Made by a program: the position numbers and the translations under genes. The notes under the pieces were generated by a model. It saw nothing but the letters and a program-made list of their open reading frames with translations. It was not told the DNA's origin and did not search any database. Positions 1 to 64,000 of a stretch of 64,000 nt of DNA are shown one piece after another. This DNA comes from an uncultured Thermoplasmatales archaeon (GTDB taxonomy: Archaea; Thermoplasmatota; E2; DHVEG-1), in NCBI GenBank assembly GCA_964347865.1, contig CAYGAC010000011.1:3693-67692 (forward strand), written 5' to 3'. Position 1 is the first letter of the stretch, and each line of letters starts with the position of its first letter.

Positions 1-748
1 ATCCTCTTGAGACCCACCGAGGAATATTTGTCTCCCAAACATGATCATGATAACCTATTCCTTTAACCTGATATTCATTTCCTTCCCACAAAATCTTTCC
101 ATTTACCTTGCATCGAGGAATATAATAATCACCAGCGACATATCCACCTATTAATAGATTTGAGCTTCTTCCTTCAATCCAAACTGGTAAGAAATCTGCA
201 ATAAAATCAAGATCTGCAATAAAATCACCTGAATTACCTACCGCATGCACATGCCAATTTGGATATAGTCCCTTTGCCCAACTATCTTCAAACTCAAGAT
301 TAACCCCAGGGCCCTCTGCTTTAAAGGTTCCTCGTTGTTTATCTAATGTACTTAATTCGTAACAGTTACCAGTATCATCATACAATATAAGGAAAAGATT
401 ATCTCGATTTAAAAATCTAATATCAAAACGAGCCATCTTGTTAAAGGTTACTATCATCGACCAATTTTTGAGATCACTCTCCTTATCATTAAAAAAGACA
501 TTAAAGTACCACCATTCTCTAACACTTACTTTATGGGGACTCTCATCTTCAACCTCAAGAACATGTCGACCAAGATCAATTGTTCTTTCATTACCTGGCG
601 GTGTAGGGGGAATTTCTTCAATAAATGGAATTTCATCATCCAACATGTTCTGTTCTTTTTCTTTTTGATTAATAGAATTTATAACAACATAACTGATGGA
701 AGAAGATAATAACGCTATACAAATCAAGATAATTATATACCTTTTCAT
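1..748 (-). CDS. AttH/CrtC-like lipocalin-fold secreted protein, partial (C-terminus runs off the window start)
   Basis: Absent from the ORF track because it is open at the window edge. Hand translation from the ATG at 748-746 gives MKRYIIILICIALLSSSIS (signal anchor), then EWWYFNVFF and GYHDHVWETN, which resemble AttH/CrtC. No stops seen down to position 2. Confidence 0.6.
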   Translation of the reverse strand, partial: MKRYIIILICIALLSSSISYVVINSINQKEKEQNMLDDEIPFIEEIPPTPPGNERTIDLGRHVLEVEDESPHKVSVREWWYFNVFFNDKESDLKNWSMIVTFNKMARFDIRFLNRDNLFLILYDDTGNCYELSTLDKQRGTFKAEGPGVNLEFEDSWAKGLYPNWHVHAVGNSGDFIADLDFIADFLPVWIEGRSSNLLIGGYVAGDYYIPRCKVNGKILWEGNEYQVKGIGYHDHVWETNIPRWVSRG

Positions 749-752
749 TTAC

Positions 753-1868
753 CTACCTCTCGAAATCCTTGTATCTCTTCCAATAATAGCTTCTTCCACC
801 GTATCTCCATAAAAAACCAATACCAAAAAATATTAGAGGAACACAAATTGTTATCGGGAGATAGGTAAGCTGAGCATCTAACGTCTTTACCTCAGCAATA
901 TGATTTGCCCGTGATTCTTCTGTAGTTTCATAGATAAGTTCAGCTGCCTCTCCAATTGGATTATATGATTTTAGAAACCTACTTACAAATCTATACTGTT
1001 CGATATCTGGATGGTATAAGTCGATGAATTGTGAAGGATGAGCAGAGAGGACTAGATGCCTATAGACATGGATTACGTACCCAGTTCTTGGTTCAACAAT
1101 TAAACGTAATGTCTCATCGCAGATATATTGCTCTCCATGCCAAGATATTGGCTTGTTGTAAATATTTGATTCCCATACACAAAATTTAATTCCATCAATA
1201 AAGCCAGTCCTGATTTTCTCCATATTTCGAATGAGTACTATGTTTTCTCTTCCATATTTTTCACCGTTTGATTCAACCCATCCAACTCGTATACTAATAA
1301 GTCCCCTAGAATTTGATGGAATTCCCATACGTCCCGCATCAACATTAAAATATTCAAGACTTGACAAGCGCGTATCTATTCCATACCATTCACTTACTTT
1401 TTCTCGTTCGTTTATAACAGTAAATACCTCACCTTTATCATCATAAATGACATCGTTTATAATTGCTTTTTTCGCGTCTTTATCATATTCCGTCACATAA
1501 ATTACTTCTCTTCCCTTGAATTTCTTCTCGATTGGATTTCTTTTTGTAATTAATCGATCTATCCTATACGGTAAAGTGAATCGATTTTCATCAATTGATA
1601 AAACACTGTTTTTTTCCCAATAATAAATATCACCTTCATCTTCCCAGATATAATCAGCTGGAATTGTAGTCTCATCAACTATCTCATTAGGGATTATATA
1701 AAAGTAAGTAACAACTGACAATAAAATTAAAAAAACTCCTATGACTATACCAAGTTCTTCAAATTTTCTCAATTTTATTAGGAAAATTGTAAGTATACTT
1801 GGGACTAGAATTGATATCCCAATTACGACACCAATTGTGTTTAATGGTAGTGCATTAACTGGTATCAT
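753..1868 (-). CDS. membrane protein with N- and C-terminal TM anchors, tentatively DUF3068/PorA-like
   Basis: 371-aa ORF with hydrophobic N- and C-termini flanking a soluble domain (VEPRTGYVIHVYRH). TAG stop lies 4 nt before the next gene's start. Confidence 0.5.
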   Translation of the reverse strand: MIPVNALPLNTIGVVIGISILVPSILTIFLIKLRKFEELGIVIGVFLILLSVVTYFYIIPNEIVDETTIPADYIWEDEGDIYYWEKNSVLSIDENRFTLPYRIDRLITKRNPIEKKFKGREVIYVTEYDKDAKKAIINDVIYDDKGEVFTVINEREKVSEWYGIDTRLSSLEYFNVDAGRMGIPSNSRGLISIRVGWVESNGEKYGRENIVLIRNMEKIRTGFIDGIKFCVWESNIYNKPISWHGEQYICDETLRLIVEPRTGYVIHVYRHLVLSAHPSQFIDLYHPDIEQYRFVSRFLKSYNPIGEAAELIYETTEESRANHIAEVKTLDAQLTYLPITICVPLIFFGIGFLWRYGGRSYYWKRYKDFER

Positions 1869-2059
1869 TTATGCTCCTCTGAATTTTCTTTGTTTTTCTA
1901 CTTATAAAGCACTTGTTGTACAATTATTATCCAATCTACCAAAAATGAATTAGAAATCAGGAAACAAATCCAATAGTTACTAAACCTAATAAAAGGAGTA
2001 ACCAATTATTACTAATAAAGAAACTAAACCTTTTTATATCCTTAACCTAATTTTTAATT

Positions 2060-2141
2060 GCCAAAGGATACACCATACTCTTTTGGTAAACCAAGAGTGC
2101 AGGGTCTATGGAGGAGTAATCCTCTATCTCTCACTTTTGGC
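2060..2141 (+). ncRNA. candidate structured RNA (three-helix, Y-shaped); family unknown
   Basis: Closing stem GCCAAAGG (2060-2067) / CTTTTGGC (2134-2141). Hairpin 2078-2097 (CTCTT..GG taaa CCAAGAG). Hairpin 2108-2127 (ATGGAGGA GUAA UCCUCUAU, GNRA-type loop). Locally more GC-rich than the flanking spacer. T-run at about 2165-2173. Confidence 0.25.
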
Positions 2142-2172
2142 ATAAAAAAATTTGAGCATAAAATTATTTTTT

Positions 2173-2706
2173 TTATGAAACTTTTCTATCTATTAAATAT
2201 TCAATTCTGTTTAAAATTTCATCAATATATCCAAGTGGCTCGTGATATCTGGGACAATAATCTCCTGGGTGAGCACATTCATTTCTTTTTGAGAGTAATC
2301 CATGAATTGTTTTCGTTTCATTTTTTGTTAAAAAACCAATTTTTTTCCCCGCTTCAATTAATTGATAATCACTAATCCAATCCTTTAGTTCACCAATTGT
2401 CTTATATTTTTTCCATTTAGGATAAGCTTTATGTATAGTTTTTAATCCATCTTCACTTATTTTTTCTTCTAAAAAATCCATAAATGCAGTCCATGCTAAA
2501 ACAATAGATGCTCTAGGTACATCTCTTTCAATACATTTCAGAGCATCCCTTAACAATTCTTCTTGTCTAAGAGATAAAGCATCTAATCTTTCACGGGAAA
2601 TTTCCAAAGTTATTATTGCAGATTTTGCTCCCTCAACAGTAGAAAAAATATTATGTGCTTCTGTTTTAAATCTATTAGCACATTTTATTATATCTTGGAT
2701 ATTCAT
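2173..2706 (-). CDS. HEPN-domain protein (Swt1/Abi-like), predicted RNase
   Basis: All-helical 177-aa ORF with an R-x4-H motif (KRNECAHP) near the C-terminus. Its start overlaps the upstream gene's stop by 4 nt. Confidence 0.55.
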   Translation of the reverse strand: MNIQDIIKCANRFKTEAHNIFSTVEGAKSAIITLEISRERLDALSLRQEELLRDALKCIERDVPRASIVLAWTAFMDFLEEKISEDGLKTIHKAYPKWKKYKTIGELKDWISDYQLIEAGKKIGFLTKNETKTIHGLLSKRNECAHPGDYCPRYHEPLGYIDEILNRIEYLIDRKVS

Positions 2707-3305
2707 TTTAACTCATCGATGAGGTGTTTTTTTAATGCTTCAAAAAATTTATCATAAACCTCAGGTTTTGTCGTTTCAGGGATTGTTAATTGAATGTTTA
2801 TATTGATTGTATACAATCCTTTTCTAATAACCTTCCCACCAATACCTTTTATGTCTCCAGCAGGTGGTTCCTCGGGTTCTTCCGGCTCCTCAGGTTCTTC
2901 GGGTTCTTCTCCAAATTCCGCCAAATCTGCCAATTCTTTAAAAGTTTTGACAATTTTATTTACCGTTTGTTCAGCTCCACCTGTCTTTTCAGCAAAAAAA
3001 TTATATAATTCTTCATCTGTTCTTTTATAAGCATCAAAATATAATTCAAACAACTCAGAGTATCCTTTTTTTAATGCTTTACTCATTATCATTTTAGATT
3101 TTTGCTTATTTTTGTATTGTTTCCAAATATCAGTAGGTTTGTTTGAAGAATCAATAAATCCAATTTGTTTTAATACGCCAAGTATATAGAAATCATTACT
3201 TGATTTTAACCCTATACTTTTAAGCCATTCTCTATTTACTGTACCTATCGGAACACCCATTCCAATACTCTTCAACTCTTGAAATCTGACCAAAGAATGA
3301 ACCAT
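2703..3305 (-). CDS. DUF5343-like protein with PEEP-repeat linker
   Basis: The N-terminal region (VPIGTVNREWLKSIGLKSSNDFYILGVLKQIGFID...PTDIWKQY) and the tail (IQLTIPETTKPEVYDKFFEALKKHL) match my recollection of DUF5343. The (PEE)n linker is encoded at about 2860-2905. The 5' end overlaps the upstream ORF. Confidence 0.55.
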   Translation of the reverse strand: MVHSLVRFQELKSIGMGVPIGTVNREWLKSIGLKSSNDFYILGVLKQIGFIDSSNKPTDIWKQYKNKQKSKMIMSKALKKGYSELFELYFDAYKRTDEELYNFFAEKTGGAEQTVNKIVKTFKELADLAEFGEEPEEPEEPEEPEEPPAGDIKGIGGKVIRKGLYTININIQLTIPETTKPEVYDKFFEALKKHLIDELK

Positions 3306-3996
3306 CCCATTGTTTCACACCATTTGAACCATTAGTCCAAATCCAACCTTTAGAAGGGTAAAATTCACCACCGAGCTCGAAATGCCAATTTTGGTGTCCA
3401 AACGATATTGATTTACCGATACTCAATTCAATAGGCCAAAAAATTCGTATAATCATCGAAAACAGTAACAAAAATGCAATGAGACCCCTATTATTTATAA
3501 CCGCATGTATAAACATATCCAATAACGCCTCAAATGAAAAACCACCCTCAAAACGAGTTAAACTTGTTTTTCCTGCGATTAAACAATCAAAGTTTTCGTC
3601 ACCACCTCTTTGATTTCTATCATAGAACTTATTCATCAGTTTCACAATTCTTAAATTCTGATACCCACCATTCACCAACTTCTGTGCCTGTTTAATAGAT
3701 AATCCACCAAGCAATCCATATTTATCTAGTTCCACAACTGCCTCGTTGAATATCTCGACTGCTTCCTCTTTTGAAGTGGATTCATTTAACTGTAGTCGCA
3801 TATTCTCAAATAATCTGTCTACTTCCTCTGCATCTTCCTTGGTTAATTGAGCCGTATGCTTTCCACCACCAAGTCCACATATCTCGGTGGTAATCTCAAC
3901 CAGTTCACTTTCTTTGCTTATATTGGCATTGATAGATGGTGCACAAGCAAGTCCGAGGAAAAGAACGATTACTCCAACAACATGTAGTTTCTTCAT
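3232..3996 (-). CDS. secreted/lipoprotein-like hypothetical protein
   Basis: The start is best placed at MKKLHVVGVIVLFLGLACAPS (ATG 3996-3994), forming an ATGA overlap with the upstream stop. Signal peptide with a lipobox-like LGLAC. Confidence 0.6.
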   Translation of the reverse strand: MKKLHVVGVIVLFLGLACAPSINANISKESELVEITTEICGLGGGKHTAQLTKEDAEEVDRLFENMRLQLNESTSKEEAVEIFNEAVVELDKYGLLGGLSIKQAQKLVNGGYQNLRIVKLMNKFYDRNQRGGDENFDCLIAGKTSLTRFEGGFSFEALLDMFIHAVINNRGLIAFLLLFSMIIRIFWPIELSIGKSISFGHQNWHFELGGEFYPSKGWIWTNGSNGVKQWDGSFFGQISRVEEYWNGCSDRYSK

Positions 3997-5645
3997 ATAC
4001 TCCATCTTTCCATAATTCGTATGATGAATTGATTCAATAATGGAAATCTCTCTAACCACCTAGAGAAGAATACATTACGGTTCTTTGGCATCGTAACCTC
4101 AAATGTTGCCCATGGACCATAGGTATAAGTAGGGTCTCTAGCGCATGCTCTTATTGTATAATTACCAACCTTAGACCATTGGTAAGGAACATCTATTTCC
4201 CAACCTGATTTAATAGGACCCCAGTCATCATAATAGTTCCCATCTCCCCATTCAATTGTATAATATATATCGTCTCCATCTGGGTCAGTTGCATTTAATG
4301 TATAATAATACATTTTTCCAGTTCTCCCCAATTTTCGACCAGTTATATTTGGTGCGTATGGAGGACCTGTTCCAACACTTATTATTATTCTATCGGTGTC
4401 ACTATGACTTGCATTATCTATTGCGGTAAAAAACACCATATAGATGCCAGATTTAGCATAAGAATGAGATGTATCTTTTTCATCTGAGGTATTGCCATCA
4501 CCAAAGTCCCAAAACCATGAATATGGTGGGACGCCCCCCTTCTTTCTAACGTTAAAATCTATAGAATTATTAACCAATACATATATCCTTTTTTTATAAA
4601 TTGGTCCTAATCCATATCCATCGGCAACAAATACATCATTCCACCTTGTTGGACTTGGGTGATAGTCAACATCTACACTCCATCCTGGAAGAATATAAGT
4701 GTCTGGATACCCTGGATTGGCATCCCAATCATCCCAATAGTTACCCTCAGAGCCATCATCCCATGTATTATTAAAACGACCATTATCAACAAAAGCATTA
4801 CGATAGTTAAAGAATAAATCGTTATGATGAAAGACACTGAAATCATCAGTTTTTAATATGCCGACACTCCACTGACCCAAACTTTCTCGCCCATTATCAG
4901 CAATTGTATTCCAAATTACGGTGTTAGCACTATGATGGTCGTATAAACCTTGAACTGTATTATGAAGTAAAGCGTTACCAACGATAAGATTATTGTTATC
5001 TTCTGGATGAATATAAATACCAACATAATTGAATCTTATAGTGTTATTTGCAATGATATTTCTATTTCCGTTAACAAGTACACCAGTTTCAATATTATCG
5101 GTTGGCCAATTAACGAGCCTACGGCTTTCTATAGTATTGTTAATTATATTGTTGTAGTTAGCTCCATTTAAGTAAATTTGTGAAGAAGTATTTATGATAA
5201 TATTTTCAAAAATGTTATTGTAATCAGATTTAACTTCAATTCCTGCATCATGTATACCAATATCGATAATATATCCACCATTTTGAATCTTAAAGGAACT
5301 CATATTAACGTTATCGGCAGAAATCAACACTACATCTCCAATATCACTTCCATCAATTACTGTTGTATTCTTATCCTCACCGATTAGATTAATTCTCTTA
5401 TTTACAGTCACATGTTCATAATATGGTGACGAATCATCATACACAAACACCGTATCCCCATCACTCGCATCATCTATAGCATACTGTATCTTCGTGTAAT
5501 TATTCGGTCCAGAACCACCGACATAGAGTGTTTTGCCATTAGAAGTTGTAGTTATAGGTTGCTCTATTGTATTAAACCCAGTAGATGACGATATACTCAT
5601 CCCTATGAACAGAAGGATGATGCCTATTGCAAGGATTCGTTTCAT
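3993..5645 (-). CDS. secreted right-handed beta-helix (NosD/PbH1-like) protein with PKD-like domains and a conserved C-terminal tail
   Basis: Signal peptide. YVGGSGPNNYTKIQYAIDDASDGDTVFVY plus repeated N-rich beta-helix turns. WGDG...IRACARD...EVTMPKNR module. Tail WLERFPLLNQFI. Confidence 0.8.
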   Translation of the reverse strand: MKRILAIGIILLFIGMSISSSTGFNTIEQPITTTSNGKTLYVGGSGPNNYTKIQYAIDDASDGDTVFVYDDSSPYYEHVTVNKRINLIGEDKNTTVIDGSDIGDVVLISADNVNMSSFKIQNGGYIIDIGIHDAGIEVKSDYNNIFENIIINTSSQIYLNGANYNNIINNTIESRRLVNWPTDNIETGVLVNGNRNIIANNTIRFNYVGIYIHPEDNNNLIVGNALLHNTVQGLYDHHSANTVIWNTIADNGRESLGQWSVGILKTDDFSVFHHNDLFFNYRNAFVDNGRFNNTWDDGSEGNYWDDWDANPGYPDTYILPGWSVDVDYHPSPTRWNDVFVADGYGLGPIYKKRIYVLVNNSIDFNVRKKGGVPPYSWFWDFGDGNTSDEKDTSHSYAKSGIYMVFFTAIDNASHSDTDRIIISVGTGPPYAPNITGRKLGRTGKMYYYTLNATDPDGDDIYYTIEWGDGNYYDDWGPIKSGWEIDVPYQWSKVGNYTIRACARDPTYTYGPWATFEVTMPKNRNVFFSRWLERFPLLNQFIIRIMERWSI

Positions 5646-5754
5646 TCTTCCCCCATATAATCCAATGAGGTTCTGATATATAGAGTTTACCCAGATATAT
5701 GTAGTGTAAAACCATTAGACCTAGACTAAACATTTATACACAAATTTGGAGGTT

Positions 5755-5788
5755 GAGGGTAGGAGAATATCAGTAAAAACCTACCCTC
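5755..5788. other. perfect 9-bp GC-rich hairpin in an AT-rich spacer
   Basis: GAGGGTAGG (5755-5763) and CCTACCCTC (5780-5788) with a 16-nt loop. TCCTTTT follows on the plus strand. Confidence 0.5.
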
Positions 5789-5835
5789 TCCTTTTGCGAA
5801 AAGTCCCATGAAGACAATGCAGGACAAAAGGAGCA

Positions 5836-6756
5836 TCAAATAATTCTTTTCCCTATAAACTTAGGTCTAAAGTTCTCATAAGGCAAACCCATACTTACTC
5901 TATCTTGGTAAGGACTTCGTAAAAGATTGATTTGTAAGATTTTTCCAGTTGGCTTATAAGCAACCATTCCTGGGAACGGAGCATCTCTAGGCGTTTCTGC
6001 TGGATGAAGCAACCCACCTCTTTTTCTCCTCCTAAGATAATCTGGCGAAGTTGGAGTTGGAACAACCATTCTAGGAATTCCAGTTGGACCTTTGATAAAT
6101 TTATCAACTGCCTTTTTACCATATTTTGTTAAAGGTTTTCTTTTCAATCCTGCTCTAACATTTTCCTTGATTTGTTGAATTTCTCGTTCCGTTAATTGCT
6201 CCCCAGTTTTAATATCCTCTCCACCAGTAGTTTGTAAAGAACGAACCTGTTTTAGGATATCATTACCTTTCACGGTTAGTTCTTCGCCTTCTCTAACCAA
6301 TTGTTGACCTTGTAAAACTAAAGATTCTCCATATTTTTGCATTTCTATTGCCTTATTATAATTCTTCTCATCTAAAGGACCCGATTTGAAGATATTATTA
6401 GCGTAATTGATATATTCTTGACCTTGTGCTATTAATTGCTTTCCCTGTTCAATCTTTTTACCGCCTTCGGCTAAGTAAAATTGAGCGGTTGTTTGAGTAT
6501 CAACCGCCTTTTGCTCTTTTCTTCTACCTCTGGTTTGGGCATAACGTCCAATTGCCAAATGAAAAATTCCCTGTTTCTTGGGATTATAGGGTTGGCAGTC
6601 GCGATAGTCAGGCACACCATCCTTATCACTGTCTTTTCGTAAGTTGATTGGTCTCATTTTTAATGGTTTTACAAGTAAAGGACCTGTTCGTAAAGGTTGG
6701 AATTTAAGTGGTTTAATTCTTATCATTCCCTTCATAAATTGATTATTTTTTAGCAT
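5836..6756 (-). CDS. basic hypothetical protein with a thrombospondin-type-3-like Ca-binding motif, possibly virus- or mobile-element-derived
   Basis: 306-aa ORF. KPLK-type basic repeats. DSDKDGVPDYRDCQPYNPKKQ. Q/E-rich probable coiled coil. Start overlaps the upstream HTH gene's stop. Confidence 0.5.
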   Translation of the reverse strand: MLKNNQFMKGMIRIKPLKFQPLRTGPLLVKPLKMRPINLRKDSDKDGVPDYRDCQPYNPKKQGIFHLAIGRYAQTRGRRKEQKAVDTQTTAQFYLAEGGKKIEQGKQLIAQGQEYINYANNIFKSGPLDEKNYNKAIEMQKYGESLVLQGQQLVREGEELTVKGNDILKQVRSLQTTGGEDIKTGEQLTEREIQQIKENVRAGLKRKPLTKYGKKAVDKFIKGPTGIPRMVVPTPTSPDYLRRRKRGGLLHPAETPRDAPFPGMVAYKPTGKILQINLLRSPYQDRVSMGLPYENFRPKFIGKRII

Positions 6757-7019
6757 TTTACCGCCTTGGAATACAACAATTTCGTTACTTCACTTTTATT
6801 TCTTGAATCAATATCAAATTTATCTCTAAAATAAATAATAGTTTCAGTAGTAACATTACATTTCTCAGCTATTTCTTTCCATGTAAGTTTCTTATTCCAA
6901 TATTGCTCCTTTAACCAATTGGGGTCTTTGTAAGGTGCATAATGCTTTTCCCTAGGAAATAGGACTATAGCATATTGAGGGTCTCGGTATTTTTGAATGA
7001 GAAGAAGCATATACTCCAT
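6750..7019 (-). CDS. small HTH DNA-binding protein
   Basis: KDPNWLKEQYWNKKLTWKEIAEKCNVTTETIIYFRDKFDI resembles an HTH common in archaeal mobile or viral elements. The N-terminal codons overlap the MDR gene's 3' end out of frame, so the start is uncertain (7019 or 7010). Confidence 0.45.
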   Translation of the reverse strand: MEYMLLLIQKYRDPQYAIVLFPREKHYAPYKDPNWLKEQYWNKKLTWKEIAEKCNVTTETIIYFRDKFDIDSRNKSEVTKLLYSKAVKC

Positions 7020-7749
7020 TTTCTTTAAGTATATTTTTACATCTTGAACGTGATATCTTAAATACTGCATCAAAAACAATATCGTAGACATCACCACTTT
7101 TAGTAAAATCCTGCTTTGTATAATCAATTACTTTATCAGCACCAATAGATTTTACAAGTTCTAAATTAGATGTACTGCAAACACCAGTTACTTCTCCACC
7201 ATAATACTTTGCAATTTGTACAGCGTAAGTCCCAACGCTACCAGATGCTCCATATATAAGAATTTTTTTTCCTTTTTGAACATTTACTTTTTGCATATGA
7301 AGTAGAGCAGTCAATGAACCTGCGGGAACAGCTGCTGCTTCTTCAAATTTAATATTTGATGGTTTTAAAACTACCATTCCGTTTTTTTCATCACCATCGA
7401 TTGCTCGTACACTTAAGTATTCTGCATATCCACCACCACCAAAACCAGTTAATGAAAAGACCTCATCATCTTTTTTGAATTCTTTAACGTCTTTACCTAT
7501 TGATTCAATTACTCCAGATACTTCCATGCCTAATATTTTTCTCTTTGGTTTTCTAATACCTAGAAACAAACGCATAGGTATCCAATGTTTTTTTGGAACT
7601 CTGAAACCTCGCATCCTTGTATCTCCAATATGTACTGTAGTCGCATAATTTTTTATTAGTACTTCATTATCTTTAGATATAGGCTTTTCAACTTCTTTAA
7701 GTTGAAGAACTTCTGGTGGTCCATATTTTTCATATACAACTGCTTTCAT
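6952..7749 (-). CDS. MDR-superfamily NAD(P)H quinone oxidoreductase / alcohol dehydrogenase, apparently 3'-truncated
   Basis: MKAVVYEKYGPPEVLQLKEV, GASGSVGTYAVQIAK Rossmann motif. Family-like sequence stops around ...KENGVYASS and the ORF ends at 265 aa, whereas the relatives I recall are roughly 310-330 aa. Confidence 0.7.
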   Translation of the reverse strand: MKAVVYEKYGPPEVLQLKEVEKPISKDNEVLIKNYATTVHIGDTRMRGFRVPKKHWIPMRLFLGIRKPKRKILGMEVSGVIESIGKDVKEFKKDDEVFSLTGFGGGGYAEYLSVRAIDGDEKNGMVVLKPSNIKFEEAAAVPAGSLTALLHMQKVNVQKGKKILIYGASGSVGTYAVQIAKYYGGEVTGVCSTSNLELVKSIGADKVIDYTKQDFTKSGDVYDIVFDAVFKISRSRCKNILKENGVYASSHSKIPRPSICYSPIS

Positions 7750-7793
7750 GAGTATTCCTCTAAATTTACTTTAATTTGGTCATTTTATCTTGT

Positions 7794-8507
7794 TTATTTA
7801 CGTATTGTAGACGGGGAAGCTACTGCAGATGGATTGAATCCTTTTATTATAAGCCATGCTGCTAGAATCATTTCTTGTGCGGCTATCGGAAGAGCGAAAA
7901 TCTCTATCATTGGAGGACTAAGACCAAACATACGTACCGGGACTGTTGCGAACCACAATACACCCCCAATAAGACCTAAGGTTGATAACCATCGAGGAAT
8001 GAGTTTTGATGTATACAACAAATAATTAAAAACTAGAGCACCCAACAAAAAAGGGAAGTCCAACAGAATAGAACCCCAATCAATTGCTGCTAACAGTAGA
8101 GCGCCCGAGGTTTGAAAATAGGAATCAACCGGCGCTCCTGCAGTTACAAATTCTCGACTTAATGACAATAGTAATAGTAAGCTGATTACATTAAGTGCAT
8201 CGAAGAAACCCTCAAAAATCCGAGCACCAACATACCCAAGAGCTAACCTTAAATTATGCTTTTTTAAGATTGGAAACATCATAATTGGGATTATGACAAC
8301 TGAAGCGGTCATAGCTAACCAAAGGAGCGCTCCTATCAATATTTGGTTTTCATTTGCAGAAACAGCAGTAAGATAATCTGGATTACCTTCAGATCCCAAA
8401 AAACCAAGCGGAACAACACTAAGCGGAACAACACTAATAATTGGTGCTGCTGTCGCGATTATAAATAATACTCCCACAATTATTGCGGTCTTTCTATATG
8501 AATCCAT
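7794..8507 (-). CDS. polytopic membrane protein, DUF4386-like
   Basis: 237 aa with about 6 TM segments. The N-terminus YRKTAIIVGVLFIIATAA is typical of DUF4386 as I recall it. Confidence 0.5.
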   Translation of the reverse strand: MDSYRKTAIIVGVLFIIATAAPIISVVPLSVVPLGFLGSEGNPDYLTAVSANENQILIGALLWLAMTASVVIIPIMMFPILKKHNLRLALGYVGARIFEGFFDALNVISLLLLLSLSREFVTAGAPVDSYFQTSGALLLAAIDWGSILLDFPFLLGALVFNYLLYTSKLIPRWLSTLGLIGGVLWFATVPVRMFGLSPPMIEIFALPIAAQEMILAAWLIIKGFNPSAVASPSTIRK

Positions 8508-8674
8508 TTGTTTCTTCCCCTTTTTACAATATTTTCATATTCGAAATTAATCTAATGTTATTAAACTATCTGGTTAGAATATAATATGGTATCTTTTGGA
8601 ATAAATAACATATATACCGTCTAAAAGGAAAGAAATTTTTCAAGAGTTTGGCGATTTCTACTCTATTGGTTTTT

Positions 8675-9535
8675 TTAAGTTTTTGAAATAGTTATATAGA
8701 CCTTACTCCACCAAATTGTTGTGAGTGGATAAACGATAAGAAATGTTACAATTAATGATAATATTCCACCTATAATTGGAATTAATCCAATAAGTCCAAA
8801 TAAAATACCTATAACAAATACTATAAGCCATATTAGTAACACACTTATTCTATTATGCCAAAAAACTCTAAAACCTTTTTTAAAACCTTCAATTGCTGAT
8901 AAATCATCTATGACGACAGCATAACTCACAAGAGCAAACATTATTGACATTATTATCATATATAGGACTATAATTAGAATACCAATTATCAATGGAAAAA
9001 ATGCATTAAAATTGAGACTGGAAAAATTAAATCCCGAACTACCAAATTCTGATGATACATTTAGAAATCCTGGAATTATAAATAGAACACCTATTAGCAT
9101 TATCAATCCAACTAAAATACTTGCAAAGAAAAAACTTAGATATTTTCTTTTTCCATAATCCATCATATGCGATAGATTTGTTTTTCCGGTCAATAAAGCC
9201 TCTTTGGCCATTCCAATTCCACCTGAATAAAAGAAGGAAAAGATTAATCCTACTATTATTGCGACTATGATAAACACTGCAATAATACTAATAAGATTTG
9301 ATGTAATAATTGAATACAATTGAGAAAATAATTCAGAAGAAGATATTGATGATGGATTTGAAAAAACCGTTTCTACTAAAGGCCAAAACAGAGATAAGAA
9401 AGTTGGTACCAATATAATTATTGCCACTATAGCAGAAATTAATGCTCCAAGAATAAATGGGATACAAAGTATTAAATTATTCTTCCAAGTATTATAACCG
9501 CCTTTTATTGTTTCTCCAAAATCAACCTTTGACAT
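8675..9535 (-). CDS. polytopic membrane protein, function unknown
   Basis: 286-aa ORF with multiple long hydrophobic segments. Confidence 0.6.
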   Translation of the reverse strand: MSKVDFGETIKGGYNTWKNNLILCIPFILGALISAIVAIIILVPTFLSLFWPLVETVFSNPSSISSSELFSQLYSIITSNLISIIAVFIIVAIIVGLIFSFFYSGGIGMAKEALLTGKTNLSHMMDYGKRKYLSFFFASILVGLIMLIGVLFIIPGFLNVSSEFGSSGFNFSSLNFNAFFPLIIGILIIVLYMIIMSIMFALVSYAVVIDDLSAIEGFKKGFRVFWHNRISVLLIWLIVFVIGILFGLIGLIPIIGGILSLIVTFLIVYPLTTIWWSKVYITISKT

Positions 9536-9616
9536 GATAGATTGGATATATTATAATTATAAAAAACTTCTGAGTAAATAAGATTATTAATTTTAAAAAG
9601 AAGCTGAACTAATGCA

Positions 9617-10447
9617 TTATAATATTCTTTTCAGATAAGGTTTGAATACACTTTTGCTAACTCGGAAATTATATCTTTTTTTCATTATATTTTCAAATCG
9701 TGTTTTACTTATAGGATGATGACTGATAACTTCACCATTATAAATAATACAAAAAGTTCCAAAAGCACAAGGAGATTGTTGAGCATCTTTTGAATATATT
9801 AAATCAATTAAATTTGCGTTAATATTCAATTTTTTAGCAGTTTTTAAAATCGCATCTACATTTTTTACTGAATATGGACATTGTGCTGAACGGATTATGG
9901 TTAATCCTTTCGCATATTTTTCTAATGACATTACCTTAAATTTTGGGTTGGCTACTTTTTGATCAAATTTTAATACTAATAATTCAAAGTCAGGTTTAGC
10001 TTCATCAACCTGGACGAATCCTTTTTTAAGGAAAATATCCTTTTTTGCCATAAAGGATCCTTTTCTTGTCACTACTGCAACGCCATGCATCTGCGCATTT
10101 TTCGCTTCCTTTATACATTCATCAATTAATGATGAAGCATAACCTTTCCCTTTGAATTCATTTTTAAATCCAACAAAAACACAATGAATAAACATATACC
10201 CTTCTGCATCAACAGGACGATGTGCATATGTTCCAGGAATATACTCAAGCATTCCTTGGTAACCACCCTTTTTTGAAAATAGCACTTTTATTCGTAATCC
10301 TTTAGGATAGTATTGTTTAAACCACTCTATTTTTCTTCGTAACTCCAGGTGTTTTTTTACATCTTTGTATCCACACACACCGTAATCTGCAATATTTTCT
10401 GGTGTAAGGTTAAAAATTTCTATATCATTTATAGGGTGTGATGTCAT
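9617..10447 (-). CDS. GNAT N-acetyltransferase with YoaP-like C-terminal domain
   Basis: GNAT core (FKGKGYASSLIDECIKEAK). C-terminus SAQCPYSVKN...SPCAFGTFCIIYNGEVISHHP matches the YoaP-like domain. Confidence 0.7.
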   Translation of the reverse strand: MTSHPINDIEIFNLTPENIADYGVCGYKDVKKHLELRRKIEWFKQYYPKGLRIKVLFSKKGGYQGMLEYIPGTYAHRPVDAEGYMFIHCVFVGFKNEFKGKGYASSLIDECIKEAKNAQMHGVAVVTRKGSFMAKKDIFLKKGFVQVDEAKPDFELLVLKFDQKVANPKFKVMSLEKYAKGLTIIRSAQCPYSVKNVDAILKTAKKLNINANLIDLIYSKDAQQSPCAFGTFCIIYNGEVISHHPISKTRFENIMKKRYNFRVSKSVFKPYLKRIL

Positions 10448-10575
10448 TATGGTACCTCTTAATTATCAATTTAACATAAATTAATGTTTATAGTTTTCTA
10501 ATTTTTATTTTATACAGAAGTAACTGTTACAAATATTTATATACCAAAGGCTCAATTAATAAAAGATGGGAGGAA

Positions 10576-11967
10576 ATGCCAGTTATTAAACATACAACTA
10601 GTACATGCCCAAAGTGCAAAACACTATTACCTTCTACAGTTATCGAAGATAAAACGAAGGTTTATTTAAATCGGTTTTGTAAAACTCACGGTGAAATAAA
10701 GACAGTAGTTTGGGGAAACGCAGAGCAATACATAAGATTTAATAAAATGGAAAATAAGGATTTTAACGATAAGAAAAATCTACTCTTTTTAGAAATTACT
10801 CGCAAATGCCCTCTGAATTGTCAAACGTGTTTTAACAAGTCAAATATGGATTCCCCTGTAAAGGATATGACGCTTTCTGAAATTTCAAATATTTTACAGA
10901 CTTATGTAAATATCTCAGAACGAGAACCTGTTGGTGTGATGTTATGCGGAGGTGAGCCAACATTACGGGATGATCTTCCTGATATAATCAAGATGGCTAG
11001 GAATGAAGGCATACAACAAATTTTTTTGAATACAAATGGTATTAGAATTGTACAAGATATAGATTTTTTTAAAAAAATCTGTGAGGCAGGATTAAATACT
11101 ATTTATCTTCAGTTCAATGACATAAATACCGATAAACAACTTCCATCTGGGGAAACAATTAAGAATTTTCAGAATAAAATCATCACAAATTTAAGATCAG
11201 TAAAAATTAATGGCACATTCCTTGTTCCTACTGTTGTAAAGGGAATAAATGATAATATTGTGTACGATATAGTCAAGTTTGGTCTTAATAGACGAGATAT
11301 TATCACAGGAATATCGTTTCATTGTGCTATGCATACCGGTGAGTGGTATGATAAATATAATCAGAATAGAATTACCCCTTATGAAATTATGAAAAAGATC
11401 GATATTGATAGCAATGGTGATATCTCTATAAACGATTTTTTTCCTTTTAATTACACCTATCCTTTATTTAAAATTCTAACATCTTTAACGGGATTAAACT
11501 TACCACGCTTCTTCTATTCATTTGAATGTGGAGTTTGCACAATTCTTCTAATTAAACCAGATGGTAGCTTTTTACCAATTTCCAGAATTTTAAATATTGA
11601 ATTATTAGAAAAAAAATTCCGTGAAATATATAATCATATTGCTCATGATAATATTAATAAACTATATTCAAAAGCCTATATAACCAAGGAGATTGTTAAA
11701 CTCCTCTTTGATAAAAAAGTGGTGAAGGGGGAAAAAGGAAAGATGATGTTCAGTACATTCCTTTCAGCCCTAAATATTAACAAAAATCGGACTAGAACGC
11801 GGTTTTTCATTATTTTAATCTCTCAATTCTTAGATTCCTATAACTTTGATATGGACTGCAATAAGCGTTGTACAGATGATATTTGTGTAATAAAAGACGG
11901 AAAAGCCTATAAATTTCCATTTTGCTATTATAATGTATTTAAAAGAGATGAATTTGAAAAAACCTAA
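10576..11967 (+). CDS. radical SAM enzyme with N-terminal zinc ribbon and Cys-rich C-terminus (MJ0619/Tes-like architecture, tentative)
   Basis: CPKC...(x18)...CKTHGE ribbon. CPLNCQTCF (CX3CX2C). GGEPTL. C-terminal CNKRCTDDICV...FPFCYYN. GGGAGG Shine-Dalgarno site upstream. Confidence 0.75.
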   Translation: MPVIKHTTSTCPKCKTLLPSTVIEDKTKVYLNRFCKTHGEIKTVVWGNAEQYIRFNKMENKDFNDKKNLLFLEITRKCPLNCQTCFNKSNMDSPVKDMTLSEISNILQTYVNISEREPVGVMLCGGEPTLRDDLPDIIKMARNEGIQQIFLNTNGIRIVQDIDFFKKICEAGLNTIYLQFNDINTDKQLPSGETIKNFQNKIITNLRSVKINGTFLVPTVVKGINDNIVYDIVKFGLNRRDIITGISFHCAMHTGEWYDKYNQNRITPYEIMKKIDIDSNGDISINDFFPFNYTYPLFKILTSLTGLNLPRFFYSFECGVCTILLIKPDGSFLPISRILNIELLEKKFREIYNHIAHDNINKLYSKAYITKEIVKLLFDKKVVKGEKGKMMFSTFLSALNINKNRTRTRFFIILISQFLDSYNFDMDCNKRCTDDICVIKDGKAYKFPFCYYNVFKRDEFEKT

Positions 11968-12658
11968 AAAAAGTATAAGTAGAGATATAAAAAATACTAC
12001 TTCAAATAAGAATACTTCCTCGCCAGAATATGACAATATTTCAAGATATTATGATCTTCTTTTTAACTTAATTTCTTTAGGAAAAATTCCAAGAGTAAAG
12101 AAATGGATTCTAAAAAAAATTAATGCTGGTGATAGTGTATTGGAGATAGGTTGTGGGAGTGGTTGGTTAACTTGTCAATGTGCGATGAAAGGAGCATCAG
12201 TAGTTACTATTGATACATCGGATAAAATGCTTGATTTAGCTAAAAAAAGAGCAAAGAAAAAATCGGTATACAAAAATATTCAGTTTATAAAAATGGATTT
12301 TTTGAACCAATTTAATCCAAAGATAATAAAAACGACATTTGATAAGATTATTTTCTGTTTTTTTCTTGATATATTCCCTCATGATTCAATGGTTTATCAG
12401 TTGATTAAAAATGCACAGTATTTGTTGAAGGAAAATGGACAGCTCATCATTGCAGATGAACTGCAAATTGAAAATCCAGTTGCAAAGAAAGTGATTACAT
12501 ACATTCGATTTCCTGTTTTCAAATTTCTTGAATTATCAACAAATACCATCTATCCCAAAATGCATGATTATATCAAATTATTAAGAAAATCTGGATTTGA
12601 AGAGATTGATATTAAAAAATCACTTTTTGGATATCTTGGGGTATTAACTGCTAATTAA
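11948..12658 (+). CDS. class I SAM-dependent methyltransferase
   Basis: VLEIGCGSGWLT motif I. The start (11933 or 11948) overlaps the 3' end of the radical SAM gene, suggesting co-translation. Confidence 0.8.
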   Translation: MNLKKPKKSISRDIKNTTSNKNTSSPEYDNISRYYDLLFNLISLGKIPRVKKWILKKINAGDSVLEIGCGSGWLTCQCAMKGASVVTIDTSDKMLDLAKKRAKKKSVYKNIQFIKMDFLNQFNPKIIKTTFDKIIFCFFLDIFPHDSMVYQLIKNAQYLLKENGQLIIADELQIENPVAKKVITYIRFPVFKFLELSTNTIYPKMHDYIKLLRKSGFEEIDIKKSLFGYLGVLTAN

Positions 12659-12732
12659 AAATGAATTTTAACAATTCTATTACGAAAATTTATATAGCAT
12701 AACGTCCATGAGAATGTGTTGGGAGGTAAAAT

Positions 12733-14055
12733 ATGAAAAAGAAACTAATTGCCATTATTGTAATGCTTTTATTAGTTGGAATGAGTATTATTTCATCTGC
12801 GAGTAACTTGGTAGAAAGATCAATTGTTAAACCTCTGTATACGCCGCATGATCCAATTTATATAATTGGAAACGATGATTTTACCAGTGAAAATGGTGTT
12901 ACGGGCGGCTCGGGTACATCTTCCAATCCCTATATTATTGAAGGCTGGGAAATAGATGCCTCTTCTCAAGATGGAATCACCATTAGAAACGTGAGTGTAT
13001 GTTTTACCATAAGCAACTGCTATATTTATGATGGTGGGATAAATAACGATGGTATTGTATTTATCAATGTGACAAACGGTAAGATTCAAGGGACCATTAT
13101 AACTGAGAACCGTAATGGTATAATGTTTAGGACTCAATATCCTGGGAAAGAAAATAGTGAGAATAATAGTATCAATAATAATATTATAACTAACAACCAA
13201 ATGGATGGTATACTTTTCGAACATACGGGGTGGGGACATCATAGCAATAATCTAATTTATCATAACAATATCACAGGAAATACCCAAGGAATCTATATGA
13301 TTATGTCTGCTTATAATTACATATTTTTCAATAACATCATATCAAATAGCGAATGGGGTATCAATTTATCCATGTGTATTGGAGGAGGAACCAATAATAA
13401 GGTATATCATAATAATTTCATGAACAATGGAAATGAAGACGGACAAGCCTGTGTAGTGGGAGGAACACTTGATAATGATTGGGACGATGGATACCCTTCT
13501 GGTGGAAACTTCTGGTCAGATTACGAGGGTGTGGACAATTTTTCAGGTCCAAATCAAAATATACCAGGAAGTGACGGTATAGGGGACACACCATATAATA
13601 TTACTTCAGTTTATTATTGGGAAGATGATTATGATTATTATCCTTTGATGGAACCATGGAACTTAACAAATAATCCACCAGATGCACCAGTTATTGATGG
13701 TCCAGTAAATGGTAGAATCTGGATTTGGTATAATTATAACTTCTCATTATCTGATCCTGATAATGATTCTATAAGTTTACGTGTTGATTGGGGAATTGGA
13801 GGTCCTGGAAAATTACATGGACCATTTTCTTCAGGGTCAATAGTAACTCTAAATTATTCTTGGCGGAAAAAAGATAGCTATACTATTAGAGCACAAGCTA
13901 TTGATACATATGGTGCCGAAAGCGACTGGGGCACATTAGAAGTTACTATGCCGAAAACAAAACCATCAATCTTCAATTTTCCTATTCTTAATCAGATATT
14001 TGAACGATTCCCAAATATATTTCCGATACTGAGATACCTTTTAGCAGTAGTGTAG
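12733..14055 (+). CDS. secreted beta-helix (NosD-like) protein with PKD-like module and conserved C-terminal tail
   Basis: Signal peptide. N-rich PbH1-type repeats. DWGIGG...IRAQAIDTYGAESDWGTLEVTMPKTKP. Tail FERFPNIFPILRYLL. GGGAGG Shine-Dalgarno site. Confidence 0.8.
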   Translation: MKKKLIAIIVMLLLVGMSIISSASNLVERSIVKPLYTPHDPIYIIGNDDFTSENGVTGGSGTSSNPYIIEGWEIDASSQDGITIRNVSVCFTISNCYIYDGGINNDGIVFINVTNGKIQGTIITENRNGIMFRTQYPGKENSENNSINNNIITNNQMDGILFEHTGWGHHSNNLIYHNNITGNTQGIYMIMSAYNYIFFNNIISNSEWGINLSMCIGGGTNNKVYHNNFMNNGNEDGQACVVGGTLDNDWDDGYPSGGNFWSDYEGVDNFSGPNQNIPGSDGIGDTPYNITSVYYWEDDYDYYPLMEPWNLTNNPPDAPVIDGPVNGRIWIWYNYNFSLSDPDNDSISLRVDWGIGGPGKLHGPFSSGSIVTLNYSWRKKDSYTIRAQAIDTYGAESDWGTLEVTMPKTKPSIFNFPILNQIFERFPNIFPILRYLLAVV

Positions 14056-14122
14056 AATGGAAAATCACCATATTAGATGAAAAAACCTTTTTGAAATCAG
14101 ATTTTTAGGGTTCAAATCCATA

Positions 14123-14150
14123 AATCATTTTTAAGAAAAATGATTTTTTT
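14123..14150 (+). terminator. hairpin plus oligo-T terminator candidate
   Basis: AATCATTTTT (14123-14132), loop AAG, AAAAATGATT (14136-14145), then TTTTT. Lies downstream of the 12733-14055 gene. Confidence 0.5.
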
Positions 14151-14161
14151 ACAGAAAAAAA

Positions 14162-14201
14162 GATTTGCCGCCGAAGGGCTTTATACTAAAGGTATAGGTT
14201 A
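14162..14201 (-). repeat. tRNA-Thr 3'-end-like fragment plus hairpin (copy A)
   Basis: GCCGCCGAAGGG (14167-14178) is identical to 24911-24922, the acceptor 3' strand plus T-stem of tRNA-Thr, in the same orientation. It is followed by TATAC-TAAAG-GTATA-GGTTA, which copy B shares. Confidence 0.6.
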
Positions 14202-14229
14202 ATATCATAAAATGATACGTCAGACAAGA

Positions 14230-14260
14230 CAAGATTTGAACACGGTTTTACCGAAAAAAA
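14230..14260. repeat. about 31-nt dispersed repeat (T-loop-like core plus TTTTACCG)
   Basis: CAAGATTTGAACACGGTTTTACCG matches the reverse complement of 17361-17391 at 23 of 24 core positions. It also resembles 15069-15098. Confidence 0.6.
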
Positions 14261-14342
14261 CAAATGGTTTTTCCTGTTGGTTAAAAACTAATGGTTTTAT
14301 TAATCATTGATTGTTTTCTATATGTTAAAAAAGGAGGTATCT

Positions 14343-14465
14343 ATGATGACTGATAAAAATGACAGTAAATATGGTTGGGGCTCACCTTTTGGACTTGGAA
14401 TTTTCTTTGCAGGTGTAGGCATATTACTATATGGATTAAGTGTTTTTCTCGGTTTATTTATTTGA
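14343..14465 (+). CDS. 40-aa membrane peptide
   Basis: AAGGAGGT Shine-Dalgarno site 4 nt upstream of the ATG. MMTDKNDSKYGWGSPFGLGIFFAGVGILLYGLSVFLGLFI has one TM segment. Too short for the ORF track. Confidence 0.45.
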   Translation: MMTDKNDSKYGWGSPFGLGIFFAGVGILLYGLSVFLGLFI

Positions 14466-14470
14466 GATTT

Positions 14471-14899
14471 TTAACCACTTTTAGAATTTAAATCTGGAGT
14501 GGGCCACTTCCATGCAGTCCAGACAATTAGTATGATAAACACTGCTTCAAAAATCATGTATAATGCATAATAAGCCCAAATACCCCCACCTACAAATAAT
14601 GTACTGACCAAAACAATAATATGGAATATACCTACTATGATATTTACTAAGCGATTTACTTTCGCCTTCAATGTCAGAGATAAAACAATCATAATACTAG
14701 GTAATGCCATTAACAGTGCAGCCCCAAACAATACTTCCTGAGTAAATACGATACCTTCTAGAGATCCCCCTACTAATTCCTCGACAGTTCCTGGTTTAAA
14801 CATTGATAAAAGATCGTTATATATATAGAAAAACATCAACGCTACCCACAATAATGCAAGCTTTACCTTCACATTTACTTTCACATCTTCTAAAACCAT
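14471..14899 (-). CDS. small 4-TM membrane protein (DUF6326-like, tentative)
   Basis: 142 aa with four hydrophobic segments. Confidence 0.55.
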   Translation of the reverse strand: MVLEDVKVNVKVKLALLWVALMFFYIYNDLLSMFKPGTVEELVGGSLEGIVFTQEVLFGAALLMALPSIMIVLSLTLKAKVNRLVNIIVGIFHIIVLVSTLFVGGGIWAYYALYMIFEAVFIILIVWTAWKWPTPDLNSKSG

Positions 14900-15060
14900 T
14901 CTTATCTCTCCTTAAATTTAAAAAATGTAATAATTAGCTGCTAATAAAGATGCTCTTATCTCAAAAAATTTAGTGTTAAAATGAAGTGAAAAATATACGT
15001 GCTCTCATCGAGAATATATGTTTATTCCATAGTTTCCCACTTAAATTTTATGATAAATGC

Positions 15061-15098
15061 AGGGGAAGGGATTTGAATACACTTTTACTGGTAAAAAG
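15061..15098 (-). repeat. tRNA 3'-half-like fragment fused to the dispersed repeat
   Basis: GGGGAAGGGATTTGAATACAC resembles CCGAAGGGATTCGAACCCCT of tRNA-Thr. It is followed by the near-palindrome CTTTTACTGGTAAAAAG. Confidence 0.5.
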
Positions 15099-15384
15099 AG
15101 GATGAAATCCCTTTTTAAAAAGAACCATTATTAATTTGGTAACACCTTTTTTATCCCCTACCAAACATTTAAGTTAAATTAGTAGATGACAATTTCGATT
15201 TAACTTTTCGGGAGGTGGAAAAATGGAAAGAGGAATTTTTTTTAGTTTTATTTGATAATTTATTGTTTAAAATCAGGTTTTTGAACAAATAATAAAATTT
15301 ATGTGAATTGTTTATCTTTATGTTCAAATAACTAGAAAATAGTTATTTAATTCTTTTCAACTTTTTAGTTACATAGGATAAGAG

Positions 15385-17352
15385 ATGATAAATATGGTAA
15401 AATTAAAAAATAGAGTTTTTAAAGCAGGTGTTATTATATGTATCGTTCTCGTTGTTTTTGTATCATATGCGCAAACAATATATTCTGAAAATTTGTATGT
15501 TTTTACAAATGTTGAAGAGAAGGAGAATTTTTTAGGAGAACCGCCTGAAGCGGATTGGAATGAAACATTCGGAGGATCAAATTTTGATGAAGGTCGTTCT
15601 GTGCAGCAAACCGCTGATGGTGGATACATCATAACAGGGTATACAACGTCATTTGGTGCTGGTGGTTATGATATTTGGTTGATAAAGACGGATTCCAATG
15701 GTGTTGAGGAGTGGAACCAGACATTTGGAGGGGAAAATGACGATAAAGGTTATTCTGTTCAGCAGACCACTGATGGAGGGTACATTATAACAGGGTTCAC
15801 ACATTCGTTTGGCGCCGGGGGCTATGATATTTGGCTGATAAAGACCGATTCCAATGGCAGCAACGAGTGGAATGAAACATTCGGAGGATCAAATTTTGAT
15901 GAAGGTTATTCTGTTCAGCAGACCACTGATGGAGGGTACATTATAACAGGGCGCACATCTTCATATGGCGCTGGGGGTCATGATCTCTGGCTGATAAAGA
16001 CGGATTCCAATGGTAGTGAGGAGTGGAACCAGACATTCGGAGGACAACTGTATGATTATGGCTATTCTGTTCAGCAGACCACCGACGGAGGATACATAAT
16101 AGCAGGATTTTCTGGCGGTGGCCACTTTGATGTTTGGCTGATAAAAACCAATCACTTTGGCTTCAAAGAGTGGGATAAAATATTTGGAGGAATAGCTTCT
16201 GATGGTGGCTATTCTGTTCAGCAGACCACCGACGGAGGATATATCGTTATAGGAATCACATCTTCCTATGGTGCCGGGGGGAGTGATGCGTGGCTGATTA
16301 AAACAGACTCCAATGGCAGCAAAGAGTGGGATGAATTTTTTGGAGGAACAGATCTAGATATTGGGTTTTCTGTTCAGCAGACTGGCGATGGGGGATATTT
16401 TATTACAGGTTACAATCTTACGTATGCCACTGGGAATTATGATGCTTGGGTGATTAAAACAGACTTAAATGGCAGCAAAGAGTGGGATGAAACATTCGGA
16501 GATACAGATATAGACGCTGGTAATTGTGGTCAACAGACCTCTGATGGAGGATATATCGTAGCAGGGCGCACAGGATCATATAGTACGGGGGATCATGATG
16601 TTTGGTTAATTAGAATAGAGACTGAGAATAGCCCCCCGTATGAACCAAGTGAACCAATTCCAGAAAATACCTCTATAAATGTTACTATTGATACTAATAT
16701 CAGTTGGACTGGGGGAGATCCAGATGAAGATACAGTAACCTATGACATATATTGCGGTACAACAAATCCACCATCAAAGATCGCAAGCAACCATACCGAA
16801 CCTACATTTGAATTAGATGTACTGGATTATAATACAACATATTATTGGCAGATTGTTGCATGGGACTATTATGTACCGTGTACAAAAGGGCCAATCTGGA
16901 GTTTTACTACAGAAAATACTCCCTTGCCCGATTTAGAATGTGAAGGATCACTCAGTTGGACTGATGTACAATCGGGTGATACAATCACTGGTAGTTTCAC
17001 TGTGGAAAATGTAGGAGATAATGGTACGTTTCTTAACTGGGGGATAGTAAAAAGACCAAGTTGGGGGGAATGGTCATTTGATCCAGATAATGGAGATGAT
17101 CTTGAAACTGGAGTTATACAAACAGTTATGGTAACAGTTATAGCACCAAGTAAAAAAAATGAAGAATTTATTGGTGAAGTAATGATAATTAATGTGGATA
17201 AACCTAGCGATTCCTGTACGATAGATGTATATCTCACCACACCAAAAAACAAACCATTTTATTTCAACTTTCATTTTCTTAGTTGGTTGTTTGAACGATG
17301 TCCAAATGCTTTTCCAATACTCAGATCTATAATCTTATTATTAAACAATTAA
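15385..17352 (+). CDS. secreted 7-bladed beta-propeller repeat protein with Fn3/PKD-like domains and conserved C-terminal tail
   Basis: Signal anchor. Seven repeats of 49-52 aa (W[ND]xTFGG...SVQQTxDGGYIIxG...D.WLIKTDxNG). Tail TTPKNKPFYFNF...FERCPNAFPILR. Confidence 0.85.
   Translation: MINMVKLKNRVFKAGVIICIVLVVFVSYAQTIYSENLYVFTNVEEKENFLGEPPEADWNETFGGSNFDEGRSVQQTADGGYIITGYTTSFGAGGYDIWLIKTDSNGVEEWNQTFGGENDDKGYSVQQTTDGGYIITGFTHSFGAGGYDIWLIKTDSNGSNEWNETFGGSNFDEGYSVQQTTDGGYIITGRTSSYGAGGHDLWLIKTDSNGSEEWNQTFGGQLYDYGYSVQQTTDGGYIIAGFSGGGHFDVWLIKTNHFGFKEWDKIFGGIASDGGYSVQQTTDGGYIVIGITSSYGAGGSDAWLIKTDSNGSKEWDEFFGGTDLDIGFSVQQTGDGGYFITGYNLTYATGNYDAWVIKTDLNGSKEWDETFGDTDIDAGNCGQQTSDGGYIVAGRTGSYSTGDHDVWLIRIETENSPPYEPSEPIPENTSINVTIDTNISWTGGDPDEDTVTYDIYCGTTNPPSKIASNHTEPTFELDVLDYNTTYYWQIVAWDYYVPCTKGPIWSFTTENTPLPDLECEGSLSWTDVQSGDTITGSFTVENVGDNGTFLNWGIVKRPSWGEWSFDPDNGDDLETGVIQTVMVTVIAPSKKNEEFIGEVMIINVDKPSDSCTIDVYLTTPKNKPFYFNFHFLSWLFERCPNAFPILRSIILLLNN
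15556..16629 (+). repeat. in-frame tandem repeats of about 147-156 nt (x7) inside the CDS
   Basis: Exact DNA identity runs between units. A 39-nt run (tggaatgaaacattcggaggatcaaattttgatgaaggt) is shared by units 1 and 3. A 48-nt run (ggttattctgttcagcagaccactgatggagggtacattataacaggg) is shared by units 2 and 3. Confidence 0.9.
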
Positions 17353-17360
17353 GAAAGTAT

Positions 17361-17391
17361 TTTTTACCGGTAAAACCGTGTTTAAATCTTG
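17361..17391. repeat. dispersed repeat copy (inverted relative to 14230-14260) with a perfect palindrome; possible bidirectional terminator
   Basis: TTTTACCGGTAAAA is a perfect 14-nt palindrome, followed by CCGTGTTTAAATCTTG. It sits between convergent genes. Confidence 0.6.
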
Positions 17392-17426
17392 CTTCAGAAT
17401 GACTCATATTCCATAAGTTAAAAATT

Positions 17427-18056
17427 TTATTTTTTTATTCCTTTTACAACCATCCCTTTTGGCACAACATATCCTTTTATCGGAATCCAAAATGCTTTGT
17501 AATAATCTATTACTATATCATTGAACCCAGCCTTTTTTAACAAAATTTTCATTTCTTCTCCACTATATAACTTTAAGCTCATTTTTTTAATATACCTCTT
17601 ATGATCCACTCCATCATCCTTATTAAAAGCCATCTCTATAATTAATCTTCCCCCAGGTTTCAATATTCTAAATATCTCTTTAAGTGTTTTTTCTGTTTCA
17701 TCTAAGAAAAAAAATACCTCAATTGCTGCAACAACGGTAAATTCATTATCAGCCCATGGTAATGACGAGGCATTACCTAGCTTAAATTCAGCTTTTCCTG
17801 ATTCAACAAGCTTTCTATTAATATCAGATGATAATTTAACCATATCCTCTGAATAATCTATACCAGCAATTTTTGAAACATGAGACATATATTTTTTTAT
17901 AAAAATCCCTGACCCAAATCCAATTTCAAGGTATTTATCATCCTTTTTTGGATTAATTGCCTTTAAGGCATTTTTATAGAATTCTTTATGACCACGAGCC
18001 ATACCTTTTGCTAGTATTTTTCCAAAAAAACCTGTGGGTTTTGCAAATTGTGACAT
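17427..18056 (-). CDS. class I SAM-dependent methyltransferase
   Basis: YLEIGFGSGIF motif I and LKPGGRLIIE motif. Confidence 0.8.
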   Translation of the reverse strand: MSQFAKPTGFFGKILAKGMARGHKEFYKNALKAINPKKDDKYLEIGFGSGIFIKKYMSHVSKIAGIDYSEDMVKLSSDINRKLVESGKAEFKLGNASSLPWADNEFTVVAAIEVFFFLDETEKTLKEIFRILKPGGRLIIEMAFNKDDGVDHKRYIKKMSLKLYSGEEMKILLKKAGFNDIVIDYYKAFWIPIKGYVVPKGMVVKGIKK

Positions 18057-18140
18057 TTTTAAATTTCCTTATAAAATGACTATAAATAACCAATATATTT
18101 TTATTTTTTCTTAAACCTAGAAAAAAGAAAAAAGAGTCAA

Positions 18141-18179
18141 GATTGTTGTCTAAGGACCCTATACTAAAGGTATAGGTTA
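18141..18179 (-). repeat. degenerate copy B of the tRNA-end-like fragment plus hairpin
   Basis: GATTGTTGTCTAAGGACCCTATACTAAAGGTATAGGTTA aligns with copy A (14162-14201). The 7-bp stem is CCTATAC/GTATAGG. Confidence 0.55.
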
Positions 18180-18284
18180 TTACCTAAATATTACTCCTAC
18201 GATTTTCTAGATATGAGCGCCTAAGAAACGTCATATTAATAGGTTTTCTATCTATTGAATACGTTGAATTTAAATTACAAAATA

Positions 18285-19142
18285 TTATTTGATGGATTCA
18301 CCTAAATTATATAATAAGTGAACTTCCTTGGTACTCAGAGGTCGATCATAGATTCTCACATCATCAATAATACCGTCAAAATATAAGACTTCTTTATTCC
18401 AAAATCCTTTCCCAAGAAATAATGATTCGTGCATTGCAGCATCTTGGAAAAATTCCGCTTTAAAAACATTTCCAAAATTATAGCGTCGATTAATTATTTC
18501 TTTTCCATTGAGATAACCTGTGTTATATCCAATATTTTTACAATAGCCAACAACTCCTACAAAATGATACCATATTCCTTCATGTAAATGCTTATTAGAA
18601 TCAAAACATAAAGTTGGATGTAATTCACAGCCATTCGAAAAAAAAGTAAAATATAGTCTTTTAGATTGATTATGTAACGGGTCATGACCAAGCTCGATTA
18701 CTAATCCACCATTTGCATTATTAATAACATTACATGGATCTTTTGAGCCATATTGAAATAATGGTGCAACCGCATTATTAATTGGTATATAATCACTTTT
18801 AAACCAAAATGAAATTGAACCTTGTTCCATGTTTTTAAAATGATCTGGTGGAGTTGATTCATTATCTGGAATCTGTACAAAATCGTCTATGCCATCAAAA
18901 TCAAGGGCACCATTAATCACCCCTTTTGTTCTTGTAGCTCCATAAACAGTTCCATTATTACTATAATTTGAAAAATCCTTTACAATATTTCCACTTTCTT
19001 CATCAAATGCCCAATGAGCAACTAAACCTTTTGTTATTTCAGGCTCTCCAGAATTTATATCATTTAAACATCCTGAAATCATCAATGCGGTAATCAACAT
19101 TAATGATGCTAATATAAACAATAAATTCTTATTGGTTTTCAA
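18285..19142 (-). CDS. LamG/concanavalin-A-like lectin-fold lipoprotein
   Basis: The signal ends in ISGC. LVAHWAFDEESGN...NGALDFDGIDDFVQIP...DDVRIYDRPLS is typical of Laminin_G_3. Confidence 0.75.
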   Translation of the reverse strand: MKTNKNLLFILASLMLITALMISGCLNDINSGEPEITKGLVAHWAFDEESGNIVKDFSNYSNNGTVYGATRTKGVINGALDFDGIDDFVQIPDNESTPPDHFKNMEQGSISFWFKSDYIPINNAVAPLFQYGSKDPCNVINNANGGLVIELGHDPLHNQSKRLYFTFFSNGCELHPTLCFDSNKHLHEGIWYHFVGVVGYCKNIGYNTGYLNGKEIINRRYNFGNVFKAEFFQDAAMHESLFLGKGFWNKEVLYFDGIIDDVRIYDRPLSTKEVHLLYNLGESIK

Positions 19143-19319
19143 ATAATATTTCCCCTTTGTAACAATATATCATCTATATTTCAATTTATATATCTTTTTC
19201 CCAATTTATTAACAAATAATGGCAAAATGGAGAATTTTTACAATATCTTTATGCCAATAAATATTTATATAACTTGCCAATTGGTAATTATTTATACAAT
19301 ACATAAGGGGGTAATCAAT

Positions 19320-20348
19320 ATGAAGAAAAATAACCTAATTGTAAAAGGATTAACTATTGCGATATTAATCCTTTTTTTTGAAGCTAGTGTAGTAACAGGA
19401 TTTAATAAAGTAACAGATAATGAAGTCTCGATACCAAAGTTTAATCAAGGATATGACCGAGGGGATGACTTTGATTGGGAAGTATCAGGAGATGACATCT
19501 TCACAGTTCATGGAGGAAGTTATCCATCAGGTAAGGTTGGTATTGGGACATCAAGTCCATCTTACAAATTAGATATCAGAGGTTCTGATTCATCTCCGTT
19601 ACTCAATATACAAAAAAGCGGTTCTGGGCGGGGAGTTAGAGTATATACATCAAGTGCCTGTGCTTTTTGGGTTGCTAATTCTGGTAATCATGGTTTGAGA
19701 GTAACTCATGCTGATGGAGATGGAATCCATGTGGAAGAAGCAGACGGTTGGGCCGGATATTTCAATGGAAAAGGTTACTTTGCTGACAATGTAGGTATAG
19801 GAACCCAAAGTCCAGACAGCCCCTTAGAAGTTCGTGGAATAATTGAATCTTCATCTGGCGGATTCAAATTCCCAGATGGATCAATACAGATAACTACAAT
19901 AAATAGTAGTGATTATGGAAATACTCTTGATCAAGCTTATGATCAAGGGGGAGCTGGTACTGGTAAAACTATTATTGCAGATTCAGGTGCAGTTAATATT
20001 GATGGACCAGATGGATTGATTATAAATGGAAGTGTTGGAATTAATACTAAGAATCCTGATTATTTATTGGATGTATTTGGTGCAATGGATATTGTTGCAC
20101 GATTTTCAGGTCGTGTGAAAGATGTGGATGCAGTAGAAGATGATGAATATGTAACGAAAAAACAAGTAGAAAGCATAAGTAATTTTTACTATTCTCCATC
20201 CTATTATACACCTACTAGTACAGATGATCCAAATGGAAATGAAGGAGATACTTCTTGGGATAGTAATTATTTCTATATAAAAACAAGCGATGGTTGGAAA
20301 AGGGCGAAATTAGAAACATGGTCTTCAACATCATCCTTAGTAAGATAA
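19320..20348 (+). CDS. secreted protein with phage tail-fibre-like repeats
   Basis: The best start is MKKNNLIVKG, with an AAGGGGGT Shine-Dalgarno site. VGIGTSSPSYKLDIRG, VGIGTQSPDSPLEVRG and VGINTKNPDYLLDVFG repeats. C-terminus YFYIKTSDGWKRAKLETW. Confidence 0.6.
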   Translation: MKKNNLIVKGLTIAILILFFEASVVTGFNKVTDNEVSIPKFNQGYDRGDDFDWEVSGDDIFTVHGGSYPSGKVGIGTSSPSYKLDIRGSDSSPLLNIQKSGSGRGVRVYTSSACAFWVANSGNHGLRVTHADGDGIHVEEADGWAGYFNGKGYFADNVGIGTQSPDSPLEVRGIIESSSGGFKFPDGSIQITTINSSDYGNTLDQAYDQGGAGTGKTIIADSGAVNIDGPDGLIINGSVGINTKNPDYLLDVFGAMDIVARFSGRVKDVDAVEDDEYVTKKQVESISNFYYSPSYYTPTSTDDPNGNEGDTSWDSNYFYIKTSDGWKRAKLETWSSTSSLVR

Positions 20349-20409
20349 TTTGTTAATTTCATCTCTATTTTTTCACAATATTCTTCAATGAAAAAGTAAT
20401 AATGGTATT

Positions 20410-21006
20410 ATGAATTTAAAACTTCATAAAAGAGCTCTTTTCCTATCGTATTTTACAGTTGGATATAATATAATTGAGGGAATTATTTCAATTATTGTAG
20501 GATTATTTGCTGGAAGTCCGGCACTTGTAGGATTTGGTTCAGATAGCTTTGTTGAATCATTATCTGGTAGTATAATGATTTGGAGATTTCTGAAACACGG
20601 TAAAATCTCAGAAATAGAAGAAGAACGAGTTGAGAAAAAAGCTACAAAATTAATTGCTTATACTTTCTTCATATTAGGGGCATATGTTTGTTATGAATCA
20701 GTAAAGAAACTATATTTTCATGAAAAACCTGATCCTAGTCTTTTTGGAATATTAATTGCAATTGCTTCAATCATAGTAATGCCTATTTTATTTTATATGA
20801 AAAATTTGACTGGAAAAAAAATAGAAAGTCAAAGTTTAGTAGCAGATTCAAAACAAACACTTGCCTGCATGTTCATGTCAGTTTCATTACTAGTTGGATT
20901 AAGTTTAAATTATTACTATGGATTCTGGCAATCAGATCCTCTTGTTGGTTTGTTGATTGTTATTTTTCTTTTCAAAGAAGGTTATTCAATTTTGAAAGAA
21001 GAATAA
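20410..21006 (+). CDS. cation-diffusion-facilitator-like membrane protein (TM domain only)
   Basis: 198 aa with 5-6 TM segments. The N-terminus LSYFTVGYNIIEGIISIIVG...GSDSFVES resembles the CDF TM domain. Confidence 0.5.
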   Translation: MNLKLHKRALFLSYFTVGYNIIEGIISIIVGLFAGSPALVGFGSDSFVESLSGSIMIWRFLKHGKISEIEEERVEKKATKLIAYTFFILGAYVCYESVKKLYFHEKPDPSLFGILIAIASIIVMPILFYMKNLTGKKIESQSLVADSKQTLACMFMSVSLLVGLSLNYYYGFWQSDPLVGLLIVIFLFKEGYSILKEE

Positions 21007-21087
21007 CTTTATCCCACATTTCGATTAGTTTCACATTAATTAACAATTGTTAAATTTATATATAATAGAGGTTGTATAATTTGTTAA

Positions 21088-22308
21088 ATGCATTTGATTC
21101 TAAAAGCTGCTATAGCAATATCATTAGCAGCTCTGGTTACCACCTCAGCATATTCAATAATTTTCACTGAAGAAGAAAACAACAATAATAAATTAAATAA
21201 CAATGAAAACACAGAAATTTCAGAAGATACAAATGATAATAGTGATGAAAATAACAGTAATGTAGATAATGAATCAAAAAAGGAGATAGACTTTACTCAT
21301 TATGTTTTCGTTGAAGCCGGCACAACTGTTTGTTGTAAAGCATGTGCACAAGTTCATATTGATTTAGATGAATACTTTGAATCTAAAAGATATCCCTTTT
21401 ACTACGTCAGCTTCCCTATTGAAAATCAAAAAGCCGAAGATTATCTATCAAATTATAACATTTTAGGATACCCAACTGTTTATTTTGATGGAGGTTATGA
21501 AATTATTTATGGAGTTGTAGATTGGAAATCTAAATTTGAAAATAAAATAAAATCAGCAATGAATAGGAAAGTACCGAAAGTTCTTGTAAATGTTTCTGCT
21601 GAATGGATTGAAAATAACGAAGAAATAGAAATAAATATTATTCTAGAAAATTATGAAACAACCACTTATGAAGGCCAATTGAAAGTGTATATAACAGAAA
21701 TTGTATCAACAAAATGGCAGGGTGACCAACCATATGGTTATGCATTTATTGATTTTGCAGTTAATAAGAACATTGAGATTTCATCAAATGATAATATCAC
21801 AGTTACAAATACAATTGATTCATCAGATCTAGATCCAGAAAACCTAATGATATTTGCAGTTATCTTTAATTCGGAAAAGCATGTTGGATATTCACTTCCT
21901 ACAGATAAAAATTCATTTGATGCATATTATGCTGATGCTGTCGATACTACTCAAGTTATTAAAGGGGGAAATCTCCCTCCAAAAACTGGTATTTCATCTC
22001 CAACATTAGGATATATCCATCGCTTTGGAAATGCAAAAAGAATATCAAATCTTGGAAGAACTATACTACTTGGAAGAGCAAAAATTGTTGCTGATGTATC
22101 AGACGATTCATCTATTGAAAAAGTTGAGTTTTACATAAACGATAAACTAATAGAAACGATTACAGAAGAACCATACGAATGGAAATGGCATAAATTTGCA
22201 ATTGGAAAAAAGACAATAACTGTAAAAGCTTATGATGATGAGGGAAAAACATCAACTGCAAAAATGGATGTTTTAGCATTAATAAAATGGCGGAATCCCT
22301 TCTTGTAA
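21088..22308 (+). CDS. secreted protein with an N/E-rich linker, a Cys-containing thioredoxin-like region and a C-terminal Ig-like domain
   Basis: Signal peptide. CCKACAQ...YPTVYFDGG. C-terminus VEFYINDKLIETI...ITVKAYDDEGK. Confidence 0.45.
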   Translation: MHLILKAAIAISLAALVTTSAYSIIFTEEENNNNKLNNNENTEISEDTNDNSDENNSNVDNESKKEIDFTHYVFVEAGTTVCCKACAQVHIDLDEYFESKRYPFYYVSFPIENQKAEDYLSNYNILGYPTVYFDGGYEIIYGVVDWKSKFENKIKSAMNRKVPKVLVNVSAEWIENNEEIEINIILENYETTTYEGQLKVYITEIVSTKWQGDQPYGYAFIDFAVNKNIEISSNDNITVTNTIDSSDLDPENLMIFAVIFNSEKHVGYSLPTDKNSFDAYYADAVDTTQVIKGGNLPPKTGISSPTLGYIHRFGNAKRISNLGRTILLGRAKIVADVSDDSSIEKVEFYINDKLIETITEEPYEWKWHKFAIGKKTITVKAYDDEGKTSTAKMDVLALIKWRNPFL

Positions 22309-22324
22309 GAAGGATTAAGCAAAA

Positions 22325-22993
22325 TTAATTTTTGATTTTACCATCTTGAAGACATATTATTCTATCTGCATCCTTTGCAAGCAAGGGATCATGTGTTGCC
22401 ATAATAATGGTATTTCCTTCTTGATTTAATTTCCGAATATACTTCATAATGTCCTTACTCGTCTTAGTATCGAGATTACCCGTAGGCTCATCCATAAGAA
22501 TGAGAGTAGAATTATTAGCAAGAGCTCTCGCAATAGCAACTCGTTGTTGTTCTCCACCACTCAGTTCATTAGGTTTAGAGTTTACTTTATCTTTAAGTCC
22601 AACTATATCTAATAATTGTTTAGCTCTTTTGTGCTGTTCATCCTCAGATTTTTTTGCAATCATCATGGCTATCTCAATATTTTCAGTAGCTGTAAAAGTT
22701 GGTATGAGATTAAAAAATTGAAAAACAAATCCAATTTTTTCCCTTCTAATTTTAGCTAATTGCTGATCTGATAAAGAAGTAATATCAACTCCATCTAATA
22801 TTATATTTCCAGTTGTAGGATTATCTAAACCAGCTATTAAGTTTAAAAGAGTTGTTTTCCCGCATCCAGATTCTCCCGTTAAAGCAATAAATTCTCCATT
22901 TTTCACCTTTAAAGCAATACCTGCTAAAGCTTTTGTTTTTATCTGTTTTCCATATATCTTTGTTACTTTAGAAATAATTAACACATCAGACAA
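22325..22993 (-). CDS. ABC transporter ATP-binding protein (MacB/LolD type)
   Basis: Walker [10 protein letters not shown], signature LSGGEQQR, Walker B LILMDEPT. Confidence 0.9.
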
Positions 22994-24152
22994 ATCGCAT
23001 CGCCTCCACGGGTGCTAGTCTTGATGCTCGCCAAGCAGGATACAATCCAGCAACAACAGAAACAACTAGAGAAAATAGAATACAAAAAATAAAGATATTA
23101 AGATCAAATGAAATTATTAATGGACCCACTGATGATTGAAATGATTGATACTGTGCTGGGAACATCAGTGGAAGTACCGTGATAGATGCTATGAATCCAA
23201 TAATATATCCTATTACTCCCCCTAGAATACCAATAATCATCGTTTCAATGAGAAATTGTTTAAAAATAAGAGATTTCGTTGCTCCTAATGATTTTAAAAT
23301 TCCAATTTCACGTTTTCTTTCATTTACAGCAGTTGCCATGGTATTTACAATACCAAAAAAACCAGCTATGATTGCAATAATAACTATTAGTAAGGAAGCA
23401 TTTTGTACTGTTTTAATCACATCCAATGATTCCTCAATTATTTGATTATTTGTTATTACATTGACATTGGCAACATTTTGTATACTTAGGATATATTCGT
23501 CCATTTTTGATATGTCATCGACTCTTATGAAAACAAATGAAACCATATTTTTTGTATTGTAGATATTTGCAGCTATTTCAAACGGTATAAAAATAGAAAT
23601 ATCATCATTGGTGTTGGTTTGTTCTAGAACCCCTGTAATATTAAATTGAGTTTCTCTTATAATTAACGTGTCTCCAATTGTGAGGTTAAATTTTTCAGCA
23701 ATACTTGAACCTAGATTTGCAGAAAATGTATCATTGTCATTTAGATATGTACCGTTTTGTATAATCCAATTTCGAAGGGTCATCATCTTAGTTGGATTTA
23801 TGCCAGTTACAGTAACTGGCTTTCCTTCAATACCCGTGCTTTTTACAATAATTGGTGCAGATTCGATTCCTTTTATTTTTGATATATTTTCATAATCAGA
23901 AAATGGAATGGCTTCTCCAACCTGCTCACCTTCTAAAACACTCACATATTCATAAGAACACCAATGCAAAGGTGTAACCATAGCATCTGAACCTAAAGCA
24001 TTTGCACGTTCAACCACTTGATTTTCCATTTCAGCTCCTAAAAAAAGAAGGCCTGCAATTGTCGCTATACCTACAGTTATACCAAGAAGGGTTAAAAGAA
24101 ACCTAGTTTTTCTTCTCATTATATTTTTGATAACAAGTTTCAACATATTCAT
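22986..24152 (-). CDS. ABC transporter permease, FtsX/MacB-like
   Basis: 388 aa. An N-terminal TM segment, a large extracytoplasmic domain, then three C-terminal TM segments. Overlaps the ATPase gene by 8 nt. Confidence 0.8.
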   Translation of the reverse strand: MNMLKLVIKNIMRRKTRFLLTLLGITVGIATIAGLLFLGAEMENQVVERANALGSDAMVTPLHWCSYEYVSVLEGEQVGEAIPFSDYENISKIKGIESAPIIVKSTGIEGKPVTVTGINPTKMMTLRNWIIQNGTYLNDNDTFSANLGSSIAEKFNLTIGDTLIIRETQFNITGVLEQTNTNDDISIFIPFEIAANIYNTKNMVSFVFIRVDDISKMDEYILSIQNVANVNVITNNQIIEESLDVIKTVQNASLLIVIIAIIAGFFGIVNTMATAVNERKREIGILKSLGATKSLIFKQFLIETMIIGILGGVIGYIIGFIASITVLPLMFPAQYQSFQSSVGPLIISFDLNIFIFCILFSLVVSVVAGLYPAWRASRLAPVEAMRFV

Positions 24153-24199
24153 TGGAAGAAACCCCTAGACTTTTCCTTTATCATTGATTTTTTGTGCAA

Positions 24200-24607
24200 C
24201 TAAAACATAAGTGTCATCAGGATTTTTTTTTTAATGTGTCCAGTAACGATTATATCGTGTTCAATTGCTGGAATCGTTTTTTCCGATAAATATGTCTTGC
24301 AATCTACCAGAAGATGTGTGTATTCCTCTCCACAATATGCATTTCTTCCACATTGAATATATATATCTATTGGCATCATTAGAAATGAAGAATTTTCTAA
24401 TTCTTTAGTTATAACAACTCCTTCGACTTTGATTTCATTGCCGATATATGCGGCAGGATCTGCTGTTACCTCCAAAGAAGTTAGAATAATTTCATTGTTA
24501 TCAGTACTCTTGTTATTATTTATAAAAAATAGCCAATATGATGCAAGAATAACAATGATTACAATAAAAACAATTCCTCCGATTATATTTTGCTTTCGTT
24601 CGTCCAT
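24200..24607 (-). CDS. membrane-anchored hypothetical protein, first gene of the ABC operon
   Basis: 135 aa with a single N-terminal TM segment. Confidence 0.5.
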   Translation of the reverse strand: MDERKQNIIGGIVFIVIIVILASYWLFFINNNKSTDNNEIILTSLEVTADPAAYIGNEIKVEGVVITKELENSSFLMMPIDIYIQCGRNAYCGEEYTHLLVDCKTYLSEKTIPAIEHDIIVTGHIKKKILMTLMF

Positions 24608-24811
24608 TTACTTATGCCCCAACTAATGTTATTTTATTTAACAATTGTTAACCTTGTATTCGTTATTATATTATAAATACCTTATGATAGTAAATGTAAA
24701 TTTTTAGATTTTAGGAAACAAACTTCAATATGATAGCTGAGTATAGGCATCAAACTTGAAGTTCGAGTCCGTCAAATAAAAAAAATGTTTTCAACAGGAG
24801 AAAAATAACAA

Positions 24812-24858
24812 GATTAACCTCCGAGGGGATTAGGTTATGAATATTCAAACCCCTCCCT
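24812..24858 (-). repeat. degenerate duplicate of the tRNA-Thr 3' half, split by a 13-nt insertion
   Basis: CCTCCGAGGGGAT | TAGGTTATGAATA | TTCAAACCCCTCCC aligns with GCCGCCGAAGGGAT | TCGAACCCCTGACC of the tRNA, which lies about 60 nt away. Confidence 0.55.
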
Positions 24859-24892
24859 AAATTTTTGCAACAAATGTATCATTTACTCGAAG

Positions 24893-24899
24893 AAAAAAA
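24893..24899 (-). terminator. oligo-T terminator of tRNA-Thr
   Basis: T7 run on the minus strand, 11 nt past the tRNA 3' end. Confidence 0.5.
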
Positions 24900-24909
24900 T
24901 AGTTATGAT

Positions 24910-24982
24910 AGCCGCCGAAGGGATTCGAACCCCTGACCTGCTGATTACGAATCAGCTGCTCCACCAGCTAAGCTACGACGGC
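24910..24982 (-). tRNA. tRNA-Thr (anticodon CGU), no encoded CCA, no intron
   Basis: Hand-folded cloverleaf. Acceptor GCCGTCG/CGGCGGC. D arm GCTT/GAGC. Anticodon stem GCTGA/TCAGC with loop TTCGTAA. T arm AGGGG-TTCGAAT-CCCTT. Confidence 0.9.
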
Positions 24983-25005
24983 ATCTACGAGCTGAATACT
25001 CATAC

Positions 25006-25017
25006 AATAATAAAAAA
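25006..25017 (-). promoter_or_regulatory. TATA box candidate for tRNA-Thr
   Basis: TTTTTTATTATT on the minus strand, 24-35 nt upstream of the tRNA 5' end. Confidence 0.45.
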
Positions 25018-25076
25018 TTGACTATCATTTTACCTTTCCGCAACATCTTTTTACTTTTTTATGTTACAATATTTGA

Positions 25077-25736
25077 ATGATTTGTGGTGTTGATGAGGCT
25101 GGTCGCGGACCAGTTATTGGTCCCCTAGTAATTGCTGGAGTTACATATAAAGACAATTCGTTACTTATTGAGTATAATATAAGAGATTCAAAGAAAATAA
25201 CCCCAAAAATAAGAGAGATGTTAGCCAATAAAATAAAAAAATCCGCAATTAAATATGAAATTCTAACCATCAATGCATCTGATATTGATGATATGAGAAA
25301 GGTTATGACTTTAAACGAACTAGAAGTAAATGCTTTTTCTCAAGTAATAAAAAAATTAGAACCAGAATTTTGTTATGTGGATGCTGCTGATGTTAACGAA
25401 AAACGTTTTGGTAAAGAGATATTATCGAGACTGACCTATAAACCAAAGATTATATCAAAACATAAGGCTGATGAAATATATCCCATAGTTGGAGCTGCTT
25501 CGATTCTTGCTAAAACAATAAGAGATGAACATGTACAAAAAATTGCAAGAAATTTACAAAAGAATTTACATCTCCCTCTTGGTAGTGGTTATCCTGCTGA
25601 TCCAGTTACGAAGAAATTCCTGATAACATGGTTAGAAACCTATGGAGAATTACCATCCCATGTTCGACATTCATGGAAAACAGCTCAAAAATTGATAAAA
25701 GATAGTAAAAGGAGTAAATTAGATAATTTTTACTGA
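25077..25736 (+). CDS. rnhB: ribonuclease HII
   Basis: The N-terminus MICGVDEAGRGPVIGPLVIAGV is the RNase HII signature. Confidence 0.9.
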   Translation: MICGVDEAGRGPVIGPLVIAGVTYKDNSLLIEYNIRDSKKITPKIREMLANKIKKSAIKYEILTINASDIDDMRKVMTLNELEVNAFSQVIKKLEPEFCYVDAADVNEKRFGKEILSRLTYKPKIISKHKADEIYPIVGAASILAKTIRDEHVQKIARNLQKNLHLPLGSGYPADPVTKKFLITWLETYGELPSHVRHSWKTAQKLIKDSKRSKLDNFY

Positions 25737-26815
25737 TTTTCCTCTTGGAATTCTTTCATAAAGTCAGCTAATGCTTGTACACCTTCTAGTGGCATTGCAT
25801 TGTATATTGAAGCTCTCATGCCACCAACAGATCTATGGCCTTTGAGACCGACCATTCCTCTTGACAATCCCTCTGCAATACACTTTTCTTCCAATTCAGG
25901 AGTTGCTAGATTAAAAGTAACATTCATCAGGGATCTAGAATCAGTTTTGGCATGACCTTTGTAAAAACCATTGGATTTATCAATAATATCATAGAGTATC
26001 TTAGCTTTTTTTCTATTTATCTTTTCAATTGCTGGAACTCCACCTAAACTCTTCAAATATTCTAAAGAAAGCTTACAAATGTATATTGCCCAACATGGAC
26101 CTGTATTGAATAAAGAATCTTTTTCTGCATGGGTGTTCCATTTTTGCAATGTTGGAGTATTTTCTGGCACTCTATCAAGAAGGTCCTCACGCACAATAAC
26201 AAGTGTAACACCTGCTGGTCCCATATTCTTCTGTGCACCTGCATACATAACTCCAAATTTCTTTGGATCAACAATTTTATCCATAATGTGGGATGACATA
26301 TCACAAGCCAAAGGAACATTACTTGATACTTTCGGCCAATCATGGTATTCGGTTCCATAGATCGTATTATTTCCTGTAATATGGGCGAATGCTGCATTAT
26401 CACTAAATTCGATACCCTTTGGTATGTAAGAGAAGTTTTTATCTTCAGAACTAGCAACCACTTTAACATCACCATAAAATTTTCCTTCCTTGATGGCCTT
26501 CTTGGACCAGACACCAGTATTGACGTATTCCATTGATTTCCGATTTTTTTGGAGATTCAAAGGAACCATATAAAACTGTGAAGAAGCTCCACCCTGTAAC
26601 CACATAATCTTGTAATCATCTGGAAGGTTCATAAGGTCCTTTACTAATCCTGATGCCTCAGAATGCATCTTTGCATACTCTTTTGATCGATGAGAAATTT
26701 CCATAAGTGACATTCCTGTTCCCTGGAAATCAAGTAACTCTTCCTGGGCCTTTTTAAGAGCGGGTAGGGGTAAGGTTGCAGGACCAGCATAAAAATTGTA
26801 AACGCGCTTTGTCAT
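25730..26815 (-). CDS. serC: phosphoserine aminotransferase
   Basis: YNFYAGPATLP...MEISHRSKEY. The start is best at MTKRVYNF (ATG 26815). Confidence 0.9.
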   Translation of the reverse strand: MTKRVYNFYAGPATLPLPALKKAQEELLDFQGTGMSLMEISHRSKEYAKMHSEASGLVKDLMNLPDDYKIMWLQGGASSQFYMVPLNLQKNRKSMEYVNTGVWSKKAIKEGKFYGDVKVVASSEDKNFSYIPKGIEFSDNAAFAHITGNNTIYGTEYHDWPKVSSNVPLACDMSSHIMDKIVDPKKFGVMYAGAQKNMGPAGVTLVIVREDLLDRVPENTPTLQKWNTHAEKDSLFNTGPCWAIYICKLSLEYLKSLGGVPAIEKINRKKAKILYDIIDKSNGFYKGHAKTDSRSLMNVTFNLATPELEEKCIAEGLSRGMVGLKGHRSVGGMRASIYNAMPLEGVQALADFMKEFQEENQ

Positions 26816-26903
26816 TTTTATCACTACTCTGTTGAAGCACTGTATATTCAAAAGGGATTTAAAGGATTCGGAGTAAATATTTGTAATTCTTATCTATAAA
26901 GAT

Positions 26904-27692
26904 TTATTTTTCTTTGACAACAGGATAATCTTCACCTTTCATCAATTCTATATCCAAACTATCATAAGTAAAAACTGGAAACATATCCATTAACCTGGTT
27001 GAAACAACTTGAGAGAGAGGAAATTGAATGATTTTCTTTTTTCTTTTTATCCCTGTAATAATTATTTCTGCTGCTTCTTCTGCTGGAATTGCACCTCTTC
27101 TGTAGTAATCTTTAATCATTGGAGTTTGAACAGAACCTGGTTTTATAGTTATGAATTGTATATTGTATTTTTGTTTTGCCTCCGCTCTGAGACTTTCCAT
27201 GAGCCAACTTACTGCTGCTTTACTAGATCCATACGCCCCCCATCCTGGAACGCCTCGTCTATCGGGTAATGTAGATGTTGCTACTATAACTCCAGATTTT
27301 TGAGATTTCATAACGGAAAGAAGGCTCTCAATAAAGTAAACATAACCAAGAAAATTAATTTCCATTGAATCCTTTATTATATTGCTATCAAAAGTTTCAA
27401 TTGGATTTGGTACAAGAACCCCTTGAGTTAATATTGCAACGTCAATTCTACCATATTCTTTTTTAGTATAGTCAACAGCTTTTTGAATATCATATTTATT
27501 TTTTACATCGCATTTTTTATAGATGCATTTTGTAACTTGATTTTCTACATTTTTGCAAATACCCTCTAATTTTTTTTCCCGTCTAGAAAATAACGCCAAC
27601 TTACAATTCTCTTTCGAGAGTTGATATGCAATTGCTTTACCCATGCCCCCAGTTGCACCTGATATTAAAATAACTTTATCTTTAAATTCCAT
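26904..27692 (-). CDS. short-chain dehydrogenase/reductase (SDR)
   Basis: SGATGGMGKAIA (TGxxxGxG) and YGSSKAAV (YxxxK). Confidence 0.85.
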   Translation of the reverse strand: MEFKDKVILISGATGGMGKAIAYQLSKENCKLALFSRREKKLEGICKNVENQVTKCIYKKCDVKNKYDIQKAVDYTKKEYGRIDVAILTQGVLVPNPIETFDSNIIKDSMEINFLGYVYFIESLLSVMKSQKSGVIVATSTLPDRRGVPGWGAYGSSKAAVSWLMESLRAEAKQKYNIQFITIKPGSVQTPMIKDYYRRGAIPAEEAAEIIITGIKRKKKIIQFPLSQVVSTRLMDMFPVFTYDSLDIELMKGEDYPVVKEK

Positions 27693-27839
27693 TTAATCAA
27701 TTGTTATATAATCGAATCAATTATTATTCTATCGTTCTAGAATAAACTAAGGTTTTTTATCATACAAAAAATTTAAGTTAAACTATAATATACGGGATAT
27801 TCACCTATATTCTTAAGAATAAAGGATGAAAATATAACC

Positions 27840-30329
27840 ATGCATAGAAATAAGTTATTCGGGGAGCTAATTGTTTTTAGTATTATATGCCTACTAATTG
27901 GGATAGCTATATTTTCTATTACAGTTAGTTCTAGTACTATAATTGATTCTAAAACAAATTTAGCTGAACCACCAAATTCAATAAATAAAACAGATTTTCC
28001 GGCAACAGGATTTTTTTATGTAGAAAAAAAAGATGATATTTGGTGGCTTGTAAGTCCTGAAGGTGAAAAATTTTACTCTATTGGAATTGCCTATGTTGAA
28101 CCTAGCGATTTTTATTATGGTAATATTTCAGAATGGGTCAACAACACTCAAACAAACCTCGAGAAATGGGGTTTTAATACTCTAAACGGCGGAACCCCCC
28201 ATCTTTTTTCAAATATGCCCTATATTTGTAAACTGAGTTTAAAACAGATAATAGTAGAGGAGGGTTGGACGCACCGACGGATTCCTGATGTTTTCGATCA
28301 GGGATGGAGAAATCAAGTCAGAAATATAATTAATGAAACAGCAAAGAAATTGAGAAATGATCCATATCTTATTGGTTATCAAACGGACAATGAAATGAAA
28401 TGGGGACCAGATGTAGATTTAACGACCCTTATTGAGGTATATTTAGCAGCAAATAAAACAACTGCAGGAAAAAATAAAGTTGTTGAATTTCTAAAGAACA
28501 GATACGAAAATAATGTAAATGATTTCAATAGTGTTTGGAAGATGAATATTAACAGTTTTAACGATCTTTATAATCATACGTAGTTTGGTTTTAAAGGATG
28601 GACAACACGAGATATCAGAGCTAAAGAAGATATCGATATATTCTCAAGACTTATTGCAGAAACATATTTTAATTTTACAAATTCGGTATTAAAAAATGCA
28701 GATCCAAATCATTTGAATTTAGGGGTTCGATTTTTTGTACAGGGTGTACCAAAATCAGTTCTTGAAGAATGTGGTAAATATGTTGATGTTATAAGTATCA
28801 ATTATTATCGGTCAAATGTCATAACTTATGATCCATTTACATATTTGATTTCTAAGGTATTTAATTGTGTCACTCTTGATAATTGGATGTATAATTATCA
28901 TGCAATAACGGATAAACCGTTACTCTCGAGTGAATATTCTTTTCCCGCAAGGGACATTTTTTGGCCAATTTTTTCTAGGAATTATATGCTTCATCGAGAT
29001 ATAATGATAAATGCAAGATACTCTTTTACCCAAAGAGGTAGAGCAGACCTTTTTGAATGGTATACAAAGAATTGTTTAAAATCACCATATGTGATTGGTC
29101 ATACATGGTTTAGATATAGAGATCATTTGAACGTTGTAAATTGGGGATTGGTTAATCTCTGGGATGAACCATATAAAACTCTTGTTAATCGTATGGAGAA
29201 AATAAATAATGAAGCAGTTGAAATTCATGAGAACGCTTCAATATTAACAATAAGAAAAAAGCCAAGTAATATACATTTTCAATTACCATTACATCCAGAG
29301 CAATTAAGTTTTTATATAAAAGAACAAAGTTGTGAATCTATCAAAGATTTCAATTTTACGAATACTAATTTTAAAATTAGAAATCCTCAATTACCCTCAG
29401 AACAAAAAATTAGCAATTATAATGCTAATAATATCATATATGTTGGTGGATCAGGGCCTGGAAATTTTACATTTATTCAAAATGCTATTGACAACGCAAG
29501 CGACGGTGACCTAGTTTTTGTATATAATGGTTCTTATCATGAGTTTTTAACAATTAATAAATCAATTACACTTCTCGGAGAGAATCGAAATAGAACAATA
29601 ATTATCGGGAACTATGATGTCGTAGATGTTGATTACGAAGATGTAATAATAACGATATCCGCTAATAATGTGAAAATTCTGCAATTTACAATTACTAGTG
29701 AAGGAGGATATTATGGAGATTATATTCTCCGTGCTTGCTCGGGCATCTCCGTAGATAATTATGATAATTGTACTATTGAAGGAAATATTTTGAAAAATCT
29801 AGGAACTTTTGGGATCCGTGTACGACTAAGTAATAATAATACAATATTCGGAAACATAATTTTTAATGTGCTTAATAAGAAAGGTTGTGACATATTTATT
29901 GATAGATCAAATTATAGTAATATTGAATCTAATACCTTATTTCTATCTACAATTTGTTGCATTTGGCTTTCTAGATGTACAAATATAAATATTCAAAATA
30001 ATGTAATTGCAGAGAGTTATTATTGTGGAATTATCCTTGAAACTTCGGATAGCATAAATATTAGTGGGAATTCCATAAATGGAAATAAACATACAGGACT
30101 TTTACTAAGAAACTCCAACAATAATATAATTAAATTTAACAATTTCAAAAAAGAAATTTACAGCCGACAAGCATTTTTCATTAATTCAATTAATAATAAT
30201 TGGGAAAGTAACTATTGGGGTCATTATCAATTACTTCCAAAATGTATTTTTGGAAAAAACGGGAACAATGGATTCATTCCAGCTTTTAATTTTGACAATA
30301 ATCCAGCACAAAAGCCATATAATATTTAG
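27840..30329 (+). pseudogene. membrane-anchored clan GH-A-like glycosidase fused to a NosD-like beta-helix, interrupted by a single in-frame TAG at 28581-28583
   Basis: ORFs 27840-28583 and 28713-30329 share a frame, and 28584-28712 has no stop in that frame. Motifs include YQTDNEMKWG, ISINYY, LLSSEYSF and YVGGSGPGNFTFIQNAIDNASDGDLVFVY. Confidence 0.6.
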
Positions 30330-30465
30330 ACATAACAAAACATTATTTTTTAGATTAAATCATTGATTGTTAAATAACACGAAAACTTCAAAACTATAAT
30401 CATGTATTAATTAGGTTAAGAATCATTCAAATTACTTGATCAAGAAATCATGAGGTACATAAATA

Positions 30466-32088
30466 ATGGAAAAAACAGTTCTGCTAGGAATAGACGGAGC
30501 GACACCTGATCTTATGGAAAAATGGATGGATCAGGGAAAACTCCCCAATTTCCAAAAAATAAAAAAGAATGGTGCTTGGGGAAAACTAAAATCTACAACT
30601 CCACCGTTTAGCGCTCCAGCCTGGACTTCAATAGTAACTGGTTGTAATCCAGGAAAACACAGTATTTATGGTTTTGAAAGAACGGAAACTCTTGATCAAC
30701 ATCTGATAAGTTCTAGCTATCGAAGAGTTCCGGCTATTTGGAATTATTTAACAGATATCGGCTTGAAAAGTATTATAATTAATGTACTTGGTACGTATCC
30801 TCCTGAAAAAATCAATGGTACAATTATTACTGGGTTACTTACACCATCCCATGATTCTAATTTTACGTATCCAGAAAAAATCAAAGAACGATTGACCGAA
30901 AATGATCTAGGTGAATATGATTTAGAACAATTATGGCTTGATGATTTTTCACGTTCACGAATGAAAAAACGAAATCCCCAAAAATTTATAAATAATATTA
31001 ACAACCAAATGACGTCTCGTTTTAAAGTAGGATTAAATCTAATGAAAGAAACCGACTTTGATTTTACTATGATAGTTTTTCGCGGAACTGATACTGCACA
31101 ACATTTTTTATTCGATGATGAACATCTATTACTATTATGCTATCAGAAAGTTGACCAGCTAGTTGGAAAAATTATTGACAATTTTCCAAATGCAACTTTT
31201 TTAATAGTTTCTGATCATGGTTTTGGGAAAATCAAAAAAATATTTTTTCCAGATAATGGACTATATAATGCTAAATTTTTAACTCCATCTCAAGATCCTT
31301 ATAAAAGCGTTATCTCTCAATTATATAATTTTATTAATCGGGTCATTAGCTATGCTATCAAGTTTTTACCCCAAGAATTTTTTAGAGAATCAAAGGTAAT
31401 TAAAAAGATAATTTTCTCAGGAATTTCTAAAACTAAATTAATTGATTTTTCAAAGACCTTGGCTTTTTCAACAGCAGAAGGTCGTTGCATTCAAATATGT
31501 AGAAAAGATAAATATAAAGAAGGAATTGTGGAAGAAAAAGATTACAATAACTTATGCGATGAGATAAGTAAGTTTCTATTAGAGTTAAAAGATCCAGAAG
31601 ATGGCAGTCAAATTATTGAAAAAGTATATCGTTGGAACGAAATCTATGGGCAAAATGCAATTAATCCCCCAGATATCACGTTTGCTCCAAAGAAAGGAAT
31701 ATCCACAAACGAATGGATGCGTTTTCCAAATAAAATCAATGAAATAATTCATTCAAAAAAACATAATATTCCTTATATTTTTTATCAAGATCTCGCCGGA
31801 CGATCAGGTGACCATACTCCATACGGTATAATTTGTGCCTACGGGAAAAATATTACGAAAGGACATATAATAAAAAAAGCATCTGTGGAAGATGTTCTTC
31901 CCACGATTTTTAATGCAATAGGCATATCATCACCTCCAATTATCGATGGAGAAATCCTTGTAGATATCTTTACTAAAAAATTTAAAGTGAAAACAATAGA
32001 TTGGAAATCTTATCCTGCTTCAAAACAACCATTATCCAAAGCAGAGATGAAGAAAATTAAAAAACTAAAAAATAAGCTTAAAACATAA
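30466..32088 (+). CDS. alkaline-phosphatase-superfamily enzyme (type I phosphodiesterase/nucleotide pyrophosphatase family)
   Basis: LLGIDGATPDL, TTPPFSAPAWTSIVTG, LIVSDHGF and SGDHTP metal-ligand motifs. Confidence 0.75.
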   Translation: MEKTVLLGIDGATPDLMEKWMDQGKLPNFQKIKKNGAWGKLKSTTPPFSAPAWTSIVTGCNPGKHSIYGFERTETLDQHLISSSYRRVPAIWNYLTDIGLKSIIINVLGTYPPEKINGTIITGLLTPSHDSNFTYPEKIKERLTENDLGEYDLEQLWLDDFSRSRMKKRNPQKFINNINNQMTSRFKVGLNLMKETDFDFTMIVFRGTDTAQHFLFDDEHLLLLCYQKVDQLVGKIIDNFPNATFLIVSDHGFGKIKKIFFPDNGLYNAKFLTPSQDPYKSVISQLYNFINRVISYAIKFLPQEFFRESKVIKKIIFSGISKTKLIDFSKTLAFSTAEGRCIQICRKDKYKEGIVEEKDYNNLCDEISKFLLELKDPEDGSQIIEKVYRWNEIYGQNAINPPDITFAPKKGISTNEWMRFPNKINEIIHSKKHNIPYIFYQDLAGRSGDHTPYGIICAYGKNITKGHIIKKASVEDVLPTIFNAIGISSPPIIDGEILVDIFTKKFKVKTIDWKSYPASKQPLSKAEMKKIKKLKNKLKT

Positions 32089-32202
32089 TTAACTCACTTG
32101 GTAATGATTTATATTCATAATCTCCAGACTAATAGATAAACATTATAAAAATGAAATTTGTTATAAAGGTTGAATATTAAACAATAGATACACGTGCGAA
32201 AT

Positions 32203-33024
32203 ATGTCATCTACTCATTCAGAACTTACAATAGGGATACCAACCTGTGCTCGGGAAGAATCAATTTTATTGTGTATAAATTCGGTTTTAAAAAATGTAAG
32301 TATTCCATTTGATCTTATAGTTGTTGATAATACAAAGGCGTATTATCAACCAAAAATAAATCTATCTGAAATATTTGATATCTACAAATATGTTGAGATC
32401 GAGAAACCTATTGGACCAAGCGCTTCAAGAAAAATAATTGCAGAAAATACTTCTACTGAATTCCTCTTATATCTGGATGATGATAATCTTGTTAGAAAAA
32501 ATACAGTTGAAACAATGATGCAACATCTAAAAAATAATCCTAATGTTTCCATTGTTTCTGGAGCTTGGTATGAAAAAAGAAATTACAAATTTGGACAAAA
32601 TTTTAATTTTGGTACAAAAAATGGAAAAAATATAGTATTCAAGACATTTGTCAGTTATGATAAGGTTAAAAAAATGGGACTTTCTTCTGTTAGATTTGAT
32701 TCAGTTTTCGCCTCGATGCTTTGTAGAACTAACATTTTTAAGAAGGTTATGTTTGATGAACACTATAGGTGGTTCTATGAACTGTTTGATTTTTTTTTGC
32801 AATGTTACCATGAAAACATAATTATTGAATCTTTAACTGATGTTGTAATTGATCATAGACCTTACAAGTATTCAGGAAAAACTATGAAACATGATAAACG
32901 AAGAATGGAAGGTAAAGAGATATTCATAAAAAAATGGGGAATAACACCAATTGGACAACTCGGTCAAGATTTTGGTATAATTTCGAAATTATACAGTAAG
33001 ATATTTTCTATGACCAACAAGTGA
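32203..33024 (+). CDS. family 2 glycosyltransferase
   Basis: LTIGIPTCAREESILLCINSV...DLIVVDN and LYLDDD (DxD). Confidence 0.8.
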   Translation: MSSTHSELTIGIPTCAREESILLCINSVLKNVSIPFDLIVVDNTKAYYQPKINLSEIFDIYKYVEIEKPIGPSASRKIIAENTSTEFLLYLDDDNLVRKNTVETMMQHLKNNPNVSIVSGAWYEKRNYKFGQNFNFGTKNGKNIVFKTFVSYDKVKKMGLSSVRFDSVFASMLCRTNIFKKVMFDEHYRWFYELFDFFLQCYHENIIIESLTDVVIDHRPYKYSGKTMKHDKRRMEGKEIFIKKWGITPIGQLGQDFGIISKLYSKIFSMTNK

Positions 33025-33029
33025 ATAAA

Positions 33030-34028
33030 ATGATTACATTATCGAAAATGTTTTGGAAAATTATAACTTTTATATATTTTGGTGACAAACCGGAATCTCC
33101 AATCAGTAGTTTAAAATATATCAGAATTATCGATTCATTAATTTACAGGTTTTCGAGAGGAACAGCAAATTTTGAAACACTCCTTTATAAATATGTTTTA
33201 TTAACTAAAAAATTAAGATATGTTTCGAATTTCAATCCAATAGTCATTGGAGGTTGTCCGAGAAGTGGTACAACATTAGCACGAGCATTAATCGGTATAC
33301 ATCCAAAAATTGCAAGTCCCCAACTAGAATGTAATATTTTACCAATGCCCAGAGATATGAATTTTTTAAAAAACGTTTTTGAATTCTCGTCTAAAGAAAT
33401 CAATGAATTAAATACATCATATAAAGATCCAGTTTCTTTCACAGAAAAAACCTTGAAATTGTATACCCAAAAGGAAAAAAAACAATTCGTTGCTTTGAAA
33501 AATCCTTTTCATATTGTTATTGTCAAACAACTTTTCCATTATTTTCCAAATATGAAATTTATTCATGTTATTAGAGATGGTAGAGACACTGCTTGTTCAT
33601 TAAGAACCTTTCCTAAGAGAAAAATAGTAAATGGTCAAATTGTCCCAAATATTATAAGAAATCCTTTTCATTGGTGTATAAGACGCTGGGTATTATGTGT
33701 TAAGCGAGGAAGAAAAAAAGGGATTATGAATGATAGATATTTCGAAGTAAAATACGAAAATTTAGTTTTCAATACAGAAATTACCTTGCAAAAAATATTT
33801 GAATTCATTGGTGTAGAAATGATAATTTTAGATGATCTTCTCAATTTTTATAAATATGAAAAAGAAGACAAACATTTACAGCAAACTGTAGGAGTAAAGA
33901 AACCAATATATCAAAAATCAATTGAAAGATGGAAAAATGATATGGACGAGAATGAAAAAGAAAAATTCAAACATATGGGCGGGAAATTGTTGATAGATTT
34001 GGAATATGAAACAGATTTAAATTGGTGA
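33030..34028 (+). CDS. sulfotransferase-family protein
   Basis: PAPS 5'-phosphosulfate loop GCPRSGTTL and 3'-phosphate motif VIRDGRDTACS. Confidence 0.75.
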   Translation: MITLSKMFWKIITFIYFGDKPESPISSLKYIRIIDSLIYRFSRGTANFETLLYKYVLLTKKLRYVSNFNPIVIGGCPRSGTTLARALIGIHPKIASPQLECNILPMPRDMNFLKNVFEFSSKEINELNTSYKDPVSFTEKTLKLYTQKEKKQFVALKNPFHIVIVKQLFHYFPNMKFIHVIRDGRDTACSLRTFPKRKIVNGQIVPNIIRNPFHWCIRRWVLCVKRGRKKGIMNDRYFEVKYENLVFNTEITLQKIFEFIGVEMIILDDLLNFYKYEKEDKHLQQTVGVKKPIYQKSIERWKNDMDENEKEKFKHMGGKLLIDLEYETDLNW

Positions 34029-34128
34029 TCATAATCTAATTTTCTATTCTGTTAGATAAAGTTATTATTAGAGTAACTACTATTTTTAACAACTATAAAA
34101 TTCTGAATTTACTAAATAATTGTTAAGA

Positions 34129-35334
34129 TTATTTTTTTTGCAACCAACCCAAAACGTTTTTTTCAAAATAATCTTGTAAATTTTCTAGAGAAAATTTTTG
34201 TGCATTTTTCAATGCTTCACCTTTTAAAATCTCTAATTTTTCTGTATTCAAGATTAGTTCGTCAATCATTGCTTCAAGATCTTTTGAATTTTTATATTTT
34301 AAGGATGAACTGTCTAGCTCTCTTAACATATTAAACTCGTTTGGTGCAATGATTGGCTTAGCATATTGAATTGCGTTATATATAATCCCACTTCCCACAG
34401 TTTTTCCATATTCTTCCTCGATTTCATTATCTGCTCTGGTTTTAATTCTCATCGGAGTTAAAATTATGTCACTCTCTTTTAGCTCCTTATCAAAAATATC
34501 GTCTTTTACAAAACTATCAAATAAGATCACTTCATAGTTTTCCTTTTTCATTTCTTTAAATTTATTAAGAACACGTTCCCCATATCTCCCGACAGGCATC
34601 CCTAGAACACAAAGTCTTAGTTTTTCCCGATGGCGGTTAAACAATTTTTCAAAAACCGGAAAAATAGTTGCAAAATCCTTACGATGCTCTTGAATTAAAC
34701 CAGGAATTACAACTCGTAATGTACTATTGTTTTTCTCCTTATTTATTATAATTTTATCTTCAAAAATTGAAGTCGGTATTGTAAAAATCTCTTTATCAAA
34801 TCCTATATTTGTAATTATATGATCTTTAACTGGACTGTAAATAACATTAATAGCATCAAATTTTGGAAATATAAATTTCTTAATTAAAACTGAACTAAAA
34901 TTTGTGTCTATCGTTCGTATTATATGTTTGATATTAAGCACAAGCGTAGGTCTTAACCAAGCATTTACATGATGAACAACAAGTATAGTTTTTGATTTAA
35001 TATCAAATGAAAGATATTCTATAAGATCAAAAATTGTTTCATGAATTGTATTAATAAAGAGTAAGTCAATTTTTTCATTACAGATGCTTTTTACTCGTTT
35101 TAAAAAGTGATGGATACTTTCATTTTTCTCTTTAATTACAAAATTAAAATTATTTTTATCTTTCAAATAAGTTTCTAATCGTGAAAATAAATCTGCTGTT
35201 GTGAATATAGTCACATTTGTATTCTTTGTTTTACAAACCTTGCCAAAGGTGTACAGTACTGGTACATGACGACGTACTTCAAGGATTCCAATTTCTATTG
35301 GACTTTCGGATTTTAGATTGTTTACAACAGTCAT
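34129..35334 (-). CDS. GT-B fold glycosyltransferase (GT4-like, tentative)
   Basis: 401 aa. The C-terminal half contains EEYGKTVGSGIIYNAIQYAKPIIAP, which resembles the GT-B donor-binding region. Confidence 0.5.
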   Translation of the reverse strand: MTVVNNLKSESPIEIGILEVRRHVPVLYTFGKVCKTKNTNVTIFTTADLFSRLETYLKDKNNFNFVIKEKNESIHHFLKRVKSICNEKIDLLFINTIHETIFDLIEYLSFDIKSKTILVVHHVNAWLRPTLVLNIKHIIRTIDTNFSSVLIKKFIFPKFDAINVIYSPVKDHIITNIGFDKEIFTIPTSIFEDKIIINKEKNNSTLRVVIPGLIQEHRKDFATIFPVFEKLFNRHREKLRLCVLGMPVGRYGERVLNKFKEMKKENYEVILFDSFVKDDIFDKELKESDIILTPMRIKTRADNEIEEEYGKTVGSGIIYNAIQYAKPIIAPNEFNMLRELDSSSLKYKNSKDLEAMIDELILNTEKLEILKGEALKNAQKFSLENLQDYFEKNVLGWLQKK

Positions 35335-35445
35335 TCATTTTTCTCCTTTTTAATCCATATTTGATTAATTTTATGTTATCCGTAAATGATGTATATTTCA
35401 ACATCACTATCTCACAAAGATGTCGTTTATATGAAATCGATATAT

Positions 35446-36750
35446 TTAGGTTAATCCTTCTTGTTTAATAATCTCTAGAAGTAATTTAACTGCGTTTTTA
35501 TCTCCTCTAGGTTTAGGTAAGATTTCAGCTAATTTTTGAGCATTTTTTAAATATTTATCGTAATTATGAAAAATTTCATCAATTACCTGTAACAATTTTT
35601 CTTTCTTGAAATGTTTTCTCGATAAAATTACTCCCATCCCATATCTTACCAACATTTCAAGATTAAGATGTTGCTCAAATTGCATTGGAAATCCAATTAC
35701 TGGTTTTCCAGAATAGGCAGCTGTATAAACAGTACCTTGTCCACCATGAATAATTGCTAAATCTACAGATTGATTTATTATTTTCATAGAAGGGACAAAT
35801 TTTTTGAGGAGAATATTATCATTTAACTTCGGTATTTCATCATCCTTGAAAATTGAAGTATAGACAGCGATAACATTGTAATCTGTTTCGTTCAATGTTT
35901 CTAAAATATCGAGAAATAATTCTTTTGTACCTGAGCTACCTAATGATAATAGAATTGATTTACCTGGTCGTTGAAGATGCCTATTTATATCATTTTTTTC
36001 ATTCGTTGAATTTTTTTCAGAAAATGATTTAGTAAAAAGTTCATCTAAAAATATAGGACCTATATAATATTCATTATTAGGAACATCCGACTTTTCTAAG
36101 GGTAAAACCTCTAAAAAATCTGTGTATAAAGTATAATCACCTTTATTGAGGTCGCTTGTTAGACTGAGGTGTTTTGCATGTGGATATTTTTTTGCAATTT
36201 GATTAAATGGCCGAATCCACATTTTCATTCGAGGGCCGTACCAGTTTATAATTTTAAGCTTTAAAGAATTTGGAATTATACGCGTAAAAAAAAATTCCGC
36301 ATCATCAGGATATTTAGTAAAATCCCCATAAACTCTTGGGGTTATCGATATAAGAGGAATTCTATTCGCTCTAGCAGATATACTACAAGGGAAGTTGTTA
36401 GTTGTTAATATCAGTTTAACACCTGTATTGTTGAATGCATCTATCTCTGCTTCTACATGTTCTAATACTTCTTTTTTTGAAAAAGGTACACTAAAATCCT
36501 CCATTCGCGAACATTTCCATAAATGATCAATAAATTGATCAGTGTAAATAGGGTTGACTTGGACGACTTTACATCCTATTTCTTTAGCAAGGTATTCATA
36601 TTTTCCACCATGGCTAAAAAAAATAGCTTGACCACCAAGTTCAATATACCGTTTAGCTATGAGTACAGCACGACCAGTTTCAGCAAGATTATAAAAAAGA
36701 GGGAAGAATCCTACAAGTGGTTTTTTACTAGATGATATTGTTTTACTCAT
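35446..36750 (-). CDS. GT1-family (MGT/UDP-glycosyltransferase-like) glycosyltransferase
   Basis: IHGGQGTVYTAAYSGKPVIGFPMQFEQHLN is the nucleotide-sugar binding signature. Confidence 0.75.
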   Translation of the reverse strand: MSKTISSSKKPLVGFFPLFYNLAETGRAVLIAKRYIELGGQAIFFSHGGKYEYLAKEIGCKVVQVNPIYTDQFIDHLWKCSRMEDFSVPFSKKEVLEHVEAEIDAFNNTGVKLILTTNNFPCSISARANRIPLISITPRVYGDFTKYPDDAEFFFTRIIPNSLKLKIINWYGPRMKMWIRPFNQIAKKYPHAKHLSLTSDLNKGDYTLYTDFLEVLPLEKSDVPNNEYYIGPIFLDELFTKSFSEKNSTNEKNDINRHLQRPGKSILLSLGSSGTKELFLDILETLNETDYNVIAVYTSIFKDDEIPKLNDNILLKKFVPSMKIINQSVDLAIIHGGQGTVYTAAYSGKPVIGFPMQFEQHLNLEMLVRYGMGVILSRKHFKKEKLLQVIDEIFHNYDKYLKNAQKLAEILPKPRGDKNAVKLLLEIIKQEGLT

Positions 36751-36754
36751 AGTA

Positions 36755-39700
36755 CTATCTTTTATCTATAATATCTTTTTTAAGTGTATCTTCTATCTTT
36801 AATAAAGATATTCTTTTTTTATCACTTCTTGCTTCAAAAATAGATATTATAAATCCATAGAAACCAGTTAGAACATCGGTTATTAGATGACCAGCAATTG
36901 AAAGAACTAATGCCTTTTCTGGGGAAACTCCATAAAATGAGAAAAGAAAAATCAGCGTTGCCTCCCGCGTTCCAAGCCCTGCTGATGTTATGGGTATGAA
37001 CGCTACCACATTCGCTATTGGATATAACATAAGGAATTCAAAATACGGCACCTCGATATCCAATGACAATCCTAAAATGTAGATCTGTGAATATATAATA
37101 ATCCAGGAGGAAATGACGATTATAAATGGGCATATTAAACTTTTAATACTCGGAAAATCCTTGTAAAAACTGTCAACAAATCTAGTTAGGTAAGGTTTAA
37201 ACTTTTTTGGTATTAATAATTTTATAAGAATATGGAATGTTTTTTCTCCCCTTTCTTTTTTAATAAAGAAACCGTAAATAGCTAAAGTAGCTAGCAGGAA
37301 AATAATAGTAATCAGAAAAACTTCAGGAACTCTATTTATAATTATAAAAGCACCGATAATCATCATTATATAAAGAGATAAGGTATGAACTCCCTCTTCG
37401 ACAATTAAATTTACAAATAATTTACCGGTAGGTTCACCTGTTTTCTCTTTTAAATGAGGTATTCTCATTAATTGACCAACATATCCGGGTGTTATAGAAC
37501 CATAAAAGTAACCTATTAAAAATATCTTTAATGAGGTGATGAAACTAACATTTATCTTTTGTTTTTTGAGGATGATTTGCCAGACATAGTTTCTTATAAA
37601 CATCCTTGGAATTGTTAGAGATGCAGAAATTATAATTAAGTAGGGAGATATTTTCAAAAAGGTAGATGCTATCTCATCAGTACCAATATCAATAATAAGA
37701 TAGATGAGTAAAAAGATACCAATAAGTGGCATAAATCTCTTAATATATTTTAAAATATTCTCTCTATTAAGAAATCTATTTTTCTTCCTTTCTTTTAATA
37801 TTTTTTTAAAGTTGAAAAATGCAAAAATTAAAACAATGATAGCAGCAACTAAACAAAAATAAAACCCTATGCTTGGTCCCCAATTGCTAGATACTGTTGT
37901 ACGTATGCCCTCTCCAATTAAACTAATATCTAAATCTCCTCCTCCAAAAAAACCTCCAACTCCAATTTTGCATAATTCGGACATTGCATAATAAAATACA
38001 ACAATAGAGAAGGTTAGTGCGAGAGCTCCAAAAGATATTGATAAGAATAAAAGCCTATTTTTATTAAATTTATCTAAAAAAATGTTTATAATTATTAAAA
38101 TACATCCTATTACAATTGAAATAAACAATAAAATCATTGCATTTGTAAATATTTCTGGTAAAGATACTATTTCCCCAGCAAGAAGATTTGGAGAGGTTAC
38201 TGATGTAACCATCGTTGGAGGGATCAAAAACATTTTTGATGAAGTTTCTATTTGAGAAACAGCACCATCTATGCTCCACCATGGACTAATAATTGAAATA
38301 ATTGCTAAGGTTACTGCTAATATTTTTAGGAATAATCTAATATCTTTTTTTCTATAGCTAAGAAATAAACCAATGAATAAAAACAAAATAGAAGAAAGTG
38401 TTACTATTAATGGAAAAACGGGTTTCTCATTTGTTATTAAATCATATGTTCTTTCATTATTAACATTGATTTTTCTTTCTCCTATTAGATTATCATTCCT
38501 ATATGTTTTTATTTTATAATTACCTGGAGGTAAGGATATCTGAACAAATCCTTTTTCTTCAGAATTTATTTCTGTTTTTTTACCCGATCTTGTTATTTCA
38601 GTTAGCACATTATTTAACAGAATTCCCCGAGAATCGAAAACTTTCATTTTTACATTAAATTCTGCAGGAAATACAAGAGATCTCTCCGTTTCGTCGGGAA
38701 CTTCGATATTTTCTTTTACAAAGAATAACTTATATTGTAAATAAAGAAGATAATTGGTAGGAATAAGATTCGTAAAATGATAATTATTTTTTTGAATTTC
38801 ATCTGGATATAACTCTGTTGGTTCATCCATTTCATTGCTAATTAAAAATGGATCAAGAGTGATTTCTGGAGCTAAATCCCAGGTATCTAAAATTTCTAAG
38901 TCAAAATCGTATCTTTTAATATCTATTGATTTTTTTATTGGAAAAATATTTCTGTAATATCTTAACCTAAAAGAATCATTATAGACAGCAAATCCATTAT
39001 ATAGAATCTTTAGTTCATATTTGTACAAATTATTACATGGAATTTTTATTAATGATTTGCCTTCTCCATCAGTTATGGATTCCGATATTGAAACGTTATC
39101 TTTTGCAATAATCAACTTAGCGTCATTTATTGCATTATTATTTTGATCTACTAGAGAAACTTGTACGGAGCCTTCTGGTCTACAAAATACATGGATCTTT
39201 GTGCTTTCCTTTATGTCTACAATCTTAAATCCTATAAATTTCCTTTCTTTTCCAAAAAAAGGATTCTCGATAAAGATCTTGACAAGGTATCTTCCCGGTT
39301 TGAGATTTTGAAAATTTATCTTTTTAAAGAAAGTTAGATTTTTCCAGTCAAAAATACCCAATGCTAATTTAATTTTCTCAATAATCTTTGTATCCTCAAA
39401 ACTAGGAATCGGATTTGTTAATAATCGTCCTCCTATTCCTGTTGAAATAAGCTCATTATTGTAGTATAATTCTGCACCGATATAGGATAGATTTTTACCG
39501 GTTAATATAGATAGAGCAGATCCCATAGGTGTTGATGGTTTCAAATGAACAAAAACTGTTAGAGAACTGCCCCCTACTTCTTCCTCCTCTTCTATAATTT
39601 CTTCTTTATGTGAAGGACTTATTTTTATTATTGATTGAAAAAGCTCCGCTTCTTTTTCAACACCTCTATATCCCCCTACATCAGTTGAAAAGAATTCAGC

Positions 39701-41056
39701 ATCATATTCTACGATAAGATCATTAGGTACATCTAGATCATGAAGTAAATCCATTTCATATGAATTTCTACTAAACTCTACAAAAATCATATTGGCTTCA
39801 AGTCCTGGTAGATCGGAGGAATCCTGTTCACGTCCTTTTATCTGAATACCATCTCTTTCCTCTGTTCCTGACTTTATTACATTATTTGAATTTAATATAA
39901 TTGCATGAGCGGTACCTGTTTCACCTTCATCAAAAGAAATCCATGCTCTTTCTCCTAGATCGAGGTCTTCTTCTGTGTTTATAAACAACGTGCTTTTCCA
40001 GGTACCGGGACCAGGGAAAACATCAGGATCTGGATTTAACTTATATTCTGCTATTGTCCCCTGTTCAGTATATACGTGAAAATATGGATATATCCTCCCA
40101 AAATTCAGTTCTTTTATTGAATTACTCTCTAATCCACCACATTGAAAGCTTGCATAAGTTCCTTCGACTTCAGGTTCTATTGCGACTGAAAATTCTTTTA
40201 AAATTTCATGTTTAACATGGGCAATAATTCTTTTATGTTCTGTTGGACAATAATAGTATTTATAGGTCACTGTACTTTTTATATCTTTTTTATCTGAACC
40301 GCTTACAATTCCAAATTTCACCATTAAATTTCCATCAACAAATATATTTTTAGAAATCAGATTTTCAACCGATCCCGAATAATCTTCCAAACCGGGACCA
40401 TAATAATACATAAAATCAAATGACGCAAAGAGTTCTCCATTTTTGAGCGTTACATCAGTTGCTCCTGGTTTTAACTTGGTGACTTGTTGAGCAGTACCCC
40501 CACCCATAAACTTTCCACCTTGGGCAACTGCATAAATTATTGATTCTTCTTCAGTGATTTTATAATAGTGTGATTCAAAAGGATATCCGGGAATTGGCTC
40601 ATATTTATAATATGATTCTTCAATCTTAACATGATCTGGATAATTTGGATCGGGTCTTTCCTGGTTATCATAATACACAAAGTAACGTTCATCTCCTGTG
40701 GCATCTTCAGGAATTAAAAAAACAAGACTACAAGATTTGATATAGTTCTCATCTGAATAATTGAGATCGTATATCTGAGATTCAATATCATAATGATTCT
40801 CATTTTCATGGTAAACAACTCGGACTGAGTGCTCTTTTTCATTTTTTGCCCAACAAGGATTATTAAATTCAATATAGGTGTCAATTGGCTGAAATTTAGC
40901 TTGATCATCACTCGTATTTATTGGTATAAATAATTCCTGTCTGAAAGACCAATCTTTATACCAAAAATTTGAATCATCTTTGGATATGCATACCGGAGTA
41001 AAAGATAGAAGAATAAAATCTGCTACTAGTATTAAGAGTATAAGCCTATTTACCAT
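36755..41056 (-). CDS. 1433-aa membrane protein: large extracellular N-terminal region fused to a multi-TM block and a C-terminal flippase-like (UPF0104/LPG-synthase-TM) domain
   Basis: Signal anchor. WYKDWSFRQELFIPIN (DUF2341-like start, tentative). CarboxypepD_reg-like segments. More than 10 TM segments. The C-terminal ~330 aa (about 36758-37740) contain IPITSAGLGTREATL. Confidence 0.7.
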   Translation of the reverse strand: MVNRLILLILVADFILLSFTPVCISKDDSNFWYKDWSFRQELFIPINTSDDQAKFQPIDTYIEFNNPCWAKNEKEHSVRVVYHENENHYDIESQIYDLNYSDENYIKSCSLVFLIPEDATGDERYFVYYDNQERPDPNYPDHVKIEESYYKYEPIPGYPFESHYYKITEEESIIYAVAQGGKFMGGGTAQQVTKLKPGATDVTLKNGELFASFDFMYYYGPGLEDYSGSVENLISKNIFVDGNLMVKFGIVSGSDKKDIKSTVTYKYYYCPTEHKRIIAHVKHEILKEFSVAIEPEVEGTYASFQCGGLESNSIKELNFGRIYPYFHVYTEQGTIAEYKLNPDPDVFPGPGTWKSTLFINTEEDLDLGERAWISFDEGETGTAHAIILNSNNVIKSGTEERDGIQIKGREQDSSDLPGLEANMIFVEFSRNSYEMDLLHDLDVPNDLIVEYDAEFFSTDVGGYRGVEKEAELFQSIIKISPSHKEEIIEEEEEVGGSSLTVFVHLKPSTPMGSALSILTGKNLSYIGAELYYNNELISTGIGGRLLTNPIPSFEDTKIIEKIKLALGIFDWKNLTFFKKINFQNLKPGRYLVKIFIENPFFGKERKFIGFKIVDIKESTKIHVFCRPEGSVQVSLVDQNNNAINDAKLIIAKDNVSISESITDGEGKSLIKIPCNNLYKYELKILYNGFAVYNDSFRLRYYRNIFPIKKSIDIKRYDFDLEILDTWDLAPEITLDPFLISNEMDEPTELYPDEIQKNNYHFTNLIPTNYLLYLQYKLFFVKENIEVPDETERSLVFPAEFNVKMKVFDSRGILLNNVLTEITRSGKKTEINSEEKGFVQISLPPGNYKIKTYRNDNLIGERKINVNNERTYDLITNEKPVFPLIVTLSSILFLFIGLFLSYRKKDIRLFLKILAVTLAIISIISPWWSIDGAVSQIETSSKMFLIPPTMVTSVTSPNLLAGEIVSLPEIFTNAMILLFISIVIGCILIIINIFLDKFNKNRLLFLSISFGALALTFSIVVFYYAMSELCKIGVGGFFGGGDLDISLIGEGIRTTVSSNWGPSIGFYFCLVAAIIVLIFAFFNFKKILKERKKNRFLNRENILKYIKRFMPLIGIFLLIYLIIDIGTDEIASTFLKISPYLIIISASLTIPRMFIRNYVWQIILKKQKINVSFITSLKIFLIGYFYGSITPGYVGQLMRIPHLKEKTGEPTGKLFVNLIVEEGVHTLSLYIMMIIGAFIIINRVPEVFLITIIFLLATLAIYGFFIKKERGEKTFHILIKLLIPKKFKPYLTRFVDSFYKDFPSIKSLICPFIIVISSWIIIYSQIYILGLSLDIEVPYFEFLMLYPIANVVAFIPITSAGLGTREATLIFLFSFYGVSPEKALVLSIAGHLITDVLTGFYGFIISIFEARSDKKRISLLKIEDTLKKDIIDKR

Positions 41057-41217
41057 CTGCTTTCACAGGTCCACGTCCCAAATTTTTATATTTATAATGT
41101 AGATTAATATTAATAAATCTCCGGTTATTTTTATTAATATATAAATGAATATTATTTTTATTAAAAAGATGGGAAAATCTTAAGTATAAAACCCTTCTTC
41201 AATTATTCGAATAACAG

Positions 41218-42846
41218 ATGAATAAATACATTTCTTTATGTGGAATTATCATCATTATTTGTATTTTAAACATTGCATCCTTTTCCTCAGTAATTGGATA
41301 TTATGCCCCTCAAAAAAATTTTAGATTCAATGCCCCTCAAATATATAATAATAATGAGCAGAATAATAATGATGAATTACAACAAAAGGTAAGTCTGGAT
41401 ATTCAATTCATTTTCAATCTTACCGCAAACCTAAGTAATATTATTTTTAATGTATATGATGAAGAAAATGGTGAGATTGCTAAAGGGAGAGCTTTTGGGA
41501 CAAAAGGAGAACATCGCGCTGCAGAAATCATTTATGAAAACATGACGTTATTAGGACTAAATAAAACACTTGAGAAATTAGAAAAATGCCCTAGTAATAG
41601 TAATATTATAAGCAAACTTGAAGTATTAGACTATGAAGCTAGGATAAATAACAAATTAATAGACTGCTATATTGCACCCTCATGGAAAGGCCCTCGAGAT
41701 CACAAACAACAGCTGGATTATAATTTTTCATATAATGGATTAAAAATTAAACCTATACCAAAATTTCCATGTAAATATAGTAAAAAATTAGCAAAGGAAA
41801 AAGAAGATTTTGTTTTTATCGCTAAAGATCAATGTAATGATCCTAATGGTACTTTACCAGTTGTAGATTTGTTTAAACCGATTCTTACCCCTCTCAAGTT
41901 CTACATGTTATTTTATGTTACAAGCACTATAAACATTATGCGTCAAACCGCAGCATGGTATAGATTCTATCCACATTGCAAGGGATTAATACTTTACGAT
42001 TTTAACAATGATTGTCATGATATGATATACTATATCAAAGAGATTGGAAATTCACTTCCTATCTTGTTTATTAACGGAGCGATGGGAAAAAAGATATTAG
42101 AAAATGTTGAGAATTATACAATCGATTTTAATCTTTCTCAACGATACAATACATCGGTAATAAGTTATAACATTATAGGCGAGCTCGAAGGGTCAAATAA
42201 AGATGAAATAATTATCATTAGTTGCCTTTATGATTCGTGGTGGTGCCAAGGAACTGCAGATTCTGCTATTGGTATGGGGATTGTACTTGCTATAGCCAAA
42301 TATTTTAATGAATTAAAAATTAAGCCAAAATACACAATAAAATTTATTGCTTTTAGTGGAGAAGAATATGGCTTTCGAGGATCAGAATATTATGAAGACA
42401 TTCATAAAAATGAAAATATTGTTGCTGTTATTGACTTGAATCAAGTTGGTTTCACTCAAGAAAAACCACGATTAACTCTCAATATAGTTTCAAATAGATT
42501 ATCTTTTTTAAATAAAATATGGAAGGTTGTTGAAAGGAGCAATTATGTTAAGAGAACAGGAAATGTTACGGATATCAATAAGGTTTGGTGGCCTTCAGGC
42601 ACAATTCCAGGTAATGCTATCTCTTTTGCAACGAATCGACCATTATGTAATGTCATTGGAATCTTTAAGGATGGTGGGTGGACACTTCATCATAGAGACG
42701 GTATGAATCATACTGAGGGGGATGTATTAAAATATTTTAATTGGACAGATGTAAGAATTACTAGTGAAATCATTTTAAATATTACAAAAGATCTTACCGT
42801 TGATTCTCAGAATTATTTTCCTAACTATCAACTCCTTTCCATATAA
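41218..42846 (+). CDS. secreted M28-family metallopeptidase with PA-like insert
   Basis: Signal peptide. FIAFSGEEYGFRGSEYY and DSWWCQGTADSAIG metal-ligand regions. Confidence 0.7.
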   Translation: MNKYISLCGIIIIICILNIASFSSVIGYYAPQKNFRFNAPQIYNNNEQNNNDELQQKVSLDIQFIFNLTANLSNIIFNVYDEENGEIAKGRAFGTKGEHRAAEIIYENMTLLGLNKTLEKLEKCPSNSNIISKLEVLDYEARINNKLIDCYIAPSWKGPRDHKQQLDYNFSYNGLKIKPIPKFPCKYSKKLAKEKEDFVFIAKDQCNDPNGTLPVVDLFKPILTPLKFYMLFYVTSTINIMRQTAAWYRFYPHCKGLILYDFNNDCHDMIYYIKEIGNSLPILFINGAMGKKILENVENYTIDFNLSQRYNTSVISYNIIGELEGSNKDEIIIISCLYDSWWCQGTADSAIGMGIVLAIAKYFNELKIKPKYTIKFIAFSGEEYGFRGSEYYEDIHKNENIVAVIDLNQVGFTQEKPRLTLNIVSNRLSFLNKIWKVVERSNYVKRTGNVTDINKVWWPSGTIPGNAISFATNRPLCNVIGIFKDGGWTLHHRDGMNHTEGDVLKYFNWTDVRITSEIILNITKDLTVDSQNYFPNYQLLSI

Positions 42847-43136
42847 AATAAAAATTGTATTGATGAGAATTGAAAATTAATAGCCGTTAATTTATTATAA
42901 ATATCATAATTATATCATATCCTTTAGAACTATGATCTTAAATTATCCTAACAAAAAATAAAATACCAATATTTTTTATTATAAAAAATTTAAAATAAAT
43001 ATAATAAACCTAGATATTTTTTAACTCCAATAAATCAAATTAGAAAAAATTATATATAAGGGTGTTAATTACATAACTAACTAAATATTTATCAATCACA
43101 ACGAGTTACCATTGGAAAATTTATTGGGGATTAAAT

Positions 43137-44732
43137 ATGAAAAAAACGATTGAAAGAAGGCTGTTAGGATTATGTTTAATAACAATTTTTTTACTGCTCA
43201 CAACCTCAGTTAACGCTAAAAACGCTCAAAATCAATCTCTATTAACAAGTGTAGAAACAACCAATTTAGATCCATTAGTAGATGTAGCTGTAACTTTTGA
43301 ATTAAAACAAATACGTTCTCTTGAAAAAAGGGATATTAGTAAAATAATAATAGATAAAATTGATAAATTCAGTGATCCAGATTTTTTCGTTAAAGTTATA
43401 ATCAATAGTCATGAATTTGTTAGTCCAGTGTGGGAAAATACTAAAGTTGTTACTAATCCAGAATGGTCGGTAACACTGAATGTACCAAATGAAGAAGAAT
43501 TCGTTGACATAAAAATTCAACTATGGGATTGGAATCCTGGTGTTAACAAAATCTGTGATATTAGTGGTGATTCAGAAGGATATTTAGATAGTTTTGATGT
43601 AGAACTAATTTATAGTATAAAAACTGGCCATTGGTGGGGTGATGATTATTCCTATTGGGAACCAGCAATGTTTGATCCAAGTGGTTATGGACGATTAAAT
43701 GGATGTGATGATAATAGTATTTATGAAAACGATCGAGATTGCGAACTCTGGTTTTCCATTTATCAAAATGATTATGATGGAGATGGTATCCCCTATTGGG
43801 CAGAAGTAAACGTCTATGGAACGGATCCTGAAGTAGATAATACCGGAGAAGATGCAGATAATGATAGTGTTCCAATTGAGTGGGAGCACAGATGGGGTCA
43901 TTACTATAGTAGGTGGTGGGATGAGCATTATTGGAAATATGATCCTTTTATTTCTGAAGATCATATTCATATTGATCTAGATCGTGATGGGTTGGACAAT
44001 GTTGAAGAATATCTTATGTCTCAGTGGGATTCTGATCCTTTTAGAAAGGATATCTATCTGGAAATAGATCAAATGGAAATTGGACCCAATGGTGAAGGAG
44101 CAAGCCTTCCAGAATTAACAAATGAGTTGTTAATCACAGCATTCTCAAAACAGAATATTGTATTATTCATTGATGATACTGGTGAAAAAATACCATTTGA
44201 CGACTCGACATCAGATGAAGAGCTGCAAAATATATACTTCAATTATTTCCTTGATGGTAATCCTAATAATTGGAAAAGAGGAACAATACACTATGGTGTT
44301 GTTGCATATCACGCTGAAAGGTATCCTGGTTTTGTTTTTGGAACGACTTTAGATGAAGATAATTTTATGTTGGATAGTTTACAAATATCAACTTTATATC
44401 ATGAGGTTTACCCAATGAAATTTCCTTTGTTGAACTCCCTCAGACGTAATGGCTTAAATTTAGAATACCAACGAGCAGTTGTCTATGCGAGTGCAATAAT
44501 GCATGAAACAGGCCATGTCCTTGGTACATTTGGGGGAAATACTCCTGGATGTGATAACCTAAACAGTGTATTTCCACGAAAAGACTGGTGGAAATTTCGT
44601 AATTATCGGAGTTGTATGAATTATCATTACACGTATTCTATGGTTGATTTCTCTGATGGTTCACGTGGAAAGAATGATTTTGATGATTGGAATCGAATAG
44701 ATCTAACATTCTTCCAACGAGAAGTATGGTAA
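43137..44732 (+). CDS. secreted zinc metalloprotease (metzincin-like) with N-terminal C2-like domain and TSP3-like Ca-binding repeats
   Basis: Signal peptide. SDPDFFVKVII...TNPEWSVTLNVP...IKIQLWDWN follows a C2-like pattern. DYDGDGIPYW, DADNDSVP and DLDRDGLDN repeats. HETGHVLG and SCMNY. Confidence 0.6.
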   Translation: MKKTIERRLLGLCLITIFLLLTTSVNAKNAQNQSLLTSVETTNLDPLVDVAVTFELKQIRSLEKRDISKIIIDKIDKFSDPDFFVKVIINSHEFVSPVWENTKVVTNPEWSVTLNVPNEEEFVDIKIQLWDWNPGVNKICDISGDSEGYLDSFDVELIYSIKTGHWWGDDYSYWEPAMFDPSGYGRLNGCDDNSIYENDRDCELWFSIYQNDYDGDGIPYWAEVNVYGTDPEVDNTGEDADNDSVPIEWEHRWGHYYSRWWDEHYWKYDPFISEDHIHIDLDRDGLDNVEEYLMSQWDSDPFRKDIYLEIDQMEIGPNGEGASLPELTNELLITAFSKQNIVLFIDDTGEKIPFDDSTSDEELQNIYFNYFLDGNPNNWKRGTIHYGVVAYHAERYPGFVFGTTLDEDNFMLDSLQISTLYHEVYPMKFPLLNSLRRNGLNLEYQRAVVYASAIMHETGHVLGTFGGNTPGCDNLNSVFPRKDWWKFRNYRSCMNYHYTYSMVDFSDGSRGKNDFDDWNRIDLTFFQREVW

Positions 44733-44740
44733 TATTTGTT

Positions 44741-45514
44741 CTATATTTGTAGAATTTTTCTAGCAAATATAAGATAACCTGTATGGCCAAGCATATTAAA
44801 ACTAGGTCTAGTACCATAAATAGAAACAACCATCTCTCTCTGAATATTCTCAAATGTTTTTATCTCGATGAAGCTATGTTTTTTGAGCTCTGTAACTGTT
44901 TTTTCAACCTGTGAAACAAGCGGTGAGTATGAACAGAAATATCCCCCTATTTTTAATGCGTTCCACCCATTTTCTATTGCATCCCAAGGATTTGGTATAT
45001 CTAGAATTATTGCATCCAAATCTTTTTCTTTTATTTCTTCTGTAACATCTTTCAATTTAGTGACAACGTATTTTTCTAATCCAGATTTTCTTATATTTTT
45101 TAAGGCATGTTCAATAAAATCTGGTCTGATATCATATGAAATCACTTTCCCATTCGGTGTTACAGCGTTAGCAAGAGCAATTGTCAGTGAACCTGATCCA
45201 ATACCCGCTTCAAGAATTTGTTGTCCTGATTCTATAGAGCAATTAATTAGTATATGACCTGCATCCCGAGGTAATATAATCTGAGCACGACGATGTACAC
45301 TTTGTAATTTGTCAAGTAGAGATGGATATAACACCCAAAATTGTTTATTTCCAATTTCTAACTTTTTACCGTATTCCTTTCCAATCAGACTACTTGGATC
45401 TAACACACCAACTCCTTTAATTTTATCTGTTTTACTACTTATATCGATAATATATTTTCTCAAATTTGAATCGATTAAAACAATTACGTCATTCTTTTGT
45501 ACATATTTTTTCAT
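44741..45514 (-). CDS. trmI: tRNA (adenine-N1)-methyltransferase TrmI
   Basis: RRAQIILPRDAGHIL...EAGIGSGSLTIALA matches the GCD14/TrmI family. 4-nt overlap with the upstream gene. Confidence 0.8.
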   Translation of the reverse strand: MKKYVQKNDVIVLIDSNLRKYIIDISSKTDKIKGVGVLDPSSLIGKEYGKKLEIGNKQFWVLYPSLLDKLQSVHRRAQIILPRDAGHILINCSIESGQQILEAGIGSGSLTIALANAVTPNGKVISYDIRPDFIEHALKNIRKSGLEKYVVTKLKDVTEEIKEKDLDAIILDIPNPWDAIENGWNALKIGGYFCSYSPLVSQVEKTVTELKKHSFIEIKTFENIQREMVVSIYGTRPSFNMLGHTGYLIFARKILQI

Positions 45515-46557
45515 TGATATCTACCAGAAAAATCAACTATGGAACCAAAAGTTAGATCTTCTATATCAAGTTGATCGAGCCATTTTTCCTTACAATTGCA
45601 ATACAGATTTTCAAAAACTTTTACATCTTGCGTAAGAGAAAAATCTGCAATAGCATCTAGAAATTTACGATCACATGTGGTGCAGTTATGCGCTCCTCTT
45701 ATACTACCACCACCAGCAATATCACACTGGATTCTTTTTTTACCAACTACTTTTTTACCTGTTTTCAATATTTCAATAACACTCCATAACCATGCTGGTC
45801 TAAATTGTTTCCGTTTCCAAAAATATTCAACTACAGTATTTCGTTGCACATTTACTGGATTAAATGATATCGTATCCGTGTATGTTTTAATCTTATCTAG
45901 AGTATTTTTACAATCATCGATAGAATCTTTTTCTGTTAAAAATAATGGTTTTATGAGAACATATGTTTTTAGTTTGAAGTTATTCCTCTTGATAATGTTC
46001 GCAGCCTTTTTATAATCATTAAAGGTAAATCCCTTATTTATTGCATGTTCTCTTACAAAATCATTTGCTGTTTCCAATCCACACCCTACTTCGAATGTTT
46101 TATCTTGAAATATCTCTTTTATAGATGATAAATTCTCATTTGTAATGTATTCCGGTCTAGATTCAACTGATATCTTATCTACTTTTTTTACAAGGTCATT
46201 TACTATTTCATTTCTAACGTTAGGATTAATTTCATTATCGTCTAGGAAGCTACCAGAATTGAAAATTTTAACAAATTTTTCTCCAGAATAGTTCTCCATA
46301 GCATTAAAAAATTGTTTTAATAAATGTTGATCAGGCATCTTTTTCCACATGCTGTCATTAAAATACCCACACATTGTACATCCAGATTTAAGAGACCAAG
46401 AACAACCTCTTGTTCTAAGAATAATGACGAAAGCATCTATAATTTTTCCATCTAGAATGTCTTTTTCGGACCAATATCGAACTGGTTTTGTTGGATCAGC
46501 TGTTTTGGGTGTAAAATCCTTTTTCAAGAGTTTACAGAGTTGTGTTAATTCTTTCAT
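45511..46557 (-). CDS. TIGR01210-type radical SAM protein (RaSEA-like, archaeosine pathway)
   Basis: ILRTRGCSWSLKSGCTMCGY cluster motif. 348 aa. Confidence 0.6.
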   Translation of the reverse strand: MKELTQLCKLLKKDFTPKTADPTKPVRYWSEKDILDGKIIDAFVIILRTRGCSWSLKSGCTMCGYFNDSMWKKMPDQHLLKQFFNAMENYSGEKFVKIFNSGSFLDDNEINPNVRNEIVNDLVKKVDKISVESRPEYITNENLSSIKEIFQDKTFEVGCGLETANDFVREHAINKGFTFNDYKKAANIIKRNNFKLKTYVLIKPLFLTEKDSIDDCKNTLDKIKTYTDTISFNPVNVQRNTVVEYFWKRKQFRPAWLWSVIEILKTGKKVVGKKRIQCDIAGGGSIRGAHNCTTCDRKFLDAIADFSLTQDVKVFENLYCNCKEKWLDQLDIEDLTFGSIVDFSGRYQ

Positions 46558-47789
46558 TTCTTTTGTTCTTTTTTCCGATATTTGATTATTAATAATGCAA
46601 CAACTAGTGATATAATAAATGCTAATGTTTCAAAACCGGGTGTAGCAGCTATTGCTCTGGGTTGAGCAAGATAATAATTAAAAATATTTTCAGGTTGCTC
46701 TTTAGCATTTAATTTGTATCTAGGATCTGGAGGAATTAGATCCTCCTCTAAACCTATATTATCGTCATCTGATGTTTCAAATGAATATGTTGTGGTATCT
46801 TTGATAATATTACTGAATTCTTGGGGCTTATTAACAAAATAGTAAGTAACCTCGACTAAAGCAGTTAGACTCACATTTTTATTTTTTTGCCATCCTTTAA
46901 AATCAGCTGAAGATCGATAAAGTTCTCGGTTATTTAAATCGAGTCTACTTACGTTGATATCTGAACCATTATCGATTTGATAATAAACTCTCATGTCCAT
47001 TGTGTATTTTTTATTACCTATAAAAAATGGAATAGGATCATATACCTCAGGATCTATTTTGAATTCGATAGGTGTATATGAATTAAGTTTACTACCACTT
47101 GCTGGTGTAGTGAGAACAATTACGTTATTACTGTATTTAATAATACCACTCTCTTCCGTTGTATGCCCATTTACATCGGTTGATTGAATTTTGAACGAAT
47201 GATCACCAAGCATATTTTCGGGATTTTCGTATGTATATTCAAATATATTATCTGTAAAAGTAAAATATGGTGAATAAGTAATTCCATTAGGAGTTACTAT
47301 TGTTAAGTTGATTCCATTTTTTTCAACTCCAACATTGTCAAGTATATGGGCAACAATATTTACTGTTCCACCTAGTTCTTGAATTTCAGGTAGTAGAACA
47401 ACTTCAATGTGAGGAGATTCATCATCATAAAATGGTGGATTAACAAGTACAATAAGTATTACAAGCCACGTAAAGAAATATATTGCGTATGAACCAAACC
47501 ATCCTCTTCTTCCAAAATCTGTAAGATCGATATCCAGTCTTAAAAACAGGTATCTTAACCATGGAGAACAAAAAACTCCTAATAATAAAATTAGCTCCCA
47601 ACGAAAAATACTTCCACTTAAAAGACTCCAAAATCCAAATGATATAAGTGCAACCACAAAACCAACAATAAACGAAATAAATAATGTTTTGACATTTCTC
47701 CGTTCTTTTTTTAAGAATTTCTCCTCATCAAATTTCGGTAATTTAAATTCAGGTTCTTCTTCGGTTTTTTCTTTACGTCTTTTCGCCAT
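46554..47789 (-). CDS. membrane protein with Ig-like ectodomain and PGF-CTERM sorting tail
   Basis: Basic N-terminus followed by 3-4 TM segments. The C-terminus ATPGFETLAFIISLVVALLIIKYRKKEQKK is a PGF motif, a TM segment and a basic tail. Confidence 0.65.
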   Translation of the reverse strand: MAKRRKEKTEEEPEFKLPKFDEEKFLKKERRNVKTLFISFIVGFVVALISFGFWSLLSGSIFRWELILLLGVFCSPWLRYLFLRLDIDLTDFGRRGWFGSYAIYFFTWLVILIVLVNPPFYDDESPHIEVVLLPEIQELGGTVNIVAHILDNVGVEKNGINLTIVTPNGITYSPYFTFTDNIFEYTYENPENMLGDHSFKIQSTDVNGHTTEESGIIKYSNNVIVLTTPASGSKLNSYTPIEFKIDPEVYDPIPFFIGNKKYTMDMRVYYQIDNGSDINVSRLDLNNRELYRSSADFKGWQKNKNVSLTALVEVTYYFVNKPQEFSNIIKDTTTYSFETSDDDNIGLEEDLIPPDPRYKLNAKEQPENIFNYYLAQPRAIAATPGFETLAFIISLVVALLIIKYRKKEQKK

Positions 47790-47834
47790 ATGCCATGTGG
47801 ATAATAAATTCTATTTAAAGGCTTTTTCTATAGT

Positions 47835-48185
47835 TTATTTACTTTTTTTCTTTTCTTTAAGTTTAGCCTTTGCTTTTTTCTTCTCTAATTTTATTTTTTC
47901 TTTTTCAACATCAGCTTTTATTTTTTCTTTCTCAATTTCTGTTGAAGGTTCAATTTGTACAAATTTTTCTTCAGCAGCAAGACCTGTACTATATCTATAC
48001 GTGAAGATTAAAGCAACAATTACGTAAATAATCAAGATGAAAATTATTGGTGTTAATATCTGAGAAAATTTTGGAAAAATGACTAATAATGCCATAAACA
48101 CGGTAATAAATCCAAGACCCGCCCAAGCGTGGTGTCTAAATGATTGGTATTTTCTCTTATATGCTGATAAATCCTTTTTTGTCAT
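47835..48185 (-). CDS. small membrane protein with K/E-rich tail
   Basis: 116 aa, two TM segments, C-terminus EKEKIKADVEKEKIKLEKKKAKAKLKEKKK. Confidence 0.5.
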   Translation of the reverse strand: MTKKDLSAYKRKYQSFRHHAWAGLGFITVFMALLVIFPKFSQILTPIIFILIIYVIVALIFTYRYSTGLAAEEKFVQIEPSTEIEKEKIKADVEKEKIKLEKKKAKAKLKEKKKSK

Positions 48186-48189
48186 ACTA

Positions 48190-49695
48190 TCATAAAAAGT
48201 TAATTTCTTTAGGTAATTTTTTTAAATATTTTCTAAATTCAGTAGGCCATTTATTAGGATCTATTCCTTTTTGCGCTAAAAATGCAGTTGCCCATCGTTC
48301 CAGTCCAATACCTGAACATCCACTCCAAAGCTCACTTTTTTGGGCTTTTATATTGAATGCTTTAATATACTTATCTCCAAGGATACTTAAGTTTAGAAAT
48401 TCAAGCCATTCCGATTTTTCTCGACTACCTCGATAGGGCATATACGATTCAAAATCAATAGTACCAGTATCTTGGTGTATTTCTGTATCATCAATTTTTC
48501 CTGCTTGTTGCATATACCACGGAGTTACCCATGCCATGCGCCATTCAAGATCGAAAATATTGTTAAAAACATGTTTATACCGGTCCAATAACTTCTCCCG
48601 AAGAGTGAGAAGTTGCTCTCTTGTTCCAATATAGATGGGTTCAATTCTATGAAATTCATCAACGCGCTCTATGCCATGTCTTCCTCCAGATTCATATCTA
48701 GCAGAAATAGCAGTTTTATCATAAACTAATATTGGGAGTGCCTCTTCCGATATTGTTTTACTTTTGAAAGCCCAGTAAATAACAGGACATTGAGCATAGC
48801 AAATCCCTGCATGTGGGATGCTTAAATTCTTATTTAACTCATCATATGATATTTCTTTAGTAATTTTTGTAAGATCAATAAATTTCTGCCATTTCTCAAC
48901 ATCACGAGTGGTTGGTTCCGCAATATAATAAAACTCACTAGGCATACCTTCCATATGACCTGTTTTTAACCAGATTTCAAAAGGAACAACATGCGATTCT
49001 ATAATTTCTTGAAAACCAAGAGGTTTTAATACTTCATTTATCGCTATATTCTCCATGGCTCTTAATATTGCCGTTATTTGAGAATGGTAAAACCATTTTC
49101 CCTTGGTTGGACCTTGTTTTAACCAACCAAGTTTCACCATTTCTTCCGTTGGATCTTTAGACCAAATTGGTTTCTTTTTTTCAGATTCCTCTATTAACTT
49201 CCAATACTCCCCTTTTCCCTCATAATACTGGTTTTCAACCTTCTCTTTTACAAGCTTAATCATTCTGTCGATATAATTTTTTCTTAAAAATTCCTCTGAT
49301 ACATCTTTTAGATTAATACTTACATTCTTACCTGTACATTCTACTTCAGCATGGGGAATTGAAATTTCTTTCAATGGTTTTTTTTCTAATTCAAATTCAA
49401 TTTTATATTTGGTGATTTCTATTTCTCTTATTCCTATTTTATGTTTTTTACCTAATTCTTTACTAATAGAATTTTTTATCTGAAGTAATGCGTTATGCGG
49501 TCGAAAACTTCCATAAGAAATAATGTTGAGAAATAACGATTTTTTCCCAATCCTAAAATTTCCAATACTTGCAATTTTTTTATGATATTTTTTAACTATA
49601 TTATCGTTAGCTTCGGAAATAAATTTCTCAATATCTTTATTTATTTTCGATACGTCTTGGCCAAACGTAAAATTGGCCTCTAAATTAAATTTCAT
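48190..49695 (-). CDS. serS: seryl-tRNA synthetase, methanogen-type (type 2)
   Basis: 501 aa with an atypical N-terminal domain. HAGICYAQCP, and class II motif 3-like SGCSGIGLERW. Confidence 0.7.
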   Translation of the reverse strand: MKFNLEANFTFGQDVSKINKDIEKFISEANDNIVKKYHKKIASIGNFRIGKKSLFLNIISYGSFRPHNALLQIKNSISKELGKKHKIGIREIEITKYKIEFELEKKPLKEISIPHAEVECTGKNVSINLKDVSEEFLRKNYIDRMIKLVKEKVENQYYEGKGEYWKLIEESEKKKPIWSKDPTEEMVKLGWLKQGPTKGKWFYHSQITAILRAMENIAINEVLKPLGFQEIIESHVVPFEIWLKTGHMEGMPSEFYYIAEPTTRDVEKWQKFIDLTKITKEISYDELNKNLSIPHAGICYAQCPVIYWAFKSKTISEEALPILVYDKTAISARYESGGRHGIERVDEFHRIEPIYIGTREQLLTLREKLLDRYKHVFNNIFDLEWRMAWVTPWYMQQAGKIDDTEIHQDTGTIDFESYMPYRGSREKSEWLEFLNLSILGDKYIKAFNIKAQKSELWSGCSGIGLERWATAFLAQKGIDPNKWPTEFRKYLKKLPKEINFL

Positions 49696-49722
49696 GCTTA
49701 GGTTGTTATATTTTTAGAATAC

Positions 49723-49947
49723 TTAATTCTTATCGATAATCTTTTCAGCAACTGATAAGCAAGCTAGATAGTCATCTAGTGTATGGATAAGTGATGAAAC
49801 AGACTTACTCTCAATAAATACTTCAAGTTTCTCACCATGTAATCTCGACTCAACAAAATCTAAGTCATCGACTTTTATAGAACGAAGAACTTTTTCTGCT
49901 TTCTCAGAGTTTTCATATTCGAATATTAAATTACATGATACTTTCAT
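49723..49947 (-). CDS. pcc1: KEOPS complex subunit Pcc1
   Basis: 74 aa. FEYENSEKAEKV...SLIHTLDDYLACLSVAEK resembles Pcc1/CTAG. Confidence 0.6.
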   Translation of the reverse strand: MKVSCNLIFEYENSEKAEKVLRSIKVDDLDFVESRLHGEKLEVFIESKSVSSLIHTLDDYLACLSVAEKIIDKN

Positions 49948-49948
49948 A

Positions 49949-51292
49949 CTATCCCTTCAATTGTTGATTTAGAATTTTGTTAACATTTTCTAAAAAATCA
50001 TTTTCTTTATCTATATCTATTGTTGCCCCAGCAGCAATCTTATGTCCACCACCATATCCTCCCAATTTTGAAGTGACAGTTTTCATTGCATTCCCAAGAT
50101 CTAATCCTTTCCTTACAAGATTCTGATCACCTCTACATGAAACATGGATTTCATCGTCTTTTCTGGCGATTGAAAATAATGGTTTTTTCCCATCAAGAAT
50201 ATAGTTCATAGCAATACCTGCAACAACACCTCCAAGGGAAGAACTATCACTATAGAAATATCTCATTCCTTCTTTTTCTTTCATTCCGTTTTGTTCTAAT
50301 TCTATAAGATAATCGAGGATTTTTTGTTTATAATCTTTCTCAACGTCAACTCCCTCCATAAAAGCATCATTATCACCAAAACAGATTGATAGACCTAGAC
50401 CACGATGCTTATTCTTACCACATGCATCGAGTAGATCTGCAAATCGTTCTAGTTCACAACCTAAGAATTCAGAAAAATATCTTCTTCTTATAGCGATGTC
50501 TAAAATTGTTGTTTGGCAACCCGCTTTTATAAGTTTAAATAATAAATAAGATTGCAATCTAATCAGGTTATCCTGCTCAATATCAACGATTTTTACATTT
50601 TTATCAATATTCATTTGCTCAAGAATGCTTTCAATTTCATCTTTATTTCCAGATAGTTCTTTGTAATAGGGATCGATGGAAAAAAAGATAGCATCAAATA
50701 TTGAATCTCCATAAAGTTTTATACCCGTACGTTCATCCAGAAATCCTTCTTCTAATGCCTCTTCTAATATAACTTTATTAAAACCTCTAATACCACCAAT
50801 ATGTTGTTTATCGCCAATCGCACCAGCTAATGCCATTGGGGATAAATCCTTATTTTCAATGTTCAATTCCTTTGCACAGAAAAAACTTAGAGTAGCACCA
50901 GATGCTTCATAGTTACCATCAATTCCACACAAGTTGGCATTTATTTGTAAAACATTTTTTCCAACTTCCGATTTAAGGTACTGATGATGATCAAAAATAA
51001 TAACTTTGCATCCAAGATTTTCTAATGTTTCAATCTGTCCACTCCCCATATCAGAAAAAATGATGAGTTCATTTTCCTCTTTCGCTAATTTTTCTAGACC
51101 TTTGTTAAAAGGATTTCTCATAAGTGTTGCATGGAAATCATAACCTTCACGATAAAGAGCATTACATAATATTCCCGCAGCAGATATTCCATCAGCATCA
51201 TAATGAGAAACAACTCGTATCCGACTAGATTTAGGTGTGGATAATATAATATTTGCTGCTTTTTTACTTAATTTTGAAATATCATCTGACAT
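49949..51292 (-). CDS. RecJ-like DHH/DHHA1 phosphoesterase (archaeal RecJ/Cdc45 homologue)
   Basis: HYDADGISAAG, IIFDHHQY (DHH) and GGGHKIAAGA (DHHA1). Confidence 0.8.
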   Translation of the reverse strand: MSDDISKLSKKAANIILSTPKSSRIRVVSHYDADGISAAGILCNALYREGYDFHATLMRNPFNKGLEKLAKEENELIIFSDMGSGQIETLENLGCKVIIFDHHQYLKSEVGKNVLQINANLCGIDGNYEASGATLSFFCAKELNIENKDLSPMALAGAIGDKQHIGGIRGFNKVILEEALEEGFLDERTGIKLYGDSIFDAIFFSIDPYYKELSGNKDEIESILEQMNIDKNVKIVDIEQDNLIRLQSYLLFKLIKAGCQTTILDIAIRRRYFSEFLGCELERFADLLDACGKNKHRGLGLSICFGDNDAFMEGVDVEKDYKQKILDYLIELEQNGMKEKEGMRYFYSDSSSLGGVVAGIAMNYILDGKKPLFSIARKDDEIHVSCRGDQNLVRKGLDLGNAMKTVTSKLGGYGGGHKIAAGATIDIDKENDFLENVNKILNQQLKG

Positions 51293-51333
51293 GTGTAAAA
51301 GTAAAAACTACCACTACCTAAAAAAGATAGTGC

Positions 51334-51789
51334 TTATTCGAACAGAAGTTTTGCCTGTTCAGGGGTGTATTTCCAACCTTTTGGTAATCTTTTTTCTGCA
51401 TGATAATAATTTGTGAGTCGCCTTATTTTTGATTCAGTAAGCTGTAAGTTTCTTTTATTTTTCAAATCTTTTTTATTTACATCAAGATGTTTTTTTAGCT
51501 TAAGTGCAGTTTTTATAAGATTTCTCAAATCTTCAGGTATCTCAGATTTGATATCATTTTTTTCAAGTATCTGAGTAATCTTTTTACCTGTTGCAATTTT
51601 CACATCAGGAACAGCATATTGATCTCGTAAAATCATCCCTATCTCACTTGTGGATTTCTCATTTTTAGCAAGTTCGATAATTCTTGCCTCGATTTCTCTA
51701 GGATTAAGTGAACTCCATTCAGGATGCTTCTTTCTAATTGGATGGGTAGATCCTGATTTTCCTTTTCTTCTGGCATGGATTCGAGCCAT
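51334..51789 (-). CDS. rps15: 30S ribosomal protein uS15
   Basis: MARIHARRKGKSGSTHP...RRLTNYY. Confidence 0.9.
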   Translation of the reverse strand: MARIHARRKGKSGSTHPIRKKHPEWSSLNPREIEARIIELAKNEKSTSEIGMILRDQYAVPDVKIATGKKITQILEKNDIKSEIPEDLRNLIKTALKLKKHLDVNKKDLKNKRNLQLTESKIRRLTNYYHAEKRLPKGWKYTPEQAKLLFE

Positions 51790-52125
51790 TATAGTTTACC
51801 TCAAGTTATTTGTAAAGTAAGTCCTGAATAAAGTTGTGATATTTAGCATTTACCCTTATCCTATTAAATACTATTTTCTTTTTTAACTTCTTAATCTCAA
51901 TTTAAAAATAAATGATTAGTAATCAATTTTATAATCAATATTTTTATATGATTCTCTTTAAATATTTTTTATTATTGTATCGTTTTTTCAACAATTCAGA
52001 CATTTTGTTAAGGGCTAACAGTAGATGAAGAAGGAAATATTCAAAAACATAGTGACTGGGAGAGGAAAAATCCATACTCTACTGAACCAGGTTTTACAAA
52101 CCTAACTCTTTGTCCAAATTTTATA

Positions 52126-53106
52126 TTGACAGAAGCTGTTGTTAAACTTCATCCCGTTTGGGATGATGAACAAGCTGTTCTAGTACCCTTTGATAATATA
52201 AGAGATGCATATAGAATTTTAATAAAACTTGGTAAACGTGATGTGGGATTATCACTTGCAGTTCTTTCACGAAAATATCTGGCAGAATTTCTTAGTCCAA
52301 CTCTGCAAATCTCAAAAGATTTTGATTTTGTATGTAAAAATTATCTGAAACTTAACTATGTAGTAGCCGTTATTTGTAATAAAGATGATAAAAAAATAGT
52401 CGAAGATATGGTAGATTATACAATTGATCAATCCTTAATGAAAAGTTTGATATTGGGTGCACCTAGATTTACAAATCTTAGAGATAGTGAATTTATGAAA
52501 ATACTCTCTGAAGAAGACGATCCACTTAAAGCGATATTTGCAGGACCAATGAAAAAACATCTAGAAAAAGCATTAGATCCTTCACCTGAAAATGTCGCTA
52601 AAGTTTTTGATGAGGATCTCCAAGAGTTTTTCACAAAAGTATATTCTAAACCAGAAATGACTGATATCGTTTGGTTACATGCATTCCGAATACTTCCAAC
52701 AAGAATGATGAGACAGCAAATGTTCATGGGTCCAGGAGCAGCTATGTGGACTGGTGATGAAGATCATTATATTAACTGGATTAAGATGTTTGATGAAATG
52801 GGAGAAAAATATAATTTAGAAAATTCTCTTGGTTTTATTAGTCCACTTGATCATGGAAAGTTTGCTTATATGGAATATGATTATTATTATGATCATAACG
52901 ATCCAGATGAATGTGAAAGAATAAGTAAGTCTCTTATAGAATCAATGAAAAAAACGTTGGTAATGGGTAAGGGACTAACGATTCTAAACTATCTTTTTAA
53001 GGGAATATATCGAAAAGAACATGTCATGTATCCAATACCTGAGGGAATTTCCGAGGAAGAAGAAGAACTGTTTGATGATTTAATTGAGACAGTTTTAGGA
53101 GGGTAG
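52126..53106 (+). CDS. FAD-linked oxidase C-terminal-domain protein lacking the N-terminal FAD-binding domain (frame open from 52012; only a TTG start)
   Basis: FILTEAVVKLHP...VLVPF matches the (G)IITEATLKLxP junction of GlcD/AGPS-type oxidases. GFISPLDHGK lies near the C-terminus. Only 38 codons are open upstream before a stop and an AT-rich spacer. Confidence 0.55.
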   Translation: MTEAVVKLHPVWDDEQAVLVPFDNIRDAYRILIKLGKRDVGLSLAVLSRKYLAEFLSPTLQISKDFDFVCKNYLKLNYVVAVICNKDDKKIVEDMVDYTIDQSLMKSLILGAPRFTNLRDSEFMKILSEEDDPLKAIFAGPMKKHLEKALDPSPENVAKVFDEDLQEFFTKVYSKPEMTDIVWLHAFRILPTRMMRQQMFMGPGAAMWTGDEDHYINWIKMFDEMGEKYNLENSLGFISPLDHGKFAYMEYDYYYDHNDPDECERISKSLIESMKKTLVMGKGLTILNYLFKGIYRKEHVMYPIPEGISEEEEELFDDLIETVLGG

Positions 53107-53111
53107 CTTTA

Positions 53112-53525
53112 ATGGTAAAATTTCTTTCTGATGAATGGATTGAAATTGGTAAAAAATATATACTGGAAAAACTCGATCCAGAAAAAGATTTGAAAAATAT
53201 TACTACTTCATTACTTGGGGTCGTAGAGCATATTCCGCCAGATGGTACAACAATGAATTTCTACCTAGAATTTGAGAATGGAAATTTAATGGATTTTATA
53301 GTAAATACTGGAAATACCTTTGAAGAAAAAGAAGCCGTATATGAGGTAAGAGGTAACTATGGAACTTATAAAAGTGTCCTTAAGGGAGAGATGAGCCTGG
53401 GGATCGCTGTTTTAAAAAATAGATTAAAAGTCAAGGGTAGTAAACTGCAGGCACTTAAATTGATAAAACCACTTGATGGAGTAATTGTATCACTGACAGA
53501 AATTACAGATGAATTTGAAGATTAA
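53112..53525 (+). CDS. SCP2 (sterol-carrier-protein-2-like) lipid-binding protein
   Basis: 137 aa. FLSDEWIE..., ...YKSVLKGEMSLGIAVLKNRLKVKGSKLQALKL. Confidence 0.7.
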   Translation: MVKFLSDEWIEIGKKYILEKLDPEKDLKNITTSLLGVVEHIPPDGTTMNFYLEFENGNLMDFIVNTGNTFEEKEAVYEVRGNYGTYKSVLKGEMSLGIAVLKNRLKVKGSKLQALKLIKPLDGVIVSLTEITDEFED

Positions 53526-53538
53526 AAAGTGATTTAAA

Positions 53539-54903
53539 ATGATACCTAAAGCAGAATTAGAATTTGAAAGAAGAATAGGAAAATTCATTCCTCCAAAAGA
53601 AAACTGGACACCAATTGACAAGGCTCTTTTCACACAAAAAATCTTTTTTAAAGATTATCAAAAAACTGCAGACTTAACCTTTCATGCCATAAAATATAAC
53701 TTTGAACATCATTATGAAAAAAATTCATTATATCGTCGGTTATGTGAAGTAAATAAAATTACTCCAACGACTATTAAATCTAAGGAAGATTTGTATAAAA
53801 TCCCCCTTCTACCAGATTCTTTCTTTAAGGACTATCCTGAAGACAAAGGTTTTTTAAACTGGTTAGACAACATCTATACTGGTACAACTCCCATGCCTGA
53901 ATTTAGAACAGAGACTCCAGATCACGACGATGTTATTGAAGAGTTTAACAAAAAAGGTGTCAGTATTATGTTTACCAGTGGAACGAGTGGTCGCTTCAGT
54001 TTCATTCCACGTGATAATGGATCATGGGATCGCTTAAAATATAACGCTATGAGATCCGTAGTCGAGTTAATGGATTATGATCCAAATGACACGGTTATTT
54101 TGCTTATCCCGGACCCTCGATTAACAAATCTTACAATAGCTAGTCTTTTTGGCATTGCCTATGATTTGTATGATCCACAAAATATCCATGTTGCACTTGA
54201 AGACATGAAAATAACGACCTCGTTTTTACGAATGCAACGGAATGAAGCCATCGGTCTTAAGGAGAAAATCAAAGCAAAAGCTATGTCAAAGATTAGTCCT
54301 ATTGTTCAGAAAAAATCTGATGGTAAAATTATTTCTCTTCTAGAAAATTTAGAAAAAGAAGGAAAACGAGTAAATATTGCTGGTCCACCATTTTGGCTTA
54401 ATCGAATCATAGAAAGAATGATAAAAGAGGGACGAAAAGTAAAATTGCCAGGTAGTCAAGTACTTACAGGAGGAGGTTGGAAAGCTGAAGAAGACAAACG
54501 GGCACCTGAAGAAATCTTCAGAGAAAAGGTTGAAAATGTTCTCGGAATTCCACAAAATCGATACCACGATGTTTATGCGATGTCTGAGTGCAGCTCAATT
54601 TTTCTGAGCTGCGAAGGTCATTATAAACATGTTCCTCCAACAGTAATCCCAATCGTTTTGGATGAGGAACTCAATTCAATTGGATATAATGAGCTTGGTC
54701 GTTTTGCTTTTATAGATCCCCTTCCTGAAAGCTATCCTGGATTTATTATCACTGGTGACAGGGTAAAACTATTGAAAAAATGTCCAGTGTGCAATCGTGA
54801 AGGACCAGTACTTGATATTGAAGTTTCCCGATTACCAGGTGTTGAAGGACGAGGTTGTGCGGCAGTAATGGCAGAATTGATGCAGGAGGAGGAATATAAC
54901 TAA
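53539..54903 (+). CDS. LuxE-like acyl-protein synthetase / adenylate-forming enzyme
   Basis: IMFTSGTSGRFSFIPRD. C-terminus GDRVKLLKKCPVCNREGPVLD...EGRGCA. Confidence 0.65.
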   Translation: MIPKAELEFERRIGKFIPPKENWTPIDKALFTQKIFFKDYQKTADLTFHAIKYNFEHHYEKNSLYRRLCEVNKITPTTIKSKEDLYKIPLLPDSFFKDYPEDKGFLNWLDNIYTGTTPMPEFRTETPDHDDVIEEFNKKGVSIMFTSGTSGRFSFIPRDNGSWDRLKYNAMRSVVELMDYDPNDTVILLIPDPRLTNLTIASLFGIAYDLYDPQNIHVALEDMKITTSFLRMQRNEAIGLKEKIKAKAMSKISPIVQKKSDGKIISLLENLEKEGKRVNIAGPPFWLNRIIERMIKEGRKVKLPGSQVLTGGGWKAEEDKRAPEEIFREKVENVLGIPQNRYHDVYAMSECSSIFLSCEGHYKHVPPTVIPIVLDEELNSIGYNELGRFAFIDPLPESYPGFIITGDRVKLLKKCPVCNREGPVLDIEVSRLPGVEGRGCAAVMAELMQEEEYN

Positions 54904-55304
54904 TGGTGCGTTTTCCATCTGATGAATGGATTAAAACTTTCAAAGAAGAGCTCAATAAGAATAAAATGTATGAAGATGTGGCAAAAGAGTGGGAGGGTGA
55001 TTTCCTTTTTGTCATTGAACCTGATGAGGAATTAAAAAAAGAAGTTGTATTTTACGTTGATTTATGGCATGGAAAATGCAGGGATGCACATATTGTAGAT
55101 GGTAATAAGAAAGCTGCCTTTGTTTTTAAAGGTCCGTACTCTAATTGGAAGAAAGTTATCAACAAGGAGCTTGATCCCATTCGAGGCCTTATCCAAGGAA
55201 TGTTTACTGTTGATGGAGATTCAAAAGTAATCCTTGATCAAGCAAAAGCTGCACAAGAGTTAGTGAATACTGCAAGTAAGATTCCTGTTGAATTTGTAGG
55301 TTAA
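54903..55304 (+). CDS. SCP2-like lipid-binding protein (second paralogue)
   Basis: 133 aa. FPSDEWIKTFKEELN...YSNWKKVINKELDPIRGLIQGMFTVDGD. The ATG overlaps the upstream TAA (TAATG). Confidence 0.7.
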   Translation: MVRFPSDEWIKTFKEELNKNKMYEDVAKEWEGDFLFVIEPDEELKKEVVFYVDLWHGKCRDAHIVDGNKKAAFVFKGPYSNWKKVINKELDPIRGLIQGMFTVDGDSKVILDQAKAAQELVNTASKIPVEFVG

Positions 55305-55308
55305 CATT

Positions 55309-56862
55309 ATGACCAAAACTATTGATTGTTTTTTTTGGAATCCTAAACTTGGACTGAAAAATAAATTGGAATTTGTACACGAAGATATAGGTAATGGTAT
55401 TGTTCTTAGGAAACCAATCTTTACTATTGAAATACTGGATAAAATTATAAAAAGTATCAAACAAGCACGAATAGAGTATCTTCTGAAAATAGATATTCCA
55501 ACCGTTTTTGATACAATTGGAAAAGTTACTGACCTATGGATGAATCCAGAGTACAAAGGGAGAAGGATTGCTAGAGAAGTATTACCCACTGTTACCGGTT
55601 TTTCACTCGAGATGCTTGAATCGTGGGGTTTTGATCATTTTATGAGCATTTTGAAAAAAGAAAATCTTCCGTTATTTGGAAAACTAAAACCTGAAAATTA
55701 CAAAGAATTTTCTAATCTTAGTGATGGACTGGTTAAGGCTTTTGGAAAACCGAATATAATTCATTCTAATCATAGCCCCAAAGTTATTGGTCATATATGT
55801 GCTGGAAACATTCTCGGAATTGCTGCTTTTGAAATGATTTTAGATAAACTTATTGATGCTGCTAGTTGGATTAAGGTCCCATCTGAAGAACCTGTATTTG
55901 GAGCTCTTTATGCAAAATCTATTGAAGAGGTCGATCCAAAATTAGCTTATACAATAGCGGTTTTACCGTTTGAAAGCAATAATAAAAAGGTAAATGAGTT
56001 TCTCTTTTCGAAATCAGACATAGTTCGAGCAACAGGTGGGGAACTAGCGCGAAAAAATCTAACAGAGCTTGCGTTAAAACATAATATACCTATAGCTGGT
56101 CACTGGCATAAATTTAGCTTTATCACCATAGCAAGGGAATATTTGGATGAGAGAGCTCGAGCAATCGCTGAGTTAGTATCCCTTGATGTTACCGCATGGG
56201 ATCAGCAGGGATGTTTTTCACCACAAGAAATATTTGTTGAAAATAACGAAGATGTCACTCCTGAAGAATTTGCCGAAACACTTGCTGAGGAAATGGAGAT
56301 TACTTCCATGGCACTTCCAAAAGGTACAAATTCTGGAAAAATGCAAGTTTTAGATGGCTATCATCAATATTTTAAAAAGGAAATGATGGGTGAACCGGTA
56401 AAAATATTCCCATCACCAACGCATAAATGGCTTATAATTTATGATGGAAGTACCGCTCGTTTCGAACCATCTCCCTTGTTTCGAGTTATTCGGGTAAAAC
56501 CTGTTGATGATATAAAGGATATACCTACTCTTGTTAAACCGATCGGGAGTTTTTTACAAACAGTTGGAGTTGCAATACCTAATGACCGTTTGATTCCTTT
56601 TGCGAATGCTATTGGAGAAGTAGGTGCTACAAACATACGTGCGATTAGCAGTATGACACTTCAAAAACCATGGGAACCATGGGATGGGCGATTTCCGTTA
56701 CATGAACTTTTTGAACATGATAATGTGCGCTGGGTTAGTATAAGTACGAGAAATATTGACCAGGAAATAAGAACTGCGTTAGAAAGAAAACGTCTCATTG
56801 TTGATCAGAATTTACCGCCCGATAGTATACGACCAAACCGCACTACCCTACAATTAGACTAA
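55309..56862 (+). CDS. LuxC-like acyl-CoA (acyl-protein) reductase
   Basis: 517 aa. ICAGNILGIAAFE, and an ALDH-like catalytic Cys context AWDQQGCFSPQEIFV. Confidence 0.65.
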   Translation: MTKTIDCFFWNPKLGLKNKLEFVHEDIGNGIVLRKPIFTIEILDKIIKSIKQARIEYLLKIDIPTVFDTIGKVTDLWMNPEYKGRRIAREVLPTVTGFSLEMLESWGFDHFMSILKKENLPLFGKLKPENYKEFSNLSDGLVKAFGKPNIIHSNHSPKVIGHICAGNILGIAAFEMILDKLIDAASWIKVPSEEPVFGALYAKSIEEVDPKLAYTIAVLPFESNNKKVNEFLFSKSDIVRATGGELARKNLTELALKHNIPIAGHWHKFSFITIAREYLDERARAIAELVSLDVTAWDQQGCFSPQEIFVENNEDVTPEEFAETLAEEMEITSMALPKGTNSGKMQVLDGYHQYFKKEMMGEPVKIFPSPTHKWLIIYDGSTARFEPSPLFRVIRVKPVDDIKDIPTLVKPIGSFLQTVGVAIPNDRLIPFANAIGEVGATNIRAISSMTLQKPWEPWDGRFPLHELFEHDNVRWVSISTRNIDQEIRTALERKRLIVDQNLPPDSIRPNRTTLQLD

Positions 56863-58001
56863 TCAAGAAGAACAACCGACTCAGATACATTCCCTATTTC
56901 ATTGAACCTTGATCCTAATTTCTTCATAACCTTTGGCAATGTAGTATACTCCATATCAGCCATTGGTAATCGGTGCGGTTCAAATGGTCCGTGTCTTCTC
57001 ATATAATCGGTTATATGTTGAGCTTCAACTCGTGTACGATCAAATGCAGGATCATCAAACAAATCAACTGGTTCAGTCAATTTACCATTTTTCAACTGGA
57101 AACCAAGAGATGTTACCCGTGGTGGACCATCAAATCTAGTACATCGTGCCTGTTTAACAGAAACCGGCATTAATGGACCGTTATGAGAACCACGCATCCA
57201 TCCTGAAACTAAATGACCAAGTGCAAAACCTTCTAAAACTTCACCCAGAGCAGGAAGACCCGACTGTGATCGGACGAGTCCAGCTGGATCATCTTTCCCT
57301 ACATATTCTCCAGCCACCTGATATAATTTTTCGGTTGAAATGACAGAAACTGGTTCATTAGGAGGGAGCTTTGAAGTCTTTTTAGGAAAAACACGTTTGA
57401 TAACAAACCGTGATTTGGCTCCTATCAAGGCGAGAAGATCGTACATCTCTTCCGGTGCTTTCATGAAGACATGTTTGTGTTCCTGTATATCCCATACCTC
57501 AAAAATAAAACCGTCATGAACTGAAGGGTCAATGATTAAACCAGCAGTATTGAACGGATCTGCAAAAACTTTAAAGATCGGCAGATTAAAAGCGCCTGGC
57601 TCTGTTTTATCCATCATAAATGCAACTATGGGTTCAGCCTTTCTCTCAGTAAATTCCATTTCAGCTATCCCAGGTCCCATACCTTTAATGTTTCCAGAGA
57701 ATGCGTCACTGAGTAAATCTTGTCCTGCCCCATAAAGTCCTAGTTCTTTTGCTTTCTCTGTTGTTTCCCTAAATACATCCCATGCAAGTCCGTGAACCTC
57801 TTTGCTATCCTCACCGTTCATATGTGTCATAATAAGTTCAAGATCATCTCCACAATTAGTTACATGAAAATCTGTTAATAAACCAGAATTTTTTGCATCT
57901 CCAAGTCTTTTATTCGCAATTTCTTTTAGGTCGGGATGCACTGATGCATGTCCAGGCCAACCTCCTACATCTGCCTTAATTAAACTAAACGTAGTTTTCA
58001 T
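56859..58001 (-). CDS. fbp: fructose-1,6-bisphosphate aldolase/phosphatase (class V FBPase)
   Basis: MKTTFSLIKADVGGWPGHASVHP. AAGGAG Shine-Dalgarno site upstream of the ATG at 58001. Confidence 0.9.
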   Translation of the reverse strand: MKTTFSLIKADVGGWPGHASVHPDLKEIANKRLGDAKNSGLLTDFHVTNCGDDLELIMTHMNGEDSKEVHGLAWDVFRETTEKAKELGLYGAGQDLLSDAFSGNIKGMGPGIAEMEFTERKAEPIVAFMMDKTEPGAFNLPIFKVFADPFNTAGLIIDPSVHDGFIFEVWDIQEHKHVFMKAPEEMYDLLALIGAKSRFVIKRVFPKKTSKLPPNEPVSVISTEKLYQVAGEYVGKDDPAGLVRSQSGLPALGEVLEGFALGHLVSGWMRGSHNGPLMPVSVKQARCTRFDGPPRVTSLGFQLKNGKLTEPVDLFDDPAFDRTRVEAQHITDYMRRHGPFEPHRLPMADMEYTTLPKVMKKLGSRFNEIGNVSESVVLLD

Positions 58002-58112
58002 AATAACTCTCCTTTCTTTGGTATCACTAAAGGTTATATAAAGAATTTGGAAACACATTTCGTAAAGTATATATTTCTCCTCTTATTAGCGATAAAAATA
58101 GGTACAAATTTC

Positions 58113-59603
58113 ATGACGTTAAGACTCTACAATTCACTATCTAGAAAAAAAGAACCATTTAAACCTGTTGAAGATGGAAAAGTAAAGATGTATGTGTGCG
58201 GTATGACTGTTTATAGTGATGTTCATATAGGTCACGCCCGCACATATTTGGCATTTGACGTAATTCGGAGATATTTTGAACATTCTGGATACGATGTTTT
58301 GTATGTTCAAAATATCACAGATGTAGATGATAAGATAATTGCAGCAGCTAATAAAGAAGGTATAGATCCCATCAAATATTCAGAACGTTTTGCTGATAGA
58401 TGTCTCAAAGATTTGGATGATCTTGGAATTCGGAGAGCTGACTCATATCCCAAAGCTTCTGAGACCATTCCTGACATGATTGTGATGATACAAAAGATTC
58501 TGGAAAAAGGATATGGATATGTATCTGATGGTGATGTTTATTTCTCTGTTGAAAATTTCAAAGATTACGGAAAACTCTCTGGTCAAAGAATTGATGAGAT
58601 GATGAGTGGTGCTCGAGTTGAACCAGGAGATAAAAAACAAAAATCGTTTGATTTTGCTCTCTGGAAACAAGCAAAACCAGGGGAACCATTTTGGGAGTCT
58701 CCTTGGGGAAAGGGGCGACCAGGTTGGCATATTGAATGCTCCACTATGAGTGGTAAATATCTTGGAATGCCCTTTGACATCCATGGTGGTGGCATGGATC
58801 TTCGCTTTCCACATCATGAAAATGAAATTGCACAAGCTGAGGCTGCAACGGGGAAAGAGTTTGCTAAATATTGGATGCATATAGGCCTACTCACCGTTGA
58901 TGGAGAAAAAATGTCAAAATCTCTTGGGAATATAGTCAACGTTAAGGACCTAATGAACAAGTGGGATTCCGAAGTTATTCGTATGTTTTTCGCTCAAGCT
59001 CATTATCGAAGTCCACCCGATTTTAGCCAAACAGCACTAGAAAACACTCGGAAGGGTTTAGAAAGAATATACCGATTAAAAGAGAGATTAGAGGAACTTT
59101 CTACAAAAAATAGTGTATTGGATGAAAACAAATTAACAGAAAAAGAAAAACAATATCTTGCAAGTATAAATGAATTTAAACAAAAATTTGAACAGGCCAT
59201 GGATGACGATTTTAACACACCAGAAGCCTTTGCACAACTATTTGATTATATCAATACGAGCAACAGTTTTTTAGAACGCAATGAACATGTTGATGCTGCA
59301 CTATGCAAATATGGTCTTGAACAACTGTTGAAATTGGGAAACATTCTTACTCTTTTCCAACCTAAAAAAACCCATCCAGATGAAACTGTACTTTTTGAAA
59401 AATTACAAAAACTCATCCAGAAATACAAAGAAGTGGAAACAGAAGGCATCGAAGTAATTATAAAAACATTGATTGATATCAGAGAAGAGGAAAGGAAAAA
59501 GAAAAACTGGCAAATGGCAGATCGAATTAGAAAAGAACTCGAAGACATTGGGATAGAAATACAGGATACAAATAAAGGTCCTGTTTGGAAGAAAAGATTA
59601 TGA
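58113..59603 (+). CDS. cysS: cysteinyl-tRNA synthetase
   Basis: MTLRLYNSLSRKKEPF start, HIGHARTY (HIGH) and KMSKS. Confidence 0.9.
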   Translation: MTLRLYNSLSRKKEPFKPVEDGKVKMYVCGMTVYSDVHIGHARTYLAFDVIRRYFEHSGYDVLYVQNITDVDDKIIAAANKEGIDPIKYSERFADRCLKDLDDLGIRRADSYPKASETIPDMIVMIQKILEKGYGYVSDGDVYFSVENFKDYGKLSGQRIDEMMSGARVEPGDKKQKSFDFALWKQAKPGEPFWESPWGKGRPGWHIECSTMSGKYLGMPFDIHGGGMDLRFPHHENEIAQAEAATGKEFAKYWMHIGLLTVDGEKMSKSLGNIVNVKDLMNKWDSEVIRMFFAQAHYRSPPDFSQTALENTRKGLERIYRLKERLEELSTKNSVLDENKLTEKEKQYLASINEFKQKFEQAMDDDFNTPEAFAQLFDYINTSNSFLERNEHVDAALCKYGLEQLLKLGNILTLFQPKKTHPDETVLFEKLQKLIQKYKEVETEGIEVIIKTLIDIREEERKKKNWQMADRIRKELEDIGIEIQDTNKGPVWKKRL

Positions 59604-60007
59604 AAAGAATCTTAGTAGGATTTGATGGTTCTGAAGGTTCTGAAAATGCACTAAACAAAGCAATGATGCTTATTGATGAAAATGGTGAGCTTATTTTACT
59701 TGCTGTAATTCCAGTCCCTTCTGATAACAACCTTGTAGATCAAACAGCCTATGAACTTTTAAAGAAGAGAGCACAAAACCTTATACAAGGTGCAGTTGAT
59801 GATATAGGATCTCATGAGTTCGAAGTCACAGGACTGGTTGAGGAAGGAGATATTGCAGCAAAAATTATTGATGTTGCCAATGAACTGAATTGTGATTTAA
59901 TCGTCCTTGGTGGAAAAGGTGCAAGCGAACTTGGTTCGTTTCCCATTGGAAGTGTTTCAAATAAGGTAGTACAATATGCTCATAAACCCGTCATGGTTGT
60001 GAGATAA
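59600..60007 (+). CDS. universal stress protein (UspA family)
   Basis: MKRILVGFDGSEGSENAL...LIVLGGKG...GSVSNKVVQYAHKPVMVV. ATGA overlap with cysS. Confidence 0.85.
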   Translation: MKRILVGFDGSEGSENALNKAMMLIDENGELILLAVIPVPSDNNLVDQTAYELLKKRAQNLIQGAVDDIGSHEFEVTGLVEEGDIAAKIIDVANELNCDLIVLGGKGASELGSFPIGSVSNKVVQYAHKPVMVVR

Positions 60008-60010
60008 AAC

Positions 60011-60304
60011 TTATTTTCTATGTCTTATCTTTCTAAAATATTCTTCAATAGTTTGCCCCATTCGCCATCCAAAATATCCAAGAAAAAAAGCCCAGAAACC
60101 ACCAACACTAATAGTAGCAACATTTGTTAAAAAATCAGCACCTGCAGTGATAAAAGTCCAAATACTTACAACAATCGTATAGATAATAATAATGATGAAA
60201 ATTATTATCAAAAAATGTTTATAAAATCTAATAGTTTCAGAGGTAGCTTTTTTAATCACTTTCTTTGCTTTGGTTTTAGAATCTTTTATTGGCATAAAAA
60301 CCAA
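60011..60304 (-). CDS. small 2-TM membrane protein
   Basis: 97-aa ORF with two hydrophobic segments. Confidence 0.45.
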   Translation of the reverse strand: MVFMPIKDSKTKAKKVIKKATSETIRFYKHFLIIIFIIIIIYTIVVSIWTFITAGADFLTNVATISVGGFWAFFLGYFGWRMGQTIEEYFRKIRHRK

Positions 60305-60379
60305 CTAATATCGGTCAAACATCATTTTATTTTTATTAATATTTTCGGAGGAATTAATAAAAAACACCCGATTATTTAG

Positions 60380-60601
60380 TTAAAATTCTTCCTCACCAAA
60401 CTTCCGATCACCACATCTTCTTATTAATATGATAATAACAACCAGATATACAGAATATAGAATAACACTTACTACAGCCCCAAGACTTGGATTGAGTAAG
60501 AAATTAAAAATTGGTAAAAAAAACACAATGGATATTAATAAAAGTAAACATTTCAAAGTATTACTCCACGTATTCAATTTTTTCTTAGGATTTATCACCA
60601 T
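60380..60601 (-). CDS. small 2-TM membrane protein
   Basis: 73-aa ORF with two hydrophobic segments. Confidence 0.4.
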   Translation of the reverse strand: MVINPKKKLNTWSNTLKCLLLLISIVFFLPIFNFLLNPSLGAVVSVILYSVYLVVIIILIRRCGDRKFGEEEF

Positions 60602-60708
60602 TAAATCAAAACAATCTCATATTGTATATTAACATTTTTGGAGACTCTATTTAGTTGAATCTGAAAAATAATAGGTAAAATTATTAAGGAGAAAATCCTA
60701 AATTAAAC

Positions 60709-61296
60709 TTATTTACCTCTGCTCTGATGTGCACGGATACTTGGTCTTATTTTCTCAGCACCTTTCCCTTTATACATCATCCCCCTACCTTTCTGTCCTG
60801 CGCTTGTTTTACCTCGTAGCACTCTTCTCCGATTCGATGGACCAGCAATCCATTTTATTTTCGGATCTTTCACGATGCTAGGGTGTGAATAATCAACTAA
60901 TATAACCTCATAATAGTGGTACTTTCCATCTTCTCCAACCCAGTAGGAATTTAACACTTCCATGTTTTGATATCTCTTTGCTGTACGTTCTTCTGCAATT
61001 CTTTGAGTACTTTTTGCAGCTGTGATTTTTTTTATTCCTTTTGCTGAGGGTTTTCTACCACCCTTTATTTTATGTTTCCTAAGTCCTCCCCTTCGAACAC
61101 GTGCTCGAACAATAATATAACCCTGTTTTGCTTTGTATCCAAGTGATCGTGCTCTATCTATCCTTAAAGGTTTTTCAACTCGGGTAAAACTCCCCTCTTT
61201 TCTCCACTGGACAATACGGTTTTTAAGAGGTGATTTATAGGAGGTATCAGGTTTTTTCCACTGTTCTCTTAAGTGGCCATACATGCTTTTAACCAT
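60709..61296 (-). CDS. rpl15e: 50S ribosomal protein eL15
   Basis: [12 protein letters not shown]...RVRRGG...GYKAKQGY is characteristic of L15e. Confidence 0.9.
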
Positions 61297-61467
61297 TTAA
61301 CACACCTGTTCTTGTTACTGGTAGAGGCTAAGGAAAGGAAATCTTTATTTAAAACTTTTGTCGCTTTAATTTTTAAATAAGTAAAATTATCGTCCCCAAA
61401 CTTAATAATAGTAATTCTATTTTGTGCTGGTAATCTTATATAGTATTATACGAATGGAAAGAATGCC

Positions 61468-62112
61468 ATGAAAAAACTCTTAGAAAGAAAAGGACCACTT
61501 GCTGAAAACGAGGTAAAAGACCTGTTAAAATCGTACAGTATTAAGACTACGAATTACAAAATTGTAAACAAATTAGAGGATTTAGAAAAACTTGGCTTAA
61601 AATTTCCAGTTGCTTTGAAGGTTCGCTCCCATAAAATATTACATAAAACTGATGTCGGTGGTGTCAAACTTGGGATACAAAATATGGTTGAACTGAAAAA
61701 AACATTTAAAGAATTTAGGAAGAAATTTGCGAAAGAAAACTTCCTTGTCGACCAAATGGTTGAAAAAGGAATTGAAATCATCGTCGGTCTGGTACAAGAT
61801 CCAACATTTGGTCTTTCTATCATGTGTGGAATAGGTGGTATTTTCACCGAACTGTATAAGGATGTATCGTTTCGTGTCGTACCGATAGATAAGTATGATG
61901 CTGAACAAATGATTGAAGAAATTCAAGGAAAAAAATTGCTTGAGGGATTTAGAAACATACCAGCAAATAAAGAATTGGTTGTAAACCTCCTTCTAAAAGT
62001 TTCAAAAATTGGTCAAGAACTTGATAAACATATTGACCAGTTGGATTTAAATCCTGTTTTTGTATACGGGAATGATTTATGTGTTGTTGATGCTAAACTT
62101 ATATTGAAATAA
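61468..62112 (+). CDS. ATP-grasp domain protein (ADP-forming acetyl-CoA synthetase beta-like)
   Basis: LAENEVKDLLKSYSI...FPVALKVRSHKILHKTDVGGVKLGI. Confidence 0.65.
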   Translation: MKKLLERKGPLAENEVKDLLKSYSIKTTNYKIVNKLEDLEKLGLKFPVALKVRSHKILHKTDVGGVKLGIQNMVELKKTFKEFRKKFAKENFLVDQMVEKGIEIIVGLVQDPTFGLSIMCGIGGIFTELYKDVSFRVVPIDKYDAEQMIEEIQGKKLLEGFRNIPANKELVVNLLLKVSKIGQELDKHIDQLDLNPVFVYGNDLCVVDAKLILK

Positions 62113-62119
62113 AAAGGAG

Positions 62120-63403
62120 TTGAAATATTTGGTAGTAAAAACAAACAATTATGCAATACGGGACCCAAAACTTGTTGATGAAGGTAAAAATCTGATTCAT
62201 TGGGCAGAAGATCATATGCCCGTTTTAATGAGAATAAAAAAGGAGTTTGAAAAGAAGAAACCACTAAAGGGTCTAACACTTGGTTGCTGCCTTCATGTTA
62301 CAAAAGAAACCGCTGTTTTAATGAGAACATTACAAGCTGGCGGAGCAAAGGTTGCACTCTGTGGATCAAATCCATTAAGCACCAATGATGCAGTTGCTGC
62401 AGCACTTGCTAAGGAAGGAATTTTTGTCTATGCTTGGCGGGGTGTAAATACCAAAGAATATTACTGGTGTGTAGACAGAGTGCTTGATCACAAGCCAAAT
62501 ATCAGTATGGATGATGGGAGTGATTTGGTTACACGACTCCATACAACTCGAAAAGAAGGATTAAAATTCATTATCGCAGGTACTGAAGAAACGACAACTG
62601 GGGTGAACCGACAACGAATTATGGCCGAAAAAGGAGATTTGAAATATCCAATAATTGCAGTAAATGATGCAATGACAAAGCATTTCTTTGACAACCGATA
62701 TGGGACAGGACAATCAACAATTGATGGAATTCTTCGTGCAACCTCAGTTTTAATATCCGGTAAAACCTTGGTTGTTTCAGGCTATGGATGGTGCGGTAAA
62801 GGGGTATCTATGCGTGCTCGCGGTATGGGTGCAAATGTAATTATTACTGAGGTTGATCCCGTTCGAGCATTAGAAGCAGTGATGGATGGTTTCAGAGTAA
62901 TGCCTATTGAAAAGGCTGCAAAAATTGGAGATATCTTTGTAACCGTTACTGGAAATAAACACGTGATTGATAAAACCACGATAGATATATTAAAAGATGG
63001 TGCAATTATTGCAAATAGCGGTCATTTTGATAACGAAATCAATGTCACGTATTTAGATGCGAACGCAAAAGATTGGATGGAGATCCGTCCAAACGTACGC
63101 GAATATCATATGAAGGATGGTCGCACTATTTATCTTCTTGCCGAGGGCCGGTTAGTTAATCTCTCTGCTGCTGAGGGTCATCCCAGTGAGGTGATGGATA
63201 TGAGTTTTGCAAACCAAGCACTAACTGCAGAGTGGTTAATCAATAAAAAGAATCTAGCAAAACTAGAGAATAAAGTGTATTCGGTACCAAGTGAGATTGA
63301 CCAAGACATTGCACAGCATAAGCTACAAAGCATGAACGTACACGTTGATAAGCTTACAAAAACGCAAAAAGAGTATATGGATAACTGGCAAGAGGGGACA
63401 TAA
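62120..63403 (+). CDS. ahcY: adenosylhomocysteinase
   Basis: GCCLHVTKETAVLMRTL, GYGWCGKG NAD motif. The start is a TTG (62120 or 62129) after an AAGGAG site. Confidence 0.9.
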   Translation: MKYLVVKTNNYAIRDPKLVDEGKNLIHWAEDHMPVLMRIKKEFEKKKPLKGLTLGCCLHVTKETAVLMRTLQAGGAKVALCGSNPLSTNDAVAAALAKEGIFVYAWRGVNTKEYYWCVDRVLDHKPNISMDDGSDLVTRLHTTRKEGLKFIIAGTEETTTGVNRQRIMAEKGDLKYPIIAVNDAMTKHFFDNRYGTGQSTIDGILRATSVLISGKTLVVSGYGWCGKGVSMRARGMGANVIITEVDPVRALEAVMDGFRVMPIEKAAKIGDIFVTVTGNKHVIDKTTIDILKDGAIIANSGHFDNEINVTYLDANAKDWMEIRPNVREYHMKDGRTIYLLAEGRLVNLSAAEGHPSEVMDMSFANQALTAEWLINKKNLAKLENKVYSVPSEIDQDIAQHKLQSMNVHVDKLTKTQKEYMDNWQEGT

Positions 63404-63467
63404 CGAGCTTATTTAGATTAATAGTTAGGGACATTCTTTTAATAGGTACGAAGGATTGGGTAACAGT

Positions 63468-64000
63468 ATGATTGTCTTGATTGGTACAGGGCATGTATTT
63501 GACTTGTCTGCTTCACTATTAAAAATATTTAATGAAAAAAATCCTGATGTCATCTGTGTTGAGTTAGATAAGCAACGGTTTAATGCGATTATGGTAAAAC
63601 GCACAAAACCAGATACATATAAAGAAGCCCGAAAGAATTTGCCTGTTGTGTATAAACTACTTGCTCGTTTTCAGGAGAATCTCGCTAGCGAATATGGAGT
63701 AAGTGCTGGAGATGAAATGCTGACAGCGATTAATTATGCTCAGTCTCATCATTTACCAGTAGAATTTATTGATATGAATGCACAACATCTGTTTCGAGAG
63801 ATGTGGAAATCGATGCCCTTTTCTGAAAAGTTCAGACTTTTACTAACGGGCTTTGGTGGTTTATTTGTAAGTAAAAAAAGGGTAGAAGAGGAACTGAAGA
63901 ATTTTCAGAAGGATTTTGATACTTATATTGAAAGAATAGGGAAAAAATTCCCAACGATCAAGAAAACACTCATCGATAAACGGGATGCCCATATGGTAAA
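63468..64000 (+). CDS. TraB/GumN-family protein, partial (runs off the window end)
   Basis: MIVLIGTGHVFDLS...VELDKQR...GDEMLTAINYA. Confidence 0.7.
   Translation, partial: MIVLIGTGHVFDLSASLLKIFNEKNPDVICVELDKQRFNAIMVKRTKPDTYKEARKNLPVVYKLLARFQENLASEYGVSAGDEMLTAINYAQSHHLPVEFIDMNAQHLFREMWKSMPFSEKFRLLLTGFGGLFVSKKRVEEELKNFQKDFDTYIERIGKKFPTIKKTLIDKRDAHMV

Follow-up and report, generated by a model that had tools for sequence, protein, structure and literature searches.

Two protein families of the cluster described here are also those of the LuxC-LuxE pair of the luminous bacterium Photobacterium phosphoreum (PDB code: 7XC6), for which a cryo-EM complex has been described; characterised LuxCE uses ATP and NADPH, and LuxC yields an aldehyde. 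LuxE has an active-site Lys238/Arg355 pair and carries the acyl-accepting Cys364 in a short C-terminal tail, while the C-terminal subdomain of the ANL enzymes is lacking (Tian et al. 2022). Homologues of LuxE and LuxC operate outside bioluminescence in the flagellin glycosylation islands of Aeromonas, where they presumably convert a fatty acid to an aldehyde (PMC7874193). Such non-luminous LuxE-LuxC clusters have genes for ACP, 3-oxoacyl-ACP reductase, AMP ligase or radical SAM/KAS proteins as neighbours, unlike the present cluster. Small SCP2 proteins are known from the Ubi pathway, in which UbiJ and UbiT serve soluble enzymes acting on an isoprenoid lipid, the partners of UbiT under anoxia being the Fe-S proteins UbiU and UbiV (PMC9499169, PMC6747719). 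UbiJ/UbiT offer the nearest analogy to an SCP2 protein that carries lipids for one particular pathway; the partner enzymes differ from those of the present cluster, so that the likeness would be one of mode of action, the known sequence tie being the SCP2 fold.

The window analysed here is a stretch of 64,000 nucleotides of archaeal DNA, and the host group of the cluster is the Thermoprofundales (MBG-D) of the Thermoplasmatota, sediment archaea. An ORF scan of the window revealed five co-directional ORFs on the plus strand (52012-56862), with the following surroundings:

51334-51789, minus strand: uS15 (flank)
51790-52020, no strand: AT-rich intergenic region between the divergent uS15 gene and the cluster, holding the deletion junction
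52012-53106, plus strand: ORF1, open from 52012 onwards, with TTG at 52126 as its first start codon
53112-53525, plus strand: SCP2a, 137 aa
53539-54903, plus strand: LuxE-like protein, 454 aa
54903-55304, plus strand: SCP2b, 133 aa
55309-56862, plus strand: LuxC-like protein, 517 aa
56859-58058, minus strand: FBP aldolase/phosphatase (flank)

The genes are tightly coupled, with gaps of 5, 13 and 4 nt, an overlap of 1 nt between the LuxE-like and SCP2b genes, and SD-like motifs upstream of SCP2a and SCP2b, which bears out the compact arrangement described in the first-pass annotation. The TAATG in which the start of SCP2b overlaps the LuxE-like stop is present as claimed, its position being 54901-54905, one base off the 54900-54904 given there. 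The flanks had likewise been correctly named: Pfam hits read from the exactly matching genes of the related records L035, L036 and L037 are S13_N/S15 and FBPase_3, respectively. The cluster differs from luxCDABE in its anaerobic archaeal host and in the absence of luxA, luxB and luxD, which had been noticed before: the window ORFs of at least 130 aa gave no Bac_luciferase or LuxD-type Pfam hit, and none of the three genes is among the conserved neighbours of related loci. It differs from luminous systems also by an SCP2 gene placed between the two enzymes and by an Fe-S flavoprotein/SCP2 unit upstream. The searchable literature yielded no description of this layout, in agreement with the earlier statement that no characterised system with interleaved SCP2 genes was known.

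By family, the 454-aa protein is a putative LuxE-type (adenylating) acyl-protein synthetase. It scores 94.6 bits with PF04443 (cutoff 24.9) and only 12-26 bits with the NCBIfam PaaK/F390/FlxY models, has no AMP-binding Pfam hit, and its sole PDB sequence match is LuxE (7XC6_E, E 1.1e-17). K315, R431 and C440 align to Lys238, Arg355 and Cys364 of LuxE within the alignment blocks GGGWK, VSRL and GRGCAAV, the adenylation Lys, the Arg before the tail and the C-terminal Cys thus occurring in both proteins. The C-terminus lies 14 residues past C440, the predicted acyl-accepting residue (codon 54856-54858), and, as in LuxE, the C-terminal ANL subdomain is lacking. The tail reads GVEGRGCAAV, against TRxxKGCxLS in LuxE, with the G-C and a basic residue alone retained. 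GGGWK and G[RK]GC are kept in all clade members (57/57), and the motif quoted in the first-pass annotation, MFTSGTSGRFSFIPRD, is present, with SGTSG at residue 147. The protein is about 80 aa longer than luminous LuxE and is not an equivalog of it (NCBIfam NF052244, 90.3 bits against a cutoff of 550); it is best classified as a family member, not as an orthologue of lux-operon LuxE.

By the same kind of evidence, the 517-aa protein is a putative LuxC-type acyl-thioester reductase of the ALDH superfamily. PF05893 gives 200.1 bits (cutoff 21), and 7XC6_A is the sole PDB sequence match. WDQQGCFSPQE aligns to YDQQACFSTQD of P. phosphoreum LuxC (Cys296), which places the predicted catalytic Cys302 at codon 56212-56214. 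This residue, which lies within the previously quoted motif AWDQQGCFSPQE, is invariant in an alignment of 36 sequences, and the motif is kept in 58/58 clade members. Foldseek ranks 7XC6_A first (E 7e-22, TM 0.69/0.75) for the AF2 model (pLDDT 91.5), with generic ALDHs at E 1e-15 or worse; the modelled fold is therefore closest to LuxC, not to generic ALDHs. The score with NF052251 (65.5 bits, cutoff 750) does not make it an equivalog of lux-operon LuxC, and both cluster enzymes are about 20% identical to their luminous counterparts. The first-pass annotation had named a PaaK/F390-synthetase or generic ALDH identity, or an unconserved gene order, as grounds for abandoning its reading; the matches are to LuxE and LuxC, and the order is conserved.

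Both small proteins are SCP2-fold paralogues, as had been suggested. SCP2b scores 33.7 bits with PF02036 (cutoff 21.3), and its profile finds Thermus SCP2 (2CX7/1WFR) at E 1.8e-27. SCP2a itself remains under the same cutoff (17.8 bits); a paralogue at locus L003 exceeds it (28.3 bits), the best, albeit weak, PDB matches are SCP2 proteins, and the SCP2a and SCP2b family profiles align with a probability of 97.8% (hhalign, E 1e-12). SCP2 domains are lipid binders as a rule, and a carrier role including substrate hand-off may be envisaged for both proteins. SCP2 is the sole pointer to lipids in the cluster, and no lipid-metabolism gene is conserved beside it among the neighbours surveyed across loci.

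The SCP2-LuxE-SCP2-LuxC order proved to be conserved in relatives. The same order is found in about 30 of 37 genome-derived and related loci (counted on loci of sufficient length to show order) and in 33 of 79 metagenome loci, more than a chance arrangement would give; it is kept in dozens of Thermoprofundales contigs, even where LuxC identity has fallen to about 51%, and the cluster is under purifying selection (dN/dS 0.04-0.1). The cluster is conserved and previously undescribed, and its two units are characteristic of Thermoprofundales (MBG-D). The flavoprotein-SCP2a unit is present in 1-3 tandem copies per locus and as a stand-alone pair at no fewer than 16 loci with at least 3 kb of downstream sequence. 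Mean identities to the window across 17 loci are 54% for the flavoprotein and 51% for SCP2a, as against 73% for the LuxE-like protein, 70% for the LuxC-like protein and 82% for SCP2b, the most conserved protein of the cluster. Flavoprotein and SCP2a constitute an autonomous, fast-evolving two-gene unit: SCP2a is the partner of the flavoprotein, with which it duplicates and with which it occurs without LuxCE. LuxE-SCP2b-LuxC is a conserved trio in which SCP2b goes with the LuxE-LuxC pair. The earlier interpretation that an SCP2 gene precedes each enzyme gene has accordingly to be given up. SCP2a is missing at two loci (L018 and L031) and is hence not indispensable. No SCP2 or flavoprotein gene lies near the five closest outside LuxC homologues that were examined (29-35% identity), in contrast to the present cluster.

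ORF1 is, as the first-pass annotation recognised, what is left of an FAD-dependent enzyme gene, namely the 5'-truncated cap/C-terminal half of an Fe-S and FAD-containing VAO/PCMH-type dehydrogenase. Its orthologues (630-680 aa) comprise an Fe-S dicluster domain (Fer4_8), FAD_binding_4 (68-78 bits) and a family-specific cap; ORF1 aligns to residues 266-628 of the orthologue P0130 and has no Pfam hit, FAD_binding_4 (PF01565) being missing from the window copy. Window 49001-52012 matches positions 1756-4767 of the related locus L036 (88%) and window 52021-56807 matches L036 5717-10499 (83%), whereas L036 4768-5716 (about 950 bp) is without counterpart. This alignment sets the deletion junction at about 52012-52021, and scaffold L035, a second record (assembly GCA_012974985.1), has the identical junction with 100% identity. 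The deletion cost ORF1 about 293 codons, its start codon and promoter-proximal DNA. As the Fe-S domain was lost as well, together with the greater part of the FAD-binding domain, ORF1 is probably a pseudogene and this dehydrogenase copy dead in the window genome; as a VAO/PCMH family member the remnant is predicted to be non-functional. SCP2a, the LuxE-like protein, SCP2b and the LuxC-like protein are intact despite the deletion.

We propose, with a probability of roughly 0.55, that the cluster reduces a hydrophobic acid to the aldehyde independently of CoA and ACP and with the help of SCP2, accompanied by a separate flavoprotein-SCP2a unit. The most likely functions of the members are read from their families and conserved residues, and the LuxE-like and LuxC-like proteins retain every residue with a known part in carrying or activating the acyl group. 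The trio would reduce carboxylic acids by means of two enzymes and without recourse to CoA or ACP: the LuxE-like protein would use ATP to adenylate a carboxylic acid that is hydrophobic and most likely a lipid, and would shift the acyl group to its own C-terminal Cys440, whereupon its flexible tail would enter the LuxC-like protein and hand the acyl group to Cys302, the thioester being reduced there to the aldehyde by NAD(P)H. SCP2b would most likely be a soluble carrier that delivers the water-insoluble acid to LuxE or removes the aldehyde, and would stand in for the LuxD/acyl-ACP supply line of luminous bacteria. The Fe-S/FAD dehydrogenase with SCP2a would perform a redox step, presumably on the same class of hydrophobic molecules, and deliver electrons to an external acceptor by way of the Fe-S domain at its N-terminus. 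The families, the catalytic residues, the truncation, the conserved order and the modular build are established from the sequences; we infer that the substrate is a lipid, which way the reaction runs, that the SCP2 proteins act as carriers and that any of the cluster proteins form a complex, and the fatty-acyl substrate and SCP2 hand-off suggested in the first-pass annotation are likewise of this kind. Since VAO-type dehydrogenases and acid reductases alike yield carbonyl compounds, the two units form no obvious linear pathway.

It is rather unlikely that the same enzymes reduce or interconvert a substrate other than membrane-type lipids, such as hydrophobic aryl or branched-chain acids derived from amino-acid fermentation (phenylacetate, 4-hydroxyphenylacetate or 2-hydroxy acids), acid reduction serving as an electron sink and the flavoprotein being a D-2-hydroxyacid or 4-alkylphenol-type dehydrogenase. 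In sequence and fold the flavoprotein family is indeed closest to LctD (profile E 3e-18), D-lactate/D-2-hydroxyacid dehydrogenases and eugenol/vanillyl-alcohol oxidases, with which the orthologues share FAD_binding_4 and the two-domain fold (Foldseek against VAO/PCMH proteins: E about 1e-16, TM 0.46-0.66). The orthologues differ from these flavoproteins by the fused N-terminal Fe-S dicluster domain, the paired SCP2 gene and the cap, and the window copy differs further by the loss of both cofactor-binding domains; the cap, which defines specificity, has no Pfam or PDB sequence match and thus no recognisable relative, which counts against this reading. LuxE is kin to the phenylacetate-CoA ligase PaaK, but the PaaK/F390 models give 14-22 bits against 90-95 bits for LuxE, and the usual ligands of SCP2 domains are lipids. 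Thermoprofundales are described as protein degraders (PMC6461988), and M14/C25 peptidases, an oligopeptide-binding protein and an SNF amino-acid transporter, not lipid genes, neighbour the stand-alone flavoprotein-SCP2a units; none of the flanking gene clusters, those of peptidases included, recurs in more than 7 loci, however. Peptidase and transporter genes are generally abundant in Thermoprofundales genomes.

Doubtful to a greater degree is an oxidative course of the trio, by which exogenous lipids would be broken down or salvaged and energy conserved. The flavoprotein would make a hydrophobic aldehyde, for instance from an alcohol or by oxidative ether cleavage, LuxC would turn it into an enzyme thioester, and LuxE would free the acid while forming ATP from AMP and PPi. 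Both units would then be employed in one linear pathway, the Fe-S domain fits an anaerobic dehydrogenase whose electrons go to an external acceptor, and both ALDH-type thioester chemistry and adenylate formation can in principle be reversed. We know of no LuxE/LuxC system that runs in reverse, however; characterised LuxCE consumes ATP and NADPH, the trio is intact here without an adjacent functional flavoprotein, and outgroups have LuxE-LuxC without any flavoprotein. The habitat would suit the oxidative course, the sediments being anoxic and rich in detrital lipids (sample names WOR and SMTZ; PMC6461988).

There is a slight chance that the cluster is a decaying relic in this genome, with the operon promoter deleted and the downstream genes silent. 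The deleted segment covers the 70 nt that precede the start codon in L036, including TATA-like and SD-like elements, and thus appears to contain the first gene's own promoter region, which renders the expression of the remaining genes uncertain. The remnant has lost its start codon and ribosome-binding site, with neither ATG nor SD-like motif ahead of the TTG at 52126. Against decay, the four downstream genes are full length and frameshift-free with complete catalytic residues, SD-like motifs still precede internal genes, and an A/T-rich promoter-like sequence persists upstream of the window cluster. The ORF1 frame retains 364 sense codons in DNA of 32% GC (by our estimate, the chance of an open frame of this length is about 3e-13), implying that any decay is very recent; its dN/dS against orthologues is 0.08-0.105.

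The suggestion of the first-pass annotation that the flavoprotein resembles alkyl-DHAP synthase (AGPS) and that the cluster leads to fatty alcohol-derived ether lipids is very improbable and not supported: AGPS belongs to the VAO/PCMH superfamily too and gives a weak family-profile match (E 2.7e-10), but the match is confined to the generic FAD-binding region, lies eight orders of magnitude below that of LctD, ranks behind LctD and LDHD and is no better than those of other VAO members, AGPS is missing from the top 50 Foldseek matches, lacks an Fe-S domain and requires an alcohol whereas the characterised LuxC product is an aldehyde, and no acyltransferase, DHAP or glycerol-phosphate gene is linked among the neighbours.

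LuxE-LuxC pairs as such are nothing unusual outside luminous bacteria, and LuxC-family clusters are numerous. LuxE and LuxC function as one unit elsewhere, as evidenced by fusions in both orders, by directly adjacent outgroup genes in metagenomes and by the cryo-EM complex; one of the neighbouring outgroup pairs lies in an Mvh/Hdr context that is probably archaeal.

Five co-directional ORFs form a compact cluster on the plus strand, bounded by uS15 on the divergent side and by FBP aldolase/phosphatase on the convergent side, an arrangement that the ORF listing confirms; most of the annotation-level interpretation made in the first-pass annotation, including that of a remnant at the head of the cluster, proved correct. 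The ORFs are spaced by 5, 13 and 4 nt, except that the 454-aa ORF shares its last base with the start of the 133-aa ORF (TAATG, 54901-54905). The G+C content of the window is ~32%.

Layout of the cluster and its flanks
51334-51789, minus strand: uS15 gene, divergent flank
52012 (frame open from here, first start codon TTG at 52126) to stop at 53106, plus strand: ORF1, flavoprotein remnant
53112-53525, plus strand: SCP2a, 137 aa, SCP2 fold by profile comparison
53539-54903, plus strand: LuxE-like protein, 454 aa, Pfam LuxE
54903-55304, plus strand: SCP2b, 133 aa, Pfam SCP2
55309-56862, plus strand: LuxC-like protein, 517 aa, Pfam LuxC
56859-58058, minus strand: FBP aldolase/phosphatase gene, convergent flank

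The 454-aa protein had been read as LuxE-like, and the profiles agree: it scores 94.6 bits with Pfam LuxE (cutoff 24.9) and only 12-26 bits with the NCBIfam PaaK, F390 and FlxY models. A sequence comparison with the PDB gives a single match, the LuxE chain in the Photobacterium phosphoreum LuxC-LuxE complex (PDB code: 7XC6; E 1.1e-17). LuxE is defined as a protein that acylates itself, lacks a C-terminal ANL subdomain, and has a Lys238/Arg355 pair as well as Cys364 on a short, flexible tail at its C terminus (Tian et al. 2022, PMC9157457). The aligned equivalents of the three residues are K315 (GGGWK), R431 (VSRL) and C440 (GRGCAAV), the last with 14 residues to the chain end, and these motifs are kept in 57 of 57 full-length clade proteins.

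The 517-aa protein scores 200 bits with Pfam LuxC and has the LuxC of 7XC6 as its sole PDB sequence match, its WDQQGCFSPQE segment aligning to YDQQACFSTQD, which bears the catalytic Cys296. The best structural match of its AlphaFold model (pLDDT 91.5) is 7XC6 chain A (E 7e-22, TM 0.69/0.75), ahead of generic aldehyde dehydrogenases by about six orders of magnitude, and the proposed LuxC type, as opposed to a generic aldehyde dehydrogenase, thus stands. The LuxC-like motifs are kept in all 58 clade proteins. Both enzymes score far under the NCBIfam equivalog cutoffs, therefore they are family members, not orthologs of the lux-operon enzymes. In line with the reported absence of luxD and luxAB, Pfam detected neither a luciferase nor a LuxD domain in any window ORF of at least 130 aa.

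SCP2b (133 aa) exceeds the Pfam SCP2 cutoff and its family profile matches the Thermus SCP2 (PDB codes: 2CX7/1WFR; E 1.8e-27). SCP2a (137 aa) reaches a sub-threshold 17.8 bits (cutoff 21.3), and its family profile matches that of SCP2b with 97.8% probability (E 1e-12, 27% identity). Judged by these profiles the two are SCP2-fold paralogs, as originally called. An exact-sequence look-up of SCP2a returned no record. Among 150 LuxC representatives no fusion of SCP2 to LuxC or LuxE was found, and the long N-terminal extension of one compared protein (P0344, the one checked) contains no SCP2. The only fusions are LuxC-LuxE fusions, which occur in both orders and support the LuxE/LuxC pair as one machine.

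ORF1 alone gives no Pfam match and nothing usable from NCBIfam; its identity was drawn only from longer orthologs. In every relative the ORF1 frame extends upstream to a 630-680-aa protein comprising an N-terminal Cys-rich 4Fe-4S dicluster (Fer4_8), an FAD_binding_4 (PCMH) domain and a cap/C-terminal region that has no Pfam or PDB sequence match. The AlphaFold model of a full-length flavoprotein (P0130; pLDDT 78.6, pTM 0.83) matches VAO-family enzymes across the entire flavoprotein part (E ~1e-16, TM 0.46-0.66), including eugenol and vanillyl-alcohol oxidases, D-lactate/D-2-hydroxyacid dehydrogenase and LctD. The earlier hint of an ether-lipid route through alkyl-DHAP synthase (AGPS) is not supported: the family profile finds LctD best (3e-18), whereas AGPS is matched at only 2.7e-10 via the generic FAD domain, and an AGPS-specific relationship was rejected.

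That ORF1 is a genuine remnant is seen from L036, the locus whose LuxC is closest to that of the window (89% identity); it shares the upstream synteny of the window (SerRS, Pcc1, GAN/RecJ, uS15) and carries an intact 655-aa gene at the position of the remnant. In nucleotide alignment, window positions 49001-52012 correspond to L036 1756-4767 and 52021-56807 to 5717-10499, while ~950 bp of L036 have no counterpart in the window. The missing segment comprises the start codon, 293 codons and 70 nt upstream with TATA-like and SD-like elements; the remnant lacks both an ATG and an SD-like motif. The junction is shared by a scaffold from a second assembly record (L035, GCA_012974985.1), 100% identical to the window outside N gaps. 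In the paralogy tree the remnant is orthologous to the LuxE-proximal copy where two tandem copies exist (83% identity), and the L036 flavoprotein is a different paralog (63%). As the paralogs differ, the actual event may have been a larger deletion, reaching from upstream of a first flavoprotein copy into a second. The remnant keeps 364 sense codons, with a dN/dS of 0.08-0.105 versus its orthologs that is similar to other cluster genes, which implies that either the loss is recent or the fragment is still used. A relative-rate test on remnant decay was confounded, L005 not being a clean outgroup and other genes showing similar asymmetry.

The gene order is conserved in relatives: a tblastn survey of 34 genome loci, queried with the five proteins of the window, recovered flavoprotein-SCP2a-LuxE-SCP2b-LuxC wherever the contig was long enough, down to the most divergent member (L031), whose LuxC identity is just 51%. 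Upon clustering the ORFs of 37 loci, the only widely shared ones are the five cluster genes (LuxC in 37, SCP2b in 34, LuxE in 33, flavoprotein and SCP2a in 28 each). The conserved neighbors reflect clade-level synteny only (uS15, GAN/RecJ, FBPase, CysRS, P-type ATPase), and no functional partner gene emerged among them. The genome matches to the 517-aa protein are all Thermoplasmatota/Thermoplasmata MAGs save two labels that look like mis-binning; Zhou et al. 2018 (PMC6461988) name two of the matching MAGs, M11B2D and 3300003432D, as Thermoprofundales (MBG-D) genomes. Contigs with a near-identical cluster (L002, JAUVDZ010000058.1, and that of protein P0048) bear the labels 'Candidatus Peregrinibacteria bacterium' and 'Petrotogales bacterium' in public MAGs, almost certainly by mis-binning of an archaeal cluster.

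According to an exhaustive search, the clade LuxC is a tight, isolated subfamily: clustering at 50% gives essentially one cluster, and the next relatives share ~36% identity or lower. A homolog search from L031 mostly returned its own clade and no new neighboring family; outgroups were taken from the exhaustive representative LuxC search. Five outgroup contexts were examined (29-35% identity): LuxE abuts LuxC directly or LuxC occurs with methyltransferase, radical SAM and KAS genes, and SCP2 and flavoprotein are absent from all five. A distinct LuxE-LuxC pair without SCP2 (LuxC 35% identical) is present on metagenome contigs of up to 228 kb (L040-L042), where it adjoins an Elp3-like radical SAM protein, a 334-aa unknown protein and DUF371, near MvhADG/HdrA-like hydrogenase genes and CysRS; this context is probably archaeal and uncharacterized.

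The cluster had been parsed as one SCP2 gene preceding each enzyme gene, a reading that the metagenome loci do not support. A scan with the flavoprotein alignment yielded 385 relatives, with 79 loci kept. In 33 of these 79, LuxE and/or LuxC lies downstream of one, two or three tandem flavoprotein-SCP2a units. LuxCE is missing from at least 16 loci, each of which extends 3 kb or further downstream; these have flavoprotein-SCP2a, or just the flavoprotein, and their contexts vary. The neighbors of these stand-alone units (M14 and C25 peptidases, oligopeptide-binding protein, SNF transporter, alpha/beta hydrolase) include none that is conserved. Averaged over 17 loci, identity to the window is highest for SCP2b (82%), followed by LuxE (73%), LuxC (70%), the flavoprotein cap (54%) and SCP2a (51%); Spearman correlations of between-gene divergence were uninformative owing to population structure. 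Tandem and stand-alone occurrence together with this identity gradient imply that the cluster is better read as two units: a fast-evolving flavoprotein and SCP2a pair of variable copy number, and a conserved LuxE-SCP2b-LuxC trio, of which SCP2b is the most constrained member. SCP2a therefore pairs with the flavoprotein, also in loci without LuxCE, and SCP2b with LuxE-LuxC.

The amplified flavoprotein-SCP2a family (L003, L005, L024 and metagenome loci such as L106) has up to three tandem copies before LuxE, the SCP2a start often overlapping the flavoprotein stop, and its neighbors include extracellular peptidases and peptide/amino-acid transporters. Many further copies stand alone, in L055, L059, L080, L081, L087-L096 and L119.

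We read the cluster, which belongs to abundant sediment archaea, as a putative acid reductase of the LuxE/LuxC type that is specific to this clade and equipped with SCP2, and that is linked to an expandable unit of Fe-S flavoprotein and SCP2; beyond family membership, we infer its mechanism. By homology to the characterized LuxCE complex, we propose that the LuxE-like protein would adenylate a carboxylic acid and thio-esterify its own Cys440, the acyl group would be handed to Cys302 of the LuxC-like protein, and NAD(P)H would release the aldehyde, a route that would employ no CoA, ACP or LuxD. SCP2b would be the obvious candidate for solubilizing and presenting the hydrophobic acid or for removing the aldehyde; that it is so exceptionally conserved would be in keeping with two contact partners. 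The Fe-S entry/exit wire and the anoxic-sediment host suggest that the flavoprotein works as a dehydrogenase and not as an oxidase dependent on O2; its substrates presumably belong to the same class of molecule as those of the reductase, and SCP2a would be its private carrier. The substrate may be a fatty or isoprenoid acid, or else an aryl/branched-chain acid derived from amino-acid fermentation. Together, a dehydrogenase of the VAO type and an acid reductase form no obvious linear route.

A more far-reaching reading, to which we give only about one chance in five, is that Thermoprofundales have an unrecognized soluble SCP2-carrier lipid redox system with SCP2b as an obligatory third reductase subunit. 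Dedicated SCP2 proteins would substitute for CoA and ACP; through them the Fe-S flavoprotein dehydrogenase and the LuxE/LuxC reductase would exchange fatty or isoprenoid acids and aldehydes that are insoluble in water, possibly for the salvage or catabolism of detrital lipids, perhaps archaeal isoprenoid chains, in anoxic sediment.

The two enzyme families and the chemistry resemble those of the LuxCDE fatty-acid reductase, but the supply line and the context differ. The non-luminous LuxCE pairs of Aeromonas flagellin glycosylation islands use ACP (PMC7874193), whereas the archaeal trio is proposed to work without it. A mechanistic analogy for the cluster SCP2 proteins is offered by UbiJ and UbiT, SCP2 proteins with a dedicated role alongside soluble enzymes whose substrate is an isoprenoid lipid (PMC9499169, PMC6747719). 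In the literature searched we found no mention of LuxC/LuxE together with SCP2 or Thermoplasmatota, nor of the cluster in connection with LuxC/LuxE and archaea, and it is unmentioned in two Thermoprofundales genome papers.

Few uncultured archaea of marine and freshwater sediments are as abundant as MBG-D/Thermoprofundales, whose handling of lipids has, to our knowledge, hardly been described. A clade-wide, strongly conserved cluster in which a predicted acid reductase driven by ATP and NAD(P)H is joined to putative SCP2 carriers of its own and to an expandable family of Fe-S flavoproteins points to a dedicated hydrophobic-substrate pathway missing from their current metabolic reconstructions. 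The finding would be of greater interest if SCP2 is an acyl/lipid carrier for a CoA/ACP-free lipid pathway: the SCP2 proteins would then represent a third mode of presenting acyl chains to enzymes, beside CoA and ACP, and an experimentally tractable entry to lipid processing and recycling by benthic archaea. The compact LuxE-SCP2-LuxC trio could also interest the engineering of fatty-aldehyde production.

Elsewhere in the window, 30466-41056 is a possible membrane-lipid or glycan modification block, and large NosD/beta-helix/PKD/Big_7 proteins, probably cell-surface or secreted, are scattered.

Other features of the window
3993-5645 (minus strand), 12733-14055 (plus strand), 21088-22308 (plus strand), 28713-30329 (plus strand): NosD/beta-helix/PKD/Big_7 large proteins
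10576-11967, plus strand: radical SAM protein with HMPTM-type N-terminal zinc ribbon
11933-12658, plus strand: UbiE/COQ5-type methyltransferase, start overlapped by the radical SAM gene
30466-32088, plus strand: type I phosphodiesterase (possible block)
32194-33024, plus strand: GT2 (possible block)
33021-34028, plus strand: sulfotransferase (possible block)
35446-36750, minus strand: GT28/UDPGT-like glycosyltransferase (possible block)
36755-41056, minus strand: 1433-aa protein with C-terminal LPG_synthase_TM domain (possible block)
48190-49695, minus strand: seryl-tRNA synthetase, 501 aa
58047-59603, plus strand: CysRS ORF as mechanically called

The seryl-tRNA synthetase, whose 501-aa counterpart in L036 carries Pfam tRNA_bind_4, we take to be the unusual methanogen-type SerRS. 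The FBP aldolase/phosphatase orthologs (370-380 aa) align from about residue 17-20 (MKTTFS...) of ORF 56859-58058 (minus strand), and the CysRS orthologs mostly from about residue 23 (MTLRLYN...) of ORF 58047-59603 (plus strand). Both called ORFs are thus probably too long at their 5' ends, and the apparent overlap of their starts is likely an artefact.
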